Of a stretch of DNA of 51,533 bases, positions 1 to 51,533 are shown one piece after another (within the stretch, counting starts at the first letter, position 1; each line of letters begins with the position of its first letter). The position numbers and the translations under genes were made by a program. The DNA lies in IMG/VR virus record IMGVR_UViG_2711768018_000019; one strand, 5' to 3'. The notes beneath the pieces are model-generated. The model had not been told where the DNA came from. It saw only the letters and a list, made by a program, of their open reading frames with translations, and ran no database searches. This DNA is from a virus. Taxonomy: Duplodnaviria > Heunggongvirae > Uroviricota > Caudoviricetes.

Positions 1-573
1 ATGTTTTGCGAAGAAAAAGTAGCTCAAATGGCTGCATACCTACTTCTTAAGCGAGGTGGGCGCATGGCATATCTGAAATTGATGAAGCTGCTCTATCTGT
101 CTAACCGCAAGTCGATTTTGAAGCATGGCAGGATGATCGGCGAAGATAGCCTTTACTCTATGAAATTTGGTCCAGTCATGTCGAATACGCTGAACTTGAT
201 TCGTGGTAAGGCTGAAGGTATTGGTGACTACTGGTACAACCTGATAGAGACGAACGGGCATGATGTGTTGTTGCGTTCAGATCCGAGGGAAATGGATGCA
301 GACGAGGTCTTTGATGAGTTGAGCCGTGCAGATATCCGGATTTTAGATGAAATCTATTCTCTGTATGGGCATATGAACCGATTTGATCTCGCAAACATGA
401 CGCATTTAGAAAGCGTTTGTCCAGAGTGGCACAATCCTGGCAATTCTCGTAAGCCTATAGACCTGAAAGAAATGCTGATCAGTGAGGGTAAAAGCGAGGA
501 TGAGGCTAATCGTATAATTGGCAAAATGGAAGAATCTCAGAAACTTAAGGAATTTTCTTTGCAATTATCATGA
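1..573 (+). CDS. Panacea-domain (DUF4065, SocA/GepA-like) protein, putative antitoxin; may be 5'-truncated by the window edge
   Basis: 190-aa ORF with an N-terminal motif (YLKLMKLLYL ... GEDSLYSMKFGPV) that I recall as typical of DUF4065/Panacea proteins. Its stop overlaps the next ORF's start (ATGA). Confidence 0.5.
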   Translation: MFCEEKVAQMAAYLLLKRGGRMAYLKLMKLLYLSNRKSILKHGRMIGEDSLYSMKFGPVMSNTLNLIRGKAEGIGDYWYNLIETNGHDVLLRSDPREMDADEVFDELSRADIRILDEIYSLYGHMNRFDLANMTHLESVCPEWHNPGNSRKPIDLKEMLISEGKSEDEANRIIGKMEESQKLKEFSLQLS

Positions 574-989
574 CGGATTATCAGCCATACAGGAAAGGAA
601 CTGTGCTTGCCCCAACTGGGCCATGCAATCATCTTCATGTGATTTGTAATGATCCTGTTTATTACCCCGTTAACGATTGTTATTGTGTTTTAGTTGTTAA
701 TATTTCTAGTATCAAGGATGGTGTCCCCCACGATCCGTCTTGCGTCTTGAATTCTGGTGATCATCGCTTTATCAAGCATCCAAGTTATGTTGTTTACGCT
801 GAAGCTATAATTTGGCGAGTGGATAACATGGTTAGAAAGCAGCGATCGGGTGAGATTTCCGTTCATGATGATATGCCAGAAGCTACATTCAATAGAATTC
901 TGGACGGTTTTGATATATCTGATGAAGTTACGCCAAAGAACCTTAAATTTAAAAATAAATATTGCGTATCATCTATTGATGATGAGTAA
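570..989 (+). CDS. Hypothetical protein, candidate toxin partner of the Panacea protein
   Basis: 139-aa ORF, Cys/His-rich, no family recognised. Start overlaps the upstream stop by 4 nt, which suggests translational coupling. Confidence 0.4.
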   Translation: MTDYQPYRKGTVLAPTGPCNHLHVICNDPVYYPVNDCYCVLVVNISSIKDGVPHDPSCVLNSGDHRFIKHPSYVVYAEAIIWRVDNMVRKQRSGEISVHDDMPEATFNRILDGFDISDEVTPKNLKFKNKYCVSSIDDE

Positions 990-1028
990 ACAACAGGAAT
1001 TGTTTCGGTATAGCTTCTGGAGTTTTCT

Positions 1029-1202
1029 ATGGAAGATCAAAAAGCAACCAAGCCACAGGTTAAGTTCGACACAATGAAAGCATTCGCAGGTATGGGTGCT
1101 GCTGTTGAAGTTCTGATGAAGGCTGCTCCTAATGCGTTCACTCACGCTACTGTCTCTGGTAAAGAGCAGCAGGGTAAGCTTCGTCGTCGCAAAGCAGCAT
1201 GA
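1029..1202 (+). CDS. Small hypothetical protein (57 aa)
   Basis: Short ORF (MEDQKATKPQVKFDTMKAFAGMGAAVEVLMKAAPNAFTHATVSGKEQQGKLRRRKAA) ending 20 nt before a strong hairpin terminator. Below the ORF-track length cutoff; coding status uncertain. Confidence 0.2.
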   Translation: MEDQKATKPQVKFDTMKAFAGMGAAVEVLMKAAPNAFTHATVSGKEQQGKLRRRKAA

Positions 1203-1221
1203 TCATAGCTGGTGCTTTTTG

Positions 1222-1247
1222 AAAACCCGCCTTTAGGCGGGTTTTTT
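1222..1247. terminator. Rho-independent terminator between convergent genes
   Basis: Stem cccgcc / ggcggg with loop ttta, followed by a T-run, and with an A-run on the other side (aaaacccgcctttaggcgggtttttt). Confidence 0.6.
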
Positions 1248-1249
1248 CT

Positions 1250-1531
1250 TTAGTGATGTTCTTTGCCCTTCTGTTTGCCTGTTCTGACCTGTTCCCACTC
1301 GATACGTCCTTCTTCTCGTCTTTTGTCTATGTATTCCGCAAGATCCTGAATATTGATGCAACGTTTTGCTTTTTGTGATGTACCGATGCGATATGTAGGT
1401 ACAGGCAACTTACAAGCGTTTGCTTTTGCTTCTGCTGTGGCTGGACTCATACCAAAGTATTTTTGACTAACTGCTGAGAGTTCAATGTTTGGGGTATTGA
1501 ATTCAGCCATCAGTAAAAACAAGGTATTCAT
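1250..1531 (-). CDS. PrtN-family (pyocin-activator-like) phage transcriptional regulator
   Basis: 93-aa ORF starting MNTLFLLMAEF and ending ...IQDLAEYIDKRREE, which matches my recollection of the PrtN/pyocin-activator family of small prophage regulators. Confidence 0.5.
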   Translation of the reverse strand: MNTLFLLMAEFNTPNIELSAVSQKYFGMSPATAEAKANACKLPVPTYRIGTSQKAKRCINIQDLAEYIDKRREEGRIEWEQVRTGKQKGKEHH

Positions 1532-1567
1532 ATCATTTCTCCATCATAACCGGCTGCACCCGGTGAG

Positions 1568-2401
1568 TTACTTATTCATTTCAATAATATTATTTTCTAT
1601 CATTGATTTATTTAAAACCAAAGAAGGAGCAAGATGGTTGTCTATTTTAAACAATGCATAACTTTTAAACTGTTGGTGATATCCGTAACTAATAAGGATG
1701 CTAGAAAAATCTCTTAATTCATCTTCTTTTAAAAAATTAAAATGAAATGGGTTGTCACCATTTATGAACAATGAAACATCTATTATGCAGTATTTCTCTC
1801 CGTTGTCATTTGCATAGAAAAAAATATAAGACATTCTGTTTGTTAAGACAATGCCATTAAATTTTCTTATGTCTGTAGCTATTTTGTTTTCCATGTTTGG
1901 TGCTACATATTTATTTTCAGAAATACATTTAATTTCATCTCCAGATGTCGTGATTATATAAAAATGAAACTTATCAGAAATATCTAACTTAACTACGCCA
2001 TCATTATTGTAAAGGCTGCTAAATTTTGGTGGTTCAACTTTTAAAGAATCATAGTTCTTTAAAAGAAGAGGGGAGTCAAATTTAATAACTTGTAGTATCC
2101 CTTTACCTTCAACCTCCATATTGATTGAAGATATAGCAATTGCATTATCTCTTTTATTATTCAGGATTATGGTTGATATATGCATGTCATATATTCTACT
2201 TGCATTTGCTGAATACGACACTGTCACCTTTTTTGATATTTTTTGCACGCCAAAATATATAGTGAAGGCAGCGGCAAGAATAGATAAGAATTTAATGTCA
2301 AATAAGGACCATAGCCACATTAGTTGCTCAATTGCTTCAGAGTTAATCATTTGCTTTACCATTATCGCTGTAATACAACACATGTGTGTATATATACGCA
2401 A
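1568..2401 (-). CDS. AT-rich hypothetical membrane-anchored protein (possible superinfection-exclusion or abortive-infection function)
   Basis: 277-aa ORF in a markedly AT-rich segment, with a hydrophobic N-terminal helix (FLSILAAAFTIYFGV) and a Lys/Asn/Ile-rich body. Exact start is uncertain among several Met codons. Confidence 0.45.
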   Translation of the reverse strand: MRIYTHMCCITAIMVKQMINSEAIEQLMWLWSLFDIKFLSILAAAFTIYFGVQKISKKVTVSYSANASRIYDMHISTIILNNKRDNAIAISSINMEVEGKGILQVIKFDSPLLLKNYDSLKVEPPKFSSLYNNDGVVKLDISDKFHFYIITTSGDEIKCISENKYVAPNMENKIATDIRKFNGIVLTNRMSYIFFYANDNGEKYCIIDVSLFINGDNPFHFNFLKEDELRDFSSILISYGYHQQFKSYALFKIDNHLAPSLVLNKSMIENNIIEMNK

Positions 2402-2538
2402 TGCAATTATTTTGCAAGTGCTTCATTTACTATCAATAGCTACGTCACGTTATTGTTTAATGGTTCTTTATAGGGGCGGCAATAGTTAAAATTATCGCTT
2501 CCGTAAATGCCCCCGCAGGGGCATTTGCAGTAATGAAA

Positions 2539-3363
2539 TCAGGCGGTGAAAGTACCAATAAAGGTTTCTACTTTGCTGTCTTTGAATTTCTCAACAAGCA
2601 GATCACGAAATTCGTTAGCCATTTCTTCCTGTACCGCTTCCAGCTGAATAATGCGCAGAACCAGTACAGGACGATCGCCAGTGATAATGCTGAGGCGTAA
2701 TTTAAACGGACGTTCTTTCAGACCTTCAAACGGAACGCATTTAAATTCAAATGCCACTGGCATAATGTCTTTGGTCTTCGCTTCGACAGACTCCATCAGG
2801 GAGCGTTTGCCGCTGAAGTCATTATCTTCAAAATCAGCGGTCTGGTTCGCTTCAATTGTGATTTTACGGATCGCCGCAGCCGCTTTGGTTGCCTGAATGG
2901 CGTCACCATTAGCATCAAAGCCCACAAGGTAGTCGGCCCAGTCTTCAATCCATTCTGCCAGTGACTTCTGGGAGTTACGCTCGCCATTAACAGACAACAG
3001 AGCAGAGAACGGAGCTGTCTTTTTCAGTTTGAGAGTGGCGGTGTTATCTGCGTGACCTGGTTCATCAATAGTACCCAGGTTAAGAACACTGACGGCACGC
3101 ATATTATCAGCATCGATAAAGCAGCGGGTGCCTTCATCTGCAAGATCTTTAGAATAACGAGTAAAGTCATCGATGCTGGCAGTGGAAAGCGCACCACGGA
3201 AACGGAAACGATTTAAATTTAATTTTTCCAGATCATGAATGCGGAAATTCTCAGGCAATGCCACAGCATCGGCACCAATCTTACTGATAATTTCATTAAC
3301 ACCCTGAGCAGAAATAAGGGCATGGATTTGATTAATTGCGGTTGCGTCTAAGTTCTGAGACAT
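2539..3363 (-). CDS. YfdQ-like DUF2303 prophage protein
   Basis: 274-aa ORF beginning [21 protein letters not shown]. Size and sequence match my recollection of the YfdQ/DUF2303 family of lambdoid early-left-operon proteins. Confidence 0.5.
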
Positions 3364-3428
3364 AATAAGTCCTCACTATATAAAGATATTCAGTGATGAG
3401 ATAAATAATCGGTTAATTAAGAACGATA

Positions 3429-3791
3429 TTAATGACCTGCTGCGCGGAGTTTTCCGTCAGGTTCACCGGCAAGAGTCAGTAATTGTCCCTGGTCTTCCTG
3501 CAGAATAGTCAGGCGACCACCGCGATTGACATACATCGGCGTTTCGGTGGTGTCTTCTTCGGAAATTTTCCCGCGGTTAGTCGGGCGAACATATGAGAGT
3601 TTGTGTTTGATTTTCACACGGTTCTCATCAAATGGTTCGATTTCCAGGTTGAGTGAGACCTTACCTTTGGTTTTCGTGTTCATCACACCGGAAGCGACTT
3701 CACTGAGAACTGCGCCGATTTTGGTTTCAAATACGCCGCCGTCCAGCTCCCCAATAAATGCCTGCACATCAGTACTGCGTTCGCTAGCCAT
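3429..3791 (-). CDS. Hypothetical early-left-operon protein (121 aa)
   Basis: The ORF-track ORF 3429..3977 has an internal start (MASERSTDVQAF...) at 3791 preceded by an RBS-like aggagca; upstream ATGs lack an RBS. Gly/Glu-rich soluble protein. Confidence 0.4.
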   Translation of the reverse strand: MASERSTDVQAFIGELDGGVFETKIGAVLSEVASGVMNTKTKGKVSLNLEIEPFDENRVKIKHKLSYVRPTNRGKISEEDTTETPMYVNRGGRLTILQEDQGQLLTLAGEPDGKLRAAGH

Positions 3792-4410
3792 TTTGCTGCT
3801 CCTAATCATATCGACCCTGCAAGGTCGGTTGGTTTCTCCACAAAACAGAGAAGAACACCTGCGGTGGCAGCCGCCCGGATGGATTTGGTTATGAGCCCGT
3901 CGTCCGGTGATGCTCTTCTCTGTTTTGTAAAAAGAGCGGTACCAGCCGGAAGCAAGTGTACAAACTGGTACCGCCAAAGCAGTGGCTGTTGTGGTGACCG
4001 GTGCTGATCTCCGGCTTGCGGTTATTTCAGACTCTCACGGGCGTTTAATTGCCCCGCCGAACAGCTCTTTTCCGCATTAGCTGCAATGTCTTTCGCGCAT
4101 CAGCCTGCGCATTCACCACAACGCTGAGAGCACTTAGCCAGTTACGGCACCACACTTTGTCGCGGTTCCATAAATGTCCTCATCGTTGCACCCTGGTCTC
4201 TTCCCAGGCGTCAAACCGAATCGCCACGCTGGTTAGGCGTCTTATCAGCATCATCATTGACTTGCACATTCCGGCTACCTGGTTTGTTTGCCCGAGCAAG
4301 GAGTGGATTGTCCCCTTTAACGTCCCCAGACCGCTAACGACGCATGTGCCATACGCCGTGTTACAACCAAATTTTGTTTAATCTTGCCTGTGCTGTGTTT
4401 CTTTTAGATA

Positions 4411-4439
4411 CATTATGTATCCCAAAGGTACATTGTCAA
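4411..4439 (-). promoter_or_regulatory. pL-like leftward promoter with overlapping operator (OL)
   Basis: On the minus strand: -35 TTGACA (4439..4434), 17-nt spacer, -10 ATAATG (4416..4411). The palindrome ATGTATCccaaaGGTACAT (4415-4433) overlaps the spacer and shares the GGTACA half-site seen at OR. Confidence 0.5.
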
Positions 4440-4443
4440 GTAT

Positions 4444-4466
4444 AAAAAAACCTGCCGAAGCAGGTT
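4444..4466 (-). terminator. Rho-independent terminator downstream of the repressor gene
   Basis: Minus strand reads acctgcTTCGgcaggt followed by a 7-T run, 12 nt after the cI stop. Confidence 0.65.
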
Positions 4467-4477
4467 ATAAATATTGA

Positions 4478-5152
4478 TTAGGCCTTTATTATGTATCTTC
4501 TTGGTTTTCCTGAGAAAATCACTGTACCAATTATAGAGCAATTACCGTTAATCTTAATGTAAGGCTCAGGCCAGTTTGGGTTTAATGCTTTGAGATAACG
4601 CTGTGTTCCATCTTCTATCAACCGCTTGAAGGTGGTTTCGCCTGTATCGTGCATCAATGCAATAACGTCGTCACCGTGGCAGGCAGGGACTTCAGGATCA
4701 ACAAAAATCATGTCTCCCGGGCGGTACTCATCAATCATTGAATCACCAATCACCCGCAAGATATAAGTCATTTCGCCACAGGGTACAGGGCAGGGATAAG
4801 TTTCTGCTGTGCTCAAATCAACCTCAGAATAGCCAACTTCTTTCCATGCTCCGGCCTGTACCCATGATATGACAGGGACTAACGTTATTTGTTTGTTAGT
4901 GATTGAAACGTCAGGTTTTTTTGTGATGTTCGTTGTCTGGTGTTCTTGATCAAGCCATCCGACAGGCAGGTCGAAACATTTTTCGATGTGCCGTGCCATG
5001 CTGTCACCGATATTTTTAGTTGCACCATCTCCCATAAACCTGCTGGTCTGGGTTGGCTCGCGATCAATCATGGTGGCAAAGGAAGAATTCCCGCCAACAC
5101 CATCTCTCAGTTTTCTGGCGTTAGACCGCCGGATGTCATGGACTGTTTTCAT
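4478..5152 (-). CDS. cI: CI-type prophage repressor (HTH plus S24 LexA-like peptidase domain)
   Basis: 224 aa. N-terminal HTH region and a C-terminal S24 signature with Ser in GDSM (VIGDSMIDEYRPGDMIFVD) and a downstream Lys (TTFKRL). Divergent from the Cro-like gene across an operator region. Confidence 0.8.
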   Translation of the reverse strand: MKTVHDIRRSNARKLRDGVGGNSSFATMIDREPTQTSRFMGDGATKNIGDSMARHIEKCFDLPVGWLDQEHQTTNITKKPDVSITNKQITLVPVISWVQAGAWKEVGYSEVDLSTAETYPCPVPCGEMTYILRVIGDSMIDEYRPGDMIFVDPEVPACHGDDVIALMHDTGETTFKRLIEDGTQRYLKALNPNWPEPYIKINGNCSIIGTVIFSGKPRRYIIKA

Positions 5153-5242
5153 AAAGAAATTAAAACCTTTGTACCGATAAGGTACAAGTATCTTGAAGGT
5201 TCATCTCAATCATGTAATATGTATACCGGAGGTACATATTGT
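5153..5242. promoter_or_regulatory. OR region: operators with divergent pRM/pR promoters
   Basis: Perfect palindrome TTGTACCgataaGGTACAA at 5169-5187; second imperfect site GTATACCggaGGTACAT at 5221-5237. pR candidate: -35 TTGAAG (5193-5198), 16-nt spacer, -10 TAATAT (5215-5220), upstream of the Cro-like ATG at 5243. Confidence 0.55.
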
Positions 5243-5443
5243 ATGAAAGCGTATTGGGACTCTTTAACCAAAGAACAGCAGGGTGAGTTGGCCGGAAAAG
5301 TTGGCTCAACACCAGGCTACTTACGGCTGGTTTTCAATGGTTATAAAAAAGCCAGTTTTGTGCTGGCTAAAAAACTTGAGCAATGCACGTCAGGTGCAAT
5401 TACGAAATCTGACTTAAGACCGGATATCTATCCGAAAGATTAA
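5243..5443 (+). CDS. cro: Cro-like (YdaS-family) HTH regulator
   Basis: 66-aa ORF (MKAYWDSLTKEQQGELAGKVGSTPGYLRLV...SDLRPDIYPKD) with RBS ggagg. The HTH and C-terminal DLRPD motif are typical of YdaS/Cro-family proteins. Not in the ORF track because the 4940..5443 frame shadows it. Confidence 0.6.
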   Translation: MKAYWDSLTKEQQGELAGKVGSTPGYLRLVFNGYKKASFVLAKKLEQCTSGAITKSDLRPDIYPKD

Positions 5444-5474
5444 CAGAACACCTTCAATTTTTAACCACAGAACG

Positions 5475-6038
5475 ATGAGGCTAACCGTGGGTAAGCATCA
5501 CTGGAAAGTAGAAAAACAGCCTGAGTGGTACGTGAAAGCTGTCAGAAAAACTATCGCGGCGTTGCCGGGGGGTTACGCTGAAGCTGCTGAGTGGCTGGAT
5601 GTAACAGAGAACGCTTTATTCAACCGCCTTCGTGCAGATGGCGATCAGATTTTCCCGCTGGGATGGGCAATGATTTTACAGCGCGCGGCTGGCACTCACT
5701 ACATTGCGGATGCTGTCGCACAGTCTGCTGGTGGGGTGTTTGTATCGCTTCCTGAAATTGAGGAAGTAGAGAACGCCGATATAAACCAGCGCCTGCTGGA
5801 AGTCATCGAACAGATCGGGAGTTACTCAAAGCAGATTCGTTCGGCAATCGAAGATGGGGTAGTGGAGCCACACGAGCAGACAGCAATTAATGATGAGTTG
5901 TATCTGTCAATTTCGAAGCTCCAGGAGCATGCAGCACTGGTCTACAAAATCTTTTGCGCTCCAGAAAAGAGTGACGCCCGCGAGTGTGCAGCTCCGGGCG
6001 TCGTGGCGTTTTGTGTCTGTGGAGAAACTAACGCATGA
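5475..6038 (+). CDS. YdaT/CII-like early regulatory protein
   Basis: 187-aa ORF immediately after the Cro-like gene, which is the conserved YdaS-YdaT arrangement. Assignment rests on position and general resemblance only. Confidence 0.4.
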   Translation: MRLTVGKHHWKVEKQPEWYVKAVRKTIAALPGGYAEAAEWLDVTENALFNRLRADGDQIFPLGWAMILQRAAGTHYIADAVAQSAGGVFVSLPEIEEVENADINQRLLEVIEQIGSYSKQIRSAIEDGVVEPHEQTAINDELYLSISKLQEHAALVYKIFCAPEKSDARECAAPGVVAFCVCGETNA

Positions 6039-6871
6039 ACAGTTTAACGGCAAATAACCGTTTGTCGCAACAGCTGGTGGTCAGCGTCGCTGAACACCTG
6101 TTGTTACGGCATGAATGCAGATTACCAAATCACCTGGCTGTAAGTAACCACAGAGAACTTTACCTGACTGTGGGGGGCGAGTTGTGCAGGAACTTAACCG
6201 CTGGTTTCGTGACGGAAGAGGACTTTATGTTCATGTTATTCGTTGGGAGCCAGAAACACAGCGCGTTATCTATCTTCGCAAAGACTACCCGCATGAGTGC
6301 TTTAGTCCTTTGTGGAAATTCAGGCGTGATTTTGTTGAGTGTGAAGGACCACCAGCACATTGATTCTGCCATTCCGGGACGTTACACTGTTCAGGCACCT
6401 TATAAAGCGGGTGCCGGGATTGGCGTCCTGGAATTGATCAAGGCGATATATGACGCGCCAGCGTCTTTTTTATCGTCCGCATTTGCTCACATCAAAGTTA
6501 TGGTGGGCTGGGCGGGGGCATCGAAAGATGCGCCGGTTTCCTTGATCACCGGTTACGCCAACCCCGTTCAGTTCACCACCAGCGAAATTGGCGTTTCCGG
6601 TGGTGGAAGTATTTCACCGATCAAGGAGGCTGCCATCATGGCTACTGTCCCAGCCCTCACTCGTCTGAATGATGAAGACTTACATAAACTCAGTTATGTA
6701 ACAACTGCACTACGTGCTCTGCGCAAGGTAACTCTTTCGGATCCGCAGGCACATCAGGTTCTGGTAGAAACCCTTCTTAACTTGCAAGCTGAACGTATTC
6801 GTCTGGCGGATAAGGCTAATTTTCATATTCACCGTCTCCTGAATATCAGCGGAGGGCATCGTCATGCTTAA
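6035..6871 (+). CDS. Hypothetical protein; ORF may be composite or contain a frameshift
   Basis: 278-aa open frame. A GTG-initiated alternative frame (about 6186-6365, with GGGGGG RBS) encodes a more protein-like peptide, and an internal ATG at 6638 has a strong AAGGAGG RBS. Confidence 0.3.
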   Translation: MNSLTANNRLSQQLVVSVAEHLLLRHECRLPNHLAVSNHRELYLTVGGELCRNLTAGFVTEEDFMFMLFVGSQKHSALSIFAKTTRMSALVLCGNSGVILLSVKDHQHIDSAIPGRYTVQAPYKAGAGIGVLELIKAIYDAPASFLSSAFAHIKVMVGWAGASKDAPVSLITGYANPVQFTTSEIGVSGGGSISPIKEAAIMATVPALTRLNDEDLHKLSYVTTALRALRKVTLSDPQAHQVLVETLLNLQAERIRLADKANFHIHRLLNISGGHRHA

Positions 6872-7100
6872 TCCGTTGATCCTCAATATTTGCCGTTTGC
6901 TTCAGCGTAAAAAAATATCAATTCCTACAGTTGGGCAGTGGTACACCACGCCTGCAGGGCATGTTCTACGTGTTAGCCTGGTTGACCGTGAATGCCAGAA
7001 GGTGATTTGTGAACCGCTGGGCCGTAATTACCGCGTCAGTATGCCGCTTATAGCCTTTCGCTCCGGAAAAAACATGAAGCATCTCGGAGGTGCAGCATGA
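6864..7100 (+). CDS. Small hypothetical protein (78 aa)
   Basis: ORF overlapping the stop of the preceding ORF and the start of the following gene, as in tightly packed phage operons. Confidence 0.3.
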   Translation: MLNPLILNICRLLQRKKISIPTVGQWYTTPAGHVLRVSLVDRECQKVICEPLGRNYRVSMPLIAFRSGKNMKHLGGAA

Positions 7101-7915
7101 GTATGGAGCTGATGGTTAAAGCGATGAAAATTCGAGTGGGTAATCCATTGCGAAAACTGGTTCTGATCAAGCTGGCTGATAATGCCAGCGATCAGGGTGA
7201 GTGCTGGCCCAGCTACCAGCATATTGCTGACCAGTGCGAAATTAGCAAACGTTCTGTGATGAATCATATTGCGGCCCTTTGTGAGTCCGGGCTGGTAAAA
7301 AAAGTCACCCGGAAAGGTGAAAAAGGTAACTCAAGTAATATCTATCTCCTTCATCTGGATGGTGCAGGAGATTCACTAGGGGGTAGTGCAAATAATTCAC
7401 TATCTGGTGCAGCAAATTCACCAGGTAGTGCAGGAGTTGCACCAGGGGGTAGTGCAGGAGATTCACCCAGAACCAGTCACTCTTTTGAACCAGTCAAAGA
7501 ACCAGTCAATGAACCAATAGCTGTTGGTGCATCAGTTGATGAGTCCGTGCGAGTTCGTTCAAACCGACCGGAATACTCTCCGGAGTTTGAGCAGGCATGG
7601 CTGGCATATCCCAAACGTGCTGGTGGCAATTCAAAATCTGCAGCCTTCAAAGCCTGGAAAGCCCGTTTGAATGAGGGAGTAAACCCCGAAACCATGCTGG
7701 AAGGTGTGAAACGCTACGCGGGATGGGTATCTGCGATGGGTAACAGCGGCACACAATTTGTGAAACAGGCTGTCACGTTCTTTGGTCCGGATCGTCATTT
7801 CGAAGAATTCTGGGAAGTTCCTGCGGTATCTGCAGCCAGACGCGAGGACCCGTACTTCAAAGCCAGTTACGACAACGTGGACTACAGCCAGATCCCGGCA
7901 GGATTCAGGGGGTGA
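7097..7915 (+). CDS. Replication initiation protein (HTH_36 / O-like replisome organiser)
   Basis: 272 aa with RBS ggagg. N-terminal winged-helix region, a low-complexity linker encoded by iteron-like DNA repeats, and a conserved C-terminal region. Sits in the lambda O position. Confidence 0.55.
   Translation: MSMELMVKAMKIRVGNPLRKLVLIKLADNASDQGECWPSYQHIADQCEISKRSVMNHIAALCESGLVKKVTRKGEKGNSSNIYLLHLDGAGDSLGGSANNSLSGAANSPGSAGVAPGGSAGDSPRTSHSFEPVKEPVNEPIAVGASVDESVRVRSNRPEYSPEFEQAWLAYPKRAGGNSKSAAFKAWKARLNEGVNPETMLEGVKRYAGWVSAMGNSGTQFVKQAVTFFGPDRHFEEFWEVPAVSAARREDPYFKASYDNVDYSQIPAGFRG
7360..7520. repeat. Iteron-like direct repeats inside the replication gene (candidate origin)
   Basis: Repeated units ggtgcaggagattcac (7361-7376 and 7452-7467), ggtagtgca(gga) several times, and three copies of gaaccagtca at 7470-7510. 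Confidence 0.45.
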
Positions 7916-7917
7916 TC

Positions 7918-8406
7918 ATGAGTCTTTTGAATGAAGTTCAGAAATTCATTGAAGCCCATCCGGGGTGTACTTCCGGAGACATTGCGGATGCTTTTGCAGG
8001 TTACTCACGGCAGCGCGTTCTGCAGTCAGCAAGCAAGTTACGTCAGAGTGGGCGTGTGGCTCACCGTTATGAAGGAGATACACGCAGACATTTCCCACGC
8101 CTGACTGAGAGAGCGCAGGAGCCGGAACCACAACCAGTTCGTGAAACCAGACCTGTGCGCAATTTCTATGTCGGCACTAACGATCCCCGGGTGATTTTGT
8201 GCCTGACCCGCCAGGCGGAAGAACTGGAGTCCAGGGGCTTATACCGTCGTGCTGCAACGGTGTGGATGGCGGCATTCCGTGAAAGCCACTCCCAGCCAGA
8301 ACGAAACAATTTTCTGGCGCGTCGTGAGCGGTGCTTACGGAAAAGCAGCAAGCGCGCTGCATCGGGTGAAGAGTGGTATCTGTCAGGGAATTACGTGGGG
8401 GCTTAA
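7918..8406 (+). CDS. Hypothetical protein with PerC/ANR-like C-terminal motif
   Basis: ATG at 7918 with RBS cagggggtgatc. The C-terminal segment LYRRAATVWMAAF resembles the PerC/ANR small-regulator family as I recall it. Confidence 0.35.
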   Translation: MSLLNEVQKFIEAHPGCTSGDIADAFAGYSRQRVLQSASKLRQSGRVAHRYEGDTRRHFPRLTERAQEPEPQPVRETRPVRNFYVGTNDPRVILCLTRQAEELESRGLYRRAATVWMAAFRESHSQPERNNFLARRERCLRKSSKRAASGEEWYLSGNYVGA

Positions 8407-9059
8407 TGAGTAATAAATATTGCCAGGCGCTGGTGGAGCTGCGGAACAAACCAGCCCATGAACTGAAGGAAGTGGGCGATCAGTGGCGCACGCCGGATAA
8501 CATTTTCTGGGGAATTAACACCCTGTTTGGCCCGTTTGTTCTGGATCTGTTCACTGATGGTGATAACGCCAAATGTGCCGCTTATTACACTGCGGAAGAC
8601 AACGCGCTGGCGCATGACTGGTCTGAACGTCTTGCGGAGCTTAAAGGTGCTGCCTTTGGTAATCCCCCGTACAGCCGCGCCAGTCAGCATGAAGGGCAAT
8701 ACATCACCGGCATGCGTTACATCATGAAACATGCCAGTGCCATGCGTGATAAGGGCGGACGCTATGTTTTCCTGATCAAAGCTGCCACCAGCGAAGTGTG
8801 GTGGCCGGAAGATGCAGATCATATTGCTTTTATTCGCGGGCGTATTGGTTTTGAACTGCCTGCCTGGTTTATCCCGAAGGACGAGAAGCAGGTGCCGACA
8901 GGCGCTTTCTTCGCTGGTGCTATTGCTGTTTTCGACAAGACCTGGAAGGGACCGGCAATCAGCTACATCGGGCGCGATGAACTTGAGGCATGTGGTGAGG
9001 CGTTTCTGGCGCAGGTTCGCCAGCAGGCGGAAAAACTGGTCAGGGAGATGGCGGCATGA
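8406..9059 (+). CDS. Phage Dam-family N6-adenine DNA methyltransferase
   Basis: 217 aa. Catalytic NPPY motif (AFGNPPYSR) and overall similarity to the phage N-6-adenine-methyltransferase family. Start overlaps the upstream stop (TAATG). Confidence 0.7.
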   Translation: MSNKYCQALVELRNKPAHELKEVGDQWRTPDNIFWGINTLFGPFVLDLFTDGDNAKCAAYYTAEDNALAHDWSERLAELKGAAFGNPPYSRASQHEGQYITGMRYIMKHASAMRDKGGRYVFLIKAATSEVWWPEDADHIAFIRGRIGFELPAWFIPKDEKQVPTGAFFAGAIAVFDKTWKGPAISYIGRDELEACGEAFLAQVRQQAEKLVREMAA

Positions 9060-9382
9060 CGACGTTAACTCAATGCCAGCAGCAGGTGCTGGATATGCTG
9101 ATTTCTTACCAGAAAGAACGTGGCTTCCCGCCAACCAATCAGGAGGTGGCAACCATGCTGGGATACCGTTCAGTGAATGCAGCGGTGGAACATCTTCGCG
9201 CACTGGAGAAAAAAGGCGTCATCACGATAAAGCGTGGCATGGCCCGGGGTATCACTCTTCATACCGCGGTGAAGGACGACGACAGCGAGGCGGTCGGGAT
9301 TATCCGCTCACTGCTTGCCGGTGAGGAAAACGCCAGGCTGCGTGCAACCCACTGGTTACATGAGAGAGGCCTGAAAGTATGA
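9056..9382 (+). CDS. LexA DNA-binding-domain-only protein
   Basis: 108-aa ORF (LTQCQQQVLDMLISYQKERGFPPTNQEVATMLGYRSVNAAVEHLRALEKKGVITI) closely parallels the LexA N-terminal winged helix. No S24 peptidase domain follows. Confidence 0.6.
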   Translation: MTTLTQCQQQVLDMLISYQKERGFPPTNQEVATMLGYRSVNAAVEHLRALEKKGVITIKRGMARGITLHTAVKDDDSEAVGIIRSLLAGEENARLRATHWLHERGLKV

Positions 9383-9768
9383 AGCTGATCCTGCCTTTCC
9401 CGCCCAGCGTGAACACGTACTGGCGACACCCCAACAAAGGGGCATTTGCTGGTAAGAGCCTGATAAGCGCGGCGGGGCGAAAATTTCAGAGCGCGGCGTG
9501 CGCAGCAATAGTTGAGCAGTTACGTCGTCTGCCAAAACCAACGTCGGCACCTGCTTCAGTGGAGATCGTGTTGTTTCCTCCGGATAACCGGATCCGCGAT
9601 CTGGACAACTATAACAAGGCGCTGTTTGACGCCCTGACCCACGCGGGGGTGTGGGAAGACGACAGCCAGGTGAAAAGAATGCTGGTGGAGTGGGGACCGG
9701 TTATCCAGAAAGGGAAGGTCGAGATCACTATCAGTAAGTATGAGAAACCGGCGGGTGCAGCCGCCTGA
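9379..9768 (+). CDS. rusA: RusA Holliday-junction resolvase
   Basis: 129 aa; PFPPSVNTYWRH ... RDLDNYNKALFDALTHAGVWEDDSQV matches RusA family catalytic motifs. Confidence 0.8.
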   Translation: MKLILPFPPSVNTYWRHPNKGAFAGKSLISAAGRKFQSAACAAIVEQLRRLPKPTSAPASVEIVLFPPDNRIRDLDNYNKALFDALTHAGVWEDDSQVKRMLVEWGPVIQKGKVEITISKYEKPAGAAA

Positions 9769-9787
9769 TCAAGAGGAGAAACGAAGT

Positions 9788-10597
9788 ATGAATAATCTGA
9801 TGGTCATTGATGGTATTGAAGTTCGTCGTGATGCTTATGGGCGTTACAGCCTGAACGATCTGCACAGGGCAGCCGGGGGAGAACAAAAAAACCGCCCGAA
9901 ATACTGGCTCTCCAATAAGCAAACCTGTGAATTGATTGAACAACTTTTCACCGAGGGTGGAATTCCGCCTCTGGAACAAAATCAACCAGTTAGCGTCATT
10001 AATGGCGGAAATAACCAGGGGACGTATGTCTGCAAAGAACTGGTGTATGCCTATGCAATGTGGATCAGCCCGTCATTCCATCTGAAGGTGATCCGTACTT
10101 TCGACATGGTAACCAGCGCACCGGAAAAATTATCCGGACAGGCTGCTGACAAGATGCAGGCTGGCGTGATCCTGCTGGACTTTATGCGCCGGGAATTAAA
10201 TCTGTCTAACTCATCAGTGCTTGGAGCCTGTCAGAAGCTTCAGGAGGCTGTTGGCTTACCGAATCTGGCACCGCGCTATGCCATTGATGCTCCTGCTGAC
10301 GCGCCTGATGGCTCAAGTCGCCCCACGCTGTCGCTGAGTGCACTGCTGAAGCAGTATGGTATCCGCCTGACGGCTAATCAGGCATATCACCAGATGGTGA
10401 AGCTGGGGATCGTTGAACAACGCGAACGATACAGCCGTACCGCGATTAACAACATCAAAAAATTCTGGTCGCTGACGGCGAAAGGCTGCATGTTCGGCAA
10501 GAACATCACCAGTCCTGCAAATCCGCGCGAGACGCAGCCGCATTTCTTCGAATCCCGATTCCCTGAGCTGTTAAAGCTGCTCGATACCGTTCATTGA
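9788..10597 (+). CDS. KilA-N domain protein
   Basis: ATG at 9788 with RBS agaggag. The N-terminal region (IDGIEVRRDAYGRYSLNDLHRAAGGEQKNRPKYWLSNKQTCELIEQL) follows the KilA-N pattern. Confidence 0.55.
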   Translation: MNNLMVIDGIEVRRDAYGRYSLNDLHRAAGGEQKNRPKYWLSNKQTCELIEQLFTEGGIPPLEQNQPVSVINGGNNQGTYVCKELVYAYAMWISPSFHLKVIRTFDMVTSAPEKLSGQAADKMQAGVILLDFMRRELNLSNSSVLGACQKLQEAVGLPNLAPRYAIDAPADAPDGSSRPTLSLSALLKQYGIRLTANQAYHQMVKLGIVEQRERYSRTAINNIKKFWSLTAKGCMFGKNITSPANPRETQPHFFESRFPELLKLLDTVH

Positions 10598-10598
10598 G

Positions 10599-11594
10599 GT
10601 GACCGTGAGAGCACTACTGACCCCTGAAATTGCCCCGCGTATGGGGATCGTATTGTTCAGGCCAGGTTCAGAGCTGATGCCCCTGTTTATGCAGGGGCGT
10701 GTTCTGCTGGAGCCTGAGCCGGAACGTTATTCATCTTTCGCCAGTGGTGCCGTTCCGGCGGCATCACAACCGCTGGCGGATGATCCTGCCGTTCGGGCCG
10801 TGTTCCGCAATGAGGCAGTGATCCGTCGTGCTGGTGGCGTGGAATGTCTTGAAAGCTGGTTACTTCGTGAAAAAGGCTGCCAGTGGCCTCATTCCGACTG
10901 GCACAGCGAGAACATGACCACAATGCGACACGCTCCGGGCGCAATCCGTCTGTGCTGGCACTGCGATAACCAGCTGCGCGATCAGTTCACGGAACGGCTG
11001 GAATCAATGGCAACGGATAACTGTGCCCGCTGGGTGTTGTCTGTTGTGCGTCGGGATCTCGGTTTTGATGATAGTCACGTTGTGACAATGCCGGAACTGT
11101 GCTGGTGGCTGATTCGTAATGACCTGGCGGATGCCTTACCGGAAAGTGCAGCCCGTAAGGCACTGAGATTACCAAAGCCTGTTGTGCCGTCTGTCACCCG
11201 GGAAAGTGACCTTGTGCCTTCGGTTCCTGCCACCAGCATCATCCAGGATAAGGCAAAAAAGGTGCTGGCGCTGAAAGTGGATCCGGAGTCGCCGGAGTCT
11301 TTTATGTTACGCCCAAAACGCCGCCGCTGGGTTAATGAAAAGTACACGCGCTGGGTTAAGACACAGCCGTGTGCATGTTGTGGAAAGCCTGCTGATGATC
11401 CCCACCACCTGATAGGCCACGGTCAGGGTGGAATGGGTACAAAAGCGCATGACCTCTTTGTGTTGCCTTTGTGCAGAAAGCATCACGACGAGCTGCATGC
11501 GGATACCGTGGCATTTGAAGAGAAGTATGGCTCCCAGCTGGAGCTGATATTTCGTTTTATCGATCGTGCGCTGGCAATTGGCGTATTGGCGTAA
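10599..11594 (+). CDS. DUF968 (YdfU-like) nin-region protein with C-terminal HNH-like zinc motif
   Basis: 331 aa; C-terminal CACCGKPADDPHHLIGHGQGG ... CRKHHDELH. Position before Q matches YdfU in Qin-type prophages. Start codon uncertain (GTG per ORF track). Confidence 0.5.
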   Translation: MTVRALLTPEIAPRMGIVLFRPGSELMPLFMQGRVLLEPEPERYSSFASGAVPAASQPLADDPAVRAVFRNEAVIRRAGGVECLESWLLREKGCQWPHSDWHSENMTTMRHAPGAIRLCWHCDNQLRDQFTERLESMATDNCARWVLSVVRRDLGFDDSHVVTMPELCWWLIRNDLADALPESAARKALRLPKPVVPSVTRESDLVPSVPATSIIQDKAKKVLALKVDPESPESFMLRPKRRRWVNEKYTRWVKTQPCACCGKPADDPHHLIGHGQGGMGTKAHDLFVLPLCRKHHDELHADTVAFEEKYGSQLELIFRFIDRALAIGVLA

Positions 11595-11607
11595 GTGGAG
11601 AACGAGC

Positions 11608-12360
11608 ATGAACCTTGAAGCCTTACCAAAATATTACTCCCCAAAATCTCCAAAATTGAGCGATGACGCACCGGCGACAGGCTCAGGTGGTTTAACGATT
11701 ACGGATGTGATGGCTGCGCAGGGGATGGTGCAGTCGAAAGCACCGCTTGGGTTTGCCTTATTCCTGGCAAAAGTTGGTGTTCAGGATCCTCAATTTGCGA
11801 TTGAAGGTCTGCTCAATTACGCGATGGCACTGGATAACCCGACATTGAACAAATTGAGTGAAGAAACCCGGTTACAGATCATCCCTTACCTTGTGAATTT
11901 TGCCTTTGCTGATTATTCCAGGTCTGCGGCAAGTAAGGCTCGCTGTGAGCATTGTGCTGGTACTGGATTTCATAATGTATTGCGCGAAGTGGTGAAACAC
12001 TCCAGAAGCGGGGAATCTGTTATCAAGGAAGAGTGGGTGAAGGAACTATGTCAGCATTGCCATGGTAAGGGAGAAGTCAGCACAGCGTGCAGAGGGTGTA
12101 AGGGTAAAGGTATTGTCCTGGATGAAAAAAGAACCCGGCTTCATGGTGTGCCTGTTTATAAGATTTGTGGGCGTTGCAATGGCAACCGGTTTAGCCGTTT
12201 ACCAACCACACTGGCGCGGCATCATGTCCAGAAACTGGTACCGGACCTGACGGATTATCAGTGGTACAAAGGATATGCAGACGTTATTAATAAACTGGTT
12301 ACAAAGTGCTGGCAGGAAGAAGCGTATGCTGAATCGCAATTGAGAAAAGTGACAAGATAG
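11608..12360 (+). CDS. Q: Late-gene antiterminator Q
   Basis: 250 aa from the ATG at 11608 (RBS ggag). Cys-rich zinc-finger region (CEHCAGTG ... CQHCHGKG ... CRGCKGKG ... CGRCNG), followed by a promoter plus terminator as expected for PR'/tR'. Confidence 0.6.
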   Translation: MNLEALPKYYSPKSPKLSDDAPATGSGGLTITDVMAAQGMVQSKAPLGFALFLAKVGVQDPQFAIEGLLNYAMALDNPTLNKLSEETRLQIIPYLVNFAFADYSRSAASKARCEHCAGTGFHNVLREVVKHSRSGESVIKEEWVKELCQHCHGKGEVSTACRGCKGKGIVLDEKRTRLHGVPVYKICGRCNGNRFSRLPTTLARHHVQKLVPDLTDYQWYKGYADVINKLVTKCWQEEAYAESQLRKVTR

Positions 12361-12391
12361 ATAATTTTCGCCGAAGATGTCGACGTGATAC

Positions 12392-12420
12392 TTGCATTTT
12401 TCAAAAAATATGGATAAGAT
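12392..12420 (+). promoter_or_regulatory. Candidate PR' late promoter
   Basis: -35 TTGCAT (12392-12397), 17-nt spacer, -10 TAAGAT (12415-12420), located 30 nt after the Q stop and about 45 nt before the tR'-like terminator. Confidence 0.4.
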
Positions 12421-12463
12421 TTTCTCAACGATGGGCCTTGTATGTCTACCGTTGGTAAATGTC

Positions 12464-12492
12464 AAAAACCCGCCGCTGAGCGGGTTTTTTGT
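12464..12492 (+). terminator. tR'-like rho-independent terminator
   Basis: aaaaacccgccgctgagcgggttttttg: GC stem plus T-run. A near-identical copy lies at 13143-13170. Confidence 0.65.
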
Positions 12493-12639
12493 GCCTGATG
12501 TCTCATGAAACTATGAAATGGATTGGTGCGTTAAACATTTTTTCTTATTATCTTTTAGATTTTGGAGAGATGGTTAACGTCTGTATTCCAGAAACTCGAT
12601 GGTTATTTAATAAATTAGTTTCAATGATGCTTCTAGGTT

Positions 12640-13065
12640 ATGACTGTAATGAAAAAGGTATTAATAGCAGCGATAGGTTTTTGTTTAGTTGGTTGTGCAG
12701 GTATGAAATTACCTGAGTATTCGCAAGTTAAAGCAAGTCCGTATTATACAGATTGCCGTGCGTTTGCCATGGATGTTTATAAAAATGATGGATACAGCAA
12801 AATTGCGAAAACTACTATCCTTAGCATGGATGATGTGAAAGCTAGATATATTGTGACAGGGTGTGTAGTTGCTATGGGGAAAAACACTGTAGAGGAAATC
12901 AAAGCTGATCTCTCTGCTAAAGGGAGTTCTTTTGGGCTTATCAGTGGAGCTTGTTCTAGTGCGGCATGTCGGGTTGATGTAGAGCAGCAAATGAACGCTT
13001 ATGTACTTGGTAGTTATTATGCTGCAAATAAAAAATTCCCGGATAAAATGAAAGCAGAGTTTTAA
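12640..13065 (+). CDS. Lipoprotein moron
   Basis: Signal peptide with lipobox (MKKVLIAAIGFCLVGCAG). AT-rich relative to flanking phage genes; flanked by duplicated terminators. Start is 12640 or 12649. Confidence 0.6.
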   Translation: MTVMKKVLIAAIGFCLVGCAGMKLPEYSQVKASPYYTDCRAFAMDVYKNDGYSKIAKTTILSMDDVKARYIVTGCVVAMGKNTVEEIKADLSAKGSSFGLISGACSSAACRVDVEQQMNAYVLGSYYAANKKFPDKMKAEF

Positions 13066-13142
13066 GCAAACCTTGTTTTCGATTATATGTCGAAGATAAA
13101 TGTTAGTAACGGCATAATAAGTAAATATATAGCTGTGATAGC

Positions 13143-13170
13143 AACCCGCCACTGAGCGGGTTTTTTGTAC
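13143..13170 (+). terminator. Rho-independent terminator (second copy of the tR'-like element)
   Basis: aacccgccactgagcgggttttttgtacc, differing from the 12467-12495 copy at two positions. Confidence 0.6.
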
Positions 13171-13264
13171 CCGTAAACTTGGTGCAGTACAGTAAACACG
13201 CTGGTGGTCGTGAATACTGACTTTTTATCTTGCTGGCTTTTTAGACAAGAGTTATTGGTATGTC

Positions 13265-13492
13265 ATGTTAACCAGAAGGGAAAAAGACATGCTAAAACAG
13301 CAAGATATGACAGAAACCGCCGCCGCAGTCCTTCATTTCTTACCTGCTGACAAGTGGGTAACGCCACGCATGATGACGAGAACTACCGGAGTAAGCGAAG
13401 CCCGGTGCCAGTTAATACTGACTCAGTTAGTTCTGGCGGGTCTGGCGAAGGATAACGGCGGGTACGGGAATAAATTCAGACGCTGCCAGTAA
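13265..13492 (+). CDS. Small hypothetical protein (75 aa)
   Basis: ORF between the lipoprotein moron and the methyltransferase; no family recognised. Confidence 0.3.
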   Translation: MLTRREKDMLKQQDMTETAAAVLHFLPADKWVTPRMMTRTTGVSEARCQLILTQLVLAGLAKDNGGYGNKFRRCQ

Positions 13493-13642
13493 TGGCGGTT
13501 TCCTGCTGTGAAAATGGGCGGCTGGTGGGTGTTGGTAGCACCTGCCAGCCATTCGCTCATGCTTACTGGTCACAAGCGAACCACGGCCCACTGCTTTAGC
13601 GCAAAAGCAGAGTGAGCCTACCAGAGTTACGCTTACTGATCC

Positions 13643-14695
13643 ATGAAAAATACTGTAAAAATAAACAGTGTTGATTTAATCAACGCTGATTGCCTGCATT
13701 TTATTCAGTCCCTGCCTGATGATTCCATTGACCTGATTGTTACCGATCCGCCTTACTTCAAGGTGAAACCCAACGGTTGGGACAATCAGTGGAAAGGGGA
13801 CGAAGATTACCTTAAGTGGCTGGACCACTGTCTGGCCCAGTTCTGGCGGGTGTTGAAACCTGCCGGAAGCCTTTACCTGTTCTGTGGGCATCGCCTGGCA
13901 TCTGATATTGAGATCATGATGCGTGAACGTTTCAACGTGCTTAACCATATCATCTGGGCGAAGCCGTCCGGACGTTGGAATGGGTGTAATAAAGAAAGTC
14001 TGCGCGCATATTTTCCTGCCACAGAGCGCGTTCTGTTTGCTGAACATTACCAGGGGCCATATCGCGGCAAAAGTGACGGCTATGCGGCAAAAGAAAGGGA
14101 ACTCAAACAGCACATAATGGCACCGCTGATATCGTATTTCAGGGATGCTCGTGCCGAACTGGGTATAACGGCAAAACAAATTGCCGAAGCCACAGGTAAG
14201 AAAAATATGGTTTCCCACTGGTTTGGTGCCAGTCAGTGGCAGTTGCCGAATGAGGCTGACTATCGGAAGTTACAGGCACTGTTTTCCCGTATAGCGGCAG
14301 AGAAGTTTCAGGAACAACAACTGGAACAACCACACCACCAGCTGGTGGCATCTTATGATTCACTGAATCGTAAATATTCTGAATTGCTGGATGAGTTTAA
14401 ATCTCTCCGGCGCTATTTCTCCGTATCAGTCTCCGTGCCTTATACCGATGTCTGGATGCATAAACCCGTTCAGTTCTACCCGGGGAAACATCCGTGTGAG
14501 AAACCGGCGGATATGCTCAGGCAAATAATCAATGCCAGTAGTCGACCAGGTGATCTGGTTGCTGATTTTTTTATGGGATCCGGTTCCACAATAAAAGCAG
14601 CAATGGCGCTGGGGCGTCGGGCCTTAGGTGTTGAGCTTGAGTCAGAGCGGTTTAATCAGACAGTGAAAGAGATAAACGAGCTGGTGGGGAAATAA
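13643..14695 (+). CDS. DNA methyltransferase (DPPY-motif N6-adenine/N4-cytosine family), apparently orphan
   Basis: 350 aa. Motif [11 protein letters not shown] near the N-terminus, with a C-terminal SAM-binding region (DFFMGSGST) typical of beta-class amino-methyltransferases. No adjacent restriction endonuclease. Confidence 0.75.
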
Positions 14696-14699
14696 TCTG

Positions 14700-14726
14700 G
14701 TGGCCACGTCAGGTGGCCTTTTTATT
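14700..14726 (+). terminator. Hairpin terminator upstream of the lysis cassette
   Basis: ggccac gtcag gtggcc followed by tttttat. Confidence 0.4.
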
Positions 14727-14762
14727 TCCATTACACAGCACCCGCATCTGCGAGGTGGGGTT

Positions 14763-14978
14763 ATGAAATCCATGGATAAGTTAACAACGGGTGTCGCCTA
14801 TGGCACCTCAGCAGGTAGTGCCGGGTACTGGTTTTTACAGTTGCTCGATAAAGTCACGCCCTCACAGTGGGCGGCAATAGGTGTGCTGGGTAGTCTGGTA
14901 TTTGGCTTGCTGACGTATCTGACAAACCTTTATTTCAAGATTAAAGAAGACAAGCGTAAGGCTGCACGGGGAGAGTAA
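14763..14978 (+). CDS. S: Phage-21-type pinholin (S21-like) with dual start
   Basis: [71 protein letters not shown] is near-identical to S21 as I recall it, including the Met1/Met4 dual-start arrangement. Confidence 0.75.
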
Positions 14979-14982
14979 TTCA

Positions 14983-15333
14983 ATGACTCAAAACTATGAA
15001 CTGATTGTGAAAGGGATCCGCAATTTTGAGAATAAAGTTACGGTAACTTTAGCGTTACGGGACAAAAAACGCTTTGACGGTGAAATTTTTGACCTGGACA
15101 TCTCGCTGGACCGTGTTGAAGGTGCCGCGCTGGAGTTTTATGAGGCAGCAGCCAGAAGGAGCATCAGACAGGTCTTCCTGGATGTTGCTGCCGGGTTATG
15201 TGAAGGGGATGAGCAGTCGCCGGAAAAGCGCCCCGTAATTTTAGATGCGCAGAATGTTTGGATAACCTACAAAGGAAAGCTACCAGGAAGAATTACTGGT
15301 TCTCTGAAGACTCCTCCGGAATCACAACCTTAA
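14983..15333 (+). CDS. YdfR-like (DUF1327) protein between holin and endolysin
   Basis: 116-aa ORF in the position YdfR occupies in the Qin prophage lysis cassette. Assignment is mainly positional. Confidence 0.4.
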   Translation: MTQNYELIVKGIRNFENKVTVTLALRDKKRFDGEIFDLDISLDRVEGAALEFYEAAARRSIRQVFLDVAAGLCEGDEQSPEKRPVILDAQNVWITYKGKLPGRITGSLKTPPESQP

Positions 15334-15396
15334 GTCACTGACCGGAACAGATAAACCTGTCCGTGGGCAGAAACCGATAAATCCTGATAAATATCC

Positions 15397-15930
15397 ATGA
15401 ACGCAAAAATCAGATACGGCCTGTCGGCTGCCGTTCTGGCACTGATTGCCGTCGGTGCGCCCGCGCCTGATATTCTCGACCAGTTTCTGGATGAAAAAGA
15501 AGGTAACCACACAACGGCATACCGCGATGGGTCCGGCATCTGGACCATCTGTCGGGGTGCCACGATGGTGGATGGAAAACCCGTTTTTCCCGGTATGAAA
15601 CTGTCGAAGGAAAAATGCGACCAGGTCAACGCCATTGAGCGTGATAAGGCGCTGGCATGGGTGGAGCGCAATATTAAAGTACCACTGACCGAGCCACAAA
15701 AAGCGGGTATCGCGTCATTTTGTCCCTATAACATTGGCCCCGGTAAGTGTTTTCCGTCGACGTTTTATAAGCGGCTGAATGCTGGTGATCGTAAAGGTGC
15801 ATGCGAGGCGATTCGCTGGTGGATAAAAGATGGTGGGCGCGATTGCCGCATACGTTCAAATAACTGCTATGGACAGGTTATTCGTCGTGACCAGGAAAGC
15901 GCATTAGCCTGTTGGGGGATAGATCAGTGA
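15397..15930 (+). CDS. R: SAR endolysin (GH24 lysozyme with N-terminal signal-anchor-release domain)
   Basis: Hydrophobic Gly/Ala-rich N-terminus ([16 protein letters not shown]) followed by the lysozyme catalytic region ([22 protein letters not shown]). Paired with a pinholin, as in phage 21. Confidence 0.8.
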
Positions 15931-16394
15931 GCAGAGTCGCCGCGATTATTTATGCTCTGGTTATCTGCATCATCGTCTGCCTGTCGTGGGCGGTCAATCA
16001 TTACCGTGATAACGCCATCGCCTACAAAGAACAGCGTGATAAAAAAGTCAGTGAGCTGAAGCAGGCGACCGCCACCATTACTGACATGCAGCAACGCCAG
16101 CGTGCTGCTGATGTACTCGATGCTAAATACACGAAGGAGTTGGCTGATGCGAAAGCTGAAAATGATGCTCTTCGGCGCAAGCTTGATAATGGTGGTCGGG
16201 TGCTCGTCAAAGGAAAATGCCCTGTGCCATCCTCAGCCGAAACCTCCAGCGCCTCCGGCATGGGCAATGATGCCACCGTCGAACTCTCTCCAGTTGCTGG
16301 ACGAAACGTTCTCGGTATCCGGGACGGAATCATCAGAGACCAGACAGCACTGAGAACGCTTCAGGAATATATCAGGACGCAATGCCTTCGATGA
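15927..16394 (+). CDS. Rz: Rz-like inner-membrane spanin
   Basis: GTG start overlapping the R stop (GTGA). N-terminal TM segment ([19 protein letters not shown]) followed by a coiled-coil-like periplasmic domain. Confidence 0.6.
16147..16353 (+). CDS. Rz1: Rz1-like outer-membrane lipoprotein spanin, embedded in the +1 frame of Rz
   Basis: [22 protein letters not shown] lipobox, then a Pro-rich mature region (PQPKPPAPP). Entirely nested within Rz. Confidence 0.6.
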
Positions 16395-16565
16395 TAGCGA
16401 TAATTTTACTCATCATCCTTCACATTTGGCTCTGTAGACAGGGTGGTGATCACTTCTGGAGTGAATCCAGATTAAACATCTCATTGCTGATGCTTGAAGT
16501 TGAGCATCTGGCGCGCGGTAAGGGGCTGCGTTGAAATAAGAGCCAGTCATTAAAAATACCTGGAT

Positions 16566-16592
16566 TTAGCCTCGCATTCGCGGGGCTTTTTA
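16566..16592 (+). terminator. Hairpin terminator after the lysis cassette
   Basis: gcctcgcattcgcggggc followed by tttttatt. Confidence 0.4.
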
Positions 16593-17209
16593 TTGCCATT
16601 ACAAAAGCCACTCCCTACAGAGTGGCTTTGATAATGGCTTATACCCTACACGGGATAACTTAACTGATATCCCTTTTAACGGATAAAGGTATTCAAGCCT
16701 GACACATCATGCGCTGTATCGTCGCCGTATTCCCGTATTAACAGAGACCGTAGCCCGACGGGGAACTCCTTCTGCGAGAGTGTGCGGGAATAATCAAAAA
16801 CGATGCACACCGGGTTTTTACCGCGTTTATGGTTCGCGGGTTTGTCCCTCATGCTCGCCAGTCCTGTGCGGGGGTGGAAGAAACAGGATACTCACACAGA
16901 TTCTTGTGGGCACGATGCTATTCCTTTCTGGATTATCCCGATGCCATTCATGCAAGGCGCTGTATCAGACGTTCGTCATGTCTGTCAGGCTGACGGGTCC
17001 TCCCGGTGGAGTGGCCTGCCACGGGGCGGGAGCGTCGCGGAAAAAGGCTAGTTTTTGAAATTTCATTCGTCATCACCACCACTGTAATAGATTGATATTA
17101 CAGTGGTTTTGTTTTTATGGTGTCGATTTTGATTGTTTTTTGTTCATCACTAACACCGTTTGCCTAAAGTTGTTCGCGAGATGCATGTTTAAAACATTCT
17201 GGAGCGGGT

Positions 17210-17704
17210 ATGGATCGAGAGTTAAAAAATCTGACGCTGAATATCAGTCAACTGGCGGCACTGTCAGGTGTACATCGCCAGACTGCTGCGGCAAGGCTGC
17301 AAAATCTACCCGTTGCAGGGGGGCATGAAAGCAACCTCAAGCTTTATCGGGTGGTTGATATTGTGTCGGCATTTCTGGCATTGCCACCGCCGGTTGCAGA
17401 AGGCGAAATGGACGCGCATGAGCGCAAAGCCTGGTATCAGTCTGAACGTGAGCGTCTTAAGTTCGAACAGGAAACGGCACAACTCATTCCGGCCAGTGAT
17501 GTCAGACGGGAGTTTGCCATCTGGGCAAAAGCGGTCGTGCAGGTGCTGGAGACATTACCGGATATTCTGGAACGTGACTGCGGTCTGCAGCCTGCCGCTG
17601 TGAGCCGTGTTCAGTCCATTATTGATGATCTGCGCGATCAGATAGCCCTGCGGGTGACTGAAGCAGGTGCGGATGATGAGGAGGAATTACAGCAGGAGGA
17701 GTAA
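17210..17704 (+). CDS. nu1: Terminase small subunit (Nu1-like)
   Basis: 164 aa. N-terminal HTH (LNISQLAALSGVHRQTAAARL), acidic C-terminus, stop overlapping the large-subunit start. Confidence 0.7.
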   Translation: MDRELKNLTLNISQLAALSGVHRQTAAARLQNLPVAGGHESNLKLYRVVDIVSAFLALPPPVAEGEMDAHERKAWYQSERERLKFEQETAQLIPASDVRREFAIWAKAVVQVLETLPDILERDCGLQPAAVSRVQSIIDDLRDQIALRVTEAGADDEEELQQEE

Positions 17705-19806
17705 TGCTGAATCAGGAAACCGCAAAGGCAGCACGAACCGATTCAGGTTATATCCTTCGCGCACCGAGACGAATGCGGGTTGCTGATGCCGTTGCTCAGT
17801 ATATGCGGGTGCCCATGGGGGCAGGGAACTCAGTCCCGTGGGATCCGCTGGTGGCACCGTATGTTATTGAGCCGATGAACTGCCTGGCCTCGCGTGAATA
17901 CGACGCAGTGATATTTGTTGGCCCGGCACGAACCGGCAAGACTATCGGCCTGATTGACGGCTGGGTGATTTACAACGTGATTTGCGATCCTGCTGATATG
18001 CTGATCATTCAGATGACGGAGGAAAAAGCCCGCGAACACTCCAAAAAACGACTCGCCAGAACGTTTCGCGTCAGCCCGGAAGTGGTCAGTCGCCTGAGTC
18101 CGAACAAAAATGACAACAACGTTTATGACAGAACATTCCTTGCTGGTAACTACCTGAAAATCGGCTGGCCGTCAGTCAATATCATGTCCTCATCAGATTA
18201 TAAATGCGTCGCGCTGACGGATTATGACCGTTTTCCGGAAGATATTGATGGCGAGGGGGATGCTTTCTCTCTTGCCTCAAAACGTACCACAACATTTATG
18301 TCCAGTGGTATGACGCTTGTGGAGAGTTCCCCCGGCAGGGATGTGAAGGATGTGAAATGGCGACGGACTTCACCGCATGAGGCTCCACCAACCACGGGGA
18401 TACTGTCGCTCTATAACCGTGGCGATCGCCGTCGCTGGTACTGGCCCTGTCCACACTGTGGTGAGTATTTTCAGCCCTGCGGCGATGTGGTTGCTGGTTT
18501 CCGTGATATTGCCGATCCCGTGCTGGCAAGTGAGGCGGCTTATATTCAGTGTCCTTCCTGTTCAGGACGGATTATGCCTGAACACAAACGTGAGCTGAAC
18601 GGACGTGGGGTCTGGTTGCGGGATGGTGAATCCATCAATGCGGATGGCAGTCGTTATGGTGATCCCCGACGCTCACGTATTGCGTCATTCTGGATGGAGG
18701 GTCCGGCAGCTGCTTACCAGACACTCTCGCAACTCGTTTACAAACTGCTTACTGCAGAACAGGAATACGAGACAACCGGAAGTGAAGAAACACTCAAGAC
18801 GGTTATCAATACCGACTGGGGATTACCTTATCTTCCCCGCGCCAGCATGGAGCAACGAAAAAGTGAACTGCTTGAGCAGCGGGCAGAGCCAGTTCCTTCC
18901 CGCAGTGTGCCGGATGGCGTTAATTTCCTTGTGGCGACAGTGGATGTGCAGGCGGGACGTCATCGCCGTTTTGTGGTTCAGGTAACGGGCTATGGCAGCC
19001 GTGGCGAACGCTGGATTATTGATCGTTACAACATCACGCAGTCATTGCGCGGTGACAGCGACGGGGAGAGCCAGCGAATTGATCCGGCCAGCTATCCGGA
19101 AGACTGGGATGTCCTGCTGACGGATGTTTTTCATAAAAGCTGGCCGCTGGCCTCCGATCCTTCTCAACAAATGCGACTGATGGCAATGGCGGTGGACTCC
19201 GGCGGTGAAGACGGGGTCACTGATAATGCCTATAAATTCTGGCGTCGTTGCCGTCGTGATGGCCTTGGTAAACGTATTTACCTGTTTAAGGGCGACAGCA
19301 TCCGGCGCGCAAAACTGATCACCCGTACATTCCCTGATAACACCGGACGAACGGGCCGACGGGCGCAGGCCGCAGGTGATGTGCCGCTCTGGCTTCTTCA
19401 GACGGATGCACTGAAAGACCGGGTGAATAACGCGTTATGGCGTGACTCGCCAGGTCCCGGCTATGTGCATTTCCCTGACTGGCTGGGGAGCTGGTTTTAC
19501 GACGAACTGACGTATGAAGAGCGGAGCAGTGACGGGAAATGGAGTAAGCCGGGTCGCGGTGCCAACGAAGCTTTTGACCTGATGGTGTATGCCGAGGCTC
19601 TGGTCATTCTGCATGGATACGAAAAGATCCGCTGGCCGGATGCACCGGAGTGGGCGAGCCGGGAAACCTGGCTGGAGTGTGTCCCGGACAGTACCGAACC
19701 GTCACCCTCACCGGAACCGGTATCCACGCCTGTTAAAAAACAAAAACGGAAGAAAACAGTAACTGACGATGTTAACCCCTGGCTGACTTCCGGAGGATGG
19801 TTATGA
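17704..19806 (+). CDS. A: Terminase large subunit (gpA-like)
   Basis: 700 aa. Walker-A-like VGPARTGKT and a CPHCGEYF zinc motif paralleling lambda gpA. Confidence 0.85.
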   Translation: MLNQETAKAARTDSGYILRAPRRMRVADAVAQYMRVPMGAGNSVPWDPLVAPYVIEPMNCLASREYDAVIFVGPARTGKTIGLIDGWVIYNVICDPADMLIIQMTEEKAREHSKKRLARTFRVSPEVVSRLSPNKNDNNVYDRTFLAGNYLKIGWPSVNIMSSSDYKCVALTDYDRFPEDIDGEGDAFSLASKRTTTFMSSGMTLVESSPGRDVKDVKWRRTSPHEAPPTTGILSLYNRGDRRRWYWPCPHCGEYFQPCGDVVAGFRDIADPVLASEAAYIQCPSCSGRIMPEHKRELNGRGVWLRDGESINADGSRYGDPRRSRIASFWMEGPAAAYQTLSQLVYKLLTAEQEYETTGSEETLKTVINTDWGLPYLPRASMEQRKSELLEQRAEPVPSRSVPDGVNFLVATVDVQAGRHRRFVVQVTGYGSRGERWIIDRYNITQSLRGDSDGESQRIDPASYPEDWDVLLTDVFHKSWPLASDPSQQMRLMAMAVDSGGEDGVTDNAYKFWRRCRRDGLGKRIYLFKGDSIRRAKLITRTFPDNTGRTGRRAQAAGDVPLWLLQTDALKDRVNNALWRDSPGPGYVHFPDWLGSWFYDELTYEERSSDGKWSKPGRGANEAFDLMVYAEALVILHGYEKIRWPDAPEWASRETWLECVPDSTEPSPSPEPVSTPVKKQKRKKTVTDDVNPWLTSGGWL

Positions 19807-20015
19807 ACCAGAATGATATTGAAGCCATGATTCAGCGTTATACGGAAGCTGAAATGGCGGTGCTGGACGGAAAATCCGTCACCTTTAATGGTCAGCAGAT
19901 GACCATGGAAAACTTATCTGAGATCCGGCAGGGACGGCAGGAGTGGGAGCGCCGCCTTGCGGCTCTGATTACACGACGACGGGGGCATCCCGGGTACCGG
20001 CTGGCGAGGTTCTGA
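19797..20015 (+). CDS. W: gpW-like head-tail joining protein
   Basis: 72 aa between terminase and portal, with stop overlapping the portal ATG, as for lambda W. Confidence 0.5.
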   Translation: MVMNQNDIEAMIQRYTEAEMAVLDGKSVTFNGQQMTMENLSEIRQGRQEWERRLAALITRRRGHPGYRLARF

Positions 20016-21523
20016 TGGCAATTCTTGATGATGTGATTGGCGTTTTTTCACCAGGATGGAAAGCGGCAAGGCTGCGTTCCCGTGCGGTGATCCAGGCTTA
20101 TGAGGCCGTAAAAACGACGCGGACACACAAAGGCCGGCGGGAAAACCGAACTGCCGACCAGTTAAGCCAGTACGGGGCCGTGTCGTTACGTGAGCAGGCC
20201 CGTTACCTTGATAACAACCACGATCTGGTTATTGGTGTATTTGACAAGCTGGAAGAACGGGTGGTGGGGAAAAACGGGATTATTGTCGAGCCACATCCGG
20301 TATTACGCAATGGGGCCATTGCCCGTGACCTGGCTGCGGAGATTCGCACCCGATGGAGTGAATGGTCTGTCAGCCCGGAAGTCACCGGGCAGTTTACCCG
20401 TCCGATGCTGGAACGTCTGATGCTGCGTACCTGGCTGCGCGATGGTGAGGTGTTTGCCCAGATGGTTTCCGGGCGCATAAACAGCCTGACGCCTTCTGCC
20501 GGTGTTCATTTCTGGCTGGAGGCGCTCGAGCCGGACTTTATTCCCATGACCAGTGATGAGAGCAACAGGCTGAATCAGGGCGTGTTTGTTGATGACTGGG
20601 GGCGTCCCGAAAAATATCTGGTGTATAAAAGCCGTCCCGTATCCGGACGGCAGATGGAAACCAAAGAAGTGGATGCAGAGCGAATGCTGCATCTTAAATT
20701 TGTTCGCCGTCTGCACCAGATGCGCGGGACGTCTTTGTTGTCCGGTGTGCTGATCCGCCTCAGTGCCCTGAAAGATTATGAAGATTATGAGCTGACTGCA
20801 GCAAGGATCGCCGCTGCTCTGGGGATGTACATCCGCAAAGGCGACGGGCAGAGCTATGAACCGGATGGTAATGGCAGCAAGGATAAGGAACGCGAGCTTA
20901 CCATTCAGCCAGGCATTATTTACGACGATCTGAAACCCGGCGAAGAAATCGGAATGGTGAAGTCGGATCGCCCCAATCCTAACCTTGAAACTTTTCGTAA
21001 TGGTCAGTTGCGTGCCGTGGCGGCGGGCAGTCGTCTGAGTTTTTCCAGTACAGCGCGCAACTATAACGGCACTTACAGCGCCCAGCGTCAGGAGCTGGTT
21101 GAATCTACTGATGGCTACCTGATCCTGCAGGACTGGTTTATTGGTGCCGTCACCCGCCCGATGTATCGTGCATGGCTGAAACAGGCTGTGGCATCCGGTG
21201 TTATCAGGCTACCCCGCGATCTTGACCGTTCTTCACTGTATACCGCGGTGTATTCCGGACCGGTGATGCCGTGGATTGACCCTGTTAAGGAGGCTGAGGC
21301 CTGGAAAATCCAGATTCGTGGTGGAGCGGCGACAGAATCAGACTGGGTACGTGCAGGTGGTCGTAATCCGGATGATGTCAAACGTCGGCGCAAGGCCGAA
21401 ATTGATGAAAACCGCAAGCTGGATCTGGTATTTGATACCGATCCGGCCAGTGATAAAGGAGGCAGCAGTGCCGCAACGAAACGACAGGAGCCGCAGCACA
21501 CCGACGACCAGTCCGAAGAATAA
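20015..21523 (+). CDS. B: Portal protein (gpB-like)
   Basis: ATG at 20015 overlapping the W stop; about 500 aa in the portal position. Confidence 0.8.
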   Translation: MAILDDVIGVFSPGWKAARLRSRAVIQAYEAVKTTRTHKGRRENRTADQLSQYGAVSLREQARYLDNNHDLVIGVFDKLEERVVGKNGIIVEPHPVLRNGAIARDLAAEIRTRWSEWSVSPEVTGQFTRPMLERLMLRTWLRDGEVFAQMVSGRINSLTPSAGVHFWLEALEPDFIPMTSDESNRLNQGVFVDDWGRPEKYLVYKSRPVSGRQMETKEVDAERMLHLKFVRRLHQMRGTSLLSGVLIRLSALKDYEDYELTAARIAAALGMYIRKGDGQSYEPDGNGSKDKERELTIQPGIIYDDLKPGEEIGMVKSDRPNPNLETFRNGQLRAVAAGSRLSFSSTARNYNGTYSAQRQELVESTDGYLILQDWFIGAVTRPMYRAWLKQAVASGVIRLPRDLDRSSLYTAVYSGPVMPWIDPVKEAEAWKIQIRGGAATESDWVRAGGRNPDDVKRRRKAEIDENRKLDLVFDTDPASDKGGSSAATKRQEPQHTDDQSEE

Positions 21524-23495
21524 TTCCTGGTTCAGGATGCAGGCTGGTCACCAGAGTGACGCGGATATTTATATTTATGACGAGATTGGTTTCTGGGGTG
21601 TTACAGCGAAGCAGTTTATCAGTGATCTGAATGCACTGGGCGATATCACCCACATTAATCTCCATATTAATTCACCGGGTGGCGATGTCTTTGAAGGCAT
21701 CGCCATTTTTAATGCGCTGAAAACACATGGTGCGTCCATTACCGTTTATGTCGACGGTGTGGCGGCGTCAATGGCGTCGGTCATTGCGATGGTGGGAAAC
21801 CCGGTCATTATGCCGGAAAACACCTTCATGATGATTCATAAACCATTTGGCTTTACGGGCGGTGATGCGGAGGACATGCGCACCTATGCCGACCTGCTCG
21901 ATAAGGTTGAGGCGGTTCTGTTACCCGCTTATGCACAGAAAACCGGGAAAACCACCGATGAAATTGCTGCCATGCTGGCGGATGAGACCTGGATGTCCGG
22001 TGCCGAATGTCTGGCACAGGGATTTGCTGATCAGGTGACGCCAGCCGTTAAGGCAATGGCATGTATTCAGTCAAAACGTACAGAGGAATTTAAAAAGATG
22101 CCGGAATCCATTCGAAACATGATTACTCCGCCACGCAACAGTGCTCCACGCGTACAGGATGATGAACCTGCAGCCTCCCGGACGCCAGTGCAGGCAGCAG
22201 CACCCGTGGTGGATGAAAACAGTATCCGTGCGCAGGTACTGGCAGAGCAAAAAGCGCGTGTAAACGGTATTAATGATCTGTTTGCCATGTTTGGCGGGCG
22301 TTATCAGACGCTGCAGGCTCAGTGTCTTGCCGATCCTGAATGTTCGCTGGAGCAGGCCCGCGAAAAGCTGTTGAACGAGATGGGGCGCGAGTCCACGCCA
22401 TCCAATAAAAATACCCCGGCTCATATTTATGCCGGAAACGGTAATTTTGTGGGGGACGGGATCCGCCAGGCGCTGATGGCGCGTGCCGGATTTGAAAAAA
22501 CCGAACGTGATAATGTCTACAACGGGATGACCCTGCGTGAATATGCCCGTATGTCACTGACTGAACGGGGTATTGGGGTTTCCAGTTATAACCCGATGCA
22601 GATGGTCGGTGCGGCGTTCACACACAGTACGTCTGACTTCGGTAATATTCTGCTGGATGTTGCGAACAAAGCCATTCTGCAGGGCTGGGAAGATGCCCCT
22701 GAAACCTATGAACAGTGGACGCGGAAAGGTCAGTTGTCTGATTTTAAAATTGCCCATCGTGTGGGTATGGGGGGCTTCAGTGCTCTGCGTCAGGTGCGTG
22801 AAGGGGCGGAATATAAATACGTCACCACCGGAGATAAACAGGCCACTATTGCACTGGCGACCTATGGCGAGCTGTTCAGTATCACCCGTCAGGCCATTAT
22901 CAATGATGATCTGAATATGCTGACCGATGTCCCGATGAAACTGGGCCGTGCGGCGAAATCCACTATTGCCGATCTGGTTTATGCCATTCTGACGTCTAAC
23001 CCGAAAATCTCCACAGATAATGTAAGTCTGTTCGATAAAGCGAAACATGCAAACGTACTGGATAGCGCTGCAATGGACGTGGCATCGCTGGATAAAGCCC
23101 GCCAGTTGATGCGCGTTCAGAAAGAGGGGGAGCGTCATCTGAATATTCGTCCTGCGTTCGTACTGGTACCGACGGCGATGGAGTCTGTTGCTAACCAGGT
23201 CATTCGCTCCTCAAGTGTCAAGGGGGCCGACATTAACGCCGGTATTATTAACCCGGTGAAAGATTTTGCGACCGTTATTGCAGAGCCTCGTCTTGATGAT
23301 AACAGCCAGACCACCTTCTACCTGGCTGCGTCAAAAGGCTCCGATACGATTGAAGTGGCTTATCTCAACGGTGTGGATACGCCATATATTGATCAGATGG
23401 AGGGCTTCAGTGTGGATGGCGTGACAACGAAAGTGCGTATTGACGCCGGTGTCGCGCCAGTTGATCACCGCGGTCTGGTGAAATGTACGGCGTAA
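21468..23495 (+). CDS. Prohead protease (ClpP/S14 family) fused to major capsid protein
   Basis: GTG at 21468 with an AAGGAGG RBS 7 nt upstream. N-terminal ClpP-like region (INSPGGDVFEGIAIFNALK ... ASMASVIAMVG), a linker, and a C-terminal HK97-fold-like capsid region of about 400 aa. Confidence 0.7.
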   Translation: MPQRNDRSRSTPTTSPKNNSWFRMQAGHQSDADIYIYDEIGFWGVTAKQFISDLNALGDITHINLHINSPGGDVFEGIAIFNALKTHGASITVYVDGVAASMASVIAMVGNPVIMPENTFMMIHKPFGFTGGDAEDMRTYADLLDKVEAVLLPAYAQKTGKTTDEIAAMLADETWMSGAECLAQGFADQVTPAVKAMACIQSKRTEEFKKMPESIRNMITPPRNSAPRVQDDEPAASRTPVQAAAPVVDENSIRAQVLAEQKARVNGINDLFAMFGGRYQTLQAQCLADPECSLEQAREKLLNEMGRESTPSNKNTPAHIYAGNGNFVGDGIRQALMARAGFEKTERDNVYNGMTLREYARMSLTERGIGVSSYNPMQMVGAAFTHSTSDFGNILLDVANKAILQGWEDAPETYEQWTRKGQLSDFKIAHRVGMGGFSALRQVREGAEYKYVTTGDKQATIALATYGELFSITRQAIINDDLNMLTDVPMKLGRAAKSTIADLVYAILTSNPKISTDNVSLFDKAKHANVLDSAAMDVASLDKARQLMRVQKEGERHLNIRPAFVLVPTAMESVANQVIRSSSVKGADINAGIINPVKDFATVIAEPRLDDNSQTTFYLAASKGSDTIEVAYLNGVDTPYIDQMEGFSVDGVTTKVRIDAGVAPVDHRGLVKCTA

Positions 23496-23506
23496 ACGTC
23501 GCAGAC

Positions 23507-23536
23507 AACAACTCTGATGGCCCGTAAGGGCTTTTT
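23507..23536 (+). terminator. Hairpin terminator after the capsid gene
   Basis: ggcccgtaagggc followed by tttttttgt. Confidence 0.5.
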
Positions 23537-23581
23537 TTGTACCTGAAATCAGCCCCTGAACGGGGCTGTGCGGAGACAGTT

Positions 23582-23905
23582 ATGGCAAAGAATTTTGTAG
23601 AAGAAGGAAAAACGGTGGCGATTGTTGCCAGTGCAGCCATCAGCAGCGGAGATCTGGTGCAGGTGGGTGATGTTTTTGCGGTGGCACTGACCGATATTCC
23701 ACAGGGTGAAACAGGCGACGGCCTGACCGAAGGTGTGTTTATGCTGCCTAAGCTGAAAACGGATGACATGAAAACGGGTAAGAAGGTTTATCTGAAGTCC
23801 GGAAAAGTTCAGCTGACTAACAGCGGCTCTGATCCGCTGGTCGGGGTTGTCTGGGCAGATGCCGGAACCAGTGCAGAAGAAGTGCCGGTAAAACTCAATG
23901 TCTGA
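23582..23905 (+). CDS. Small head protein (decoration/DUF2190-like)
   Basis: 107 aa from the ATG at 23582, directly after the capsid gene. Assignment is positional. Confidence 0.4.
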   Translation: MAKNFVEEGKTVAIVASAAISSGDLVQVGDVFAVALTDIPQGETGDGLTEGVFMLPKLKTDDMKTGKKVYLKSGKVQLTNSGSDPLVGVVWADAGTSAEEVPVKLNV

Positions 23906-24173
23906 TCCCTTTTCCCGGCTGGCAGCGCGTATGGATGCGATCACGGTCAGAAAGATGGGAAAGACAGCCTCGATTAATGATGTCGATATGACTGTGATCC
24001 CGGGAGAAACACTGGCAGAGCTGAATGCTCTGTCCGGACCTGCGGTCTCTCTGGTGGTGTTTTCTTCGGGATACCGCCCACGGCGCGGGGATCGCGTTGT
24101 TTATGACGGACAACAATGGACGGTCACACGGCATGAACGCTTTAACGGTAAGCCAATGATCTTTATTGAGTAA
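23898..24173 (+). CDS. Head-tail joining / head completion protein
   Basis: 91-aa ORF between the head and tail modules. Confidence 0.4.
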   Translation: MSDPFSRLAARMDAITVRKMGKTASINDVDMTVIPGETLAELNALSGPAVSLVVFSSGYRPRRGDRVVYDGQQWTVTRHERFNGKPMIFIE

Positions 24174-24184
24174 AGAGGTGTGGG

Positions 24185-24763
24185 ATGAAGGGGCTTGAGA
24201 ATGCCATCCGCAATCTGAACAGCCTTGATACCCGTATGGTGCCACAGGCCAGCGCATGGGCGATAAACCGTGTGGCACAGAAAGCGGTCTCGGTTGCCAC
24301 CCGGCAGGTTGCCGGGAATACCGTTGCGGGAGATAACCAGGTGAAAGGGATCCCCCTGAAACTGGTACGTCAGCGTGTCCGGGTGTTTAAAGCCAGTCCG
24401 TCAGGAAAAATGACGGCCAGGATCCGCGTTAACCGGGGCAATCTGCCCGCCATTAAGCTGGGGACAGCCCGGGTCAGACTGGCCCGGCGTGGTGGAAAAC
24501 TGCAGTACCGTGGCAGTGTGCTGAAGGTGGGTAAATATCTTTTCCGGGATGCGTTTATTCAGCAACTGGCGAATGGTCGCTGGCATGTGATGCGGCGTAT
24601 TGATGGCAAAAATCGTTACCCCATTGATGTGGTGAAAATCCCGCTGTCCGGACCGCTGACACAGGCATTTGAAGATGCCCGCGACCGCATCATTGCTGCG
24701 GAAATGCCGAAACAGCTGGGGTATGCACTGAAACAACAACTGAGGTTATGGCTGACCCGATGA
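24185..24763 (+). CDS. Z: Minor tail protein Z
   Basis: 192 aa immediately upstream of an unambiguous gpU homologue; size and position match lambda Z. Confidence 0.6.
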   Translation: MKGLENAIRNLNSLDTRMVPQASAWAINRVAQKAVSVATRQVAGNTVAGDNQVKGIPLKLVRQRVRVFKASPSGKMTARIRVNRGNLPAIKLGTARVRLARRGGKLQYRGSVLKVGKYLFRDAFIQQLANGRWHVMRRIDGKNRYPIDVVKIPLSGPLTQAFEDARDRIIAAEMPKQLGYALKQQLRLWLTR

Positions 24764-25161
24764 ACCGACATACACAAATCCGCCAGGTCGTACTGGCACG
24801 CCTTCGGGAACAGTGTGGAGACAGCGCCACGTTTTTTGACGGGCTTCCGGCATTTGTTGATGCGCAGGAACTGCCTGCCGTGGCGGTGTGGCTGAGTGAT
24901 GCTCAGTACACCGGAAAAATGACGGATGAAGATGACTGGCAGGCTGTTCTGCATATTGCTGTCTTCATCCGGGCACAGGCACCGGATTCAGAGCTGGATA
25001 TGTGGATGGAGAGCACCATTTTCCCGGCCTTGAATGATGTACCAGCACTTTCCGGACTCATCGACACCCTGATCCCACTCGGTTTTAACTATCAACGTGA
25101 TAATGAGATGGCCACCTGGGCGATGGCGGAAATCACGTACCAGATCACGTACACGAATTAA
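24748..25161 (+). CDS. U: Tail terminator protein U
   Basis: ATFFDGLPAFVDAQELPAVAVWLSDAQYTGKMTDEDDWQAVLHIAVFIRAQAPDSELDMWMES parallels lambda gpU. Confidence 0.8.
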   Translation: MADPMNRHTQIRQVVLARLREQCGDSATFFDGLPAFVDAQELPAVAVWLSDAQYTGKMTDEDDWQAVLHIAVFIRAQAPDSELDMWMESTIFPALNDVPALSGLIDTLIPLGFNYQRDNEMATWAMAEITYQITYTN

Positions 25162-25171
25162 GGAGGTGGTA

Positions 25172-25915
25172 ATGACCACACCAAATCCACTGGCAAAAAC
25201 GAAAGGTGCGGGAACGACGTTCTGGATGTATACCGGCAAGGGCGATGCGTTTGCGAACCCTTTATCGGACACTGACTGGCTGCGTCTTGCGATGGTGAAG
25301 GATCTGCAACCTGGCGAAATGACCGCTGATGCAGAAGATGACACTTATCTCGATGATGAAGATGCAGACTGGAAAACGACAACCCAGGGGCAGAAATCCG
25401 TTGGTGATACTTCGGCGACGCTGGCCTGGCGTCCGGGTGACAGCGGGCAGAAAAAACTGGTTCAGTTGTTCGACTCCGGTGAAGTCTGCGCGTTTCGTAT
25501 CAAATATCCCAACGGTACTGTTGATGTTTTCCGTGGCTGGCTGAGTTCACTGGGTAAAACCATTGCCTCAAAAGACGTGATGACCCGCACAGTGAAAATC
25601 AGCGGTGTGGGGCGTCCGTATCTGGCAGAGGAAGGCACTGAAACAGTGAGCGTTACCGGGCTGACGGTGGCACCGGCATCTGCCAGTGTAAAAGTGGGAG
25701 CAACCACCACGCTGACCTTTACAGTAAAACCTGACGGAGCCAGTGACAAAGCGATCAGTGTGCATTCGACAGATCCACAGACTGCCACGGTGACCCTGAA
25801 CGGGCTTGTGGCCACGGTGAAAGGCGTGAAGCAGGGCAGTGTCAGCATTGTGGGCATGACCGCTGACGGGAATTTTGTGGCAGTGGCTACGGTGACTGTC
25901 AGCGCAGCAGGTTAA
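25172..25915 (+). CDS. V: Major tail protein V (with C-terminal Ig-like domain)
   Basis: RBS AAGGAGG. KGAGTTFWMYTG ... YLDDEDADW ... PNGTVDVFRGWLSS closely matches lambda gpV. Confidence 0.9.
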   Translation: MTTPNPLAKTKGAGTTFWMYTGKGDAFANPLSDTDWLRLAMVKDLQPGEMTADAEDDTYLDDEDADWKTTTQGQKSVGDTSATLAWRPGDSGQKKLVQLFDSGEVCAFRIKYPNGTVDVFRGWLSSLGKTIASKDVMTRTVKISGVGRPYLAEEGTETVSVTGLTVAPASASVKVGATTTLTFTVKPDGASDKAISVHSTDPQTATVTLNGLVATVKGVKQGSVSIVGMTADGNFVAVATVTVSAAG

Positions 25916-25933
25916 CAGGACGATACTCATCAT

Positions 25934-25960
25934 TTGCCCCGGTTATTCGGGGCTTTTTTA
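25934..25960 (+). terminator. Hairpin after V
   Basis: gccccggttattcggggc followed by tttttta. Confidence 0.45.
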
Positions 25961-25972
25961 CAGGTGGAGAAC

Positions 25973-26362
25973 ATGATGTTTCTGAAACAGGACACGTTTA
26001 ATTATGAAAAACAGTCCGTGGTGCTCAGTGAGCTGTCCGGGCTGCAGAGAATTGAATATCTGACGTTTGTTCAGCAGCGAACGGCAAAGTTTGATGCCGG
26101 GGAGGGAGAACTGCCGGAGGCTGAACGACAGATTGCTTTTCTGCGGATGGGGATGGATATCAATGCCTGGCTGGTTTCCCGCTCACTGTGGAATGCGGAA
26201 CAGTCTCAGGATGTTGAGACGCTTTACGCATCCGTTATTACAACATGGTCGTATGATGCCCTGGGTGCGGGGGCGGAGATGGTTCTGTCGCTGAGCGGTA
26301 TGGGGGCCATTGATAATGCCGGGGATTTGGAGCATGAGGGGCTGACGCCGGAAAAGTCCTGA
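25973..26362 (+). CDS. G: Tail assembly chaperone G
   Basis: MMFLKQDTFNYEKQSVVLSELSGLQRIEYL parallels the lambda gpG N-terminus. Confidence 0.8.
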   Translation: MMFLKQDTFNYEKQSVVLSELSGLQRIEYLTFVQQRTAKFDAGEGELPEAERQIAFLRMGMDINAWLVSRSLWNAEQSQDVETLYASVITTWSYDALGAGAEMVLSLSGMGAIDNAGDLEHEGLTPEKS

Positions 26363-26700
26363 CGCGGGAAATGCAGTTTGTCATGCGGCTTGCCCGGGAG
26401 TTCCGGCGGGCAGACTGGCGGCGGATGCTGTCGGAAATGTCGGCCACTGAGCTTGGTCAGTGGGGCGATTATTTCCGGATGCAGAGCTTCAGTGATGTGT
26501 GGATGGATGCGCAGTTTGCCTCGCTGAAGGCATTGATCGTGAGAATGGTGTCCGGCAGCAGTGATGCTGCGGTGGCTGATTTCAGCCTTTTACCGGAAGA
26601 GAACGGGATACCGGAGCGAACGGACGAAGAACTGATGCATCTTGGGGAAGGTATTTCCGGAGGTGTGCGTTATGGACCAGATAGCCAACCTGGTCATTGA
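26338..26700 (+). CDS. T: gpT portion, expected to be made as a G-T fusion by -1 frameshifting
   Basis: The -1 frame relative to G opens at 26338, just before the G stop at 26360, and runs to 26700. The candidate slip region CCGGAAAAG (26348-26356) resembles the lambda G GGA AAG site. Confidence 0.6.
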   Translation, partial: GADAGKVLTREMQFVMRLAREFRRADWRRMLSEMSATELGQWGDYFRMQSFSDVWMDAQFASLKALIVRMVSGSSDAAVADFSLLPEENGIPERTDEELMHLGEGISGGVRYGPDSQPGH

Positions 26701-29700
26701 TTTGGGGATTGATGCGGCAGAGTTTAAAAATGAAATTCCCCGTATCAAAAACCTTCTGAATGGTGCAGCCAGCGATGCAGAACGGTCTTCTGCCCGTATG
26801 CAGCGTTTTATGGAGCGTCAGACTCAGGCCGCCCGGCAGACAACGCAGGCGGCTTCTTCGGCTGCAACAGCCGCATCCGTCCATGCGCAGACGGTGGAGA
26901 AGAACGCACAGGCTCATGAACGCATGTCCCGCGAGGTGGAGAAAACCCGCCAGCGCATGGAGGCACTGAGCCAGAAAATGCGCGAGGAACAGGCGCAGGC
27001 CATGGCTCTGGCGGAGGCTCAGGATAAAGCGGCTGCTGCGTTTTATCGTCAGATTGACAGTGTGAAACAGGCCAGTGCGGGGCTGCAGGAATTACAGCGT
27101 ATTCAGCAGCAGATCCGACAGGCCAGAAACAGTGGCGGGATTGGTCAGCAGGATTATCTGGCGCTGATTTCTGAGGTTACGGCGAAAACCCGTGTTCTTA
27201 CACAGGCTGAGGAAGAGGCTACCCGACAGAAAGTGGCGTTTATCCGTCAGCTTAAAGAGCAGGCAACCCGCCAGAATCTTTCATCTTCTGAGTTGCTTCG
27301 TGCTAAGGCTGCCCAGCTGGGGGTAAGCAGTGCTGCAGAAGTGTATATCCGCAAAATGGAGCAGGCAGGAAAAGCCACGCATTCGCTGGGTCTGAAAAGT
27401 GCAGCAGCCCGCCAGGAGATAGGCGTTCTGATAGGTGAACTGGCCCGCGGCAATTTAGGGGCGCTGAGGGGGTCCGGAATAACGCTGGCTAACCGTGCCG
27501 GATGGATAGACACACTGATGTCACCGAAAGGCATGATGCTGGGCGGGGTTATTGGCGGTATTGCCGCGGCTGTCTATGGTCTGGGTAAAGCCTGGTATGA
27601 CGGTCAGAAGGAGGGGGAAGAATTTAACCGCCAGTTGTCGCTGACGGGGCATTATGCCGGAGTCACTGCCGGGCAGCTGTGGACGCTCAGTCGTGCTATT
27701 TCCGGGAATGGTATTACGCAACATGCTGCAGCCGGTGCGCTGGCTCAGGTGGTGGGGAGTGGTGCATTTCGTGGAAACGATATCGGTATGGTGGCGAGAG
27801 CTGCCGCACAGATGGAGCGATCGGTTGGCCAGTCGGTCAGCGATACCATAAATCAGTTTAAGCGGCTGAAGGATGATCCTGTAAATGCCGCGAAGGCTCT
27901 GGACAATGAGCTGCATTTTCTTACTGCCACTCAGCTTGAGCAGATACGCGTCCTTGGGGAACAGGGGCGGTCCAGTGATGCGGCACGGATAGCCATGTCT
28001 GCACTGGCAGAGGAAACCGGTCGGCGTACTGCGGATATTGATAATAACCTCAATGCGCTGGGCAGTACGCTGAAGTATCTGTCTGATTTATGGAGTCGTT
28101 TCTGGGATGCGGCCATGAATATTGGTCGTGAAGACTCGCTGGATGAACAGATTTCCGCTTTACAGGAGAAAGTGTCGCGGGCGAAAAGACTCCCCTGGAC
28201 GGCATCATCTTCTCAGGTTGAGTACGATCAGCAGCGTCTTAACGAGCTTCAGGAGAAAAAACGCCAGAAGGATTTGCAGGATGCAAAAGAGCAGGCAGAG
28301 CGGAATTATCAGGAGCAACAGAAACGCCGTAATGCTGAAAATGCTGCACTGAACCGGATGAATGAAACGGAAGCAGCACGACATCAGCGTGAAATTGCGC
28401 GTATTAATTCCATGCAGTACGCCGATCAGGCTGTCAGGGATGCGGCGATACAACGTGAAAATGAACGTTACGAGAAAGCCCTGGCATCCGGTAAGAAAAA
28501 AACACGCGAACCCCGTAATGATGAGGCCACCCGGTTATTGCTGCAGTACAGTCAGCAACAGGCACAGGTGGAAGGACAGATTGCTGCTGCCAGACAGTCA
28601 GCAGGCATTGCCACGGAAAGGATGACAGAAGCGCATAAACAGCTTCTGGCTCTGCAGCAGCGCATCAGCGACCTGGACGGGAAAAAACTGACGGCAGATG
28701 AAAAGAGTGTGCTGGCCCGTAAAGATGAACTGATTCAGGCACTGACGCTGCTGGATGTAAAACAGCAGGAGCTTCAGAAACAGACGGCACTCAACGAGCT
28801 GAAGAAAAAAACAATTCAGCTGACCAGTCAACTGGCTGAAGAAGAGCGCGCTCAGCGTCAGCAACATGACCTGGATATCGCCACGGTGGGTATGGGTGAT
28901 CAGCAGCGGCAGCGATATCAGGTACAACTGAGTCTTCGCCAGAAATACCAGCAACAGCTGGAGCAGTTGAGGCGGGATAGTGAGCAGAAAGGAACATATA
29001 ACACGGATGACTACAGAAAGGCCGAGCAGGCGCTGACGGAGAGCCTGAACCGACAACTGAATGAGAATCGCCGTTACTGGCAACAGCTTGAAGTTGTGCA
29101 GGGTAACTGGAAAAACGGAGTCCTGCGTGCATTTCAGGATTTTACCGTGGATGCAGATAATACGGCAGGAACAGCAGAACAGGTGTTCTCGTCAGCCTTC
29201 AGCAACATGGGAAATGGCCTGGCAACTTTTGTCACTACCGGCAAACTCAATTTCAAATCCTTCACCTCTTCTGTGCTGTCAGATATGGCGAAAATCCTGG
29301 CGCAGGCAACCATGATGAAATCGATAAAAGGGATTGGCAGTGTACTGGGATTTGATCTCAGCAGCCTTTCCCTGAATGCCAATGGGGGGATTTATCAGTC
29401 TGCTGATTTGAGTCGTTACAGTGGCACGGTGGTTAACCGTCCGACGTTTTTTGCTTTTGCAAAAGGCGCGGGTGTGATGGGGGAAGCGGGACCTGAAGCC
29501 ATTCTGCCACTGCGTCGTGGTGCTGACGGTAAGCTGGGGGTTGTGGCGGATATTGGTGGTTCAGGTATGGCGATGTTTGCCCCGCAGTACAACATCGAGA
29601 TCAATAACGATGGCACGAACGGGCAGATAGGTCCGGCTGCCCTGAAGGTGGTTTATGACCTTGGGAAAAAAGCGGCAGCGGACTTTATGCAACAGCAGGC

Positions 29701-29737
29701 CCGTGATGGTGGTCGGTTAAGTGGAGCATATCGGTAA
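26672..29737 (+). CDS. H: Tail tape-measure protein H (copy 1, diverged from lambda)
   Basis: 1021 aa from the ATG at 26672 (RBS ggaggtg). The C-terminal region (NNDGTNGQIGPAALKVVYDLGKKAAADFMQQQARDGGRLSG) parallels the lambda gpH C-terminus. Confidence 0.85.
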   Translation: MDQIANLVIDLGIDAAEFKNEIPRIKNLLNGAASDAERSSARMQRFMERQTQAARQTTQAASSAATAASVHAQTVEKNAQAHERMSREVEKTRQRMEALSQKMREEQAQAMALAEAQDKAAAAFYRQIDSVKQASAGLQELQRIQQQIRQARNSGGIGQQDYLALISEVTAKTRVLTQAEEEATRQKVAFIRQLKEQATRQNLSSSELLRAKAAQLGVSSAAEVYIRKMEQAGKATHSLGLKSAAARQEIGVLIGELARGNLGALRGSGITLANRAGWIDTLMSPKGMMLGGVIGGIAAAVYGLGKAWYDGQKEGEEFNRQLSLTGHYAGVTAGQLWTLSRAISGNGITQHAAAGALAQVVGSGAFRGNDIGMVARAAAQMERSVGQSVSDTINQFKRLKDDPVNAAKALDNELHFLTATQLEQIRVLGEQGRSSDAARIAMSALAEETGRRTADIDNNLNALGSTLKYLSDLWSRFWDAAMNIGREDSLDEQISALQEKVSRAKRLPWTASSSQVEYDQQRLNELQEKKRQKDLQDAKEQAERNYQEQQKRRNAENAALNRMNETEAARHQREIARINSMQYADQAVRDAAIQRENERYEKALASGKKKTREPRNDEATRLLLQYSQQQAQVEGQIAAARQSAGIATERMTEAHKQLLALQQRISDLDGKKLTADEKSVLARKDELIQALTLLDVKQQELQKQTALNELKKKTIQLTSQLAEEERAQRQQHDLDIATVGMGDQQRQRYQVQLSLRQKYQQQLEQLRRDSEQKGTYNTDDYRKAEQALTESLNRQLNENRRYWQQLEVVQGNWKNGVLRAFQDFTVDADNTAGTAEQVFSSAFSNMGNGLATFVTTGKLNFKSFTSSVLSDMAKILAQATMMKSIKGIGSVLGFDLSSLSLNANGGIYQSADLSRYSGTVVNRPTFFAFAKGAGVMGEAGPEAILPLRRGADGKLGVVADIGGSGMAMFAPQYNIEINNDGTNGQIGPAALKVVYDLGKKAAADFMQQQARDGGRLSGAYR

Positions 29738-30066
29738 TGGAGACGTTTCACTGGAAAGTGCGCCCGGATATGAATGTGGTATCAGAGCCGAAAGTGGTGA
29801 CAGTGAAGCTGGGCGATGGTTATGAACAGCGTCGTGCGGCGGGACTGAATAACCAGTTGTCGACTTACAGCGTGACGATACGTGTTCGTAAATGTGAACA
29901 CCCATCTTTAAAAGCCTTTCTGGAACGGCACGGTGGCGTCCGCGCATTTCAGTGGACGCCACCTTATGACTGGAAGCCGATCAGGGTGGTTTGTCGTAAA
30001 TGGTCGGCAAGCGTGGGGGCGTTGTGGGTAACCATAACGGCAGATTTTGAACAGGTCGTGGCATAG
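29737..30066 (+). CDS. M: Minor tail protein M (copy 1)
   Basis: 109 aa, colinear with lambda gpM (…GDGYEQRRAAGLN…TYSVT…WTPPYDWKPIRVVCRKWS…FEQVVA). Confidence 0.9.
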   Translation: METFHWKVRPDMNVVSEPKVVTVKLGDGYEQRRAAGLNNQLSTYSVTIRVRKCEHPSLKAFLERHGGVRAFQWTPPYDWKPIRVVCRKWSASVGALWVTITADFEQVVA

Positions 30067-30075
30067 GAGTCTCTG

Positions 30076-30774
30076 ATGCAGGATATTCCACAGGAAACAC
30101 ATCATGAGACGACACGCCTCACTCAGTCAGCCCAGGTGGTGCTCTGGGAAATCGATCTGACAGAGGTCGGTGGAGAACGTTATTTTTTCTGTAATGAGCA
30201 GAACGAAAAAGGTGAGCCGGTCACCTGGCAGGGGCGACAGTATCAGGCGTATCCCATTCAGGGGACGGGATTTGAACTGAACGGCAAGGGCAGTGCTGCC
30301 CGTCCGACACTGACGGTTTCTAACCTGCACGGCATGGTCACCGGGATGGCGGAAGATCTGCAGAGTCTGGTCGGCGGAACGGTGGTCCGGCGTAAGGTTT
30401 ACGCCCGTTTTCTGGATGCGGTGAACTTCGTCAACGGAAACAGTGACGCCGATCCGGAGCAGGAGGTGATCAGCCGCTGGCGCATCGAGCAGTGCAGCGA
30501 ACTGAGCGCGGTGAGTGCCTCCTTTGTACTGTCCACGCCGACGGAAACGGATGGCGCTGTTTTTCCGGGGCGCATCATGCTGGCCAACACCTGCACCTGG
30601 ACCTATCGCGGCGATGAGTGCGGTTATCACGGTCCGGCGGTCGCGGATGAATATGATCAGCCGACGTCCGATATCACGAAGGATAAATGCAGCAAATGCC
30701 TGAGCGGCTGTAAGTTTCGCAATAACGTCGGCAACTTTGGCGGCTTCCTTTCCATTAACAAACTTTCGCAGTAA
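30076..30774 (+). CDS. L: Minor tail protein L (copy 1)
   Basis: 232 aa, near-identical to lambda gpL (VVLWEIDLTEVGGERYFFCNEQNEKGEPVTWQGRQYQ…). Confidence 0.9.
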   Translation: MQDIPQETHHETTRLTQSAQVVLWEIDLTEVGGERYFFCNEQNEKGEPVTWQGRQYQAYPIQGTGFELNGKGSAARPTLTVSNLHGMVTGMAEDLQSLVGGTVVRRKVYARFLDAVNFVNGNSDADPEQEVISRWRIEQCSELSAVSASFVLSTPTETDGAVFPGRIMLANTCTWTYRGDECGYHGPAVADEYDQPTSDITKDKCSKCLSGCKFRNNVGNFGGFLSINKLSQ

Positions 30775-30779
30775 ATCCC

Positions 30780-31523
30780 ATGACAGAGACAGAATCAGCG
30801 ATTCTGGCGCACGCCCGGCGATGTGCGCCAGCGGAGTCGTGCGGCTTCGTGGTGAGAACACCGGAGGGGGAAAGATATTTTCCCTGCGTGAATATCTCCG
30901 GTGAGCCGGAGGAGTATTTCCGGATGTCGCCGGAGGACTGGCTGCGGGCAGAGATGCAGGGTGAGATTGTGGCGCTGGTCCACAGCCACCCCGGTGGTCT
31001 GCCCTGGCTGAGTGAGGCCGACCGGCGGCTGCAGGTGCAGAGTGATTTGCCGTGGTGGCTGGTCTGCCGGGGGGCGATTCACAAGTTCCGCTGTGTGCCA
31101 CATCTTACCGGGCGGCGCTTTGAGCACGGGGTGACGGACTGTTACACGCTGTTCCGGGATGCTTACCATCTGGCGGGGATTGAGATGCCGGATTTTCATC
31201 GCGGGGATGACTGGTGGCGTCACGGTCAGAATCTCTATCTGGATAATCTGGAGGCTACAGGGCTGTATCAGGTGCCGTTGTCAGCGGCGCAGCCGGGCGA
31301 TGTGCTGCTGTGCTGTTTTGGTTCATCGGTGCCGAATCATGCCGCCATTTACTGTGGTGACGGCGAGCTGCTGCACCATATTCCTGAACAACTGAGCAAA
31401 CGAGAGAGGTATACCGACAAATGGCAGCGACGCACACACTCCCTCTGGCGTCACCGGGCATGGCACGCATCTGCCTTTACGGGGATTTACAACGATTTGG
31501 CCGCCGCATCGACCTTCGAGTGA
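30780..31523 (+). CDS. K: Tail tip assembly protein K (copy 1)
   Basis: MTETESAILAHARRCAPAESCGFVV ... HSHPGG (JAB/MPN-like) ... NlpC/P60-like C-terminus, as in lambda gpK. Confidence 0.9.
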   Translation: MTETESAILAHARRCAPAESCGFVVRTPEGERYFPCVNISGEPEEYFRMSPEDWLRAEMQGEIVALVHSHPGGLPWLSEADRRLQVQSDLPWWLVCRGAIHKFRCVPHLTGRRFEHGVTDCYTLFRDAYHLAGIEMPDFHRGDDWWRHGQNLYLDNLEATGLYQVPLSAAQPGDVLLCCFGSSVPNHAAIYCGDGELLHHIPEQLSKRERYTDKWQRRTHSLWRHRAWHASAFTGIYNDLAAASTFE

Positions 31524-32068
31524 AAACGGGGTCCGAAGCCATCCGGGCGCTGGCCATGCAGATCCCGGCGTTTCGTCAGAAACTGAATGAGGGCTGGTAT
31601 CAGGTGCGCATTGCCGGGCGTGATGCAGGCGAAAATGAATTATCTGCCCGTCTTAATGAGCCGCTGGCAAATGGTGCCGTGATCCACATCGTGCCGCGTC
31701 TGGCGGGAGCTAAAAGTGGCGGTGTGTTTCAGGTGGTGCTTGGGGCGGCGCTGATTGCGGTGGCATGGTGGAACCCTGTGGGCTGGCTGGGGGCCGCGGC
31801 TGTATCGGGCATGTATGCGGCAGGGGCCAGTATGATCCTGGGCGGAGTGGCGCAGATGCTGGCACCGAAAGCCAGGACGCCCACGGCAGCCAGTACAGAT
31901 AACGGCAAACAGAACACCTATTTCTCCTCACTGGATAACATGGTTGCCCAGGGCAATGTTCTGCCTGTTCTGTACGGTGAAATGCGCGTGGGGTCACGTG
32001 TGGTTTCTCAGGAGATCAGCACGGCAGACGAAGGGGATGGTGGTCAGGTTGTGGTGATTGGTCGCTGA
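31421..32068 (+). CDS. I: Tail assembly protein I (copy 1)
   Basis: MAATHTLPLASPGMARICLYGDLQRFGRRIDLRVKTG ... matches lambda gpI; overlaps the 3' end of K. Confidence 0.85.
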   Translation: MAATHTLPLASPGMARICLYGDLQRFGRRIDLRVKTGSEAIRALAMQIPAFRQKLNEGWYQVRIAGRDAGENELSARLNEPLANGAVIHIVPRLAGAKSGGVFQVVLGAALIAVAWWNPVGWLGAAAVSGMYAAGASMILGGVAQMLAPKARTPTAASTDNGKQNTYFSSLDNMVAQGNVLPVLYGEMRVGSRVVSQEISTADEGDGGQVVVIGR

Positions 32069-32128
32069 TGCAAAATGTTTTATGTGAAACCGCCTCCGGG
32101 CGGTTTTGTCGTTTATGGAGCGTGAGGA

Positions 32129-34124
32129 ATGGGTAAAGGCAGCAGTAAGGGGCATACCCCGCGCGAAGCAAAGGACAACCTGAAGTCCACGCAGTTGCTG
32201 AGTGTGATCGATACCATCAGCGAAGGGCCGGTTGAAGGTCCGGTGGATGGATTAAAAAGCGTGCTGCTGAACAGTACACCGGTGCTGGACAGTGAGGGGA
32301 ATACCAACATCTCTGGTGTCACGGTGGTGTTCCGGGCAGGTGAGCAGGAACAGACACCGCCGGAGGGATTTGAATCATCAGGTTCCGAGACGGTACTGGG
32401 TACGGAAGTGAAATACGACACGCCGATCACCCGGACCATCACGTCGGCAAACATTGACCGACTGCGTTTTACCTTCGGTGTACAGGCACTGGTGGAAACC
32501 ACCTCAAAGGGAGACAGGAATCCGTCTGAAGTTCGCCTGCTGGTTCAGATACAGCGTAACGGTGGCTGGGTGACGGAAAAAGACATCACCATTAAGGGCA
32601 AAACCACCTCGCAGTATCTGGCCTCGGTGGTGGTGGGTAACCTGCCGCCGCGCCCGTTCAATATACGGATGCGCAGGATGACGCCGGACAGCACCACAGA
32701 CCAGCTGCAGAACAAAACGCTCTGGTCGTCATACACCGAAATCATCGATGTGAAACAGTGCTACCCGAACACGGCACTGGTCGGCGTGCAGGTGGATTCG
32801 GAGCAGTTCGGCAGCCAGCAGGTGAGCCGTAATTATCATCTGCGCGGGCGCATTCTGCAGGTGCCGTCGAGCTATAACCCGCAGACGCGGCAATACAGCG
32901 GTATCTGGGACGGAACGTTTAAGCCAGCATACAGCAACAACATGGCCTGGTGTCTGTGGGATATGCTGACCCATCCGCGCTACGGCATGGGGAAACGTCT
33001 TGGTGCGGCGGATGTGGACAAATGGGCGCTGTATGTCATCGGCCAGCATTGCGATCAGTCGGTGCCGGACGGTTTTGGCGGCACGGAGCCGCGCATCACC
33101 TGTAATGCGTACCTGACCACACAGCGCAAGGCGTGGGATGTGCTCAGTGATTTCTGCTCGGCGATGCGCTGTATGCCGGTATGGAACGGGCAGACGCTGA
33201 CGTTCGTGCAGGACCGACCGTCGGATAAGGTGTGGACCTATAACCGCAGTAATGTGGTGATGCCGGATGATGGTGCGCCGTTCCGCTACAGCTTCAGCGC
33301 CCTGAAGGACCGCCATAATGCCGTTGAGGTGAACTGGATTGACCCGAATAACGGCTGGGAGACGGCGACAGAGCTTGTGGAGGACACGCAGGCCATTGCC
33401 CGTTACGGTCGTAACGTCACGAAGATGGATGCTTTTGGCTGTACCAGCCGGGGGCAGGCACACCGCGCCGGGCTGTGGCTGATTAAAACAGAACTGCTGG
33501 AAACGCAGACCGTGGACTTCAGCGTGGGTGCCGAAGGGCTTCGCCATGTACCGGGCGATGTCATTGAAATCTGCGATGATGACTATGCCGGTATCCGCAC
33601 CGGCGGGCGCGTGCTGGCGGTAAACAGCCAGACCCGGACGCTGACGCTCGACCGTGAAATCACGCTGCCATCTTCCGGCACCACGCTGATAAGCCTGGTT
33701 GACGGGCAGGGGAGTCCGGTCAGCGTGGAGGTTCAGTCCGTCACCGACGGCGTGAAGGTGAAAGTGAGCCGTGTTCCTGACGGCGTTGCTGAATACAGCG
33801 TATGGGGGCTGAAGCTGCCGACGCTGCGCCAGCGCCTGTTCCGCTGCGTGAGTATCCGTGAGAACGACGACGGCACGTATGCCATCACTGCCGTGCAGCA
33901 TGTACCGGAAAAAGAGGCCATCGTGGATAACGGGGCGCACTTTGACGGCGACCAGAGCGGCACGGTAAATGGTGTCACGCCGCCAGCGGTGCAGCACCTG
34001 ACCGCAGAAGTCACCGCAGACAGCGGGGAATACCAGGTGCTGGCCCGCTGGGACACGCCGAAGGTGGTGAAGGGCGTGAGCTTCCTGCTTCGCCTGACCG
34101 TGGCAGCGGATGACGGCCGTGAGC
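32129..34124 (+). CDS. J: Tail tip/host-specificity protein J (copy 1), 3' end lost in an assembly gap
   Basis: MGKGSSKGHTPREAKDNLKSTQLLSVIDTISEGPVEGPVDGLKSVLLNSTPVLDSEGNTNISGV ... matches lambda gpJ; the coding sequence runs into the N-run at 34125. Confidence 0.85.
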
Positions 34125-34374
34125 NNNNNNNNNNNNNNNNNNNNNNNNNNNNNNNNNNNNNNNNNNNNNNNNNNNNNNNNNNNNNNNNNNNNNNNNNNNN
34201 NNNNNNNNNNNNNNNNNNNNNNNNNNNNNNNNNNNNNNNNNNNNNNNNNNNNNNNNNNNNNNNNNNNNNNNNNNNNNNNNNNNNNNNNNNNNNNNNNNNN
34301 NNNNNNNNNNNNNNNNNNNNNNNNNNNNNNNNNNNNNNNNNNNNNNNNNNNNNNNNNNNNNNNNNNNNNNNNNN
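34125..34374. other. Assembly gap (250 N)
   Basis: Run of n characters in the sequence. Confidence 1.
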
Positions 34375-34375
34375 G

Positions 34376-35209
34376 AGCGATACCGAAGCGTCACGGCTGA
34401 AATATACCGAAGAGGCGCAGAAGGCTTACGAACGGCTGCAGACGCCGCTGGAGAAATATACCGCCCGTCAGGAAGAACTGAACAAGGCACTGAAAGACGG
34501 GAAAATCCTGCAGGCGGATTACAACACGCTGATGGCGGCGGCGAAAAAGGATTATGAAGCGACGCTGAAAAAGCCGAAACAGTCCGGCGTGAAGGTGTCT
34601 GCGGGCGATCGTCAGGAAGACAGTGCTCATGCTGCCCTGCTGACGCTTCAGGCAGAACTCCGGACGCTGGAGAAGCATGCCGGAGCGAATGAGAAAATCA
34701 GCCAGCAGCGCCGGGATTTGTGGAAGGCAGAAAGTCAGTTCGCGGTACTGGAGGAGGCGGCACAACGTCGCCAGCTGTCCGCACAGGAGAAATCCCTGCT
34801 GGCGCATAAAGACGAGACGCTGGAGTACAAACGCCAGCTGGCTGCACTTGGTGACAAGGTTACGTATCAGGAGCACCTGAATGCGCTGGCGCAGCAGGCG
34901 GATAAATTCGCACAGCAGCAACGGGCAAAACGGGCAGCCATTGATGCGAAAAACCGGGGGCTGACTGACCGGCAGGCAGCGCGGGAAGCCACGGAACAGC
35001 GTCTGAAGGAACAGTATGGCGATAATCCGCTGGCGCTGAATAACGTCATGTCAGAGCAGAAAAAGACCTGGGCGGCTGAAGACCAGCTTCGCGGGAGCTG
35101 GATGGCAGGCCTGAAGTCCGGCTGGAGTGAGTGGGAAGAGAGCGCCACGGACAGTATGTCACAGGTTAAAAGTGCAGCCACGCAGACCTTTGATGGTATT
35201 GCACAGAAT
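34376..35209 (+). CDS. H: Tape-measure protein H, internal fragment of a second lambda-like copy, bounded by gaps
   Basis: SDTEASRLKYTEEAQKAYERLQTPLEKYTARQEELNKALKDGKILQADYNTLMAAAKKDYE ... matches the middle of lambda gpH, sitting between two N-runs. Confidence 0.8.
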
Positions 35210-35514
35210 NNNNNNNNNNNNNNNNNNNNNNNNNNNNNNNNNNNNNNNNNNNNNNNNNNNNNNNNNNNNNNNNNNNNNNNNNNNNNNNNNNNNNNNNNNN
35301 NNNNNNNNNNNNNNNNNNNNNNNNNNNNNNNNNNNNNNNNNNNNNNNNNNNNNNNNNNNNNNNNNNNNNNNNNNNNNNNNNNNNNNNNNNNNNNNNNNNN
35401 NNNNNNNNNNNNNNNNNNNNNNNNNNNNNNNNNNNNNNNNNNNNNNNNNNNNNNNNNNNNNNNNNNNNNNNNNNNNNNNNNNNNNNNNNNNNNNNNNNNN
35501 NNNNNNNNNNNNNN
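35210..35514. other. Assembly gap (305 N)
   Basis: Run of n characters. Confidence 1.
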
Positions 35515-35811
35515 TTTGTCTTCACGAAGGAGGCAACCAGCCGGATTGGCGTGGGGAATCTCTACCGGCTGATGCGCGGCTATGCGGAAGGTGGTTATGT
35601 GGGCGGTGCCGGAAGTCCGGCGCAGATGCGGCGGGCTGAAGGCATTAATTTTAATCAGAACAATCACGTGGTGATTCAGAACGACGGTACGAATGGTCTG
35701 CCAGGTCCACAGATGATGAAGGCCGTGTATGACATGGCCCGCAAGGGTGCCCGTGATGAAATTCAGACACAGATGCGTGATGGTGGCCTGTTCTCCGGAG
35801 GTGGACGATGA
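35515..35811 (+). CDS. H: Tape-measure protein H, C-terminal fragment (copy 2)
   Basis: FVFTKEATSRIGVGNLYRLMRGYAEGGYVG ... IQTQMRDGGLFSGGGR matches the lambda gpH C-terminus; stop overlaps the ATG of M'. Confidence 0.8.
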   Translation, partial: FVFTKEATSRIGVGNLYRLMRGYAEGGYVGGAGSPAQMRRAEGINFNQNNHVVIQNDGTNGLPGPQMMKAVYDMARKGARDEIQTQMRDGGLFSGGGR

Positions 35812-36137
35812 AAACCTTCCGCTGGAAAGTGAAACCCGGTATGGATGTGGCTTCGGCCCCTTCTGTAAGAAAGGTGCGCTTTGGTGATGGCTATTCCCAG
35901 CGAGCGCCTGCCGGGCTGAATGCCAACCTGAAAACGTACAGCGTGACGCTTTCTGTCCCCCGTGAGGAGGCCATGGTACTGGAGTCGTTTCTGGAAGAGC
36001 ACGGGGGCTGGAAAGCCTTTCTGTGGACGCCGCCTTATGAGTGGCGGCAGATAAAGGTGACCTGCGCAAAATGGTCGTCGCGGGTCAGTATGCTGCGTGT
36101 TGAGTTCAGCGCAGAGTTTGAACAGGTGGTGAACTGA
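35808..36137 (+). CDS. M: Minor tail protein M (copy 2, lambda-type)
   Basis: MKTFRWKVKPGMDVAS ... FEQVVN; closer to lambda gpM than copy 1 is. Confidence 0.9.
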   Translation: MKTFRWKVKPGMDVASAPSVRKVRFGDGYSQRAPAGLNANLKTYSVTLSVPREEAMVLESFLEEHGGWKAFLWTPPYEWRQIKVTCAKWSSRVSMLRVEFSAEFEQVVN

Positions 36138-36835
36138 TGCAGGATATCCGGCAGGAAACACTGAATGAATGCACCCGTGCGGAGCAGTCGGCCAGCGTGG
36201 TGCTCTGGGAAATCGATCTGACAGAGGTCGGTGGAGAACGTTATTTTTTCTGTAATGAGCAGAACGAAAAAGGTGAGCCGGTCACCTGGCAGGGGCGACA
36301 GTATCAGCCGTATCCCATTCAGGGGAGTGGTTTTGAACTGAATGGCAAAGGCACCAGTACGCGCCCCACGCTGACGGTTTCTAACCTGTACGGTATGGTC
36401 ACCGGGATGGCGGAAGATATGCAGAGTCTGGTCGGCGGAACGGTGGTCCGGCGTAAGGTTTACGCCCGTTTTCTGGATGCGGTGAACTTCGTCAACGGAA
36501 ACAGTGACGCCGATCCGGAGCAGGAGGTGATCAGCCGCTGGCGCATTGAGCAGTGCAGCGAACTGAGCGCGGTGAGTGCCTCTTTTGTACTGTCCACGCC
36601 GACGGAAACAGATGGCGCTGTTTTTCCGGGACGTATCATGCTGGCCAACACCTGCACCTGGACCTATCGCGGCGATGAGTGCGGTTATCACGGTCCGGCG
36701 GTCGCGGATGAATATGACCAGCCAACGTCCGACATCACGAAGGATAAATGCAGCAAATGCCTGAGTGGCTGTAAGTTTCGCAATAACGTCGGCAACTTTG
36801 GCGGCTTCCTTTCCATTAACAAACTTTCGCAGTAA
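36137..36835 (+). CDS. L: Minor tail protein L (copy 2)
   Basis: Near-identical to copy 1 and to lambda gpL. Confidence 0.9.
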   Translation: MQDIRQETLNECTRAEQSASVVLWEIDLTEVGGERYFFCNEQNEKGEPVTWQGRQYQPYPIQGSGFELNGKGTSTRPTLTVSNLYGMVTGMAEDMQSLVGGTVVRRKVYARFLDAVNFVNGNSDADPEQEVISRWRIEQCSELSAVSASFVLSTPTETDGAVFPGRIMLANTCTWTYRGDECGYHGPAVADEYDQPTSDITKDKCSKCLSGCKFRNNVGNFGGFLSINKLSQ

Positions 36836-36840
36836 ATCCC

Positions 36841-37261
36841 ATGACAGAGACAGAATCAGCGATTCTGGCGCACGCCCGGCGATGTGCTCCAGCGGAGTCG
36901 TGCGGCTTCGTGGTAAGAACGCCGGAGGGGGAAAGATATTTCCCCTGCGTGAATATCTCCGGTGAGCCGGAGGCGTATTTCCGTATGTCGCCGGAAGACT
37001 GGCTGCAGGCAGAGATGCAGGGTGAGATTGTGGCACTGGTCCACAGCCACCCCGGTGGTCTGCCCTGGCTGAGTGAGGCCGACCGGCGGCTGCAGGTGCA
37101 GAGTGATTTGCCGTGGTGGCTGGTCTGCCGGGGGGCGATTCACAAGTTCCGCTGTGTGCCACATCTTACCGGGCGGCGCTTTGAGCACGGGGTGACGGAC
37201 TGTTACACGCTGTTCCGGGATGCTTACCATCTGGCGGGGATTGAGATGCCGGATTTTCATC
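36841..37261 (+). CDS. K: Tail protein K (copy 2), N-terminal part, truncated by a gap
   Basis: Identical in organisation to copy-1 K up to ...GIEMPDFH, then the N-run. Confidence 0.8.
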
Positions 37262-37498
37262 NNNNNNNNNNNNNNNNNNNNNNNNNNNNNNNNNNNNNNN
37301 NNNNNNNNNNNNNNNNNNNNNNNNNNNNNNNNNNNNNNNNNNNNNNNNNNNNNNNNNNNNNNNNNNNNNNNNNNNNNNNNNNNNNNNNNNNNNNNNNNNN
37401 NNNNNNNNNNNNNNNNNNNNNNNNNNNNNNNNNNNNNNNNNNNNNNNNNNNNNNNNNNNNNNNNNNNNNNNNNNNNNNNNNNNNNNNNNNNNNNNNNN
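37262..37498. other. Assembly gap (237 N), flanked by near-identical 114-bp segments
   Basis: Sequence 37148-37261 and 37499-37612 are the same K-gene segment with about 6 substitutions, i.e. overlapping contig ends from non-identical alleles. Confidence 1.
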
Positions 37499-38173
37499 TT
37501 CCGCTGTGTGCCGCATCTCACCGGGCGGCGCTTTGAGCACGGGGCGACGGACTGTTACACGCTGTTCCGGGATGCTTATCATCTGGCTGGGATTGAGATG
37601 CCGGATTTTCATCGCGGGGATGACTGGTGGCGTAACGGTCAGAATCTCTATCTGGATAATCTGGAGGCCACAGGGCTGTATCAGGTGCGTATTGCCGGGC
37701 AGGATGTTAGCACGTCCGGATTAACGGCACAGTTACATGAGGCTCTGCCTGACGGCGCTGTGATTCATATTGTTCCCAGAGTCGCCGGGGCCAAGTCAGG
37801 TGGTGTATTCCAGATTGTCCTGGGAGCAGCCGCCATTGCCGGATCATTCTTTACCGCCGGAGCCACCCTTGCAGCATGGGGGGCTGCCATTGGTGCCGGT
37901 GGTATGACCGGCATTCTGTTTTCTCTCGGTGCCAGTATGGTGCTCGGCGGTGTGGCTCAGATGCTGGCACCGAAAGCCAGAACTCCCCGCACACAGACAA
38001 CGGATAACGGTAAGCAGAACACCTATTTCTCCTCACTGGATAACATGGTTGCCCAGGGCAATGTTATGCCTGTTCTGTATGGTGAAATGCGCGTGGGGTC
38101 ACGTGTGGTATCTCAGGAGATCAGCACGGCAGACGAAGGGGACGGTGGTCAGGTTGTGGTGATTGGTCGCTGA
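37499..38173 (+). CDS. In-frame K-I hybrid ORF (K segment joined to lambda-type gpI at a shared YQV codon stretch)
   Basis: ...LEATGLYQV|RIAGQDVSTSGLTAQLHEALPDGAVIHIVPRVAGAKSGG...: the K C-terminus and I N-terminus are missing relative to copy 1. The I part matches lambda gpI more closely than copy 1 does. Confidence 0.6.
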   Translation, partial: FRCVPHLTGRRFEHGATDCYTLFRDAYHLAGIEMPDFHRGDDWWRNGQNLYLDNLEATGLYQVRIAGQDVSTSGLTAQLHEALPDGAVIHIVPRVAGAKSGGVFQIVLGAAAIAGSFFTAGATLAAWGAAIGAGGMTGILFSLGASMVLGGVAQMLAPKARTPRTQTTDNGKQNTYFSSLDNMVAQGNVMPVLYGEMRVGSRVVSQEISTADEGDGGQVVVIGR

Positions 38174-38233
38174 TGCAAAATGTTTTATGTGAAATCGCCT
38201 CCGGGCGGTTTTATCGTTTATGGAGCATGACGA

Positions 38234-39593
38234 ATGGGTAAAGGCAGCAGTAAGGGGCATACCCCGCGCGAAGCGAAGGACAACCTGAAGTCCACGCAGC
38301 TGCTGAGTGTGATCGATGCCATCAGCGAAGGGCCGGTTGAAGGTCCGGTGGATGGATTAAAAAGCGTGCTGCTGAACAGTACGCCGGTGCTGGACAGTGA
38401 GGGGAATACCAACATCTCCGGCGTCACGGTGGTGTTCCGGGCAGGTGAGCAGGAGCAGTCACCGCCGGAGGGATTTGAATCCTCCGGCTCCGAGACGGTG
38501 CTGGGTACGGAAGTGAAATATGACACGCCGATCACCCGGACCATCACGTCGGCAAACATTGACCGACTGCGTTTTACCTTCGGTGTACAGGCACTGGTGG
38601 AAACCACCTCAAAGGGGGACAGGAATCCATCGGAAGTCCGCCTGCTGGTTCAGATACAGCGTAACGGTGGCTGGGTGACGGAAAAAGACATCACCATTAA
38701 GGGCAAAACCACCTCGCAGTATCTGGCCTCGGTGGTGGTGGATAACCTGCCGCCGCGCCCGTTTAATATCCGGATGCGCAGAATGACGCCGGACAGCACC
38801 ACAGACCAGCTGCAGAACAAAACGCTCTGGTCGTCATACACCGAAATCATCGATGTGAAACAGTGCTACCCGAACACGGCACTGGTCGGCGTACAGGTGG
38901 ATTCGGAGCAGTTCGGCAGCCAGCAGGTGAGCCGTAATTATCATCTTCGCGGGCGCATTCTGCAGGTGCCGTCGAACTATAATCCGCAGACGCGGCAATA
39001 CAGCGGTATCTGGGACGGAACGTTAAAACCGGCATACAGCAACAACATGGCCTGGTGTCTGTGGGATATGCTGACCCATCCGCGCTATGGCATGGGGAAA
39101 CGTCTTGGTGCGGCAGATGTGGATAAATGGGCGCTGTATGTCATCGGCCAGTACTGTGACCAGTCGGTGCCGGACGGCTTTGGCAGCACGGAGCCGCGCA
39201 TCACCTGTAATGCCTGGCTGACCACACAGCGCAAGGCGTGGGATGTGCTCAGTGATTTCTGCTCGGCGATGCGCTGTATGCCGGTATGGAACGGGCAGAC
39301 GCTGACGTTCGTGCAGGACCGACAGTCGGATAAGGTGTGGGCCTATAACCGCAGTAATGTGGTGATGCCGGATGATGGCGCGCCGTTCCGCTACAGTTTC
39401 AGCGCCCTGAAAGACCGCCATAATGCCGTTGAGGTGAACTGGATTGACCCGGATAACGGCTGGGAGACGGCGACAGAGCTTGTGGAGGATACGCAGGCCA
39501 TTGTCCGTTACGGTCGTAACGTCACGAAGATGGATGCCTTTGGCTGTACCAGCCGGGGGCAGGCACACCGCGCCGGGCTGTGGCTGATTAAAA
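38234..39593 (+). CDS. J: Tail protein J (copy 2), N-terminal part up to a gap
   Basis: Near-identical to copy-1 J and to lambda gpJ; interrupted by an N-run. Confidence 0.85.
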
Positions 39594-39915
39594 NNNNNNN
39601 NNNNNNNNNNNNNNNNNNNNNNNNNNNNNNNNNNNNNNNNNNNNNNNNNNNNNNNNNNNNNNNNNNNNNNNNNNNNNNNNNNNNNNNNNNNNNNNNNNNN
39701 NNNNNNNNNNNNNNNNNNNNNNNNNNNNNNNNNNNNNNNNNNNNNNNNNNNNNNNNNNNNNNNNNNNNNNNNNNNNNNNNNNNNNNNNNNNNNNNNNNNN
39801 NNNNNNNNNNNNNNNNNNNNNNNNNNNNNNNNNNNNNNNNNNNNNNNNNNNNNNNNNNNNNNNNNNNNNNNNNNNNNNNNNNNNNNNNNNNNNNNNNNNN
39901 NNNNNNNNNNNNNNN
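39594..39915. other. Assembly gap (322 N)
   Basis: Run of n characters. Confidence 1.
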
Positions 39916-39917
39916 CT

Positions 39918-40353
39918 GAATACAGCGTGTGGGGGCTGAAGCTGCCGACGCTGCACCAGCGATTGTTCCGCTGCGTGAGTATCCGTGAGAACGACGACGG
40001 CACGTATGCCATCACCGCCGTGCAGCATGTGCCGGAAAAAGAAGCCATCGTGGATAACGGGGCGCACTTTGACGGCGACCAGAGCGGCACGGTGAATGGT
40101 GTCACGCCGCCAGCGGTGCAGCACCTGACTGCCGAAGTCACCGCAGACAGCGGGGAATATCAGGTGCTGGCGCGCTGGGACACGCCGAAGGTGGTGAAGG
40201 GCGTGAGCTTCCTGCTCCGTCTGACCGTAACAGCGGATGACGGCAGTGAGCGGCTGGTCAGCACGGCCCGGACGACGGAAACCACTTACCGCTTCACACA
40301 ACTGGCGCTGGGGAACTACAGGCTGACAGTCCGGGCAGTAAATGCGTGGGGGC
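39918..40353 (+). CDS. J: Tail protein J (copy 2), middle fragment
   Basis: EYSVWGLKLPTLHQRLFRCVSIRENDDGTYAITAVQHVPEKEAIVDNGAHFDG... matches the lambda gpJ central region. Confidence 0.85.
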
Positions 40354-40396
40354 NNNNNNNNNNNNNNNNNNNNNNNNNNNNNNNNNNNNNNNNNNN
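40354..40396. other. Assembly gap (43 N)
   Basis: Run of n characters. Confidence 1.
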
Positions 40397-40398
40397 CC

Positions 40399-41673
40399 CC
40401 GGCAGCGCCGTCGCGGATTGAGCTGACGCCGGGCTATTTTCAGATAACCGCCACGCCGCATCTTGCGGTTTATGACCCGACGGTACAGTTTGAGTTCTGG
40501 TTCTCGGAAAAACGGATTGCGGATATCAGGCAGGTTGAAACCAGCGCGCGTTATCTTGGTACGGCACTGTACTGGATAGCCGCCAGTATCAATATCAAAC
40601 CGGGCCATGATTATTACTTTTATATCCGCAGTGTGAACACCGTCGGCAAATCAGCATTCGTGGAGGCTGTCGGTCGGGCGAGCGATGATGCGGAAGGTTA
40701 CCTGGATTTTTTCAAAGGCCAGATAACCGAATCCCATCTCGGCCAGGAGCTGCTGGAAAAAGTCGACCTGACGGAGGATAACGCCAGCAGACTGGAGGAG
40801 TTTTCGAAAGAGTGGAAGGACGCCAACGATAAGTGGAATGCCATGTGGGGCGTCAAAATTGAGCAGACCAAAGACGGCAAACATTATGTCGCGGGTATTG
40901 GCCTCAGCATGGAGGACACGGAGGAAGGCAAACTGAGCCAGTTTCTGGTTGCCGCTAACCGTATCGCGTTTATTGACCCGGCAAACGGGAATGAAACGCC
41001 GATGTTTGTGGCGCAGGGCAACCAGATATTCATGAATGACGTGTTCCTGAAACGCCTGACGGCTCCCACCATTACCAGCGGTGGAAATCCGCCGGCATTT
41101 TCCCTGACACCAGACGGAAAGCTGACCGCTAAAAATGCGGATATCAGCGGTAATGTGAATGCAAATTCAGGGACGCTCAACAATGTCACGATTAACCAGA
41201 ACTGTACGATTAAGGGCATGCTGGAGGCGACCCAGGTCAGAGGAGATTTCGTTAAAGCTGTATCAAAAGCCTTCCCGAAAAAAGTCGGTACGTGGGGTAA
41301 CACGGAAACACCAAACGGTACGGTTACAGTCACCATCAGCGATGATCATAACTTTGACCGCCAGATTATTATTCCGCCCATTATTTTTAACGGTATAGCG
41401 TATGACGATCCGGGGAGCGGAAATAACCCAGGAGGCACGCGATACACGGGTTATGGTTTTGAAGTTCGCAAAAACGGCGTATTAATCGCATCCAGAGAAA
41501 CTAAAGGGGCCATTCCCGGTAGTTACAGTGCAGTTATTGATATGCCGAGTGGCAGGGGAAGCGTCACTCTGGAGTTTAAGATTTTCCAGAAAGGCAATCA
41601 GGGGGCAGGCAATATCACCGACTGTACGGTGATTGTGACCAAAAAAGCCGCTTCCGGCATCAGTATTCGTTGA
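40399..41673 (+). CDS. J: Tail protein J (copy 2), C-terminal receptor-binding part
   Basis: [38 protein letters not shown] ... [10 protein letters not shown] matches the lambda gpJ C-terminus. Confidence 0.85.
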
Positions 41674-41743
41674 AATATTTATAACCCCAATAAAGGGCGT
41701 CAGGAATGACGCCTTTTTTATTGCAGAAAAGCGAGAGGTAATT

Positions 41744-42343
41744 ATGCGTAAAGTTTGTGCAGCAATTTTGTCCGCAGCCATTTGTCTGGCCGTATCCGGT
41801 GCGCCTGCATGGGCGTCTGAACATCAGTCCACGCTGAGCGCGGGGTATCTTCATGCCCGGACGAACGTTCCCGGCAGTGATGATCTGAACGGGATTAACG
41901 TGAAATACCGTTATGAGTTTACGGACACACTGGGGCTGGTGACGTCGTTCAGCTATGCAGGAGACAAGAATCGCCAGCTGACCCGTTACAGCGATACCCG
42001 CTGGTATGAAGATTCCGTGCGTAACCGCTGGTTCAGCGTGATGGCGGGGCCGTCTGTGCGCGTGAATGAATGGTTCAGCGCGTATGCGATGGCGGGTGTG
42101 GCTTACAGCCGTGTGTCGACTTTTTCCGGGGATTATATCCGCGTAACTGACAATAAGGGGAAAACGCACGATGTGCTGACCGGAAGTGATGACGGTCGCC
42201 ACAGCAACACGTCTCTGGCGTGGGGAGCTGGCGTGCAGTTTAACCCGACCGAATCCGTGGCCATTGATATTGCTTATGAAGGCTCCGGCAGTGGCGACTG
42301 GCGCACTGACGGTTTCATCGTGGGTGTCGGTTATAAATTCTGA
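41744..42343 (+). CDS. lom: Lom outer-membrane protein (Ail/Lom family)
   Basis: Signal peptide plus beta-barrel; the C-terminus IDIAYEGSGSGDWRTDGFIVGVGYKF is identical to the lambda Lom C-terminus as I recall it. Confidence 0.85.
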   Translation: MRKVCAAILSAAICLAVSGAPAWASEHQSTLSAGYLHARTNVPGSDDLNGINVKYRYEFTDTLGLVTSFSYAGDKNRQLTRYSDTRWYEDSVRNRWFSVMAGPSVRVNEWFSAYAMAGVAYSRVSTFSGDYIRVTDNKGKTHDVLTGSDDGRHSNTSLAWGAGVQFNPTESVAIDIAYEGSGSGDWRTDGFIVGVGYKF

Positions 42344-42369
42344 TTAGCCAGGTAACACAGTATTATGAC

Positions 42370-42397
42370 AGCCCGCCGGTTCAGGCGGGCTTTTTTG
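42370..42397 (+). terminator. Rho-independent terminator after lom
   Basis: gcccgccggttcaggcgggc followed by tttttt. Confidence 0.6.
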
Positions 42398-42407
42398 TGG
42401 GGTGAAT

Positions 42408-45400
42408 ATGGCAGTAAAGATTTCAGGTGTACTGAAAGACGGCACAGGAAAACCGGTACAGAACTGCACAATCCAGCTGAAAGCAAAACGTAACAGCACC
42501 ACGGTGGTGGTGAACACGCTGGCCTCAGAAAATCCGGATGAAGCCGGGCGTTACAGCATGGACGTTGAGTACGGGCAGTACAGCGTTATTCTGTTGGTGG
42601 AGGGATTCCCGCCGTCACATGCCGGGACCATCACCGTGTATGAAGATTCCCGACCCGGTACGCTGAATGATTTTCTCGGTGCCATGACGGAGGATGATGC
42701 CCGTCCTGAGGCACTGCGCCGCTTTGAACTGATGGTGGAAGAGGTGGCGCGTAACGCGTCCGCGGTGGCACAGAACACGGCAGCCGCGAAGAAATCAGCC
42801 AGCGATGCCAGCACATCAGCCCGTGAGGCGGCAACCCGTGCGACTGATGCTGCAGGCTCAGCACGAGCAGCCAGCACGTCAGCCGGACAGGCCGCTTCGT
42901 CGGCTCAGTCTGCGTCTTCCAGCGCAGGAACGGCATCAGCAAAGGCCACTGAAGCATCAAAAAGTGCTGCCGCTGCAGAGTCCTCAAAAAGCGCGGCGGC
43001 CACCAGTGCCGGTGCGGCGAAAACGTCAGAAACGAATGCGGCAGCGTCACAACAATCAGCTGCCACTTCTGCATCCACCGCGACCACGAAAGCGTCAGAA
43101 GCAGCCACCTCAGCCAGAGATGCGTCGGCTTCAAAAGAGGCGGCAAAATTATCAGAAACGAGCGCAGCTTCGAGCGCCAGTAATGCCGCTTCCTCGGCAA
43201 CGGCGGCAGGAAATTCCGCGAAGGCGGCAAAGACGTCTGAGACAAACGCTAAGTCCTCTGAAACGGCAGCAGCACAGAGTGCCTCCGCAGCAGCAGGCTC
43301 AAAAACAGCGGCTGCGTCGTCTGCCAGTGCAGCGTCAACAAGTGCCGGGCAGGCCTCAGCCAGTGCTAGCGCCGCCGGAAAATCGGCAGAAAGCGCCGCA
43401 TCGTCCGCTTCAACAGCCACAACGAAGGCTGGCGAAGCCACTGAACAGGCCAGTGCAGCAGCGAGGTCTGCTTCCGCAGCGAAGACATCGGAGACGAACG
43501 CGAAAGCGTCGGAGACCAGCGCAGAATCCTCAAAAACGGCTGCCGCATCGTCCGCCAGTTCGGCGGCGTCATCGGCATCATCGGCGTCTGCTTCAAAAGA
43601 TGAGGCGACCAGACAAGCGTCCGCAGCGAAGGGCAGCGCCACGACAGCATCCACGAAGGCGACAGAGGCTGCTGGCAGTGCGACGGCGGCAGCACAGAGC
43701 AAAAGTACGGCGGAATCCGCGGCAACGCGCGCCGAGACAGCGGCAAAACGTGCAGAGGATATTGCATCCGCCGTGGCGCTTGAGGATGCGAGCACGACGA
43801 AAAAGGGGATAGTACAGCTCAGTAGTGCGACTAATAGCACGTCTGAAACGCTGGCGGCAACGCCAAAGGCAGTAAAAGCAGCCAATGACAATGCTGAGAA
43901 ACGTCTGCAGAAAGACCAGAACGGCGCTGATATACCCGATAAGGGACGCTTCCTGAACAACATTAACGCGGTCAGTAAAACAGACTTTGCTGATAAGCGT
44001 GGTATGCGTTATGTGCGGGTTAACGCTCCTGCAGGTGCAACATCTGGAAAATATTACCCTGTTGTTGTTATGCGTTCTGCTGGCTCAGTAAGCGAACTGG
44101 CATCAAGGGTCATTATCACCACGGCAACGCGAATCGCAGGCGATCCGATGAATAACTGCGAGTTTAACGGATTTGTTATGCCTGGTGGCTGGACTGACAG
44201 GGGGCGTTATGCTTATGGAATGTTCTGGCAATATCAAAACAATGAACGAGCCATCCACTCAATAATGATGAGTAATAAGGGCGATGATTTGCGCTCTGTG
44301 TTCTATGTTGATGGCGCTGCTTTCCCTGTTTTTGCGTTTCTCGAAGATGGCCTGTCAATATCCGCACCTGGTGCTGATCTCGTTGTTAATGATACGACCT
44401 ATAAGTTTGGGGCAACAAATCCGGCGACTGAATGTATCGCGGCGGACGTTATCCTTGATTTTAAGAGTGGGCGTGGTTTTTATGAGTCTCATTCGTTAAT
44501 CGTTAACGATAACTTGTCGTGCAAAAAACTTTTTGCCACAGACGAAATTGTAGCGCGTGGTGGTAATCAGATTCGAATGATAGGTGGGGAGTATGGTGCA
44601 TTATGGCGTAATGATGGCGCTAAAACTTACCTGCTGCTTACCAATCAAGGTGATGTTTATGGTGGCTGGAATACATTAAGACCGTTTGTTATTGATAACG
44701 CAACCGGCGAACTGGTTATTGGAACCAAACTGTCTGCAAGTCTGAACGGTAACGCATTGACAGCAACAAAGCTGCAAACGCCAAGACTGGTTTCTGGTGT
44801 TGAGTTTGATGGTTCCAAAGATATTACTTTAACCGCCGCGCATGTGGCTGCTTTTGCCAGAAGGGCAACGGATACATATGCCGATGCGGATGGTGGCGTT
44901 CCATGGAATGCCGAATCAGGCGCTTACAATGTCACCCGCTCTGGCAACAGCTATATTCTGGTTAACTTCTATACCGGAGTCGGAAGTTGCCGGACCTTGC
45001 AGATGAAGGCGCATTACAGAAATGGTGGTCTGTTCTACCGTTCTTCAAGAGACGGTTATGGTTTTGAGGAAGACTGGGCAGAAGTTTATACCTCGAAAAA
45101 TCTTCCACCAGAAAGCTACCCAGTCGGTGCACCAATCCCGTGGCCATCAGATACCGTTCCGTCTGGTTATGCCCTGATGCAGGGACAGACTTTTGACAAA
45201 TCTGCTTACCCGAAACTTGCAGCCGTTTATCCGTCAGGTGTGATCCCTGATATGCGTGGCTGGACGATTAAGGGCAAACCTGCCAGTGGTCGGGCCGTAT
45301 TGTCTCAGGAACAGGACGGCATTAAATCGCATACCCACAGCGCCAGCGCATCCAGTACGGATTTGGGGACGAAAACCACATCGTCGTTTGATTACGGCAC

Positions 45401-45806
45401 TAAATCCACGAATAACACTGGTGCGCATACCCATAGTTTAAGTGGCAGCACGAATGCAGCTGGTAATCACAGCCATAGAGATGGCCGTCGATTTAACCCC
45501 AGTGTTTTTAAAGATACTTATCAATATGGTTATACAAGCTCAGGTCAAAATACCTGGGGTGTACAAGGCTCAGTAGGTATGTCTACGGGGTGGTTAGCGA
45601 ATACCAGTACAGATGGTAATCATAGCCACTCACTGTCCGGCACAGCAGCATCTGCAGGTGCACACGCGCATACTGTCGGTATTGGTGCTCATACGCACTC
45701 CGTTGCGATTGGTTCACATGGACATACCATCACCGTTAACGCTGCGGGTAACGCGGAAAACACCGTCAAAAACATCGCATTTAACTATATTGTGAGGCTT
45801 GCATAA
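42408..45806 (+). CDS. stf: Side tail fibre protein Stf
   Basis: About 1130 aa. [79 protein letters not shown] matches K-12 StfR-type fibres as I recall them; long Ala/Ser/Thr repeat region; C-terminal His-rich repeats (GAHTHS, GNHSHS). Confidence 0.85.
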
Positions 45807-46390
45807 TGGCATTCAGAATGAGTGAACAACCACGGACCATAAAAATTTATAATCTGCTGACCGGAACTAATGAATTTATTGGTGAAGGTGACGCATATAT
45901 TCCGCCTCATACAGGTCTGCCAGCAAACAGTACCTATATTGCACCGCCAGATATTCCGGCTGGCTTTGTGGCTGTTTTCAACAGTGATGAGGCATCGTGG
46001 CATCTCGTTGAAGACCATCGGGGTAAAACGGTTTATGACGTAGCGTCAGGGGACGCGTTATTTATTTCTGAACTCGGTCCGTTACCGGAAAATGTTACCT
46101 GGTTATCCCCGGAAGGGGAGTTTCAGAAGTGGAACGGCACAGCCTGGGTGAAGGATACGGAAGCAGAAAAACTGTTCCGGATCCGGGAGGCGGAAGAAAC
46201 AAAAAACAGCCTGATGCAGGTAGCCAGTGAGCATATAGCGCCACTTCAGGATGCTGTAGATCTGGAGATCGCAACGGAGGAAGAAAACTCGTTGCTGGAA
46301 GCCTGGAAGAAGTATCGGGTGTTGCTGAACCGTGTTGATACATCAACTGCACCTGATATTGAGTGGCCTGCGGTCCCTGTTATGGAGTAA
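45806..46390 (+). CDS. tfa: Tail fibre assembly protein Tfa
   Basis: 194 aa directly after stf; the N-terminal [58 protein letters not shown] is characteristic of the Tfa family. Confidence 0.8.
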
Positions 46391-46502
46391 TCGTTTTGTG
46401 ATATGCCGCAGCAACTTGTCATGGCAGGATACTGCGGCTGATTTGTGAATTTAAATAGTGTGTTTATTGCTTTATATATAAAGGATTTAATGGATTACAT
46501 AT

Positions 46503-47873
46503 CTATGATATCCCTGAAATGTCCTCTTCAAGCTCTTTTACTGATTTCGCAATTTTAAATTTAAATTTTCTCTCTATTTCACTATTGCTAAGTTTTTTTT
46601 CATTCTCTTTCCCTATCCACATAGAAACAATTTCTCGTTTCTGAGATATATGTAGATTGTCAAAGTTAGGTATGTATTTAAAAGTCTCCGCTCTACCCCT
46701 GCGGAGTTCATAGAAAGTTTTAATCAAAGACTTTGGTTTTATTTCTGATGAAAGGCCGAATCGGCGGATAAGATTATTGATCGTATGATTAACAGCTCGA
46801 AGTTGAGCTGTTGACGTTATTTGTGAGAAGTACGATACCCATCCCAATCGTTTACCTTCAAACACACATCCCGTAATTCTAAGATTTAGTTTCCACTGAC
46901 AATATGCAACAGCTCGTTCTTTATCGCGCTTATTTTTAGCTTGTAGTAGAGCGTGTCTATATGCAGTAAAAATTTTTGCTAAGGATGACTCAAATCTAAG
47001 AATGCTCTCATGTTTTATCAATAATTCTCGATTTTTTATGTGGTAGCCCAAAAAGTTGAAACTTTCATCCAAGCTGCCTACTTTGGATTTTGAGTTCTCT
47101 TCATTTAATGGATGTGGGTTTAAATTTAATGATTGAAGCTTATCAATGATATGAGAAGCTATTTTTGTTGCTTGATATTTTGGTGTTAAAATAAGAATGT
47201 CATCAACGTATCGCATGTACCATATGTCATGCATTTTATTGATTTCATCATCGAAATTAGATAGTGATATTTCAGCTAAAATGTTTGATATCGCTAATCC
47301 CTGAGGTACTCCTCTGGTATTATTAGGGATACCTTTGCTTCCTGTGGTTCCACTTACAGTAGGCACGATTAATGATGATGTTATTAACTGTCTAATTTCT
47401 TTTTTTCTAATTTTATTTTTTATTGCATTAATTATCAATTTATGTTCAATTGAAGGATAGAAACTTTTAAGATCTATTTTTGCATATTCAGCATATAGAC
47501 TGTTGTTTAATGCTTCTTTCAATGAGTCAATTACTGTATGTGGTAGTTTTAATCTGGACTTAGGATATATTTCCGTAAGGCATTCACAGAGAGCTCTAAG
47601 AGTAATTCTGTCCCTAGCAGTTGGTATGGAAATCTGTCTGGGTGTAGAGTTAGCGCCTTTAGATATTAATTTTTCTTTATATGCTGTAAATTTGTAATTG
47701 CCAGAATTAACCTTTTCAAAAATGAAAGTGATCTCATTTTTTATTGTCAAATCAAGTTTTGATGGGCGAATCCGATCTATGCCAATCGCTCCTGATTCTT
47801 TGATTTTTTCAGAGTATACTTTTAGAAGATTTTTTTTCGAGAATGACTTTTTAAAAATTCTGCTTGCAGTCAT
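46503..47873 (-). CDS. Reverse transcriptase (defence-associated, retron/UG/Abi-like; unclassified)
   Basis: 456 aa from the ATG at 47873..47871. RT motifs: RQISIPTARDRI (motif 1), AKIDLKSFYPSI (motif 2), RGVPQGLAISNILAEI (QG motif), YMRYVDDILIL (YxDD active site), FLGYHI (thumb). AT-rich; start overlaps the upstream gene's 3' end. Confidence 0.8.
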   Translation of the reverse strand: MTASRIFKKSFSKKNLLKVYSEKIKESGAIGIDRIRPSKLDLTIKNEITFIFEKVNSGNYKFTAYKEKLISKGANSTPRQISIPTARDRITLRALCECLTEIYPKSRLKLPHTVIDSLKEALNNSLYAEYAKIDLKSFYPSIEHKLIINAIKNKIRKKEIRQLITSSLIVPTVSGTTGSKGIPNNTRGVPQGLAISNILAEISLSNFDDEINKMHDIWYMRYVDDILILTPKYQATKIASHIIDKLQSLNLNPHPLNEENSKSKVGSLDESFNFLGYHIKNRELLIKHESILRFESSLAKIFTAYRHALLQAKNKRDKERAVAYCQWKLNLRITGCVFEGKRLGWVSYFSQITSTAQLRAVNHTINNLIRRFGLSSEIKPKSLIKTFYELRRGRAETFKYIPNFDNLHISQKREIVSMWIGKENEKKLSNSEIERKFKFKIAKSVKELEEDISGIS

Positions 47874-48402
47874 AGTCAATCCAAAGATATATTAATGGGA
47901 GTATATAAAGTGCGGCAGTAATAAATATTCGAAGTAATATCCATAAAATAACAATTATTTTTTCTTTTTGTGTGGGGATCCTCGTCTTAAGTCCAACTTG
48001 AGTTACCCTTGAAATTTTATCATCTATGTCACGGTGATTCTCAACCTCATTGAGCAAATTAAAATATTTTTCTTTCTGTTCAAGAGATAACTGTTGACTG
48101 GTGGTAATGTCAAAATAGAGTCGCTGTAGTGCAATATAATTCCTTCTCATGGCTATTGCTCGACCACGAAAATCTAGGTTAGATACGATCAGAGAAATAC
48201 CCAGTAGAGCCACTGAAAGTATCGCCGCAACGACATCTGTATTATCTCCTAGAACCTTTGGAAATCGCAACGTTACAATTGAAAGTACCGCACTCAATAT
48301 AGCATACCAAACGAGGATAAATTGAGAGTGTTTTTCAAGCCATTCTAGTCGATGGTGCGCTTGGATACGTGCTTTATATGTAAACCAAATATTGTCATGC
48401 AT
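47851..48402 (-). CDS. Small multi-TM membrane protein (SLATT-like candidate effector) co-transcribed with the RT
   Basis: 183 aa, RBS aagga. Two adjacent TM helices (FILVWYAILSAVLSIVTL; VVAAILSVALLGISLIVS) and a third at the C-terminus (IIVILWILLRIFITAALYILPLIYLW). Its 3' end overlaps the RT start by about 23 nt. Confidence 0.6.
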   Translation of the reverse strand: MHDNIWFTYKARIQAHHRLEWLEKHSQFILVWYAILSAVLSIVTLRFPKVLGDNTDVVAAILSVALLGISLIVSNLDFRGRAIAMRRNYIALQRLYFDITTSQQLSLEQKEKYFNLLNEVENHRDIDDKISRVTQVGLKTRIPTQKEKIIVILWILLRIFITAALYILPLIYLWIDYDCKQNF

Positions 48403-48624
48403 AAAAGATCCTTTTTAAAAGCGGAAGGGGCAGGATATATTGGAACCGTTGAACATCCTGCCCGGCAGGATCAGTGAGCATAAGCTCAACAGTAAAATAT
48501 TACTGTTCATTATCAGAGCCGCCCTTGCATGCGCAAGAGGAAAAACCTGCCCCATCCCTTTGAATTATTACAATTTAATGATCTTAAAGTCAATACAAGT
48601 GAATGGTGTCCAGAGATGATGAAC
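48403..48624 (-). ncRNA. Candidate structured ncRNA (retron msr/msd-like or DRT-type) upstream of the membrane-protein/RT operon
   Basis: On the minus strand: promoter-like -35 TTGACT (48593..48588) and -10 TAATAA (48570..48565), then inverted repeats GGATGGGGCAGG (48557..48546) and CCTGCCCCTTCC (48434..48423), 11/12 complementary, enclosing three hairpins. No ORF. Confidence 0.35.
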
Positions 48625-48873
48625 TTAATGAACAAACCACTCGTCAGCAGACTCCCAGGTATCTTTCAGAGTCTCCTGAACAAAAGTTTTAGCTGAATCT
48701 TTATCAGCGGTGCGCGTAACAGAAAGGCCATCGTTGCTGGTGGCTTTTACGATCACTTCTACATCGTCATAACGTTTACTGATGCGTCGGGTTAATTCTT
48801 CCTTTAACGCATCCACAGCACCGGTTGGCATTTTAGTCATTTTTTCTTTGGCTATGCAGATTTCAATACGCAT
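48625..48873 (-). CDS. dinI: DinI-family damage-inducible protein
   Basis: 82 aa; [11 protein letters not shown] ... [16 protein letters not shown] matches the DinI family. Preceded by two LexA boxes. Confidence 0.75.
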
Positions 48874-48887
48874 AAAAGTCCCCTACA

Positions 48888-48931
48888 CTGTATTTGTATA
48901 CAGTATTATTTTTAACTGTATGGATAAACAG
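48888..48931. promoter_or_regulatory. Two LexA (SOS) boxes in the dinI promoter
   Basis: CTGTatttgtatACAG (48888-48903) and CTGTatggataaACAG (48916-48931), both matching CTGT-N8-ACAG, between the integrase stop and the dinI start. Confidence 0.7.
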
Positions 48932-48933
48932 TG

Positions 48934-50031
48934 TCAAGAGGTCTTATTTCTGCTCCTTTGGAGTTCTTCAAAACGATTATGTAAAGATTTCGGATACAGT
49001 TCGGTATATACCTGCCATAGCACGTTTAATGAACGATGCCCTGTAACCTGAGCGACTTCCTCAATACTAAAACCAGCCTCAAATAAGCGACTTGCCCCTT
49101 CTCTACGCAAATCATGGTATCTCAGATCTTTAATACCTAATTTGCTTCTTACCCTCTGAAATCCTGCGGTAACAGAAGTGCTGTTATATGGAAAAATGAA
49201 TTCTGATTTTTTGGGTTGTCGCTGGACGATATCCCAGGCTTCCCCAAGCAAGGCAACTTTCATATGGTTGCCTTCCTTTTTACGTGGATCTTTCCTGTCT
49301 CTTACTAGTATAGATTTTTGTTCCTGGTCGAGATCTTCCCATCGTAACCGGCATACTTCTCCGATTCGCATACAGGACCACACAGAAAATTTGAGGATAT
49401 CAACGAACGGAATTTTTGAGCATTTATGAGTAGATCGTTGTTGAAGGCCTTCAATGAGCATGTTCAGTTCATCAGATGCTGGTCTACGATTACGACGGTT
49501 TGATTTACCAATCAAACCGAGTTTAAGTAGATATGGACGAGCGCTTTTCGCCGGGTTTGATGTGTAATTGATTCCGTATACAGGTTTTGCCGCATCCAGA
49601 ACACTGCCAAGATAACTAACATCGTGGCTGACTGTTGCTGGGCCTGCACCAGCGTTGTTTCTTAGCCTGCAATGTTCAATTACGTCATTTTCTGTCAGTT
49701 CAGATAGTTTGATCGCGGAGATGTCACTATCCATAAGCAGTTCCAGCACATATCTTTTAGTACGGCCTGCTTTACCTCCGGCATTTGGGTCATTTAAATA
49801 TTTGTGTAGTAAGTCACGGACTGTAAGTCCGTCAACAGCATTTGATGATGGAATGCCATATAGATCTAATTCCATCACTTTCTGTGCGCCCCATGTTTTG
49901 GCATGAGCATGTTTAGGGAATGTTTTGCTTTCCCTGTAAGTGATAACACCTTTTTCTTTGATAATCACATTACAGCGATAGCGTGGTGTGCCATCGGATT
50001 TTAGTCGTTTCTCTATGTTATAGTACGCCAT
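48934..50031 (-). CDS. int: Tyrosine integrase (DusA-associated family)
   Basis: 365 aa with C-terminal catalytic-domain motifs (HDLRREGASRL, VTGHRSLNVLWQVY); lies immediately beside and divergent from dusA. Confidence 0.85.
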   Translation of the reverse strand: MAYYNIEKRLKSDGTPRYRCNVIIKEKGVITYRESKTFPKHAHAKTWGAQKVMELDLYGIPSSNAVDGLTVRDLLHKYLNDPNAGGKAGRTKRYVLELLMDSDISAIKLSELTENDVIEHCRLRNNAGAGPATVSHDVSYLGSVLDAAKPVYGINYTSNPAKSARPYLLKLGLIGKSNRRNRRPASDELNMLIEGLQQRSTHKCSKIPFVDILKFSVWSCMRIGEVCRLRWEDLDQEQKSILVRDRKDPRKKEGNHMKVALLGEAWDIVQRQPKKSEFIFPYNSTSVTAGFQRVRSKLGIKDLRYHDLRREGASRLFEAGFSIEEVAQVTGHRSLNVLWQVYTELYPKSLHNRFEELQRSRNKTS

Positions 50032-50119
50032 TACACGACCTCGTTATTTCGGGTTCCCATAAAGCGTGGGAACCTGTGCGGGAACCTAACGCGAGAAAAA
50101 TAGCCTGAAATGTTCAAAA

Positions 50120-51157
50120 ATGCACGATAATCCTGAAACACAGAAAACTAATCAAACCAGCGTGATGCCTGAAAAAACTGGCGCTTACTGGAGTTCTCGG
50201 TTTAGCATTGCTCCTATGCTCGACTGGACGGACAGACATTGCCGCTATTTCTTGCGTCTGCTTTCCCGCAATACGTTGCTGTATACCGAAATGGTGACCA
50301 CAGGGGCGATTATTCACGGTAAAGGTGATTACCTGGCGTACAGTGAAGAAGAACATCCGGTAGCGTTGCAACTCGGCGGTAGCGATCCGGCGGCGCTGGC
50401 ACAGTGTGCGAAGCTGGCAGAAGCGCGTGGATATGATGAGATCAACCTGAATGTCGGCTGCCCGTCTGACCGGGTGCAGAACGGCATGTTTGGTGCGTGT
50501 CTGATGGGTAATGCGCAGCTGGTTGCCGACTGCGTGAAAGCGATGCGCGATGTGGTGTCGATTCCAGTGACGGTGAAAACGCGTATTGGCATCGATGACC
50601 AGGACAGCTATGAATTTCTCTGCGATTTCATCAACACCGTTTCCGGCAAAGGCGAGTGTGAGATGTTTATCATCCACGCACGTAAAGCCTGGCTTTCGGG
50701 GTTAAGCCCGAAAGAAAACCGTGAAATCCCGCCACTCGATTATCCGCGTGTGTATCAACTGAAGCGTGACTTTCCGCATCTGACAATGTCGATTAACGGT
50801 GGTATCAAGTCGCTGGAAGAGGCCAAAGCACACCTGCAACATATGGATGGCGTGATGGTCGGGCGCGAGGCGTATCAGAATCCGGGTATTCTGGCGGCGG
50901 TAGACCGGGAGATCTTTGGTTCCTCGGATACCGATGCCGATCCGGTGGCGGTAGTGCGCGCCATGTATCCGTACATTGAGCGTGAACTCAGCCAGGGGAC
51001 GTATCTCGGCCATATTACCCGGCATATGTTGGGCTTGTTCCAGGGTATTCCTGGCGCGCGGCAGTGGCGGCGTTATTTAAGTGAAAATGCCCATAAAGCG
51101 GGTGCAGACATTAATGTGCTGGAACACGCGCTCAAACTGGTGGCGGATAAGCGTTAA
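50120..51157 (+). CDS. dusA: tRNA-dihydrouridine synthase A
   Basis: 345 aa; TIM-barrel Dus family ([22 protein letters not shown] ... NLNVGCPS ... catalytic Cys region). The first ~25 codons are probably prophage-derived. Confidence 0.9.
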
Positions 51158-51239
51158 CTTTTCACCAAAAAGTAGTCAAATTCACCACGCCCTGCGCACC
51201 GTCGCGGGGCGTTTTGCTGTTAAATCAATAGATTATTTT

Positions 51240-51255
51240 TGGCATGATTCTTGTA
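51240..51255 (+). promoter_or_regulatory. Candidate sigma-54 promoter for pspG
   Basis: TGGCATgattcTTGTA resembles the -24/-12 consensus TGGCAC-N5-TTGCA, about 36 nt upstream of the pspG ATG. Confidence 0.35.
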
Positions 51256-51290
51256 ATGCCAGCAAGAGATTTCATATTTGGGAGAGCATC

Positions 51291-51533
51291 ATGCTGGAAC
51301 TACTTTTTGTGATTGGCTTTTTTGTCATGCTGATGGTCACCGGCGTTTCGTTGCTGGGCATTATCGCCGCGCTGGTTGTGGCGACGGCCATTATGTTCCT
51401 CGGCGGTATGCTGGCATTGATGATTAAGTTGCTGCCGTGGTTACTACTGGCGATTGCGGTGGTGTGGGTTATTAAGGCGATTAAAGCACCAAAAGTGCCG
51501 AAATATCAGCGTTATGACCGCTGGCGTTACTAA
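51291..51533 (+). CDS. pspG: Phage shock protein G
   Basis: 80-aa hydrophobic protein MLELLFVIGFFVMLMVTGVSLLGI ... KVPKYQRYDRWRY matching PspG, in its expected position after dusA. RBS gggag. Confidence 0.85.
   Translation: MLELLFVIGFFVMLMVTGVSLLGIIAALVVATAIMFLGGMLALMIKLLPWLLLAIAVVWVIKAIKAPKVPKYQRYDRWRY

What the first reader, a model, noticed from the sequence alone, without database searches (positions are those of the whole stretch)
1..989. Panacea-domain protein with translationally coupled unknown partner: candidate novel toxin-antitoxin pair
Seen in sequence: ORF1 (1-573) carries a DUF4065/Panacea-like N-terminal motif and its stop overlaps the ATG of a 139-aa Cys/His-rich ORF (ATGA at 570-573) with no family I recognise. 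Established knowledge: Panacea (PanA, SocA-like) domains are promiscuous antitoxins paired with very diverse, often uncharacterised toxins, frequently in prophages. Inference: ORF2 may be a toxin of a new family. The window edge may truncate ORF1.
Basis: partly seen in the sequence, partly recalled or inferred. Interest (0 to 1): 0.6.

Follow-up and report, generated by a model that had tools for sequence, protein, structure and literature searches.

The report
Prophage PanA–PanT toxin–antitoxin pair
The two overlapping genes are a real Panacea-antitoxin/toxin pair at the left end of an E. coli prophage, but the partner belongs to an already described toxin group with a MazF-like fold, one member of which has been shown to block protein synthesis, so it is not a new toxin family.

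The parts
1..573 (+). panA: complete 190-aa antitoxin made of a Panacea domain (residues 27-137) with no N-terminal domain and a roughly 50-aa C-terminal extension. The extension carries a motif conserved among PanAs paired with T6 toxins (T134, H135, E142, W143, P146, S149, I153).
   Evidence: Pfam PF13274 at E 1.8e-18. An identical CDS is annotated in phages and RefSeq. It is 42% identical to the Pseudomonas PanA partner of the validated family.
570..989 (+). panT: 139-aa putative toxin with a MazF/Kid/CcdB-like fold, a member of PanT cluster T6. The true start is the ATG at 570; RefSeq/PGAP starts at the GTG at 603 and so drops 11 conserved residues.
570..573 (+). ATGA stop/start overlap (translational coupling). 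No Shine-Dalgarno sequence precedes the ORF2 ATG.
   Evidence: Read directly from the sequence. The same -4 overlap occurs in 18 of 38 homologous loci.
1029..1202 (+). ORF3: 57-aa gene of unknown function (phrog_2741) with its own GGAG Shine-Dalgarno sequence. It lies between panT and the terminator, so it is probably co-transcribed, but it is not part of the toxin-antitoxin module.
   Evidence: PHROG hit. It is present without panAT in mEp460 and in about 360 further E. coli genomes. It is absent next to the pair in other phages.
1221..1246 (+). Intrinsic terminator (GAAAACCCGCC-TTTA-GGCGGGTTTTT followed by a T-run) that closes the panA-panT-ORF3 transcription unit. It also faces the convergent xis/PrtN gene (1250-1531, - strand).
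   Evidence: Terminator scan on the identical E. coli AR_0085 locus, L046 5221-5246, which corresponds to window 1221-1246; sequence.

Best explanation
This is a type II toxin-antitoxin module of the PanA/PanT class, carried as accessory cargo at the attL-proximal end of a dusA-integrated lambdoid prophage of E. coli. panA and panT are translated from one mRNA with ATGA coupling. The mRNA probably starts at a promoter-like site about 130-155 nt upstream of the window and ends at the terminator at 1221-1246. PanT is a small protein with a MazF-like fold and most likely arrests growth by inhibiting translation, probably as an endoribonuclease. PanA, a Panacea domain without an N-terminal domain but with a conserved C-terminal extension, most likely binds PanT directly and keeps it inactive. 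Shown here: domain identity, fold, synteny, co-inheritance of the two genes, homology to the validated pair, cassette boundaries and prophage position. Inferred: toxicity and neutralisation of this particular pair, RNase chemistry, which part of PanA contacts the toxin, and the benefit to the prophage (retention of the element and/or exclusion of other phages).
Against: No experiment bears on this E. coli pair. In the same study eight predicted PanTs, including two from E. coli and Salmonella prophages (cluster T1), were not toxic in E. coli. Similarity to MazF is structural only: there is no Pfam PemK hit in 78 family members, no PDB sequence hit, and hhalign against four MazF/Kid sequences gave 0.1% probability. 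Foldseek E-values are modest (3.8e-3; TM 0.44-0.63). The MazF catalytic Arg/Thr pair is not evident. The family instead conserves His21 (invariant) and Asp55, Cys58, His65, Ser72 and Tyr76 (at least 90%), so the chemistry could differ. That SDU72800.1 is the same protein as the tested WP_083201923.1 is inferred from strain, cluster and context; I did not check it accession by accession. PanA has no recognisable DNA-binding domain, so autoregulation is unexplained.
Confidence: 0.75

Rival explanations
1. The pair is mainly a prophage-encoded anti-phage (abortive infection or superinfection exclusion) system. In this reading PanA is a sensor that releases or activates PanT when another phage infects, rather than a classical addiction module. 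This rival concerns the biological role and is compatible with the same biochemistry.
For: The pair sits in a variable cargo slot beside attL, where sister prophages carry a different gene. The other end of the same prophage carries a defence-type reverse transcriptase (RT_UG17) with a SLATT effector. Ernits et al. [quoted passage not shown] The module is found in many temperate phages.
Against: There is no match in PADLOC-DB v2. I found no paper reporting phage defence by a T6 PanAT. No trigger is known.
Confidence: 0.3
2. ORF2 is not a growth-inhibiting toxin in E. coli. It would then be a conserved Panacea-associated protein with another, non-toxic function, or one that is toxic only in a context never reached in normal cells.
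For: Eight of 25 predicted PanTs tested by Kurata et al. were not toxic in E. coli, including prophage-borne T1 partners from E. coli MOD1 and Salmonella phage Emek. ORF2 lacks the MazF catalytic residues in any obvious form.
Against: A 43%-identical homologue from the same cluster is toxic and is neutralised by its PanA. The strict two-gene linkage and the 4-nt overlap across more than 35 species are typical of toxin-antitoxin pairs.
Confidence: 0.12
3. ORF2 is a CcdB-like gyrase poison rather than a MazF-like inhibitor of translation.
Confidence: 0.04
4. ORF2 founds a new toxin family.
For: It has no Pfam, NCBIfam or PADLOC family and no sequence-level hit to any solved structure.
Against: It belongs to a family with 2703 representatives at 50% clustering. 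That family was already catalogued as PanT cluster T6, annotated as MazF-like and validated through one member.
Confidence: 0.03

Closest known systems
PanA-PanT of Pseudomonas moraviensis (PanT cluster T6; Kurata et al. 2022, PNAS, PMC8832971)
   Same: The gene order is the same (antitoxin first), with overlapping stop and start codons. The PanA has no N-terminal domain and the same N-terminal sequence and C-terminal motif (42% identity). The toxin is about 132-139 aa and 43% identical, with the same conserved His, Asp, Cys and His positions.
   Different: The host and context differ: here an E. coli dusA-integrated lambdoid prophage, there a chromosomal locus tagged 'NotPhage'. The E. coli pair is untested. 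G63 of the enterobacterial proteins is Glu in the Pseudomonas protein.
MazF/PemK/Kid endoribonuclease toxins (Pfam PF02452) with MazE/PemI/Kis antitoxins
   Different: No sequence-level similarity is detectable. The antitoxin is a Panacea protein, not an AbrB/SpoVT or RHH MazE. The β1-β2 loop is short, and residues 48-71 form a long ordered loop. There are two extra C-terminal helices. The conserved residues are His21, Asp55, Cys58 and His65 rather than the Arg/Thr pair of MazF (the MazF residues are from my own knowledge).
SocA-SocB of Caulobacter crescentus (type VI toxin-antitoxin system; founding Panacea/DUF4065 antitoxin)
   Same: The antitoxin shares the Panacea domain.
   Different: ORF1 scores 13.5 bits against the NCBIfam SocA equivalog, whose cut-off is 190. 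SocA acts as a ClpXP adaptor for SocB, a toxin that binds DnaN (my own knowledge). The partner here has a MazF fold, and the validated homologous pair forms a stable complex typical of type II systems.
PanT cluster T1 pairs from E. coli MOD1 and Salmonella phage vB_SemP_Emek
   Same: These are enterobacterial prophage-borne PanA-PanT-like pairs with the antitoxin first and overlapping genes.
   Different: They belong to a different toxin cluster (T1, overlaps of -20 and -62) and were not toxic in E. coli. tblastn with ORF2 did not find Emek among phages.

Membership tests
Panacea-domain antitoxin (PanA; Pfam PF13274 SocA_Panacea / DUF4065) | Significant match to the Panacea domain model above the gathering threshold | tested here: met
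   67.9 bits against a cut-off of 25.7, E 1.8e-18, residues 27-137 covering positions 1-109 of the 113-position model.
PanAT toxin-antitoxin-like locus (criteria of Kurata et al. 2022) | At most 100 nt between the two genes | tested here: met
   4-nt overlap, ATGA at 570-573.
PanAT toxin-antitoxin-like locus (criteria of Kurata et al. 2022) | [quoted passage not shown] | tested here: met
   35 of 38 species-level loci, plus 5 phages or prophages, have a Panacea gene immediately upstream on the same strand.
PanAT toxin-antitoxin-like locus (criteria of Kurata et al. 2022) | Conserved neighbourhood does not extend beyond three genes | tested here: met
   ORF3 is not linked to the pair elsewhere, and it occurs without the pair in mEp460 and O157 prophages.
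PanT cluster T6 (Kurata et al. 2022) | Sequence homology to cluster members, including the validated P. moraviensis PanT | tested here: met
   43% identity, E 6e-34, to P. moraviensis BS3668 protein SDU72800.1. Homologous loci in Pantoea septica LMG 5345, strain 2016-Iso4 and Salinivibrio socompensis S35 match T6 rows in strain and spacing. The identity of SDU72800.1 with WP_083201923.1 is inferred, not checked.
Type II toxin-antitoxin system | The toxin inhibits growth and the co-expressed antitoxin rescues it | not testable with these tools
   This is shown only for the P. moraviensis homologue (PMC8832971).
Type II toxin-antitoxin system | Direct protein-protein complex of toxin and antitoxin | not testable with these tools
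   A pull-down is shown for the P. moraviensis pair. Correlated divergence of the two genes (rho 0.82) is consistent with a complex but is not proof.
MazF/PemK toxin family (Pfam PF02452) | Sequence match to the PemK_toxin model or to MazF proteins | tested here: not met
   No PF02452 hit for ORF2 or for any of 78 family members at E <= 0.1. Profile searches against PDB sequences found no MazF. hhalign against four MazF, Kid and ChpB sequences gave 0.1% probability.
MazF/PemK toxin family (Pfam PF02452) | MazF/Kid/CcdB three-dimensional fold | tested here: met
MazF/PemK toxin family (Pfam PF02452) | Catalytic Arg (β1-β2 region) and Thr/Ser of MazF, and sequence-specific cleavage of single-stranded RNA | tested here: inconclusive
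   No residue-level structural alignment was available. By secondary-structure register, His21 and Ser46/Ser47 would occupy the positions of MazF Arg29 and Thr52; this is my inference and my own knowledge of MazF. RNA cleavage was not tested.
SocAB type VI toxin-antitoxin system | SocA equivalog score, with a SocB partner | tested here: not met
   NCBIfam NF047745 scores 13.5 bits against a cut-off of 190. The partner has a MazF-like fold.
Known anti-phage defence systems (PADLOC-DB v2.0.0) | Match of either protein to a defence-system model | tested here: not met
   No family at E <= 1 for ORF1, ORF2 or ORF3.

The most novel reading that the evidence does not exclude
The T6 PanT family is not a MazF-type RNase. 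It would instead use the MazF scaffold for a different chemistry built on the invariant His21 and the near-invariant Asp55, Cys58 and His65, either as a metal site or as a Cys/His-type catalytic centre in the long 48-71 loop. In addition, in this prophage the pair would work as a phage-triggered defence module occupying an exchangeable cargo slot next to attL. Either point would go beyond what Kurata et al. showed, which was translation arrest, neutralisation and complex formation for one homologue.
Probability: 0.2. Interest if true: 0.5.

Novelty: new member of a known kind. Interest (0 to 1): 0.2.

Why it matters
The practical value is for annotation. In about 4% of complete E. coli genomes this 'hypothetical protein' can be named a PanT (T6, MazF-fold) toxin partnered with PanA, and its RefSeq start codon should move to the ATG at 570. 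The pair also shows that dusA-integrating lambdoid prophages carry swappable cargo at both ends, a PanAT module at attL and a DRT/SLATT system at attR. It gives an E. coli-native member in which the unresolved points of the T6 family could be tested: the true target and chemistry, how a PanA without an N-terminal domain neutralises the toxin, and whether the module defends against phages. It does not open a new category.

Tried and rejected
- Pfam, NCBIfam and PADLOC scans of ORF2 found no family. The weak ICMT and DapC hits are chance-level and far below the cut-offs.
- Profile searches with 54 and 78 family members against PDB sequences found no MazF and nothing significant.
- A Pfam scan of 78 distant family members, run to find a transitive link to PemK_toxin, found none.
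- The genome scan used the peptide pattern HLH[VIF][IV]C[NS][DN]P and so missed Pseudomonas. I reached the P. moraviensis protein through a second protein search and a cluster look-up.
No PanA model and no complex model were made.

Ideas considered and dropped:
- A zinc-finger-like reading of the Cys/His richness. Only His21, Cys58 and His65 (with Asp55) are conserved family-wide; His23 and Cys26 are not.
- ORF3 as a third component of the module. It occurs independently of the pair.

Full report
**1. What is in the sequence**

ORF1 occupies 1-573 on the + strand (190 aa) and ORF2 occupies 570-989 (139 aa). Bases 570-573 are ATGA, so the ORF1 stop and the ORF2 start overlap by 4 nt. No Shine-Dalgarno sequence precedes the ORF2 ATG, which fits reinitiation coupling.

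A third small ORF (1029-1202, 57 aa) has its own GGAG. It is followed by a strong intrinsic terminator at 1221-1246. ORF2 has 6 Cys and 6 His, 4.3% each.

**2. ORF1 is a complete Panacea protein**

ORF1 matches Pfam PF13274 (SocA_Panacea) over residues 27-137 with 67.9 bits against a gathering cut-off of 25.7 (E 1.8e-18). It is not a SocA equivalog: NCBIfam gives 13.5 bits against a cut-off of 190.

The window edge does not truncate ORF1. The same CDS is annotated in phages Lys8385Vzw and SKA5 and in RefSeq as 'Panacea domain-containing protein', WP_000458583.1. The upstream DNA in an identical E. coli locus shows a GAGG about 8 nt before this ATG. The N-terminus matches the family consensus.

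**3. ORF2: no curated family, but a MazF-like fold**

ORF2 has no significant hit in Pfam, NCBIfam or PADLOC. It matches only phrog_19071, of unknown function.

A first protein search found 62 relatives, all 'hypothetical', mostly from Enterobacterales, Vibrio and Shewanella. An exhaustive profile search found 2703 cluster representatives at E <= 1e-3, so this is a large family.

AlphaFold2 with a 54-sequence alignment gave a confident model (pLDDT 90.1, pTM 0.84). It has five main strands, an ordered long loop at 48-71, and three C-terminal helices.
- The 50 best Foldseek PDB hits are all MazF (best E 3.8e-3; TM 0.44-0.63).

At the sequence level the link is not detectable.
- Profile searches against PDB sequences found nothing.
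- Pfam scans of 78 family members found no PemK hit.
- A small hhalign test gave 0.1% probability.

**4. The family is already in the literature**

Kurata et al. 2022 (PMC8832971) catalogued Panacea-associated toxins into 88 clusters. Their Dataset S1 lists cluster T6 with antitoxin-first order and overlaps of mostly -4 or -1. T6 includes Proteus, Pluralibacter, Pantoea, Photorhabdus, Halomonas and Methyloprofundus, as well as the validated Pseudomonas moraviensis pair, annotated 'EndoA/PemK/MazF-family RNAses' by HHpred.

My scan of species-representative genomes with the ORF2 family returned 39 loci. Three are the same strains as T6 rows and have the same intergenic distance:
- Pantoea septica LMG 5345, spacing -4.
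- Strain 2016-Iso4, spacing -1.
- Salinivibrio socompensis S35, spacing +1.

A second protein search seeded with the Pseudomonas phage Sirocco homologue, followed by a cluster look-up, recovered P. moraviensis BS3668 protein SDU72800.1. ORF2 is 43% identical to it over 120 residues (E 6e-34).

A member of the same 90%-identity cluster, in Pseudomonas sp. B10, overlaps by 1 nt an upstream Panacea gene. The N-terminus of that gene reads (V)IFSEQKVAQ, the ten residues that Kurata et al. say they added to PanA Pse.mor. ORF1 is 42% identical to that PanA.

The paper shows four things for this Pseudomonas pair:
- The toxin is toxic in E. coli.
- The cognate PanA rescues growth.
- The two proteins co-purify.
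- The toxin specifically inhibits 35S-methionine incorporation.

I did not verify accession by accession that SDU72800.1 is WP_083201923.1. That equivalence rests on strain, cluster, spacing and the PanA N-terminus.

**5. Linkage of the two genes**

In 35 of 38 loci a long same-strand ORF ends within -4 to +33 nt of the ORF2 homologue, and 18 loci have the identical 4-nt overlap. All 39 upstream proteins scanned, including those of five phages or prophages, are PF13274 proteins. Identities of PanA and PanT to the window pair correlate across 32 loci (Spearman 0.82), so the genes travel together.

The pair appears as a two-gene unit in unrelated mobile elements:
- lambdoid E. coli, Yersinia and Klebsiella phages;
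- a P2-like Pseudomonas phage;
- a Vinavirales Vibrio phage;
- a Helicobacter prophage.

**6. Context in this window**

The window is a lambdoid prophage integrated in dusA. At the right end are the integrase (48934-50031, - strand), a dusA gene with a phage-supplied 5' end (50120-51157) and pspG.

In an E. coli genome that is 100% identical over 1-1250, the displaced 5' fragment of dusA lies 254 nt upstream of the panA ATG. The window therefore begins just inside attL, and panA is the first prophage gene. A 16-nt core is shared with the right end at 50165.

A sigma-70-like site (TTGACC-17-TAAACT) lies 127-155 nt upstream of panA, outside the window. The scan as a whole was not enriched over shuffles, so this is only a candidate. 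The displaced dusA fragment points the same way, so host read-through is possible; this is inference.

In sister dusA prophages (mEp460, O157:H7 SS52) the slot between the attachment site (attP in the phage mEp460, attL in the SS52 prophage) and ORF3 holds a different 177-aa gene (phrog_4350). The similarity to those elements starts at about 1016. The panAT pair is therefore an exchangeable cassette, and ORF3 belongs to the backbone.

The trio is present in 205 of 5426 complete E. coli genomes, and ORF3 alone is present in about 360 more.

**7. Details worth recording**

PGAP starts ORF2 at the GTG at 603 (128 aa, WP_014640052.1). However, residues P6, K9, G10 and T11 are conserved across the family, so the ATG at 570 is the real start.

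Across 78 distant relatives His21 is invariant. Leu22, Asp55, Cys58, Gly63, His65, Phe67, Ser72, Tyr76, Gly113 and Ser117 are at least 90% conserved. His23 and Cys26 are not conserved family-wide. The 'Cys/His-rich' impression therefore reduces to a His/Asp/Cys/His set.

By secondary-structure register, His21 and Ser46/Ser47 would sit where MazF has Arg29 and Thr52. This is my inference and I could not test it, because neither coordinates nor residue-level alignments are returned.

In strain 7_33_46A an IS903B interrupts panT at about nt 710 while panA remains intact.

**8. Mechanism and rivals**

The best-supported reading is a type II PanAT module. Coupled translation yields PanA and a MazF-fold PanT. 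PanA binds and silences PanT, and free PanT arrests translation, probably by RNA cleavage. Domain, fold, synteny and homology are shown here. Toxicity, neutralisation, complex formation and target are carried over from a 43%-identical homologue. RNase chemistry is only predicted, even for that homologue.

The biological role is open. It could be prophage retention or exclusion of other phages. The variable-slot position, and the DRT UG17 plus SLATT system at the other prophage end, make a defence role plausible. However, PADLOC has no model for the pair and I found no report of defence by it.

There are two further rivals. One is a non-toxic partner, as seen for eight predicted PanTs in the same study. 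The other is a CcdB-like gyrase poison, which is disfavoured by the hit ranking and by the labelling result for the homologue.

**9. Verdict**

The toxin-antitoxin interpretation is supported by homology, and the 'new toxin family' inference is not. This is an uncharacterised E. coli prophage member of a described and partly validated family: a new member of a known kind, of low interest. A modest open question remains about the toxin's actual chemistry and the module's role.

Noticed in passing
window 46503-48402 (- strand): A defence-type reverse transcriptase (PADLOC RT_UG17, E 1e-158; Pfam RVT_1) overlaps an upstream 183-aa two-transmembrane SLATT_5 protein (PADLOC RTasSLATT, E 1.5e-56). 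The pair has low GC (34%). It lies between the tail-fibre assembly gene and dinI/int at the attR end of the prophage, so it is a second accessory cargo module.
   Followed up: partly
window 1568-2401 (- strand): A very AT-rich (29% GC) 277-aa ORF with a hydrophobic N-terminal segment lies between the xis/PrtN gene and yfdQ. It matches phrog_14996 (unknown function, E 3e-178) and has no Pfam or PADLOC hit. It is absent at the corresponding position of phage Lys8385Vzw and of E. coli AR_0085, which has the identical panAT region. It is probably another moron.
   Followed up: partly
window 48934-51157; L046 3643-3747: The prophage is integrated in the 5' end of dusA. The integrase (48934-50031, - strand) is divergent from a dusA gene whose first codons are supplied by the phage ([24 protein letters not shown]...). 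The displaced host 5' fragment (MHGNSEMQKINQTSAMPEKTDVHW...) lies 254 nt upstream of panA in an identical E. coli locus. A shared 16-nt core, ATGCCTGAAAAAACTG, is at 50165.
   Followed up: partly
window 570-603: RefSeq/PGAP annotates ORF2 from the GTG at 603 (128 aa, WP_014640052.1). This omits 11 N-terminal residues that are conserved across the family, so the ATG at 570 with the ATGA overlap is the supported start.
   Followed up: yes
L047 3001-4711 (E. coli 7_33_46A): An IS903B element interrupts panT at about nt 710 of the window sequence. panA stays intact and most of the prophage is gone, so this is a toxin-disrupted remnant.
   Followed up: partly
L051 2284-2817; L052 2284-2817: In mEp460 and in an O157:H7 dusA prophage the slot held here by panA-panT carries a single 177-aa gene (phrog_4350, unknown function). 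This is a variable cargo position between the attachment site and ORF3.
   Followed up: partly
window 1-989 (protein collection look-up): The look-up placed ORF1 and ORF2, which are unrelated proteins, in the same 90%-identity cluster of 541 members. This is presumably a clustering artefact, perhaps through a read-through or fused gene call.
   Followed up: no
window 1029-1202: The 57-aa ORF3 (phrog_2741) is conserved at 98-99% identity next to the xis/PrtN gene in about 565 E. coli genomes, whatever the upstream cargo. Its function is unknown.
   Followed up: no

What the first reader, a model, noticed from the sequence alone, without database searches (positions are those of the whole stretch)
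1568..2401. Strongly AT-rich membrane-anchored ORF in the early-left operon (superinfection-exclusion or Abi-like candidate)
Seen in sequence: a 277-aa ORF with a hydrophobic N-terminal helix and Lys/Asn/Ile-rich composition lies in a segment whose base composition is clearly lower in GC than the flanking phage genes. Established knowledge: the early-left operon of lambdoid phages is a classic site for Sie, Rex and Abi-type morons, and anomalous composition marks horizontal acquisition. No family recognised.
Basis: partly seen in the sequence, partly recalled or inferred. Interest (0 to 1): 0.5.

Follow-up and report, generated by a model that had tools for sequence, protein, structure and literature searches.

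The report
Membrane-anchored orphan gene in prophage cargo slot
A very AT-rich, horizontally acquired prophage gene encodes a well-folded, membrane-anchored protein of an unnamed family that repeatedly sits in the anti-phage cargo slots of phages, satellites and plasmids, which makes it a reasonable but untested candidate for a new phage-exclusion protein.

Summary
An ORF ends at 1568 on the minus strand. Its family-consistent start is ATG 2350 (260 aa), not TTG 2401 (277 aa). At 29% GC it is the most AT-rich gene-sized stretch of the window (z = -3.25). It lies between yfdQ and a PrtN-type excisionase in the early-left arm of an SfV/lambdoid-like E. coli prophage.

No Pfam, NCBIfam or PADLOC family matches; only PHROG 14996, of unknown function. 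A profile search found about 220 clusters of similar architecture, most about 240-275 aa.

- **Structure:** the AlphaFold model (pLDDT 94) shows one N-terminal membrane helix, an Ig-like beta-sandwich and an alpha/beta C-terminal domain. No specific match in PDB or BFVD.
- **Topology:** charge bias in 123 of 125 members predicts N-terminus out, globular part in the cytoplasm.
- **Context:** relatives are solitary cargo with no recurring partner. Sites include the P2 gpA-gpQ defence hotspot, next to a retron II-A, next to AbiLi, upstream of integrases in P4-like islands, nin regions and small plasmids.
- **Evolution:** dN/dS is 0.33-0.36, against 0.03-0.04 for its neighbours.

Best reading (about 0.45): a stand-alone, inner-membrane-tethered phage-exclusion or abortive-infection protein. 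The function is inferred, not shown.

The parts
1568..2350 (-). Coding sequence of the 260-aa protein, stop codon included. The maximal ORF from TTG 2401 adds 17 residues that homologues lack.
   Evidence: GC 0.290; dN/dS 0.33-0.36
2246..2314 (-). Residues about 13-35: the single transmembrane helix with the conserved F29/Y32/F33 face, followed by K37. Basic residues follow it (QKISKK).
   Evidence: In 123 of 125 members K+R after the helix exceeds K+R before it (mean 2.66 against 0.30).
1916..2230 (-). Residues 41-145: Ig-like beta-sandwich domain carrying the near-invariant N65, D68, P94, K98, E101, S111 and C142.
2144..2158 (-). NKRDN motif (residues 65-69). The family consensus is N-K-K/R-D-K/N; N65 is conserved in 99% of 125 members.
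1571..1885 (-). Residues 156-260: C-terminal alpha/beta domain, with conserved N165, G166, Y175, Y179, N205 and the family-level G at column 194.
2351..2500 (-). AT-rich upstream non-coding region that travels with the gene. It holds weak sigma-70-like sites: TTGATA-16-CAAAAT at 2436..2409 and TACACA-18-GATAAT at 2390..2361.
   Evidence: Found in exactly the same 99 E. coli genomes as the gene. The promoter-like sites are no more frequent than in shuffles. Similarity to the Citrobacter upstream region is weak (z 2.9).
2505..2526 (-). GC-rich hairpin just after yfdQ (AAAUGCCCC-UGCG-GGGGCAUUU). It belongs to the conserved yfdQ module and marks the right-hand edge of the inserted module.
   Evidence: dG -19.4 kcal/mol, z -3.3. 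This stretch matches many phages at about 94% identity, and one of them annotates it as a terminator.
1539..1564 (-). Junction between the gene and xis: the small palindrome ACCGGGTGCAGCCGGT plus the GGAG ribosome-binding site of xis. No terminator-like site lies between the two genes, so they are presumably co-transcribed.
   Evidence: Nearly the same junction follows the 64%-identical Citrobacter homologue.
1250..1531 (-). PrtN-family excisionase, the downstream neighbour and left edge of the slot.
   Evidence: PF11112 E 3e-23 and phrog_1300 excisionase
2539..3363 (-). YfdQ/DUF2303 gene, the upstream neighbour and right edge of the slot.
   Evidence: PF10065 E 8e-93

Best explanation
The ORF is a stand-alone, horizontally mobile accessory gene that has replaced the usual genes between yfdQ and xis in the early-left arm of this prophage.

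It encodes a single-pass inner-membrane protein. A short acidic N-terminus faces the periplasm. The membrane helix is unusually conserved in sequence. About 220 residues lie in the cytoplasm: an Ig-like beta-sandwich followed by an alpha/beta domain.

The most likely function is protection of the lysogen, or of any cell carrying the mobile element, against other phages, working on its own at the inner face of the cytoplasmic membrane. Two versions are possible. It could interfere with incoming genome entry or an early membrane-associated step. Or its cytoplasmic domains could sense a phage component and, through the conserved membrane helix, perturb the membrane as an abortive infection.

Shown here: gene reality, composition, mosaic insertion, family size, predicted fold, the charge bias that predicts topology, solitary occurrence, and location in cargo and defence hotspots.

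Inferred: topology, expression, any anti-phage activity, and which of the two mechanisms applies.
For: **Acquired module**
- It has the lowest GC of the window.
- The gene plus 150 nt upstream occur in the same 99 of 5426 genomes, while the flanks are common.
- SfV, mEp460 and Stx2a phages carry other genes in this slot.

**Real, folded family**
- 223 clusters reach E <= 1e-3 in 1.84 billion representatives, with the same length and architecture.
- The model has pLDDT 94.1 and pTM 0.82.

**Topology**
- 123 of 125 members have more K+R after the helix than before it.
- The defence protein SNIPE has this same N-out/C-in single-pass layout, shown experimentally (PMC13190303).
- The helix and juxtamembrane segment are among the most conserved parts of the protein.

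**Contexts of relatives**
- L032: between portal gpQ and replication gpA of a P2-like phage. This is the old/tin defence hotspot defined by Rousset et al. 2022 (PMC9122126).
- L005/L006: convergent with a retron II-A RT plus NDT effector.
- L044: beside AbiLi, between the lysis genes and int.
- L050: in a P4-alpha-primase island with a methyl-directed restriction enzyme, upstream of int.
- L033: in an island with a HEPN protein and the candidate defence gene HEC-08.
- L052: 2.6 kb from an OLD-like ATPase.
- It also occurs on small plasmids, which argues against a function tied to the phage lytic cycle.

**Other points**
- No partner gene recurs within 4 kb on either side.
- dN/dS is about ten times that of the neighbours at similar dS.
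- The only other AT-rich island of the window is a recognised defence system, DRT UG17 plus SLATT.
Against: - No phenotype is known, and there is no homology to any known defence, Sie or Abi family.
- Cargo slots of mobile elements also hold toxin-antitoxin pairs, virulence genes and genes of unknown role, so the association is suggestive only. I measured no background rate.
- Only about 6 of roughly 13 distinct contexts have a recognised defence gene within 5 kb.
- No convincing promoter of its own was found, and no terminator separates it from xis. It may therefore be expressed only after induction rather than in the lysogen.
- Some copies are inactivated by IS1 or frameshift.
- None of 50,697 deposited phage genomes carries it.
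Confidence: 0.45

Rival explanations
1. It is an early lytic-cycle accessory protein of the phage itself: host take-over, protection of the infected cell during the lytic cycle, or modulation of a host membrane process. It would be expressed only from the early-left or early-right operon after induction and would not defend the lysogen.
For: - It is co-oriented with the pL-type operon and embedded in it, with no terminator before xis.
- In the Klebsiella and L052 prophages the homologue sits co-oriented in the nin-like early-right region.
- The promoter-like sites upstream are no better than chance.
Against: - Homologues occur on small non-phage plasmids and in integrative islands and satellites that have no lytic programme of their own.
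- The gene is absent from most relatives of this phage and from all 50,697 deposited phage genomes.
Confidence: 0.2
2. It is a classical periplasm-facing superinfection-exclusion protein (N-in/C-out signal anchor). Its Ig-like domain would block a receptor, or the tape-measure or ejection machinery, from outside the inner membrane, as HK97 gp15 or Sie2009-type proteins do.
For: - It has an N-terminal helix followed by an Ig-like sandwich, a lollipop shape that matches exported archaeal pilins and archaellins and pilus chaperones in fold searches.
- Ig-like domains are common outside the cell.
Against: - The positive-inside bias is strong and family-wide in the opposite direction.
- The N-tail is short and acidic.
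- There is no signal-peptide n-region, lipobox or prepilin motif.
- C142, 91% conserved, would be a free cysteine in members with a single Cys (26 of 125); the median after the helix is two.
Confidence: 0.1
3. It is a lysogenic-conversion or host-fitness factor unrelated to phages (envelope stress, colonisation, competition), or a selfish or neutral passenger that is slowly decaying.
For: - Cargo slots also carry such genes.
- Disrupted copies exist: an IS1 insertion in strain E89 and frameshifted fragments P0131 and P0028.
- dN/dS of 0.33-0.36 is relaxed compared with the neighbours.
Against: - A conserved architecture across about 220 clusters and several gamma-proteobacterial genera, with near-invariant residues and a confident fold, argues against a neutral passenger.
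- The repeated placement in defence hotspots is not expected for a colonisation factor.
Confidence: 0.15

Closest known systems
PHROG 14996 (phage orthologous group, function unknown)
   Same: Full-length match over 260 of 260 profile positions, E 2.9e-178. This is the same family.
   Different: The group carries no annotation, so membership says nothing about function.
SNIPE, the membrane-bound nuclease that cleaves phage DNA during injection (Saxton et al., Nature 2026, PMC13190303)
   Same: It is a single-protein system in E. coli with the same layout: a short periplasmic N-terminus, one membrane helix and cytoplasmic domains. It is the precedent for defence acting at the inner face of the membrane.
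   Different: SNIPE is defined by DUF4041 and a GIY-YIG nuclease. Neither is detected here. The cytoplasmic part here is an Ig-like sandwich plus an alpha/beta domain with no nuclease signature. It is not a member.
P2 old and tin, and other cargo of the P2 gpA-gpQ hotspot and the P4 psu-int hotspot (Rousset et al. 2022, PMC9122126)
   Same: A 30%-identical relative sits exactly between gpQ and gpA of a P2-like phage (L032). A 64%-identical relative sits upstream of int in an island with a P4-alpha-type primase and a restriction enzyme (L050).
   Different: There is no sequence relation to Old (ATPase-Toprim) or Tin. Whether the Rousset survey listed or tested this family was not checked; its supplementary tables were not searched.
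Prophage superinfection-exclusion membrane proteins (lambda/P22 SieB, P22 SieA, T4 Imm, HK97 gp15) and the RexAB-type Abi
   Same: These are small membrane proteins encoded in accessory positions of temperate phages. The early-left arm is where lambda sieB lies (own knowledge). One relative's prophage carries a SieB gene 2.4 kb away (L023, PF14163 E 1e-19).
   Different: No Pfam match to SieB or to any other family. The architecture also differs: one helix plus a 220-residue globular part predicted to be cytoplasmic, whereas those proteins are mostly multi-pass or periplasm-facing.
Archaeal type IV pilins and archaellins (8fk7, 9eq7)
   Different: The scores are low, there is no class III signal peptide or prepilin cleavage motif, the predicted orientation in the membrane is opposite, and there is an extra C-terminal domain. 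The resemblance is one of shape only.

Membership tests
PHROG 14996 | Significant full-length match to the profile | tested here: met
   E 2.9e-178, residues 18-277 of the long ORF against profile positions 1-260 of 260
Any Pfam-A or NCBIfam family | Score above the curated cut-off | tested here: not met
   The only hit is Ig_TMEM131L_3 at 16 bits, against a cut-off of 28. NCBIfam gives no hit. No family recurs among 125 members.
Known or candidate anti-phage systems in PADLOC-DB v2.0.0 | Match to a defence protein model | tested here: not met
   No family at E <= 1 for the window protein, and none for the L032 relative. The database dates from 2023, so later systems are not covered.
SNIPE | [quoted passage not shown] | tested here: not met
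   No Pfam hit for either domain. The model shows a beta-sandwich plus an alpha/beta domain.
SNIPE | N-out, single-pass, cytoplasmic C-terminal part | tested here: inconclusive
   Predicted from the charge bias in 123 of 125 members, but not measured.
SieB / T4 Imm type exclusion proteins | Match to PF14163 (SieB) or other Pfam exclusion families | tested here: not met
   By contrast a neighbour gene in L023 does match SieB.
Moron in the sense of Juhala et al. 2000 (own knowledge) | An extra gene between genes that are adjacent in related phages, with deviant base composition | tested here: met
   GC 0.29 against 0.41-0.46 for the flanks. It is present in 99 genomes while the yfdQ end is in about 2340. 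Strictly it replaces other genes (orf30-orf28 in SfV) rather than being a pure insertion.
Moron in the sense of Juhala et al. 2000 (own knowledge) | Own promoter and own terminator | tested here: inconclusive
   The promoter-like sites are at chance level, and the upstream region is only weakly conserved with Citrobacter. No terminator-like site lies between the gene and xis.
Type IV pilin / archaellin | Class III signal peptide with a prepilin-peptidase site, and an exported globular domain | tested here: not met
   There is no conserved G/(F,M)xxxE-type motif in the alignment, and the charge bias predicts the opposite orientation.
Anti-phage defence or exclusion gene (functional class) | Reduces infection by at least one phage when expressed | not testable with these tools
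   Only context evidence is available.

The most novel reading that the evidence does not exclude
The roughly 220-cluster family is a previously unnamed single-protein immune module of mobile elements. It would be a membrane-tethered cytoplasmic sentinel, with a conserved helix, an Ig-like domain and a new alpha/beta domain, that excludes or aborts phage infection at the inner face of the membrane by a mechanism unrelated to nucleases, NTPases or the known pore-forming effectors.
Probability: 0.35. Interest if true: 0.55.

Novelty: new variant of a known kind. Interest (0 to 1): 0.4.

Why it matters
If the gene does exclude phages, it adds a compact 260-aa single-gene system with no recognisable enzymatic domain to the set of defences that work at the membrane, where phage genomes enter the cell. 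That step has few characterised mechanisms.

The family is spread across prophages, P2-like phages, P4-type islands and small plasmids of several gamma-proteobacterial genera (Escherichia, Citrobacter, Klebsiella, Pantoea, Buttiauxella, Acinetobacter, Vibrio). It could therefore affect phage host range and the design of phage therapy.

If it is not a defence gene, it is still a confidently folded orphan family that marks the variable cargo slots of mobile elements.

Tried and rejected
**Searches that found nothing useful**
- Pfam, NCBIfam, PADLOC and a PDB sequence-profile search gave nothing.
- The afdb50 library was not available.
- tblastn against 50,697 phage genomes gave no match.
- Rfam found no RNA family near the gene.
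- The literature search for WP_047654657 gave nothing. The Brenes and Laub prophage-defence screen is not in the searchable library, so earlier testing cannot be excluded.

**Technical limits**
- The search for related loci failed on the wide alignments A2 and A4, which have no sufficiently conserved stretch.
- Several look-ups of distant members returned contigs too short to be informative.

**Ideas tested and dropped**
- A conserved partner gene: none recurs within 4 kb on either side across 19 loci. The 477-aa gene upstream in Citrobacter is specific to that lineage and has no PADLOC match.
- att-site repeats between the zur side and the dusA side: no exact repeat of 12 bp or more.
- A PD-(D/E)xK nuclease or GTPase reading of the NKxD motif. 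I rejected this by inspection: there is no P-loop, the motif sits in a beta-hairpin of an all-beta domain, and the residue order is wrong.
- Apparent low-GC islands at 34.7-35.2 kb and 39.1-39.6 kb are artefacts of runs of N.

Full report
**Observation.** The minus-strand ORF 1568..2401 (277 aa, TTG start) exists as described. Three lines of evidence place the real start at ATG 2350, giving 260 aa. RefSeq annotates it that way in identical prophages (WP_047654657.1). PHROG 14996 aligns end to end with residues 18-277 of the long form (E 2.9e-178). All homologues begin at the equivalent MIN....

The coding sequence has GC 0.290 and GC3 0.264, against 0.455 for yfdQ, 0.411 for xis and 0.453 for cI. 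Among 4603 N-free windows of the same length it is the lowest (mean 0.504, sd 0.066, z -3.25). The protein is rich in Ile, Ser, Asn and Lys and has a hydrophobic N-terminal helix. Against a 93%-identical allele dN/dS is 0.33-0.36, so it is a coding gene under selection. Its neighbours at similar dS show 0.026 (yfdQ) and 0.041 (xis).

**Setting in the window.** The window is an E. coli prophage. On the minus strand a LexA/S24-type repressor (4478-5152), yfdP, yfdQ/DUF2303 (2539-3363), the ORF and a PrtN-family excisionase (1250-1531) follow each other. This is the leftward early arm.

A stable hairpin just after yfdQ (2505-2526, dG -19.4, z -3.3) belongs to the widely shared yfdQ module. The 150 nt between that hairpin and the start codon occur in exactly the same 99 of 5426 complete E. 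coli genomes as the gene. The yfdQ end occurs in about 2340 genomes. In SfV, mEp460 and an Stx2a phage the same slot holds other genes, orf30 to orf28 and others. The gene plus its upstream region is therefore a swapped-in module.

No terminator-like site separates it from xis (36 nt), so it is presumably co-transcribed with xis after induction. The promoter-like sites upstream are no more frequent than in shuffled sequence. Expression in the lysogen is therefore open.

**Family.** Pfam, NCBIfam and PADLOC give nothing. The word-indexed search found only 11 clusters, from E. coli, Citrobacter and Klebsiella. A profile scored against 1.84 billion representatives found 223 clusters at E <= 1e-3 and 141 at <= 1e-10. 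Apart from truncated fragments they are about 235-275 aa long with the same layout.

In a 125-sequence alignment, K37, N65, P94, S111, C142 and a glycine at column 194 are at least 90% conserved. D68, K98, E101 and Y179 are close behind. None of the 125 members hits a recurrent Pfam family, and the profile hits no PDB sequence.

**Structure and topology.** With the deep alignment AlphaFold gives pLDDT 94.1 and pTM 0.82. The model has a helix at 4-16, a helix at 19-38, a beta-sandwich over about 41-145, a variable loop around 147-155 and an alpha/beta domain at 156-260.

In 123 of 125 members there are more Lys+Arg in the 13 residues after the helix than in the 15 before it (mean 2.66 against 0.30). 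The N-tail has a median length of 11 residues and a net negative charge. By the positive-inside rule (established knowledge) the N-terminus is periplasmic and the globular part cytoplasmic. This is a prediction, not a measurement.

The helix and juxtamembrane segment (F29, Y32, F33, K37) are among the most conserved stretches. That suggests the helix does more than anchor the protein.

**Contexts of relatives.** No gene recurs within 4 kb on either side across 19 loci, so the gene works alone or with host partners. The settings are:
- Immediately upstream of xis-int at a prophage end, with a SieB gene 2.4 kb away (L023).
- In an early-left arm, ahead of three DNA methyltransferase-like genes (assigned by eye, not tested) and int (L031).
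- In the nin-like early-right region of Klebsiella and other prophages, one of them 2.6 kb from an OLD-like ATPase (L035, L052).
- Between portal gpQ and replication gpA of a P2-like phage (L032). Rousset et al. define this locus as a defence hotspot holding old and tin (PMC9122126).
- Convergent with a retron II-A RT and NDT effector in Pantoea islands with a P4-alpha-type primase (L005/L006).
- Beside AbiLi, between the lysis genes and int (L044).
- Upstream of int in Citrobacter islands, one with a P4-alpha-type primase and a methyl-directed restriction enzyme (L049-L051).
- In an island with a HEPN protein and HEC-08 (L033).
- On two small Acinetobacter plasmids and a Vibrio plasmid.

tblastn found it in none of 50,697 deposited phage genomes.

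Inside this window the only other AT-rich island (46.3-48.5 kb) is a recognised defence system: DRT UG17 reverse transcriptase plus a SLATT effector, next to the integrase.

**Interpretation.** Mobility across unrelated element types, including plasmids, together with placement in cargo and defence slots, faster protein evolution than the neighbours and solitary occurrence, fits a stand-alone anti-phage gene best. The predicted N-out/C-in layout matches that shown experimentally for SNIPE, which acts on incoming phage DNA at the inner face of the membrane (PMC13190303). This protein has neither DUF4041 nor a nuclease domain, so it may work like such a sentinel but is not a member of that family.

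I put about 0.45 on defence or exclusion by a protein facing the cytoplasm. I cannot choose between blocking an early membrane-linked step and an abortive response through the helix. The rivals are a lytic-cycle accessory function (0.2), a periplasm-facing exclusion protein (0.1) and a non-phage fitness factor or passenger (0.15).

Weaknesses remain. There is no phenotype, no background rate for the context association and no demonstrated promoter. Some copies are inactivated.

**Novelty and score.** The kind of gene, a prophage accessory gene that is a candidate exclusion protein, is familiar. The family, its fold combination and its predicted orientation are not described in any library or paper I could search. 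It is a sound candidate for a plaque assay rather than a surprise. Interest: 0.4.

Noticed in passing
window 1-573 (+) and 570-989 (+): At the prophage edge next to zur lie a SocA/Panacea-domain gene (PF13274, E 1.8e-18) and a 139-aa gene that overlaps it by 4 nt (phrog_19071, no Pfam). This looks like a PanA-type antitoxin with a toxin of unknown family. PADLOC does not recognise either.
   Followed up: partly
window 46503-47879 (-) and 47851-48402 (-): The second AT-rich island is a defence-associated reverse transcriptase system: RT_UG17 (E 1e-158) plus a SLATT membrane effector (E 1.5e-56). It lies between the tail-fibre assembly gene and the integrase at 48934-50031.
   Followed up: yes
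window 48934-51157, against 1250-1531: The integrase lies at the far right end next to a 345-aa ORF (50120-51157) that I read as dusA from memory (not tested), while the excisionase lies at the far left end. In the excised circle the Panacea pair, the target gene and the DRT system would then all cluster within a few kb of the attachment site. I found no exact att repeat of 12 bp or more between the two ends.
   Followed up: partly
window 6395-6471 and 6496-6583 (+): Rfam finds isrK (64 bits) and a C4 antisense RNA (82 bits) inside the 278-aa ORF at 6035-6871; the identical prophage L001 has an ash-family gene annotated over the corresponding stretch. This suggests P1/P7-type antisense immunity control in this prophage.
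   Followed up: no
window 46149-46347 (+): Rfam family IS009 (RF02111) matches at 224 bits, overlapping the 3' end of the 194-aa gene at 45806-46390, just before the DRT island.
   Followed up: no
window 34125-34374, 35210-35514, 37262-37498, 39594-39915, 40354-40396; ORFs 32129-35572 and 38234-41673: The sequence has runs of N, and a near-duplicate of the tail-tip (J-like) gene region with odd fusions. This part of the window looks masked or mis-assembled, and it produces false low-GC signals.
   Followed up: partly
window 1539-1564; L049 6784-6820: The short junction after the gene (ACCGGGTGCAGCCGGT...GGAGAAAT) is nearly identical after the 64%-identical Citrobacter homologue, although the next gene differs. 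It may be a module-boundary sequence used in recombination.
   Followed up: partly
E. coli E89 (NZ_CP121157.1, hit H26); proteins P0131, P0028, P0161: Some copies of the gene are disrupted. There is an IS1X2 insertion in strain E89. Truncated products also occur, one of which (P0131) diverges from the intact protein right after the Q36-K37 codons, within the A-rich stretch CAAAAAATATCAAAAAAGG.
   Followed up: no
L032 8777-9862 (+) and 14301-15224 (+): In the P2-like phage the homologue is followed by a 361-aa predicted membrane protein with no family match. A TIR-like effector (PADLOC, E 2.6e-9) lies next to the integrase.
   Followed up: partly
window 41744-42343 (+): A 199-aa ORF with a signal-peptide-like start lies between the tail-tip and tail-fibre genes. 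By eye it resembles the Lom/Ail outer-membrane family. I ran PADLOC only (no hit) and did not test it against Pfam.
   Followed up: no

Follow-up and report, generated by a model that had tools for sequence, protein, structure and literature searches.

A probable P4-like second immunity region in an SfV/e14-like lambdoid prophage

The window analysed here is a stretch of 51,533 nucleotides from a virus of the Caudoviricetes (IMG/VR record IMGVR_UViG_2711768018_000019). Between ymfL and a replication gene it contains a 278-aa ORF that starts with ATG and is uninterrupted along its full length. The ATG overlaps the ymfL stop codon in an ATGA at 6035-6038. The long ORF encloses a nested 77-aa ORF that shares its frame and its stop codon, and a DUF4222 gene is overprinted on its upstream part in another frame. 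Two small RNA genes and their target sites lie between these two genes, and a 78-aa ORF follows downstream (Table 1). A sequence-only reading of this DNA had seen the long ORF correctly. It had also quoted the exact peptide of the other-frame GTG ORF, but at 6186-6365, two bases off from its true position of 6184-6363. The GGGGGG ahead of this ORF and the AAGGAGG ahead of ATG 6638 are present as that reading described them.

Table 1. Features of the region downstream of ymfL (positions in the window)
Feature	Position	Strand	Remarks
Long read-through ORF, 278 codons	6035..6871	+	open frame; same as SfV orf37; counterpart of P4 eta
Spacer between ymfL and DUF4222	6039..6183	+	long frame alone open; corresponds to YmfM-like leader part
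DUF4222 protein gene, 59 aa, GTG start	6184..6363	+	overprinted on long frame; G-run SD 6172-6177
Candidate constitutive promoter TTGATT, 17 nt, TACACT	6360..6388	+	putative equivalent of P_isrK and P4 PLE
IsrK / P4 seqA-like small RNA	6395..6471	+	Rfam RF01394, 64.2 bits (gathering score 50), model positions 1-77 of 77
Target b1, ATTGGCGT	6419-6426	+	inside IsrK-like RNA
Target a1, GATCAAGG	6436-6443	+	inside IsrK-like RNA
C4 (P1/P7) / CI (P4)-type antisense RNA	6496..6583	+	Rfam RF01695, 82.3 bits (gathering score 45), model positions 1-87 of 87
Conserved AUG at C4 5' end	6500..6502	+	long frame; positional match to first Gifsy-1 orf45 start
Recognition sequence a', CCTTGATC	6540-6547	+	in C4-like RNA
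Recognition sequence b', ACGCCAAC	6555-6562	+	in C4-like RNA
Target b2, ATTGGCGT	6587-6594	+	downstream of C4-like RNA
Target a2, GATCAAGG	6619-6626	+	overlaps SD AAGGAGG 6623-6629
Nested 77-aa gene	6638..6871	+	position of P4 kil / P1 icd; long-ORF frame and stop
78-aa ORF, distant DUF4222-like paralogue	6864..7100	+	phrog_1153, E 4.8e-42

The other-frame ORF is a real gene, as its Pfam match and its pattern of substitution demonstrate. Its product matches PF13973 (DUF4222) with E 9.5e-14 and 51.1 bits against a cut-off of 27, it matches phrog_1343 with E 1e-36, and DUF4222 is annotated by PGAP in identical genomes. The pN/pS ratio is 0.11-0.14 in the DUF4222 frame and 1.6-3.5 in the long frame over the same nucleotides. 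Comparison of the window with K-12 gives ratios of 0.31 and 1.67 for the two frames, respectively. The DUF4222 frame is the sole frame over 6184-6363 that is under protein-level selection.

Over the RNA module pN/pS is about 1 in each of the three frames, and the variable sites are spread evenly over the codon positions. By these values and those of the DUF4222 overlap, a single plain gene of 278 aa does not describe the region, as had been suspected from the sequence, and there is no conserved protein of about 278 aa for which the long frame alone is under purifying selection. The long frame nevertheless stays open. Six substitutions that would make a stop in this frame are observed, none of which makes one in any real sequence, whereas the two control frames gain stops at 15 codon positions through 21 stop-making substitutions. 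Fisher's test, by our own estimate, gives p ~0.003, a value with few independent events behind it as the homologues are mutually related. When DUF4222 is resampled synonymously, a long frame with zero stops has P = 0.038, and the p-values of this resampling overall reach only 0.04-0.07. P4-like modules are 39 or 45 nt longer by net insertion, and the frame is preserved. In one natural variant, L123, the loss of 1 nt at the start of DUF4222 breaks the long ORF and leaves DUF4222 intact. Over DUF4222 and the RNAs, the long frame is thus one in which amino acids are unconstrained and stop codons are avoided.

Upstream of DUF4222, the spacer is unrelated in sequence to that of K-12 e14. Its 11 variable sites fall 2/5/4 over the codon positions and therefore show no third-position excess, the sites being too few to judge coding. 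A spacer variant of the L048 type, roughly 80% identical, has a 6-nt deletion and is still open. The offset from the long-ORF ATG to the DUF4222 start is 149, 143 or 179 nt, all three being 2 mod 3, and in three diverged versions of the locus ymfL, the long ORF and DUF4222 stand in an unchanged frame relation to one another. In homologous loci with at least six different upstream contexts, the ATG lies on or directly next to the stop codon of the ORF before it.

The sequence-only reading overlooked the content of nt 6364-6637, two small-RNA genes with their target sites. Both RNAs match their Rfam models over the full length. The IsrK-like RNA ends in an intrinsic terminator identified by a terminator scan, with a hairpin at 6452-6465 and a U run at 6466-6471. 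Further Rfam matches (mir-3116, mir-875, SNORD91, mir-2032, STnc370 and STnc50) were far under their gathering scores and were treated as chance. A putative promoter, the -35 element of which overlaps the DUF4222 stop codon, is correctly spaced for an RNA that begins where the full-length match to the isrK model does, and is kept among module alleles; it is given as a candidate because it falls below the threshold of a generic promoter scan, where it is unlisted.

The targets a1/a2 and b1/b2 are exact reverse complements of a' and b' of the C4-like RNA. Across homologues there are 13 variants of a' and 7 of b', most of which co-vary with their targets (a1/a2 matching 8/8, b1/b2 7/8). The C4 structure is retained in 43 distinct homologues, in which 99.1% of cells pair and 15 of the 27 pairs have compensatory double changes. 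This covariation was reached by none of 500 shuffles, and slid controls pair at 30-50%. The predicted minimum-energy fold of 6395-6650 (z -4.1) has a' and b' paired with a2 and b2 and the SD sequestered. At least three alleles of the module occur between flanks of 98-99% identity, and unrelated flanks can enclose identical modules. In P1 and P4 the C4/CI RNA is released from a longer transcript by RNase P, and the C4-like RNA of the window would also be released by processing of a longer transcript.

The long ORF matches Pfam PF10554 (Phage_ASH) with 67.8 bits against a cut-off of 26, over aa 117-210. These residues correspond to nt 6383-6664, and the match coincides with the RNA genes both in the window and in the old P4 "cI" ORF. 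The amino-acid constraint expected of a protein domain is not seen in Ash, with the pN/pS of about 1 in three frames given above. The Pfam "Ash" domain appears to be the translated RNA module.

The internal ATG 6638 with its perfect SD had been proposed to start a separate protein. It is a real and probably regulated start, and the ATG/SD block is conserved out to phage P4. Together with the Pfam match of DUF4222, this conservation exceeds chance. The 77-aa ORF has a pN/pS of 0.0-0.34, its variable sites fall 6/1/12 over the codon positions, and it is exchanged independently of the RNA module. Searches with the gene (6638-6868) returned no Pfam or NCBIfam match, Icd models included, and in PHROG only families that are of unknown function or named from the Ash part. 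A large protein search found close relatives only, 94-100% identical and with differing starts, plus one weak match of 67%. The AF2 model (pLDDT 83.7) has two helices, and the product is predicted to be a helical hairpin of a generic kind, with which Foldseek retrieved nothing at E < 0.1. BLASTP of Kil (65 aa) against the nested product aligned the RNA-encoded part and gave weak residual similarity only, and the ungapped nucleotide identity of the downstream part is about 0.3. Judged by these comparisons, the 77-aa product appears homologous to neither Kil nor Icd. The 78-aa ORF overlaps the 77-aa stop codon at one end and the start of the replication gene (7097-7915) at the other, in an ATGA at 7097, and the translationally coupled chain therefore appears to continue. 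The DUF4222 proteins also match phrog_1153, the family of the 78-aa ORF, with E 0.008 for the window and 7e-7 for K-12.

The arrangement is that of phage P4. P4 has both Rfam families of the window, in the window's order, at its CI and seqA sites, and antisense targets flank the RNA on both sides. The P4 ORF at 8767-8168 (eta; NC_001609) encloses that at 8365-8168 (kil), with one frame running across CI, and eta is ATGA-coupled to ORF88 as the window ORF is to ymfL. Both have the conserved SD-ATG junction ending in AGGAGGCTGCCATCATGGCTAC, and in both the replication genes lie downstream. The cassette type is already known, and the window holds a further member. Unlike P4, the window element is a lambdoid prophage that encodes a LexA-like CI repressor of its own (ymfK), its nested product is unrelated to Kil and a DUF4222 gene is overprinted on the upstream part of its long ORF. 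The window module lacks the additional 38-44-nt hairpin by which the terminator and CI are separated in P4-like copies. The function of eta and kil is summarized in a paper that cites Forti 1999, in which translation from upstream transcripts in P4 is reported to override the RNA immunity (PMC10111431).

Phage SfV carries the same 837-nt ORF as orf37, "immunity region" (GenBank U82619.2), 99.7% identical in nucleotides over 6360-6680 and not set apart by its sequence. Its neighbours are those of the window, namely cI, cro, orf36 (the equivalent of ymfL), orf38 and the replication gene, and its annotation consists of a single CDS with no RNA genes and no DUF4222. In the immI region of P1/P7, which consists of the c4 RNA, the a1/b1 and a2/b2 sites, icd and ant1/ant2, a C4-family RNA (Rfam families RF01695 and RF03163) has two recognition sequences, whose pairing sites lie upstream of it and, for the first gene that follows, at the RBS. 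The sampled P1-like copies, here meaning distant C4 loci from IMG/VR, have no long ORF across the RNA, and the window gene has no Icd match. In K-12 e14, ymfM is an ATGA-coupled ORF that begins with "MNSLT" at the ymfL stop and overlaps DUF4222 in the same frame relation as in the window. It ends 20 nt before the DUF4222 end, its first ~50-60 codons are unrelated to the window, and e14 has neither the RNA module nor the genes for the 77-aa and 78-aa products. The K-12 ymfM gene (SfiC) overlaps a DUF4222 gene that has a TTG start and is better conserved than itself, and the e14 ymfM locus is present in 2004 genomes. Residues 48-98 of the window ORF match the YmfM family phrog_1170 (E 1.5e-8), a partial match that may be explained by the conservation of DUF4222, which this stretch overlaps.

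The Gifsy-1 isrK-orf45 (STnc1160)-anrP locus of Salmonella also has an IsrK match with a terminator. Read-through, processing to an ~80-nt RNA and a translated uORF, orf45, that starts at +107 from the isrK TSS are described there (PMC4825925). The uORF start at about +107 corresponds to ATG 6500 of the window, which is fused in frame with the 77-aa ORF to give a 123-aa product; such 123-aa products are called elsewhere by gene callers (P0003, phrog_4908). In Gifsy-1 the uORF controls a coupled downstream gene, orf45 ending at the anrP start in an AUGA, whereas its window counterpart is fused in frame with what lies downstream. The cargo gene is an antirepressor in Gifsy-1 and the 77-aa protein in the window.

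Taken together, 6035-6871 probably serves an SfV/e14-like lambdoid prophage as its second immunity region, built like that of P4. The anatomy of genes and RNAs, the covariation and the patterns of selection are observed, whereas the promoter, the RNA processing, the termination and the part played by translation are drawn from homologous systems. The candidate constitutive promoter within the long ORF (~6360-6388) would produce a short IsrK/seqA-like RNA ending at its own terminator. Read-through of this terminator would give a longer transcript from which the C4/CI-like antisense RNA is released. The a' and b' sequences of this RNA could then pair with a1 and b1 in the IsrK part and also with a2 and b2 upstream of ATG 6638. 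Pairing over the SD would mask it, and the 77-aa gene would therefore be silent on transcripts from the internal promoter; by polarity the coupled 78-aa ORF and the replication gene would be silent as well. Transcripts from the upstream early promoter, on the other hand, would carry ATG 6035 overlapping the ymfL stop. Ribosomes that end ymfL would re-initiate there and cross the DUF4222 region and the RNA module, and their transit may block both the RNA pairing and premature termination, as in P4 eta. Translation of the long frame would in this way suppress the immunity-dependent (Rho-dependent) termination, to which a frame that stays open with its amino acids unconstrained lends indirect support. 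The peptide encoded by nt 6035-6637 would be unselected, the openness of the frame alone being under selection. DUF4222, overprinted in a different frame, is a protein gene in its own right. Counted against the direction of repression proposed here is the Gifsy-1 case, where the effect of the short IsrK RNA on downstream translation is activation and not repression (PMC4825925).

The same DNA has been read in other ways. A sequencing or assembly frameshift near 6170-6190 that fused or split genes was suggested by the sequence-only reading on the assumption that the assembly is a draft, with nothing more in its favour. Four complete E. coli chromosomes carry the 1251 bp of 5900-7150 with 100% identity, and phage SfV is 99.7% identical over 6360-6680, so there is no sequencing frameshift here. 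At least 80% of 5900-7150 is matched in 439 genomes, and the frame relation common to the three diverged versions also speaks against such an error, the probability of which is vanishingly small. A choice between one long ORF and several small genes, as that reading framed the problem, is a false one, and the evidence favours both together. It is very improbable that orf37 is a conventional multi-domain protein of 278 aa, with YmfM-like, Ash and C-terminal regulator parts, to which DUF4222 and the RNA matches are secondary. In favour of such a protein, the open ORF is an annotated CDS in SfV and a number of Stx phages, in some cases as a fusion with Rha or Ant domains, and PHROG families as well as the Phage_ASH match cover it. 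However, neither the pN/pS values nor the even spread of sites over codon positions in the Ash part fits a protein, the three parts recombine independently at the borders of the RNA module, and the Ash match falls on RNA genes. The epsilon protein for helper derepression in P4, called "Ash" in one review, belongs to a different family (PF25738).

A reading in the manner of PGAP, which takes only DUF4222, the two RNAs and the 77-aa gene as real and the long frame, the "Ash family protein" included, as an accident without a translational role, inherited through the conserved RNA sequence, is unlikely but has more to recommend it. The long frame is without amino-acid selection over 6184-6637, PGAP leaves the 5' 290 nt of the long ORF unannotated, the frame is broken in L123 and absent from the distant P1-like loci, and "Ash" pseudogenes are reported to be frequent in P4-like satellites (PMC13586616). 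Against an accidental frame stand the six would-be stops that are never realized and the net indels of 39 or 45 nt that keep the frame. ATGA coupling to at least six unrelated upstream genes is also hard to obtain by chance, and P4 eta is reported to be translated and functional (PMC10111431). Translation of an open long frame across independently encoded small genes and RNAs is the preferred reading.

Public records file this DNA in three ways: as a 278-aa "immunity region" CDS in SfV, as the PGAP pair of an "Ash family protein" (6326-6871) and DUF4222, and as Rha or Ant fusions in Stx phages. None of the three shows the two RNA genes that define the cassette, and in comparative studies "Ash" then figures as a domain of unknown function in proteins or as one of the core proteins of P4. 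A tentative and rather doubtful extension is that ymfM-type ORFs, among them the K-12 e14 gene and the first ~110 codons of the window ORF, are "ribosome-transit" frames selected for openness and for coupling to ymfL and not for their peptide. If so, the filamentation attributed to ymfM could stem wholly or partly from the strongly conserved DUF4222 protein in the other frame. The published pBAD-ymfM insert includes 53 of the 59 DUF4222 codons, and the identity of the SfiC division inhibitor among the products of the ymfM locus becomes a testable doubt. The "Ash domain" of Rha/Ant/Bro-type phage regulators would likewise be a translated RNA-immunity cassette and not a protein domain. On the preferred reading of the region, common lambdoid prophages of E. 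coli and Shigella would carry a P4-style RNA immunity switch, in several heteroimmune alleles, ahead of their replication genes, which would bear on prophage induction and superinfection among SfV-like, e14-like and Stx phages.

The region 6035-6871 is an eta-like read-through ORF with an overprinted DUF4222 gene, a putative internal promoter, IsrK/seqA-like and C4/CI-like RNAs with their target sites, and a nested gene in the position of kil. This composite anatomy is held to be practically certain, and an eta-like function of the long frame rather likely. Both this anatomy and the patterns of RNA covariation and selection were observed directly. As proposed in the sequence-only reading, the ORF listing contains a 278-aa ORF on the + strand with an ATG start, and the internal ATG at 6638 is preceded by an AAGGAGG Shine-Dalgarno (SD) sequence (6623-6629) eight bases upstream. 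The frameshift or assembly error suspected there did not hold up: four complete E. coli chromosomes match 5900-7150 at 100% identity. Matches covering at least 80% of this interval were found in 439 genomes. Shigella phage SfV is 99.7% identical over 6360-6680, and its GenBank record labels the same 837-nt ORF "orf37, immunity region". PGAP places two genes on the identical DNA, DUF4222 at 6184-6363 and "ash family protein" at 6326-6871, leaving 6039-6183 unannotated.

All of this lies in a lambdoid prophage of the e14/SfV type. Start codons overlap stop codons at 6035 (ATGA), 6864 (ATGCTTAA), 7097 (ATGA) and 7912 (GTGA). These overlaps fit a translationally coupled early operon, suggesting one long chain that would run from ymfL to the replication and PerC-like genes.

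Features in and around the region (window coordinates)
Feature	Position	Remarks
ymfK, LexA-type repressor	4478-5152	minus strand
ymfT, cro-like gene		between ymfK and ymfL in gene order
ymfL, CII-like gene	ends 6038	stop overlaps the ATG at 6035
isrK RNA, full-length	6395-6471	Rfam 64.2 bits, gathering 50
b1, ATTGGCGT	6419-6426	
a1, GATCAAGG	6436-6443	inside the IsrK part
Terminator hairpin and U run	6452-6471	
C4 antisense RNA, full-length	6496-6583	Rfam 82.3 bits, gathering 45
a' (C4 loop), CCTTGATC	6540-6547	reverse complement of a1 and a2
b', ACGCCAAC	6555-6562	complementary to b1 and b2
b2, ATTGGCGT	6587-6594	
a2, GATCAAGG	6619-6626	overlaps SD of ATG 6638
78-aa ORF	6864-7100	
HTH replication gene	7097-7915	

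The small GTG-initiated ORF in the alternative frame is a real gene. Its peptide had been read exactly and the GGGGGG run is present (6172-6177), with the coordinates two bases off; the ORF spans 6184-6363 (59 aa). Pfam assigns it to DUF4222 (E 9.5e-14; 51 bits, cut-off 27), and it also hits phrog_1343. Selection was compared using homologues 76-89% identical to the window across this stretch. pN/pS was 0.11-0.14 in the DUF4222 frame, with variable sites distributed 14/13/35 over its codon positions, and 1.6-3.5 in the long frame. In the comparison with K-12 e14, whose copy has 59% nucleotide identity, they were 0.31 and 1.67, respectively. With pN/pS low in one frame and above 1 in the other, only DUF4222 is under protein-level selection over 6184-6363. 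One IMG/VR contig (L123) has a 1-nt deletion at the site matching 6183/6184, either a natural mutation or a sequencing error, that changes the GTG start to TTG and breaks the long ORF, leaving DUF4222 intact. The 78-aa "hypothetical protein" downstream looks like a distant DUF4222 paralogue, judging by its match to phrog_1153, a PHROG also matched by DUF4222 proteins (E 0.008 for the window, 7e-7 for K-12); a Pfam search with it gave no match.

The middle of the long ORF consists of two RNA genes, and its Pfam Phage_ASH match (aa 117-210, nt 6383-6664) falls exactly on both. An IMG/VR pattern scan with the C4 core yielded 120 loci. When 43 distinct C4 sequences are set against the Rfam structure, 99.1% of cells pair, with compensatory double changes in 15 of 27 pairs, a level reached by none of 500 shuffles; slid controls pair at 30-50%. 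The recognition sequences are diverse (13 different a' loops, 7 different b' sequences), and in most cases the exact reverse complement occurs on either side, upstream and downstream, at 8/8 bases for the a sites and 7/8 for the b sites. Examples of site/loop pairs are GATCAAGG/CCTTGATC, GTTATCGG/CCGATAAC and GCATACGG/CCGTATGC. The alleles of L006, L029 and L042 (a' = CCTTGAGC) depart from this otherwise strict three-way covariation: a2 fits the C4 loop at 8/8 bases, a1 at only 5 or fewer. In the predicted fold of the 256-nt transcript 6395-6650, a' and b' pair with a2 and b2 and the SD is hidden (z -4.1). In the module interior all three frames have a pN/pS near 1, and variable sites are spread evenly over long-frame codon positions (14/13/14, 7/8/6, 16/19/20, 17/17/18). 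The relatives thus offer evidence that the RNAs probably work as RNAs. The module behaves as a cassette bordered by the DUF4222 end and ATG 6638: at least three module alleles occur between flanks that share 98-99% identity with the window, and the window allele also occurs in unrelated flanks. Some viral contigs carry two C4-type modules in a same-strand tandem, each with its own a'/b' specificity, as in L023 (9728-9760 and 11040-11072) and L100 (about 650 nt apart), and the long-ORF translation of L036 includes a second C4-like stretch.

From 6638 on, the long frame has a pN/pS of 0-0.34 and variable sites of 6/1/12. The block AGGAGGCTGCCATCATGGCTAC is kept from these prophages to phage P4, where the ATG in it starts kil. 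This coding-type selection and conservation mark ATG 6638 as a real start. The 77-aa product has only close relatives in a large protein collection, with called lengths of 77, 113, 123 or 129 aa, and Pfam and NCBIfam searches gave no match. It is predicted to fold as a helical hairpin (pLDDT 83.7); a structural search with this model found no significant neighbour.

Unusual as it looks, the arrangement is essentially known: an SfV-like prophage carries an immunity region of the P4 type. On the P4 genome (NC_001609), the old "cI gene product" ORF is a Phage_ASH match (E 4e-16); it overlaps the C4 hit of Rfam (8420-8507) and adjoins the isrK hit (8615-8692). A 199-codon P4 ORF, whose ATG overlaps the ORF88 stop (ATGA), crosses the RNA genes and has the frame and stop of the 65-codon kil. 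As summarised from Forti et al. [quoted passage not shown] Translation of full-length Eta, coupled to the upstream alpA homologue, takes place only from an upstream late promoter and prevents termination. In Gifsy-1, IsrK is a structural homologue of seqA, the downstream processed RNA is about 80 nt (STnc1160), and a translated uORF from +107 overlaps STnc1160 (PMC4825925); the equivalent AUG in the window is at 6500, in the long frame. Promoter activity, RNA processing and termination would, by homology, operate similarly here. Translation from early-promoter transcripts would then override the RNA immunity, and in the coupled early operon the RBS at 6623-6629 would be needed only by transcripts from the internal promoter.

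The long frame was initially read as an accident. By synonymous resampling of DUF4222, the probability that the long frame has zero stops is P = 0.038. Four results point against an accident. Of 89 distinct C4 loci, about 63 keep the frame that the window defines open over more than 200 nt upstream and on to the next gene, with the other two frames closed; the loci lacking it are only distant, P1-like ones. Six of the substitutions seen among module variants would introduce a long-frame stop and none does in any real sequence, as against 21 such substitutions in the two control frames, with new stops at 15 codon positions (Fisher estimate p ~0.003). P4-like modules have an extra hairpin, a net insertion of 39 or 45 nt that keeps the frame and encodes an unconserved peptide. 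Finally, the long-ORF ATG overlaps or abuts the upstream stop codon in at least six different contexts (ymfL-type, a 182-codon ORF, the AlpA/ORF88 type of P4-like elements, and three others).

Pfam PF10554 "Phage_ASH" matches the obsolete P4 "cI protein" ORF over the CI RNA (L130, 8168-8584, minus), not epsilon, the helper-derepression protein, which belongs to PF25738. One review equates P4 epsilon with "Ash"; recent satellite papers do likewise, rely on it as a P4 core protein marker and report many "Ash pseudogenes". In Stx1/Stx2 phages, PhiR63_1 and Salmonella phage F1055 (L003, L005, L007, L008) the IsrK/C4 module is annotated in-frame with Rha/Ant antirepressor genes, giving products of 340-385 aa named "Rha", "Ant" or even "peptidase", in which the read-through frame makes up the first ~200 codons.

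K-12 e14, unlike the window, is without the RNA module. Its ymfM (112 aa, beginning "MNSLT", ATGA-coupled to ymfL) overlaps a DUF4222 ORF (L129 2642-3000, corresponding to 6035-6363), the two frames being related as they are in the window, and aa 48-98 of the window's long ORF match the YmfM family phrog_1170. Current PGAP annotation of e14 has DUF4222 in place of ymfM. In five e14-type variants every substitution in the overlap is silent in the DUF4222 protein and changes the ymfM-frame peptide. Selection acts on DUF4222 rather than on the ymfM frame. In the parts consulted of the paper assigning SfiC, the division inhibitor, to ymfM, the ORF was expressed from pBAD24, and no control discriminating the two frames was found there. 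By its coordinates, 53 of the 59 DUF4222 codons lie within the insert as well, so either product may be the cause of the filamentation. The practical value of the finding is in annotation, together with a testable side question on SfiC.

Follow-up and report, generated by a model that had tools for sequence, protein, structure and literature searches.

In the origins of the iteron plasmids RK2, P1, F, R6K and pPS10, a winged-helix Rep protein binds in-phase iterons, and the adjoining unwinding element consists of short 13-mers in tandem. In these plasmids the iterons are, as a rule, located outside the rep gene and occupied by Rep monomers, and DnaA boxes are common. DnaA and IHF sites occur in many plasmid origins; phage origins do not require them. 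In the phages lambda, P27 and 933W the origin lies within gene O, and the Shiga toxin (Stx) phages P27 and 933W carry six-iteron versions of the lambda-type origin (PMC7466680). Gene 38 of SPP1 contains oriL, which has iterons and a DNA unwinding element (PMC5737612). The Eru classification of phages rests on gene content alone, describes neither an origin nor iterons, and comes with the statement that, of the replication proteins that Eru phages have, nothing is known (PMC8951638). Here we analysed a window of 51,533 nucleotides, the whole stretch of viral DNA, and found in it a repeat array that is probably a prophage theta-type replication origin, written into the linker-coding part of its own initiator gene. 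The features are listed in Table 1. No description of this origin was found in the literature searched, and searches for the motif, as DNA or as peptide, and for iterons of this initiator family returned nothing relevant, the DNA-string matches being unrelated eukaryotic papers.

Table 1. Features of the candidate origin and of the initiator gene that contains it.
Feature	Position	Strand	Description
Replication initiator gene, 272 aa	7097..7915	+	ORF, HTH_36, PHROG 270
N-terminal winged-helix DNA-binding domain (predicted), aa 1-87	7097..7357	+	AlphaFold2; recognition helix aa 51-63
Relatively AT-rich flank left of iterons	7290..7360	.	38-40% GC
Iteron 1	7362..7376	.	GTGCAGGAGATTCAC
Predicted disordered linker, aa 91-157	7367..7567	+	pLDDT < 50 (AlphaFold2); holds iterons and constant element
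Iteron 2	7386..7400	.	GTGCAAATAATTCAC
Iteron 3	7407..7421	.	GTGCAGCAAATTCAC
Iteron 4	7428..7442	.	GTGCAGGAGTTGCAC; arms form a perfect palindrome, matches on both strands
Iteron 5	7452..7466	.	GTGCAGGAGATTCAC; dyad centre 10 nt before constant element
Constant element AGAACCAGTCACTCTTTTGAACCAGTCA	7469..7496	.	Two GAACCAGTCA units 17 nt apart, in two frames
Extra GAACC units, 12-nt spacing	7499..7520	.	GAACCAGTCA at 7499-7508 and degenerate GAACCAATAG at 7511-7520
Helical C-terminal domain, aa 162-214	7580..7738	+	PHROG 1701, PHROG 9327

The repeats lie where the original prediction had placed them, inside the linker-coding region of a helix-turn-helix replication protein (gene 7097-7915, plus strand). 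This protein has an N-terminal winged helix, a disordered linker and a helical C-terminal domain. The Pfam profile HTH_36 matched aa 17-67 (E 1.8e-11; 44.1 bits, cutoff 25), and aa 3-271 were matched by PHROG 270, 'replication initiation protein' (2.4e-88); the match to DnaD_N was weak (24.3 bits against a cutoff of 27). Phage_rep_O was absent from the Pfam scan at E <= 0.01, which returned solely HTH_36, DnaD_N, B-block_TFIIIC and HTH_20. With a profile match above the curated cutoff, the protein is by sequence an HTH_36/DnaD-N-like phage replication initiator (PHROG 270). The AlphaFold2 model was of low confidence overall (mean pLDDT 58.9), and for this reason no conclusion was drawn on the C-terminal fold. 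In the N-terminal domain the block-mean pLDDT was 64-89, with helices at 3-11, 17-28, 40-47 and 51-63 and strands at 67-73 and 79-85. Foldseek matched the model to winged-helix proteins only, DnaD-N (2v79) and a Rep-DNA complex (5kbj) among them, and every match was weak (E > 0.008); a sequence search of the PDB with the initiator found no relative. The C-terminal domain matched PHROG 1701, 'DnaD-like helicase loader' (8.8e-33), and PHROG 9327, 'primosomal protein', and is presumably a helicase or primosome recruitment module.

Unlike the lambda initiator, then, the window protein is HTH_36/DnaD-N-like with no Phage_rep_O match, and no P gene follows it. Because it lies outside the lambda O family, the parallel with the lambda origin drawn in the original prediction would hold for the mechanism, an origin inside the initiator gene, and not for the protein. 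It resembles SPP1 G38P as a non-AAA+ replisome-organizer-type initiator with the origin, here a candidate, in its own gene, which in SPP1 carries AB-box iterons and an unwinding element; in contrast, G38P belongs to pfam09524 and to a phage of a Gram-positive host (PMC5737612). The gene occupies the O position of an early-right operon, with cI, cII and Ash genes upstream (the Ash-domain gene at 6035-6871) and PerC-like, Dam, LexA-like and RusA genes downstream. Neither a P-type helicase loader gene directly downstream of the initiator nor a helicase gene adjoining it was found; in relatives, DnaB-like, gp4-like primase-helicase or P-like genes come after the initiator. Among complete E. coli genomes (n = 5426), 897 have the gene at a coverage of at least 80%. 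Its identity was 99% in Stx2c-converting phages and 98.3% over the full length in Stx2a_WGPS2, the Eru6 reference (AP012537; PMC8951638). An Eru6-type replication region has an HTH protein gene and a Rha/Ash-family gene placed beside cI, and in the window, too, an Ash-family gene precedes the initiator.

Iteron-type theta origins have three or more direct repeats in tandem, each about 15-22 bp long and in phase with the helix; we found five such units at 7362-7466, each a 15-bp dyad-symmetric sequence GTGCA-N5-T(T/G)CAC, at spacings of 24, 21, 21 and 24 bp. Each of the five is a near-palindrome, a property that the original prediction had not seen. On the plus strand GTGCANNNNNTKCAC occurs five times (7362, 7386, 7407, 7428 and 7452) and nowhere else in the window; shuffles gave an expectation of 0.27, and the observed count was reached in 0 of 100 of them. 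The 16-mer ggtgcaggagattcac, previously reported to occur twice, does so as the 15-mer GTGCAGGAGATTCAC (n = 2) and not as an exact 16-mer. The recurrence of ggtagtgca (n = 3) was borne out, as was the triplicate GAACCAGTCA, with exactly three copies (7470, 7487 and 7499; span 7470-7508) against 0.02 expected by shuffles, and a fourth, degenerate unit of this type, GAACCAATAG, was found at 7511. Tandem Repeats Finder, in line with the tandem-repeat analysis originally proposed, detected periods of 21, 24 and 12 at the locus; elsewhere in the window it detected just one tandem repeat, a short one at 47391-47421.

The dyad repeats could be operators that serve autoregulation or copy control or keep related phages out, with the true origin elsewhere. 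Winged-helix dimers on palindromes are typical of operators, plasmid iterons also serve copy control, and the window lacks a strongly AT-rich tract adjoining the repeats. However, no second iteron-like cluster of comparable size was found in the whole window, and the array sits at the position of the lambda and SPP1 origins, always in fixed register with a conserved nucleotide element. P22-type origins also lie at a comparable position. Furthermore, five in-phase sites within a coding region would be odd for a promoter operator, and no sigma-70-like promoter site was found in 6800-8000. We regard an operator array with the origin elsewhere as improbable. Operator and origin roles are not mutually exclusive.

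The reading of the array as an origin was examined in 141 distinct homologous genes, whose linkers contained 6.46 dyads each, compared with 1.30 in synonymous-codon shuffles; in 76 of the 141 the dyad count was above that of all 100 shuffles. Spacings of 21, 22, 23 and 24 bp between iterons were seen in 105, 48, 33 and 122 cases, 81 of the 308 not being multiples of three. The iteron copies within one gene used two or more reading frames in 58 of the 141 genes, and all three frames are used in a distant P. aeruginosa-type subfamily. By the original prediction's own account, it would be refuted by repeats that are absent or unconserved in homologues. This is clearly not the case: we found 2-7 detected dyad-symmetric repeats, 21-24 bp apart and in the same position, in homologues from E. 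coli, Vibrio, Pseudomonas, Shewanella and Stenotrophomonas. A logo of 171 iterons from 40 genes had invariant or nearly invariant arms and a variable centre and spacers, its apparent conservation being inflated by the gathering of the iterons through similarity to a probe. The recognition helix tracks the half-site, in that an N-to-R change accompanies the change from GTGCA to GTGAC in two separate lineages, a co-variation that is confounded by physical linkage since helix and iterons are about 100 bp apart. At the protein level, one and the same DNA unit gives SAGDSP in the window but VVQEIHQ in relatives; the linker peptide therefore follows from the DNA, and the GGSA-rich linker is indeed explained by the repeats. 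The encoded peptides differ wholly between phages (for example, GSAGDSP, PVPPKST and PSDKMSP).

These comparisons bear on the simplest alternative, that the repeats are a low-complexity peptide linker grown by slippage, with no function as DNA. The region does encode a disordered Gly/Ser/Ala/Pro-rich linker, and the number of units among E. coli prophages (1, 2, 5, 7, 8 or 9) fits slippage-prone repeats. But identical units occur in two or three frames, both within and between genes, the dyad symmetry is about five times the level after synonymous recoding, the spacing is kept at 21-24 bp rather than at codon multiples, and the arms stay invariant or nearly so although the encoded peptides are completely different between phages. 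The frame and codon tests speak against slippage, which is already contradicted and has a very small chance of being correct. The multiple frames, the excess of dyads and the helix/half-site correlation point to nucleotide-level selection together with cognate specificity, and the sequence comparison showed that selection acts on the nucleotides rather than on the peptide, with the architecture conserved. Frames, dyads, spacing and helix-linked half-sites thus lend support to the original proposal that the repeats are the prophage origin inside the initiator gene. All sequence-level tests that were run favour a function of the nucleotides, as sites for the initiator in an embedded origin.

The GAACCAGTCA units had been taken for further iterons. 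Instead, they belong to a separate element, AGAACCAGTCACTCTTTTGAACCAGTCA, about 30 bases long and kept across phages of many bacteria, which is new here. Positions 7469-7508 encode the peptide RTSHSFEPVKEPV, and since 17 nt separate the first two GAACCAGTCA copies, one is translated as R-T-S-H and the next, in a different frame, as E-P-V, which the original prediction had likewise not seen. The number of extra GAACC units varies by strain, with variants of 2 to 4 EPV units. With at most six mismatches, the constant element was present in 67 of 73 readable homologues, a sample picked only by the N-terminal domain. In this sample the codons of the element were monomorphic (Arg AGA 62/62, Ser AGT 63/63, Ser TCT 62/62, Glu GAA 63/63), whereas invariant residues of the N-terminal domain used all synonymous codons; the amino acids of the element vary (Thr 37/65, Phe 28/65). 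The monomorphic codons extend across Enterobacterales, Pseudomonas, Vibrio, Shewanella, Aeromonas and Stenotrophomonas. In Shewanella a 2-nt deletion has put the element in another reading frame; the distant P. aeruginosa-type subfamily keeps a conserved variant of its own, also in another frame. The codon table and these other-frame readings ruled out peptide-level conservation of RTSHSFEPV; codon-level explanations fail as well, given that the reading frame of the element differs between genes. The register between the last iteron and the element, with the dyad centre 10 nt before it, was the same in 87 of 141 genes, and in blastn comparisons with Vibrio D62-type and Stenotrophomonas phages the element was the sole matching part. 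As a probe, four GAACC units at exact 12-nt spacing were not specific, since in viral contigs the initiator N-domain stood in the through-frame at 1 of 120 such loci.

Frame-independent conservation also fits an RNA element: instead of working as DNA, the signals could form a structure in the mRNA, be the target of a regulatory RNA, or mark a pause or frameshift site. At CAC TCT TTT GAA, a -1 shift would reach a TGA stop, and the N-domain reading frame ends at the element in two homologues (L146 and L171). However, the DNA fold of 7355-7525 was no more stable than shuffles (z = -0.51), Rfam gave no credible match, the only one being far below threshold (22 bits against a gathering score of 84), and the arms of the units pair with a C-U mismatch and not a wobble. 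An RNA or single-strand structure was rejected on these grounds. A programmed frameshift was also rejected: in L146 the frame is broken between iterons, by a 1-nt indel in a run of Gs, and in L171 upstream of the element in a comparable way, so that both are pseudogenes or sequencing errors. We consider a signal in the mRNA highly improbable.

We also found that the N- and C-terminal modules of the family have been exchanged at the constant element, the C-terminal domain swapping independently of the N-terminal one. In some phages the match is confined to bases 1-407 of the gene and in others to bases 425-720, which puts the mosaic joint exactly at the element. Three hybrids (P0066, P0069 and P0072) have a foreign N-domain with its iterons and a near-identical C-domain, joined there, and at least eight different C-terminal domains occur behind the element. 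In the 'O' of an Stx1a phage (L008), the C-terminal domain is the same as in the window and the N-terminus is unrelated. All this might suggest that what maintains the GAACC element is its use as a common site of crossover, a 'linker' of modular evolution through which N- and C-modules are exchanged, and that it is no working part of the origin. Yet recombination exploits identity and does not maintain it, and codons that are monomorphic from Enterobacterales to Stenotrophomonas call for purifying selection in each lineage. In addition, the fixed register of 10 nt to the last iteron suggests that the two work together, and the distant subfamily has a conserved variant of its own. An element kept purely for crossover is therefore unlikely.

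The base composition was then compared between the window and the family. The lowest GC content within the initiator gene of the window was 38%, at 7320-7379 to the left of the iterons, and the stretch with the constant element was moderately AT-rich (43% at 7470-7529). Because the left flank is lower in GC than the element, the unwinding site could be on either side. Within 400 nt on each side, the family-mean GC minimum coincided with the element, at 0.37-0.40, compared with 0.53 overall and 0.59 in high-GC hosts; in such hosts the dip would also follow from the element being constant. A secondary family-wide dip lay at -145 to -100 from the element. Neither a DnaA box (TTWTNCACA) nor the IHF consensus (WATCAANNNNTTR) was found near the locus, the nearest matches being far away, so these sites point to no host factor.

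Compared with lambda, P27 and 933W, the candidate origin shares the position in the middle of the initiator gene, the tandem dyad-symmetric iterons for the N-terminal domain of the initiator, whose binding here is predicted, and, in the family mean, an adjacent low-GC region. The N-domain and iterons would again form one specificity module and the C-domain would recruit the helicase system, as we propose here. The iteron copy number also differs by phage and alters protein length, as in those phages (PMC7466680). Unlike in lambda, the flank is a conserved GAACC-repeat sequence and not a plain AT-rich tract, and it is common to phages with many iteron specificities and many helicase partners; no such constant cross-phage element has been reported for SPP1. 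As in iteron plasmid origins, short tandem units, here GAACC units of 12 nt, adjoin the iterons, but these are not AT-rich 13-mers and the window lacks DnaA boxes. A plasmid search for a minimal replicon gave few full- or near-full-length matches, in phage-sized circles (about 40-45 kb), large plasmids and mislabelled chromosomes, and so provided no functional proof.

We infer iteron binding, unwinding and origin activity, and for the constant element a role as unwinding or loading site or as host-factor site, in the following form. Dimers of the N-terminal winged-helix domain would bind the five dyad-symmetric iterons, T(A/G)GTGCA-N5-T(T/G)CAC. Since the half-sites are about one helical turn apart and the units about two, the bound dimers would share one face of the DNA, in an assembly that may resemble the lambda O-some. 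The constant element, whose register with the last iteron is fixed and which on average is the lowest-GC stretch of the gene family, would most likely serve duplex opening and helicase entry, or be bound as single- or double-stranded DNA, either by the initiator or by a conserved host factor. Recruitment of the helicase machinery would fall to the exchangeable C-terminal domain; this machinery may be host DnaB/DnaC in this phage, where no helicase gene adjoins the initiator, and phage-encoded helicases in relatives. A more tentative possibility is that the GAACC element is a portable 'universal origin core', read by a conserved host replication component or an invariant part of the initiator, that lets any N-domain/iteron module pair with any C-domain. 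Such a requirement, if true, would explain both the constancy across frames and the use of the element as the point of module exchange. The hosts covered would be Enterobacterales, Pseudomonas, Vibrio, Shewanella, Stenotrophomonas and Massilia (Betaproteobacteria).

In lambdoid Stx phages, published work ties toxin production to phage replication. Roughly every sixth complete E. coli genome has the initiator gene analysed here, whose carriers include Shiga-toxin phages. With five iterons and a constant element, the non-lambdoid 'Eru' class gains a concrete map of a candidate origin, and the analysis yields a candidate recognition code that relates helix residues to half-sites. The locus also shows clearly how signals in the DNA can take precedence over protein coding in a disordered linker. 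As a simple sequence tag, the constant element could help to find this type of origin in the genomes of Gammaproteobacterial and some Betaproteobacterial phages, and if it is true that the element binds a conserved host factor, many temperate phages would share a host dependency.

The original prediction placed iteron-like repeats at 7360-7520, inside the initiator gene, and this proved correct: GTGCANNNNNTKCAC occurs five times and GAACCAGTCA three times, both above the shuffle expectation. The copies of GTGCANNNNNTKCAC start at 7362, 7386, 7407, 7428 and 7452 on the plus strand, with none elsewhere in the window (0.27 expected from shuffles), and those of GAACCAGTCA number exactly three (7470, 7487 and 7499; 0.02 expected). 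The tandem-repeat analysis that had been proposed agreed, as Tandem Repeats Finder returned periods of 21, 24 and 12 at the locus. Its sole other match in the whole 51.5 kb was a short repeat at 47391-47421, which is small and AT-rich, with two copies of period 15-16. We also found two details that the prediction had missed. Every 15-bp iteron is a near-palindrome, the arms of unit 4 being perfect, and a spacing of 17 nt puts the first two GAACCAGTCA copies in different frames (aGA-ACC-AGT-CAc versus GAA-CCA-GTC-A). An alternative-frame ORF of 44 aa (MQIIHYLVQQIHQVVQELHQGVVQEIHPEPVTLLNQSKNQSMNQ; 7386-7520, plus strand) is open through iterons 2-5 and the adjoining constant element, with its stop at 7520. 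Some relatives translate part of their linker in this very frame, and the ORF is probably a by-product of the repeats.

The initiator carries an HTH_36 helix-turn-helix at aa 17-67 (Pfam; 44.1 bits, cutoff 25), while a DnaD_N match fell below the Pfam threshold. PHROG 270, 'replication initiation protein', spans the whole protein (2.4e-88), and further PHROGs families match its halves separately: 'replication initiation O-like' on the N-terminal side, 'DnaD-like helicase loader' and 'primosomal protein' on the C-terminal side. Pfam gave no Phage_rep_O match, which places the initiator outside the lambda O family, and a sequence search of the PDB found no relative. In an AlphaFold2 model built on a shallow alignment (mean pLDDT 58.9), a winged helix at aa 1-87 is predicted with reasonable confidence, its recognition helix at 51-63, and helices are predicted at aa 162-214. 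The intervening aa 91-157 are modelled as disordered, indicating that the repeats would encode a disordered linker. Foldseek matched the N-domain only to winged-helix DNA binders, all weakly, including DnaD-N and a plasmid Rep-DNA complex. Within the wing-coding region, the minus strand has a terminator-like hairpin followed by a T run at 7305-7320; such sites are no commoner than chance. The gene follows an S24-peptidase cI-like repressor (opposite strand), CII-family and Ash-family genes and a small gene of unknown function, and precedes PerC-like, Dam, LexA-like and RusA genes; it therefore occupies the O position of a lambdoid early-right operon. Next to the initiator there is no gene for a helicase or helicase loader (P, DnaC-like or DnaB-like), so host DnaB/DnaC would have to serve.

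Features of the locus, iteron units of homologues and recognition-helix pairings
Feature	Position	Strand	Sequence	Remark
Initiator ORF	7097-7915	+		272 aa; contains 7360-7520
Constant element	7469-7496		AGAACCAGTCACTCTTTTGAACCAGTCA	stretch matched by blastn in Vibrio D62-type/Stenotrophomonas phages
Iteron unit, window			GTGCA-N5-TTCAC	
Iteron unit, phi24B			GGGGCAGGAGCTGCCCC	
Iteron unit, S107			TGTGCCGCCAGAAAGCACA	
Iteron unit, a Stenotrophomonas phage			TATGCC...GCATA	
Iteron unit, Vibrio D62			GTGACAAAATGTCAC	
Iteron unit, another group of viral-contig-scan loci			GTAGGC...GCCTAC	
Helix xSKRSVMNH			GTGCA/GTGAA	half-site
Helix CSK(S/T)AVRxH			(A/G)TGCC	half-site
Helix IDRSTVRxH			GTAGGC	half-site
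Helix (I/V)(G/S)RSTVKxH			GGGGCA	half-site
Helix MSR(K/T)TAIxH			GTGTA	half-site

Homologues were collected by blastn (L001-L009), by a GAACC-motif scan of viral contigs (120 loci), and from one genome per species with two N-domain-only peptide patterns, a selection blind to the repeats (L130-L209). All share one layout, in which the N-domain is followed by 2-7 detected tandem dyad-symmetric units and then the GAACC element; the repeats are thus conserved along with the protein. The peptides that the iterons encode are unrelated among phages (GSAGDSP, PVPPKST, PSDKMSP and others). Among 141 distinct genes, perfect 5-nt dyads averaged 6.46 per linker, compared with 1.30 after synonymous-codon resampling that preserved the peptide, and the count exceeded all 100 resamplings in 76 genes; the window's linker has 5 against 0.7. 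Spacings of 21, 22, 23 and 24 bp, about two helical turns, accounted for 105, 48, 33 and 122 cases, and 81 of these 308 spacings are not divisible by three. Within each of 58 of the 141 genes, the iteron copies fall into two or three different reading frames. GTGCAGGAGATTCAC encodes SAGDSP in the window and VVQEIHQ in relatives, and a distant P. aeruginosa-type subfamily (N-domain ~45% identical) reads consecutive iterons as PAAFAP, PQKVHP and RRKCTP, using all three frames. Prophages of this type (L335-L414) have up to ~8 iterons of the form CCCGCAGnnnnTGCACC, with other half-sites in some members (CCGGCA...TGCCG, CCGAAC...TTCACC). For a sequence logo, 171 units were taken from 40 genes with the window's recognition helix, a collection by probe similarity that somewhat inflates conservation; the arms came out as (near-)invariant, T(A/G)GTGCA...T(T/G)CAC(C/T), with free centre and spacers. 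The dyad excess, spacing, multi-frame reading and invariant arms together rule out a pure peptide repeat. The pattern fits a dimeric winged-helix protein that would read inverted half-sites one turn apart.

Among homologues, the half-site varies in step with the recognition-helix sequence. In two separate lineages (ISKRSVMRH, CDKRTAMRH), from Erwinia tracheiphila (L167, L171), Izhakiella (L184) and Vibrio phage D62 (L006), the residue preceding the conserved His is Arg and not Asn, and both lineages have GTGAC-type half-sites and not GTGCA, making this residue a candidate single-residue specificity switch. Because helix and iterons are ~100 bp apart, linkage alone would explain much of the correlation, which is consistent evidence, not proof, that the iterons are specific to the adjoining winged-helix domain.

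The constant element came to light unexpectedly through blastn, whose match in Vibrio D62-type and Stenotrophomonas phages is restricted to gene bases 367-416 or 371-407, at 90-97% identity. Of the 73 readable genes in the N-domain-selected sample, 67 have it with 6 or fewer mismatches in 28 (13 exactly), in Pseudomonas, Enterobacter, Marinomonas, Shewanella, Aeromonas and Xenorhabdus among other hosts; Providencia, Proteus, Erwinia, Cardiobacteriaceae and Microbulbifer are further hosts. At invariant N-domain residues every synonymous codon is used, one Arg being CGC 32, CGT 16, AGA 10, CGA 6, CGG 4 and AGG 4 times and one Ser using all six codons. In the element, Arg is AGA (62/62), Ser is AGT (63/63) and TCT (62/62), His is CAC (53/53), Glu is GAA (63/63) and Val is GTC (58/60), and the amino acids themselves vary (Thr 37/65, Phe 28/65; F to S, L or P, and T to I). 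This codon table settles that the element is conserved as DNA. Three Shewanella genes have a 2-nt deletion within it, which leaves the last iteron and the element's first half in another frame (LVNLLHPEPVTLEPVNES) with the DNA kept. A conserved variant of the element, AGAACCGTAATAGAACCaTCAAGtGAACCgTCA, is particular to the P. aeruginosa-type subfamily, whose genes translate it either as RTVIEPSSEPS or as QNRKGTIKEPS, and homologues from Massilia (a betaproteobacterium) and Piscirickettsia have similar (A/G)AACC runs with a 12-nt period. On this comparative evidence, nucleotide-level selection is shown for both the iterons and the element. From the dyad centre of the last iteron to the element the distance is 10 nt in 87 of 141 genes; in most of the remainder it is 22 nt, which fits an undetected last imperfect unit. 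Within ±400 nt in the unbiased sample, the mean 30-nt GC minimum falls on the element, at 0.37-0.40 compared with 0.53 overall and 0.59 in high-GC hosts.

No promoter-like site, credible Rfam match, or nearby DnaA box or IHF consensus was found at the element, and the single-strand fold of the locus is unexceptional (z = -0.51). A rare-codon pause or frameshift site, like other codon-level explanations, fails, since no single frame is used to read the element. In L146 (Pseudomonas bharatica) and L171 (Erwinia tracheiphila), the N-domain frame crosses the element out of the usual register and terminates where the element ends (~330-375 nt into the gene), and the C-domain continues in the normal frame. 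The break lies between iterons: L146 has lost 1 nt from a G run, and the break in L171 is comparable. Such genes may be pseudogenes, natural truncated forms or the result of sequencing errors.

The element is also a mosaic joint, some phages sharing the gene only up to it and others only beyond it. In three hybrids (P0066, P0069, P0072), the C-domain is almost that of the window, whereas N-domain and iterons are foreign. At least 8 unrelated types of C-terminal domain follow the element among phages, and the partner helicase gene is gp4-like primase-helicase, DnaB-like, P-like or not adjoining at all. The element is thus shown to be constant across specificities, partners and hosts.

Stx2c-converting phages carry the initiator gene at ~99% (99.1%) identity and phage Ayreon at 98.9%; the value is 98.3% for Stx2a_WGPS2, 88.6% for Salmonella phage ST64B and 76% for an Aeromonas phage. 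The gene is present in 897 of 5426 complete E. coli genomes (coverage at least 80%). Judged by this gene and its surroundings (4478-11594), the window looks like a Stx2c-converting or Eru6-type lambdoid prophage. E. coli prophage alleles have 1, 2, 5, 7, 8 or 9 iterons and 2-4 EPV (GAACC-encoded peptide) units (P0041, P0042, P0028, P0001, P0024); P0041 (3 contigs) lacks the last iteron and the entire constant element, and in P0036 the wing is incomplete. In many E. coli genomes (hits H83-H88), among them a strain of K-12 type O16:H48, the match is limited to the last 76 nt of the gene and the start of yfdN (PerC-family); this is yfdO of the CPS-53 prophage remnant. A further mosaic joint seems to lie at the gene's 3' end.

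That the repeats are the prophage origin, as originally predicted, is supported by nucleotide-level selection, dyad symmetry and ~two-turn spacing, and we regard an origin with iterons as a probable reading of these sequence data. Initiator dimers would bind the five iterons on one helix face to form an O-some-like complex, the adjoining constant element would be opened and receive the helicase, and the C-domain would recruit host DnaB/DnaC in the window's phage. We propose only tentatively that the element is the unwinding or loading site; the AT-richer left flank (7290-7360) would be a less likely opening site. The GAACC units may be read by the initiator acting on single-stranded DNA, as is reported for lambda O and plasmid Rep proteins, or by a conserved factor of the host.

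The lambda origin likewise lies within gene O, and P27 and 933W have 6-iteron forms in which added iterons lengthen the protein (PMC7466680); the window's gene shares this design, and its 1-9-unit, 2-4-EPV alleles parallel that behaviour, although lambda O belongs to a different family. SPP1 oriL in gene 38 combines iterons with a DNA unwinding element (PMC5737612), and the design proposed for the window's gene matches this origin too. Stx2a_WGPS2 is the reference of the 'Eru6' replication type, and the paper defining Eru types does not describe any origin and states that nothing is known of Eru-phage replication proteins (PMC8951638). The literature searched, largely outside subscription journals, gave no description of the origin or constant element, and an earlier account is possible. 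The arrangement is of a known kind in a previously uncharacterised initiator family. What is added is a nucleotide element that stays conserved whatever the reading frame or host; it appears to be new and is directly testable. Plasmid records of Arsenophonus nasoniae (H57-H66; 28-104 kb, mostly ~40 kb) and Piscirickettsia salmonis (H70-H72) carry an initiator homologue, iterons and GAACC-like units, and many are phage-sized circles, from insect and fish bacteria. If these are phage-plasmids kept by the initiator gene, they would be natural evidence of origin function.

Follow-up and report, generated by a model that had tools for sequence, protein, structure and literature searches.

Cleavage of LexA is the master switch that governs DNA-damage responses, mutagenesis, prophage induction and the release of colicins and toxins. 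The DNA analyzed here (the window, 51,533 nucleotides in all) encodes in its lambdoid prophage, which is mEp460/cdtI/SfV-like, a 108-aa protein that an earlier note, made from the sequence alone, had described as a LexA DNA-binding domain lacking the autocleavage domain. What does a phage do with such a protein, which we call LexN, which operators would it read, and when is it made? We found that the gene specifies the DNA-reading head of LexA plus a small helical tail only, and that DNA damage cannot switch its product off. The features considered are collected in Table 1.

Table 1. Positions of LexN, its parts, its neighbors and the SOS boxes in the window
Feature	Positions	Strand	Basis
Phage Dam (N6-adenine methyltransferase)	8373..9059	+	Pfam Dam, E=1e-45; sequence
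LexN gene, LexA-head-only protein (stop included)	9056..9382	+	ORF listing, Pfam, PHROG 362
LexN winged helix-turn-helix, residues 1-68	9056..9259	+	AF2 model, Foldseek, ungapped LexA alignment
LexN recognition helix, residues 39-52, SVNAAVEHLRALEK	9170..9211	+	LexA alignment, contact-residue list
LexN two-helix hairpin, residues 75-103 (75-87 and 93-103)	9278..9364	+	AF2, family conservation
RusA Holliday-junction resolvase	9379..9768	+	Pfam RusA, E=2e-15
Third strong SOS box, TACTGTAAAAATAAACAGTG, candidate LexN target	13651..13670	.	PSSM, 22.5 bits
Prophage dinI	48625..48873	-	Pfam DinI, E=1e-19
Two canonical SOS boxes over the dinI promoter, CACTGTATTTGTATACAGTA and AACTGTATGGATAAACAGTG	48886..48933	.	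Exact pattern, PSSM

A LexA head with a helical tail

The LexN reading frame starts with ATG and is preceded by a GGGAG Shine-Dalgarno sequence 8 nt 5′ of the start. LexN residues 1-65 covered the whole Pfam LexA_DNA_bind profile (PF01726, positions 1-65 of 65) with E=2.1e-19 and 69.5 bits, the cut-off being 23.7 bits. When PDB sequences were searched with phmmer, the DNA-binding domain of LexA was matched (1lea, E=9e-16), and residues 2-69 of the two proteins were aligned without a gap. The AlphaFold model (pLDDT 79) has helices at residues 6-22 and 28-35, a recognition helix at 40-52 and wing strands at 56-59 and 65-68, and Foldseek superposed it on the LexA-DNA complex 3jso with an rmsd of 1.4 Å over 68 residues at 50% identity. 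The homology to the LexA winged helix that the earlier note had proposed is thus confirmed.

The loss of the protease domain was also confirmed. No Pfam match to Peptidase_S24 was found in LexN, which stops at residue 108, and the Ser119/Lys156 dyad of LexA is absent. The NCBIfam lexA equivalog (TIGR00498) was matched at model positions 1-91 of 203 only, and the score of 71.3 bits falls below the canonical-LexA threshold of 110.95. HMMER pairs LexN A88-G89, where a predicted helix ends in the AlphaFold model, with the A84-G85 site of LexA. In the family, position 88 is S, A, E or N and G89 is found in only 61% of the sequences; with such poor conservation and no protease domain, a functional cleavage site at A88-G89 is ruled out. 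Since the autocleavage domain is absent LexN cannot self-cleave, and the view that it is uncleavable holds.

The last 40 residues, which the earlier note had passed over, are a conserved helical hairpin and not a disordered stub. Both helices were modeled with a pLDDT of 87-88, and the hairpin is kept in relatives of 38-49% identity from Cronobacter, Kosakonia, Enterobacter, Cedecea, Klebsiella and Salmonella. The tail had no sequence match in the PDB, and the fold search returned the winged-helix part alone. The hairpin may serve as a dimerization or interaction module in place of the S24 domain.

LexN matches PHROG 362 over its full length (E=4.3e-59, residues 1-108 on profile positions 1-106 of 106). 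Its gene is present in 2233 of the 5426 complete E. coli genomes (∼41%), where it is annotated as "LexA family transcriptional regulator"; the family has been annotated since the SfV genome record, and full-text literature searching found no functional study of the gene. It is also carried by Stx2a, Stx2c and Stx2k phages, and if LexN is an uncleavable reader of LexA-type operators, it could therefore influence the biology of Shiga-toxin phages. The dN/dS ratio was 0.09-0.15 against the SfV, mEp460 and Shigella alleles, and 0.09-0.27 overall, so that LexN is under purifying selection. These ratios, taken with the presence of the gene in 41% of complete E. coli genomes, indicate that its function is maintained; with the conservation in relatives of 38-49% identity, they rule out a pseudogene or relic. 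A role as a defense-system component was also discarded, PADLOC giving no more than a marginal wHTH match (E=3e-4).

Base-contact residues and candidate operators

Five residues of LexA contact bases, namely S39, N41, A42, E44 and E45 (PMC3091678). LexN keeps four of them (S39, N41, A42 and E45) and has V in place of E44; over the recognition helix, 9 of 14 residues are the same as in LexA. Among 188 sequences of the LexN family, S39 and N41 are present in 100% and A42 in 98%, and these three belong to a larger set of invariant or nearly invariant residues shared with E. coli LexA (also L4, T5, Q8, V11, G23, P25, P26, E30, A32, G36, K53, R64, G65 and I66). Residue 7, which is R in LexA and in 99% of the relatives, is C in the window protein, a departure that counts against LexA-box reading. 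Position 44 is never acidic in the 188 sequences, being occupied by small or hydrophobic residues (A, T, L or V), and position 45 varies among E, L, D and A, with E kept in 41% and D found in a further 23%. One clade has a helix, SSPNAAAEHLKAL, that is identical to that of LexA except for E44A, and several clades are hydrophobic at both positions (AVALH, AVLLH).

The invariance of the base-reading residues points to sequence-specific binding of duplex DNA, and from the residue pattern it is plausible that LexN binds canonical SOS boxes. With E44 lost in all 188 sequences and E45 kept in only 41%, exact recognition of CTGT is not assured and a shifted specificity is a real possibility.

Such a shift has a precedent. 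Gp6 of GIL01, a tectivirus of Bacillus thuringiensis, is the only characterized truncated LexA homologue of a phage; it is expressed from an early promoter under host LexA control and binds GaCACAnnTGTGaC, not the LexA box (PMC6182141). This site is a non-LexA palindrome that overlaps the −35 element of the late promoter P3, which gp6 activates (PMC6182141). By analogy, LexN could recognize a phage-specific, non-SOS operator and there turn a promoter of the phage, such as a late or an accessory one, up or down as a second step of the lytic cascade. The family-wide loss of E44, the variable residue 45 and the clades that are hydrophobic at both positions are in keeping with this reading, the foremost alternative, which we regard as possible but unlikely. 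If it were correct, LexN would be a second, independent case of a phage that recruited the LexA head as a regulator of its own.

Gp6 and LexN are alike in being phage-encoded, RecA-insensitive and essentially a LexA-type DNA-binding domain. The two differ in that gp6 is 66 aa long, lacks a C-terminal hairpin, comes from another host clade and phage type, and has been proven to activate a late promoter from a site other than the LexA box. No BLASTP alignment between them was obtained, and they can be aligned through the shared LexA fold only, so the truncations are independent. At the position of LexA N41, gp6 has K38, a key residue, whereas LexN keeps N; because the specificity of gp6 did change, we counted this contrast in favor of LexA-box reading by LexN. 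With S39, N41 and A42 invariant, the LexN recognition helix is far nearer to that of host LexA than the gp6 helix is, and Q antiterminators already take care of late expression in these phages; both points speak against an altered specificity.

The enumeration of palindromes also yielded no candidate for an alternative operator, in five genomes and six locus groups, which further disfavors an altered specificity. Palindromes of 5+5 and 6+6 with spacers of 0-14, listed for the window and four phage genomes, were of three kinds and no other: SOS boxes, terminator hairpins and duplicated tail DNA. Around the LexN gene in the six locus groups, 4+4 palindromes with spacers of 4-12 were codon-driven words only. 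A syntenic GCTG-N10-CAGC lies within a conserved W-V-K-x-Q-P-C coding stretch of DUF968 and is likewise codon-driven, and the inverted repeats of the intergenic regions from Q to the methylase included none that was operator-like.

In the window phage as in mEp460, a single operator-like palindrome is repeated, the SOS box itself, in 3-4 copies, which speaks for LexA-box reading. An exact-pattern search of the window gave four matches when 0.62 were expected. Two of them are perfect CTGT-N8-ACAG boxes at 48888-48903 and 48916-48931 (PSSM 23.9 and 21.3 bits), just upstream of dinI where the earlier note had placed two SOS boxes, and mEp460 has an annotated promoter at the equivalent place. From their sequence the dinI boxes are certainly host LexA sites, and they are candidate targets of LexN. 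The third strong box, absent from the earlier note, falls in codons 3-9 of a late DNA methyltransferase gene (13643-14695), and its CTGT...CAG positions are invariant in nine phages of 70-100% nucleotide identity even though codons 2-3 vary. It was rejected as a private target of LexN, because it is equally conserved in the methylase homologues of phages that gave no LexN match when a phage collection was searched with tblastn; hence none of the boxes carried by phages goes with LexN in particular, a point against LexA-box reading.

Operon setting, relatives and time of expression

Within the early-right (nin) operon, LexN comes after the replication genes and before Q. The TGA stop of dam overlaps the LexN ATG, and the LexN stop overlaps the ATG of rusA (ATGA in both cases), so that LexN is translationally coupled to both genes. 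The position upstream of rusA and/or of DUF968-HNH and Q is shared by the window, SfV, mEp460, mEp390, a Klebsiella phage and 265 IMG/VR loci. No SOS box was found 5′ of LexN in the window, the best SOS-PSSM score between positions 1 and 13,600 being 9.5 bits (13231-13250). A sigma-70 scan of 7800-14800 gave no LexN promoter above shuffle expectation, and promoter-like matches within 7,000-13,600 did not exceed it either.

Given that it lies in the nin operon and has neither its own promoter nor its own SOS box, LexN should be made after induction or infection and not in the resting lysogen, and its expression would belong to the lytic cycle. The earlier note had interpreted LexN as a possible occupant of SOS boxes, including those of dinI, that could so modulate the host SOS response or the timing of prophage induction. 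The LexA head without an autocleavage domain and the dinI boxes stand in that interpretation, but the part on induction timing needs revision: with LexN in the nin operon and no SOS box of its own, such a role is less likely than action during lytic growth.

The related proposal that LexN is an SOS brake of the lysogen, which is already there before or during the SOS response, competes at SOS boxes, damps the host response and shifts the threshold of prophage induction, meets the same difficulty, and we consider it quite improbable. The authors of the SfV genome did annotate a promoter in front of dam, but its hexamers are poorly matched in the window (TGGCGC / TACGGA). The ATGA overlaps embed LexN in an early-right operon that is repressed by cI. 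Moreover, a LexA mimic cannot protect the repressor that this phage itself encodes, an S24 protein cleavable through RecA.

More favorable to a brake are the Klebsiella and Cedecea subfamilies, which belong to the same PHROG 362. There, a sigma-70-like promoter that a canonical SOS box overlaps is found 525-690 nt upstream of the gene in 72 of 80 and 24 of 34 loci, respectively, from at least four clades. No terminator was found between box and gene in the two loci scanned. In some of these loci, though not in others, dinI lies between the SOS-box promoter and the LexN relative, and in many Klebsiella-type loci it is directly upstream of the relative; an adjoining UmuD-like gene has an SOS box of its own. 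These promoters, often with dinI, link the LexN family to the SOS circuit; taken together, the features of these loci place it among the SOS-modulating accessory genes, which also counts in favor of LexA-box reading. Alongside dinI, an SOS damper, such a relative would be an SOS-induced, uncleavable repressor that exerts negative feedback. The same arrangement mirrors the expression of gp6 downstream of an SOS-box promoter, a likeness that the window LexN does not share and that adds to the case for an altered specificity. In the window-type, RusA-linked loci of three subfamilies, a strong SOS box within ±10 kb is rare (8/80, 7/56 and 6/15), which counts against LexA-box reading.

In those three subfamilies RusA is encoded directly downstream of the LexN relative in 80/80, 55/56 and 15/15 loci, which makes it the most constant neighbor of the family, and DUF968 follows ∼1.1 kb downstream in window-type loci. 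The tight, translationally coupled adjacency to rusA, in a nin region where recombination functions abound, would suit an accessory factor of DNA metabolism, and not a transcription factor, that serves RusA, Dam or DUF968-HNH, for instance in directing the resolvase to phage DNA that is being replicated or recombined or in holding it back there, or that binds a host protein. We take this to be very improbable. RusA is mostly not adjacent in Klebsiella-type relatives, with a match in 0/80 of their loci; in Cedecea-type loci the window-type RusA was matched in only 5/34, and a more divergent RusA-like ORF was found in five. RusA is also common in phages that have no LexN gene, and the invariance of the LexA base-reading residues speaks for sequence-specific binding of duplex DNA.

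Proposed role and comparison with known regulators

We tentatively favor, with somewhat more doubt than belief, the reading that LexN is a RecA-proof binder of LexA-box-type operators. LexN would be a small protein that descends from the LexA lineage of enterobacteria and binds DNA in a sequence-specific manner; it keeps the reading head, while a 30-residue hairpin, which presumably supplies dimerization, has taken the place of the RecA-activated S24 self-cleavage and dimerization domain. Produced as a delayed-early nin-region protein, coupled with Dam and RusA, after induction or infection, it would bind palindromes of the LexA-box type (CTGT-like half-sites at SOS-box spacing). There it would act as a repressor that RecA* cannot inactivate, and so, after the cleavage of host LexA, bring back or keep up the repression of promoters under LexA control. 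Its putative targets would be the dinI promoter of its own prophage and the late-methylase box; SOS genes of the host, or rival elements under LexA control, might be further ones.

Were LexN such an uncleavable reader of LexA operators, the SOS dynamics of many natural E. coli, Shigella and Klebsiella strains would differ from those of K-12. While the phage grows lytically, LexN would shut down the SOS regulon of the host together with LexA-controlled rivals such as colicins, antirepressor-induced prophages and SOS toxins. Klebsiella-type phages would have an SOS-induced negative-feedback brake that is co-expressed with DinI. The broader proposition, that ∼40% of E. coli genomes and Enterobacteriaceae relatives carry a RecA-proof LexA surrogate that re-imposes repression after the destruction of host LexA, is conceivable, and we hold it to be doubtful.

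Compared with E. coli LexA (PDB 1jhh and 3jso; TIGR00498), LexN has a homologous winged helix with S39, N41, A42, E45, K53 and R64-G65-I66 kept. In contrast to LexA, it is encoded by a phage within a nin operon, lacks the S24 peptidase/dimerization domain and a conserved Ala-Gly site, and has the hairpin and V for E44 instead. Its head has the domain content of the N-terminal autocleavage fragment of LexA (residues 1-84). That fragment retains weak, cooperative operator binding but is a short-lived breakdown product, which ClpXP removes by way of the new C-terminus; LexN differs from it in having a gene of its own that is under selection and in carrying a conserved tail in addition. The isolated N-terminal domain represses when it is overproduced, and in 1992 Kim and Little reportedly found that it binds operators cooperatively, dimerizing on the DNA.

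LexN has only a functional analogy, and no homology, with DinI and plasmid PsiB, which are accessory genes of mobile elements that restrain SOS. DinI and PsiB act on RecA filaments through protein-protein contact, whereas LexN would act at DNA operators. If this is so, it would be an anti-SOS factor at the level of the operator that complements the RecA-level factors of mobile elements.

The architecture of LexN, in which a small winged helix leads into a short C-terminal module made up of helices, is also analogous to that of BlaI/MecI-type repressors, where the helical C-terminal domain serves dimerization. These have no sequence kinship with LexN and are inactivated by proteolysis, whereas LexN is not known to have an inactivation route. 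MecI, MntR and ArsR-type proteins were among the weak fold matches of LexN (E>0.004, rmsd 4-12 Å).

The LexA-type head and the C-terminal hairpin of LexN

LexN, the LexA-head-only protein of the prophage, matches the Pfam LexA_DNA_bind model over all 65 positions (E=2.1e-19) and, in a phmmer search of the PDB, the LexA DNA-binding domain (E ~1e-15). Residues 2–69 of LexN align with residues 2–69 of LexA without gaps, bearing out the parallel with the LexA N-terminus claimed in the earlier note. The AlphaFold model (pLDDT 79) shows the three helices and the wing of two strands expected of such a domain; 68 of its residues fit DNA-bound LexA (3jso) with an rmsd of 1.4 Å, and identity is 50%. This likeness is well beyond chance. 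The same note was correct that the autocleavage domain is absent: no S24 domain was detected in LexN with Pfam. LexN covers only positions 1–91 of the 203 of the LexA equivalog model, and its score (71.3 bits) is under the curated cut-off (110.95). LexN therefore has the DNA-binding domain in common with LexA, but neither its S24 domain, its cleavage site nor its equivalog score, and is not a LexA orthologue.

LexN is a member of a wider, varied class of S24-less LexA_DNA_bind proteins, for which the search of representative proteins also returned single-domain (69–78 aa) and tandem two-domain (140–350 aa) forms. Its helical-hairpin tail marks a subfamily of this class that is limited to Enterobacteriaceae prophages. 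The tandem proteins are many (P0127, P0129, P0130, P0137, P0140, P0145, P0146 and P0148), and in one of them the chain also includes a fused 6-pyruvoyl-tetrahydropterin synthase domain; a tandem chain is possibly a single-chain "pseudo-dimer" answer to the lost LexA dimerisation domain.

The last 40 residues of LexN are a distinct module, a feature beyond the earlier description. In the AlphaFold2 model a low-confidence linker (69–75) is followed by helices 75–87 and 93–103 (pLDDT 87–88). A search of 1.84 billion representative proteins with a profile gave about a dozen full-length relatives with a LexN-type tail, at 38–49% identity (in Cronobacter, Kosakonia, Enterobacter, Cedecea, Klebsiella and Salmonella). 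Across the family (188 distinct sequences) the tail retains its hydrophobic pattern, and A97 and L101 hardly vary; no PDB sequence match to the tail was found. A helical hairpin of 30 residues is too small to bury a hydrophobic core by itself, so it probably dimerises or docks on a partner, taking over the dimerisation role of S24. HMMER places LLAGE (86–90) opposite the LexA cleavage site VAAGE, but the A-G pair is not conserved (LLANEE, LLVGEE; G at position 89 in 61%), and LLAGE was therefore rejected as a cleavage site.

DNA-reading residues and SOS boxes

LexA contacts DNA through Ser39, Asn41, Ala42, Glu44 and Glu45 (PMC3091678), and LexN has S39, N41, A42, V44 and E45 at these positions. 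In the family S39 and N41 are conserved at 100% and A42 at 98%; K53, R64, G65, I66, Q8, P25 and P26 are also at 100%, and all the winged-helix residues that hardly vary or do not vary are the same as in E. coli LexA. An acidic residue never occurs at position 44 (A, T, L or V), and position 45 is E (41%), D (23%), L (24%) or A (11%). In one clade the recognition helix is that of LexA apart from E44A. The window allele has C7, vs. R7 in LexA and 99% of relatives. Judged from the conservation pattern and the E44A clade, the family keeps the LexA scaffold and some of the LexA reading surface, with one contact systematically changed and a second labile. Such a pattern is compatible with SOS-box binding, perhaps with relaxed or shifted preference.

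We tentatively favour, as the best-supported reading, a LexN that occupies operators of the LexA-box type and that RecA* cannot inactivate. That LexN is instead a regulator of altered specificity, like gp6, is rather unlikely. The 66-aa gp6 of the Bacillus thuringiensis tectivirus GIL01, a truncated LexA homologue, switches on the late promoter from a palindrome that is not a LexA site (PMC6182141). The truncation of LexN is independent, the two proteins have no BLASTP similarity, and the recognition helix of LexN is nearer to that of host LexA than is that of gp6.

If LexN does read LexA-type operators, candidate sites are present in the window. An exact search for CTGT-N8-ACAG gave 4 matches vs. 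0.62 expected, and an approximate position weight matrix of 27 E. coli SOS boxes gave three sites at 21–24 bits, inside the range of genuine boxes. The matrix confirmed the two SOS boxes that the earlier note had placed at the prophage dinI. The third site, within the late methyltransferase gene (methylase box), keeps CTGT...CAG invariant across nine phages, from E. coli, Klebsiella, Citrobacter, Hafnia and Morganella (70–100% nt identity), although codons 2–3 vary. It is equally present in phages without a LexN match (phiP27, phiNP, Flotzy, Stx2_EH2201 and Morganella IME1369_02), so it is conserved but was rejected as a private target of LexN; it may serve as a LexA site, or else as an RNA hairpin where translation starts. 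Enumeration of all short palindromes brought up no further repeated motif resembling an operator.

Upstream of the methyltransferase, the nine phages share a strongly conserved non-coding leader; it forms a stable hairpin (13560–13675; MFE -30.4 kcal/mol, z = -3.05). A Com-like translational regulator is annotated beside the homologous methylase of an Aeromonas phage, which suggests mom/com-style control.

No SOS box was found in the window's own cI. In mEp460 (L002) a very strong box (e.g. TACTGTTTTTACATACAGTA, 25 bits) lies at 31970–31989, within the gene for the cI-like repressor and in its 5′ part. A minority of related phages (among them loci L033, L035, L043, L049 and L080) have a very strong box close to the repressor gene, at ~-3.5 to -4.5 kb relative to LexN.

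Operon context in the window and in relatives

Features of the prophage in window coordinates
Feature	Position	Strand	Remark
Terminator hairpins	1224–1249, 12467–12492, 13143–13168		AACCCGC-N6-GCGGGTT + T run, three copies
cI-type S24 repressor	4478–5152	-	
PerC-domain early-operon protein	7912–8406	+	164 aa; Pfam E=8e-9; directly 5′ of dam
LexN	9056–9382	+	real ORF, 108 aa
Q antiterminator	11566–12360		
Lipoprotein ORF	12640–13065		AT-rich
Methyltransferase leader	13560–13642		
SOS box TACTGTAAAAATAAACAGTG	13651–13670		codons 3–9 of late N6/N4 DNA methyltransferase gene; also at L001 34170, L002 41021
Doubled tail-gene region	30124–34088, 36185–40215		~6.06–6.13 kb apart, 91–96% identity
Five masked N runs in doubled region	34125–34374, 35210–35514, 37262–37498, 39594–39915, 40354–40396		
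Defence moron	46503–48402	-	between tail-fibre genes and dinI
SOS boxes over dinI promoter	48886–48905, 48914–48933		weight matrix
Integrase	48934–50031	-	abuts 5′ end of host dusA
Host dusA	50120–51157	+	

The surrounding genes place LexN in the early-right (nin) operon of a lambdoid prophage. The repressor is followed by cro, a CII-like gene, an Ash-family protein, an HTH_36/DnaD-like replication protein and a PerC-like protein, then by Dam, LexN, RusA, a KilA-N protein, a DUF968/HNH protein and Q; the late N6/N4 methyltransferase, lysis genes and terminase lie 3′ of Q. LexN has an RBS (GGGAG) 8 nt upstream of its ATG, and shares ATGA overlaps with the Dam stop and the rusA start. The closest phages are mEp460, cdtI, SfV, SfII, SfIV and Ayreon, plus Stx2c, Stx2a and Stx2k phages. 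PerC-like prophage proteins activate virulence genes in pathogenic E. coli.

On the best-supported reading, LexN of the window phage would be made from this operon after cI cleavage or on infection, and would re-occupy LexA sites once host LexA is gone: phage dinI, the methylase box and possibly host SOS promoters. That LexN brakes the SOS response in the lysogen, as the earlier note suggested, is improbable, and is weakened in the window by the lack of a promoter or SOS box upstream of LexN.

Comparison of 265 IMG/VR loci from five LexN subfamilies revealed two arrangements. In type i (the window and the Enterobacter/mEp390, Cronobacter and Kosakonia subfamilies) rusA is directly 3′ of LexN in 80/80, 55/56 and 15/15 loci, with DUF968 ~1.1 kb and Q ~2.1 kb downstream; a strong SOS box within ±10 kb is uncommon (8/80, 7/56 and 6/15). 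With RusA and Dam as neighbours, LexN might be a DNA-metabolism accessory protein linked to them, but we consider this very unlikely.

In type ii (Klebsiella and Cedecea-like subfamilies) the proteins have a 25–30 aa N-terminal extension, yet match PHROG 362. The conserved cassette reads SOS-box promoter, (dinI), phrog_1813 ORF, LexN, phrog_1212 ORF, (RusA-like gene), DUF968 and Q, brackets marking optional genes. In 72/80 and 24/34 loci the distance from the box to the LexA-homologous stretch downstream is 525–690 nt, a placement seen in at least four clades whose recognition helices differ. Eight representative loci have a TTGxxx -35 ~22–25 nt 5′ of the box, with a -10 that touches or overlaps the box; locus L239 has no dinI, and its promoter and box come straight before phrog_1813 and LexN. 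No plus-strand terminator was found between box and LexN in the two loci scanned. In Klebsiella the next upstream gene is UmuD-like and has its own SOS box.

Given the SOS-box promoter of the cassette, type ii LexN is very likely SOS-inducible; on the best-supported reading it would act as an SOS-induced feedback brake. It sits among SOS-modulating accessory genes, an association and not proof of function; the cassette is the strongest independent link of the family to the SOS circuit.

A Klebsiella prophage (L157, 9008–10698; also L004, 1–1169) has an "SOS island": an Abi-alpha/AIPR defence gene, a UmuD-like gene (own SOS box) with a terminator, then an SOS-box promoter that drives dinI, phrog_1813, the LexN homologue and phrog_1212, with DUF968 and Q after them. 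If the interval is terminator-free, Q could be partly under direct LexA control.

Prevalence and other features of the prophage

LexN is a living gene, with dN/dS of 0.09–0.15 vs. SfV, mEp460 and Shigella alleles, and 0.18–0.27 inside a diverged subfamily. The gene is present in 2233 of 5426 complete E. coli genomes (up to 4 copies each), labelled "LexA family transcriptional regulator", "LexA family protein" or "LexA repressor", and in 61 phage records. LexN matches PHROG 362 ("transcriptional repressor") full-length, and the SfV GenBank record (U82619.2) has "orf42: unknown". A full-text literature search found no functional study of the gene. Gene and annotation are already in databases; to the extent of the searches, the hairpin tail and the link of relatives to SOS-box promoters are undescribed. 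The interest of LexN lies in its prevalence and in the simplicity of the experiments able to decide its function.

Terminator copies 2 and 3 flank the lipoprotein ORF, as expected of moron boundaries. The doubled tail genes are either a real tandem duplication or an assembly/masking artefact. At the right end of the window the defence moron comprises a DRT-type reverse transcriptase (PADLOC RT_UG17, E=1e-158) and, overlapping it, an RT-associated SLATT effector with two transmembrane segments (E=4e-56; Pfam SLATT_5), followed by dinI, integrase and host dusA. The integrase abutting dusA indicates a dusA-targeting integration module (48934–51157); in contrast to the lambda layout, it lies downstream of the tail-fibre genes.
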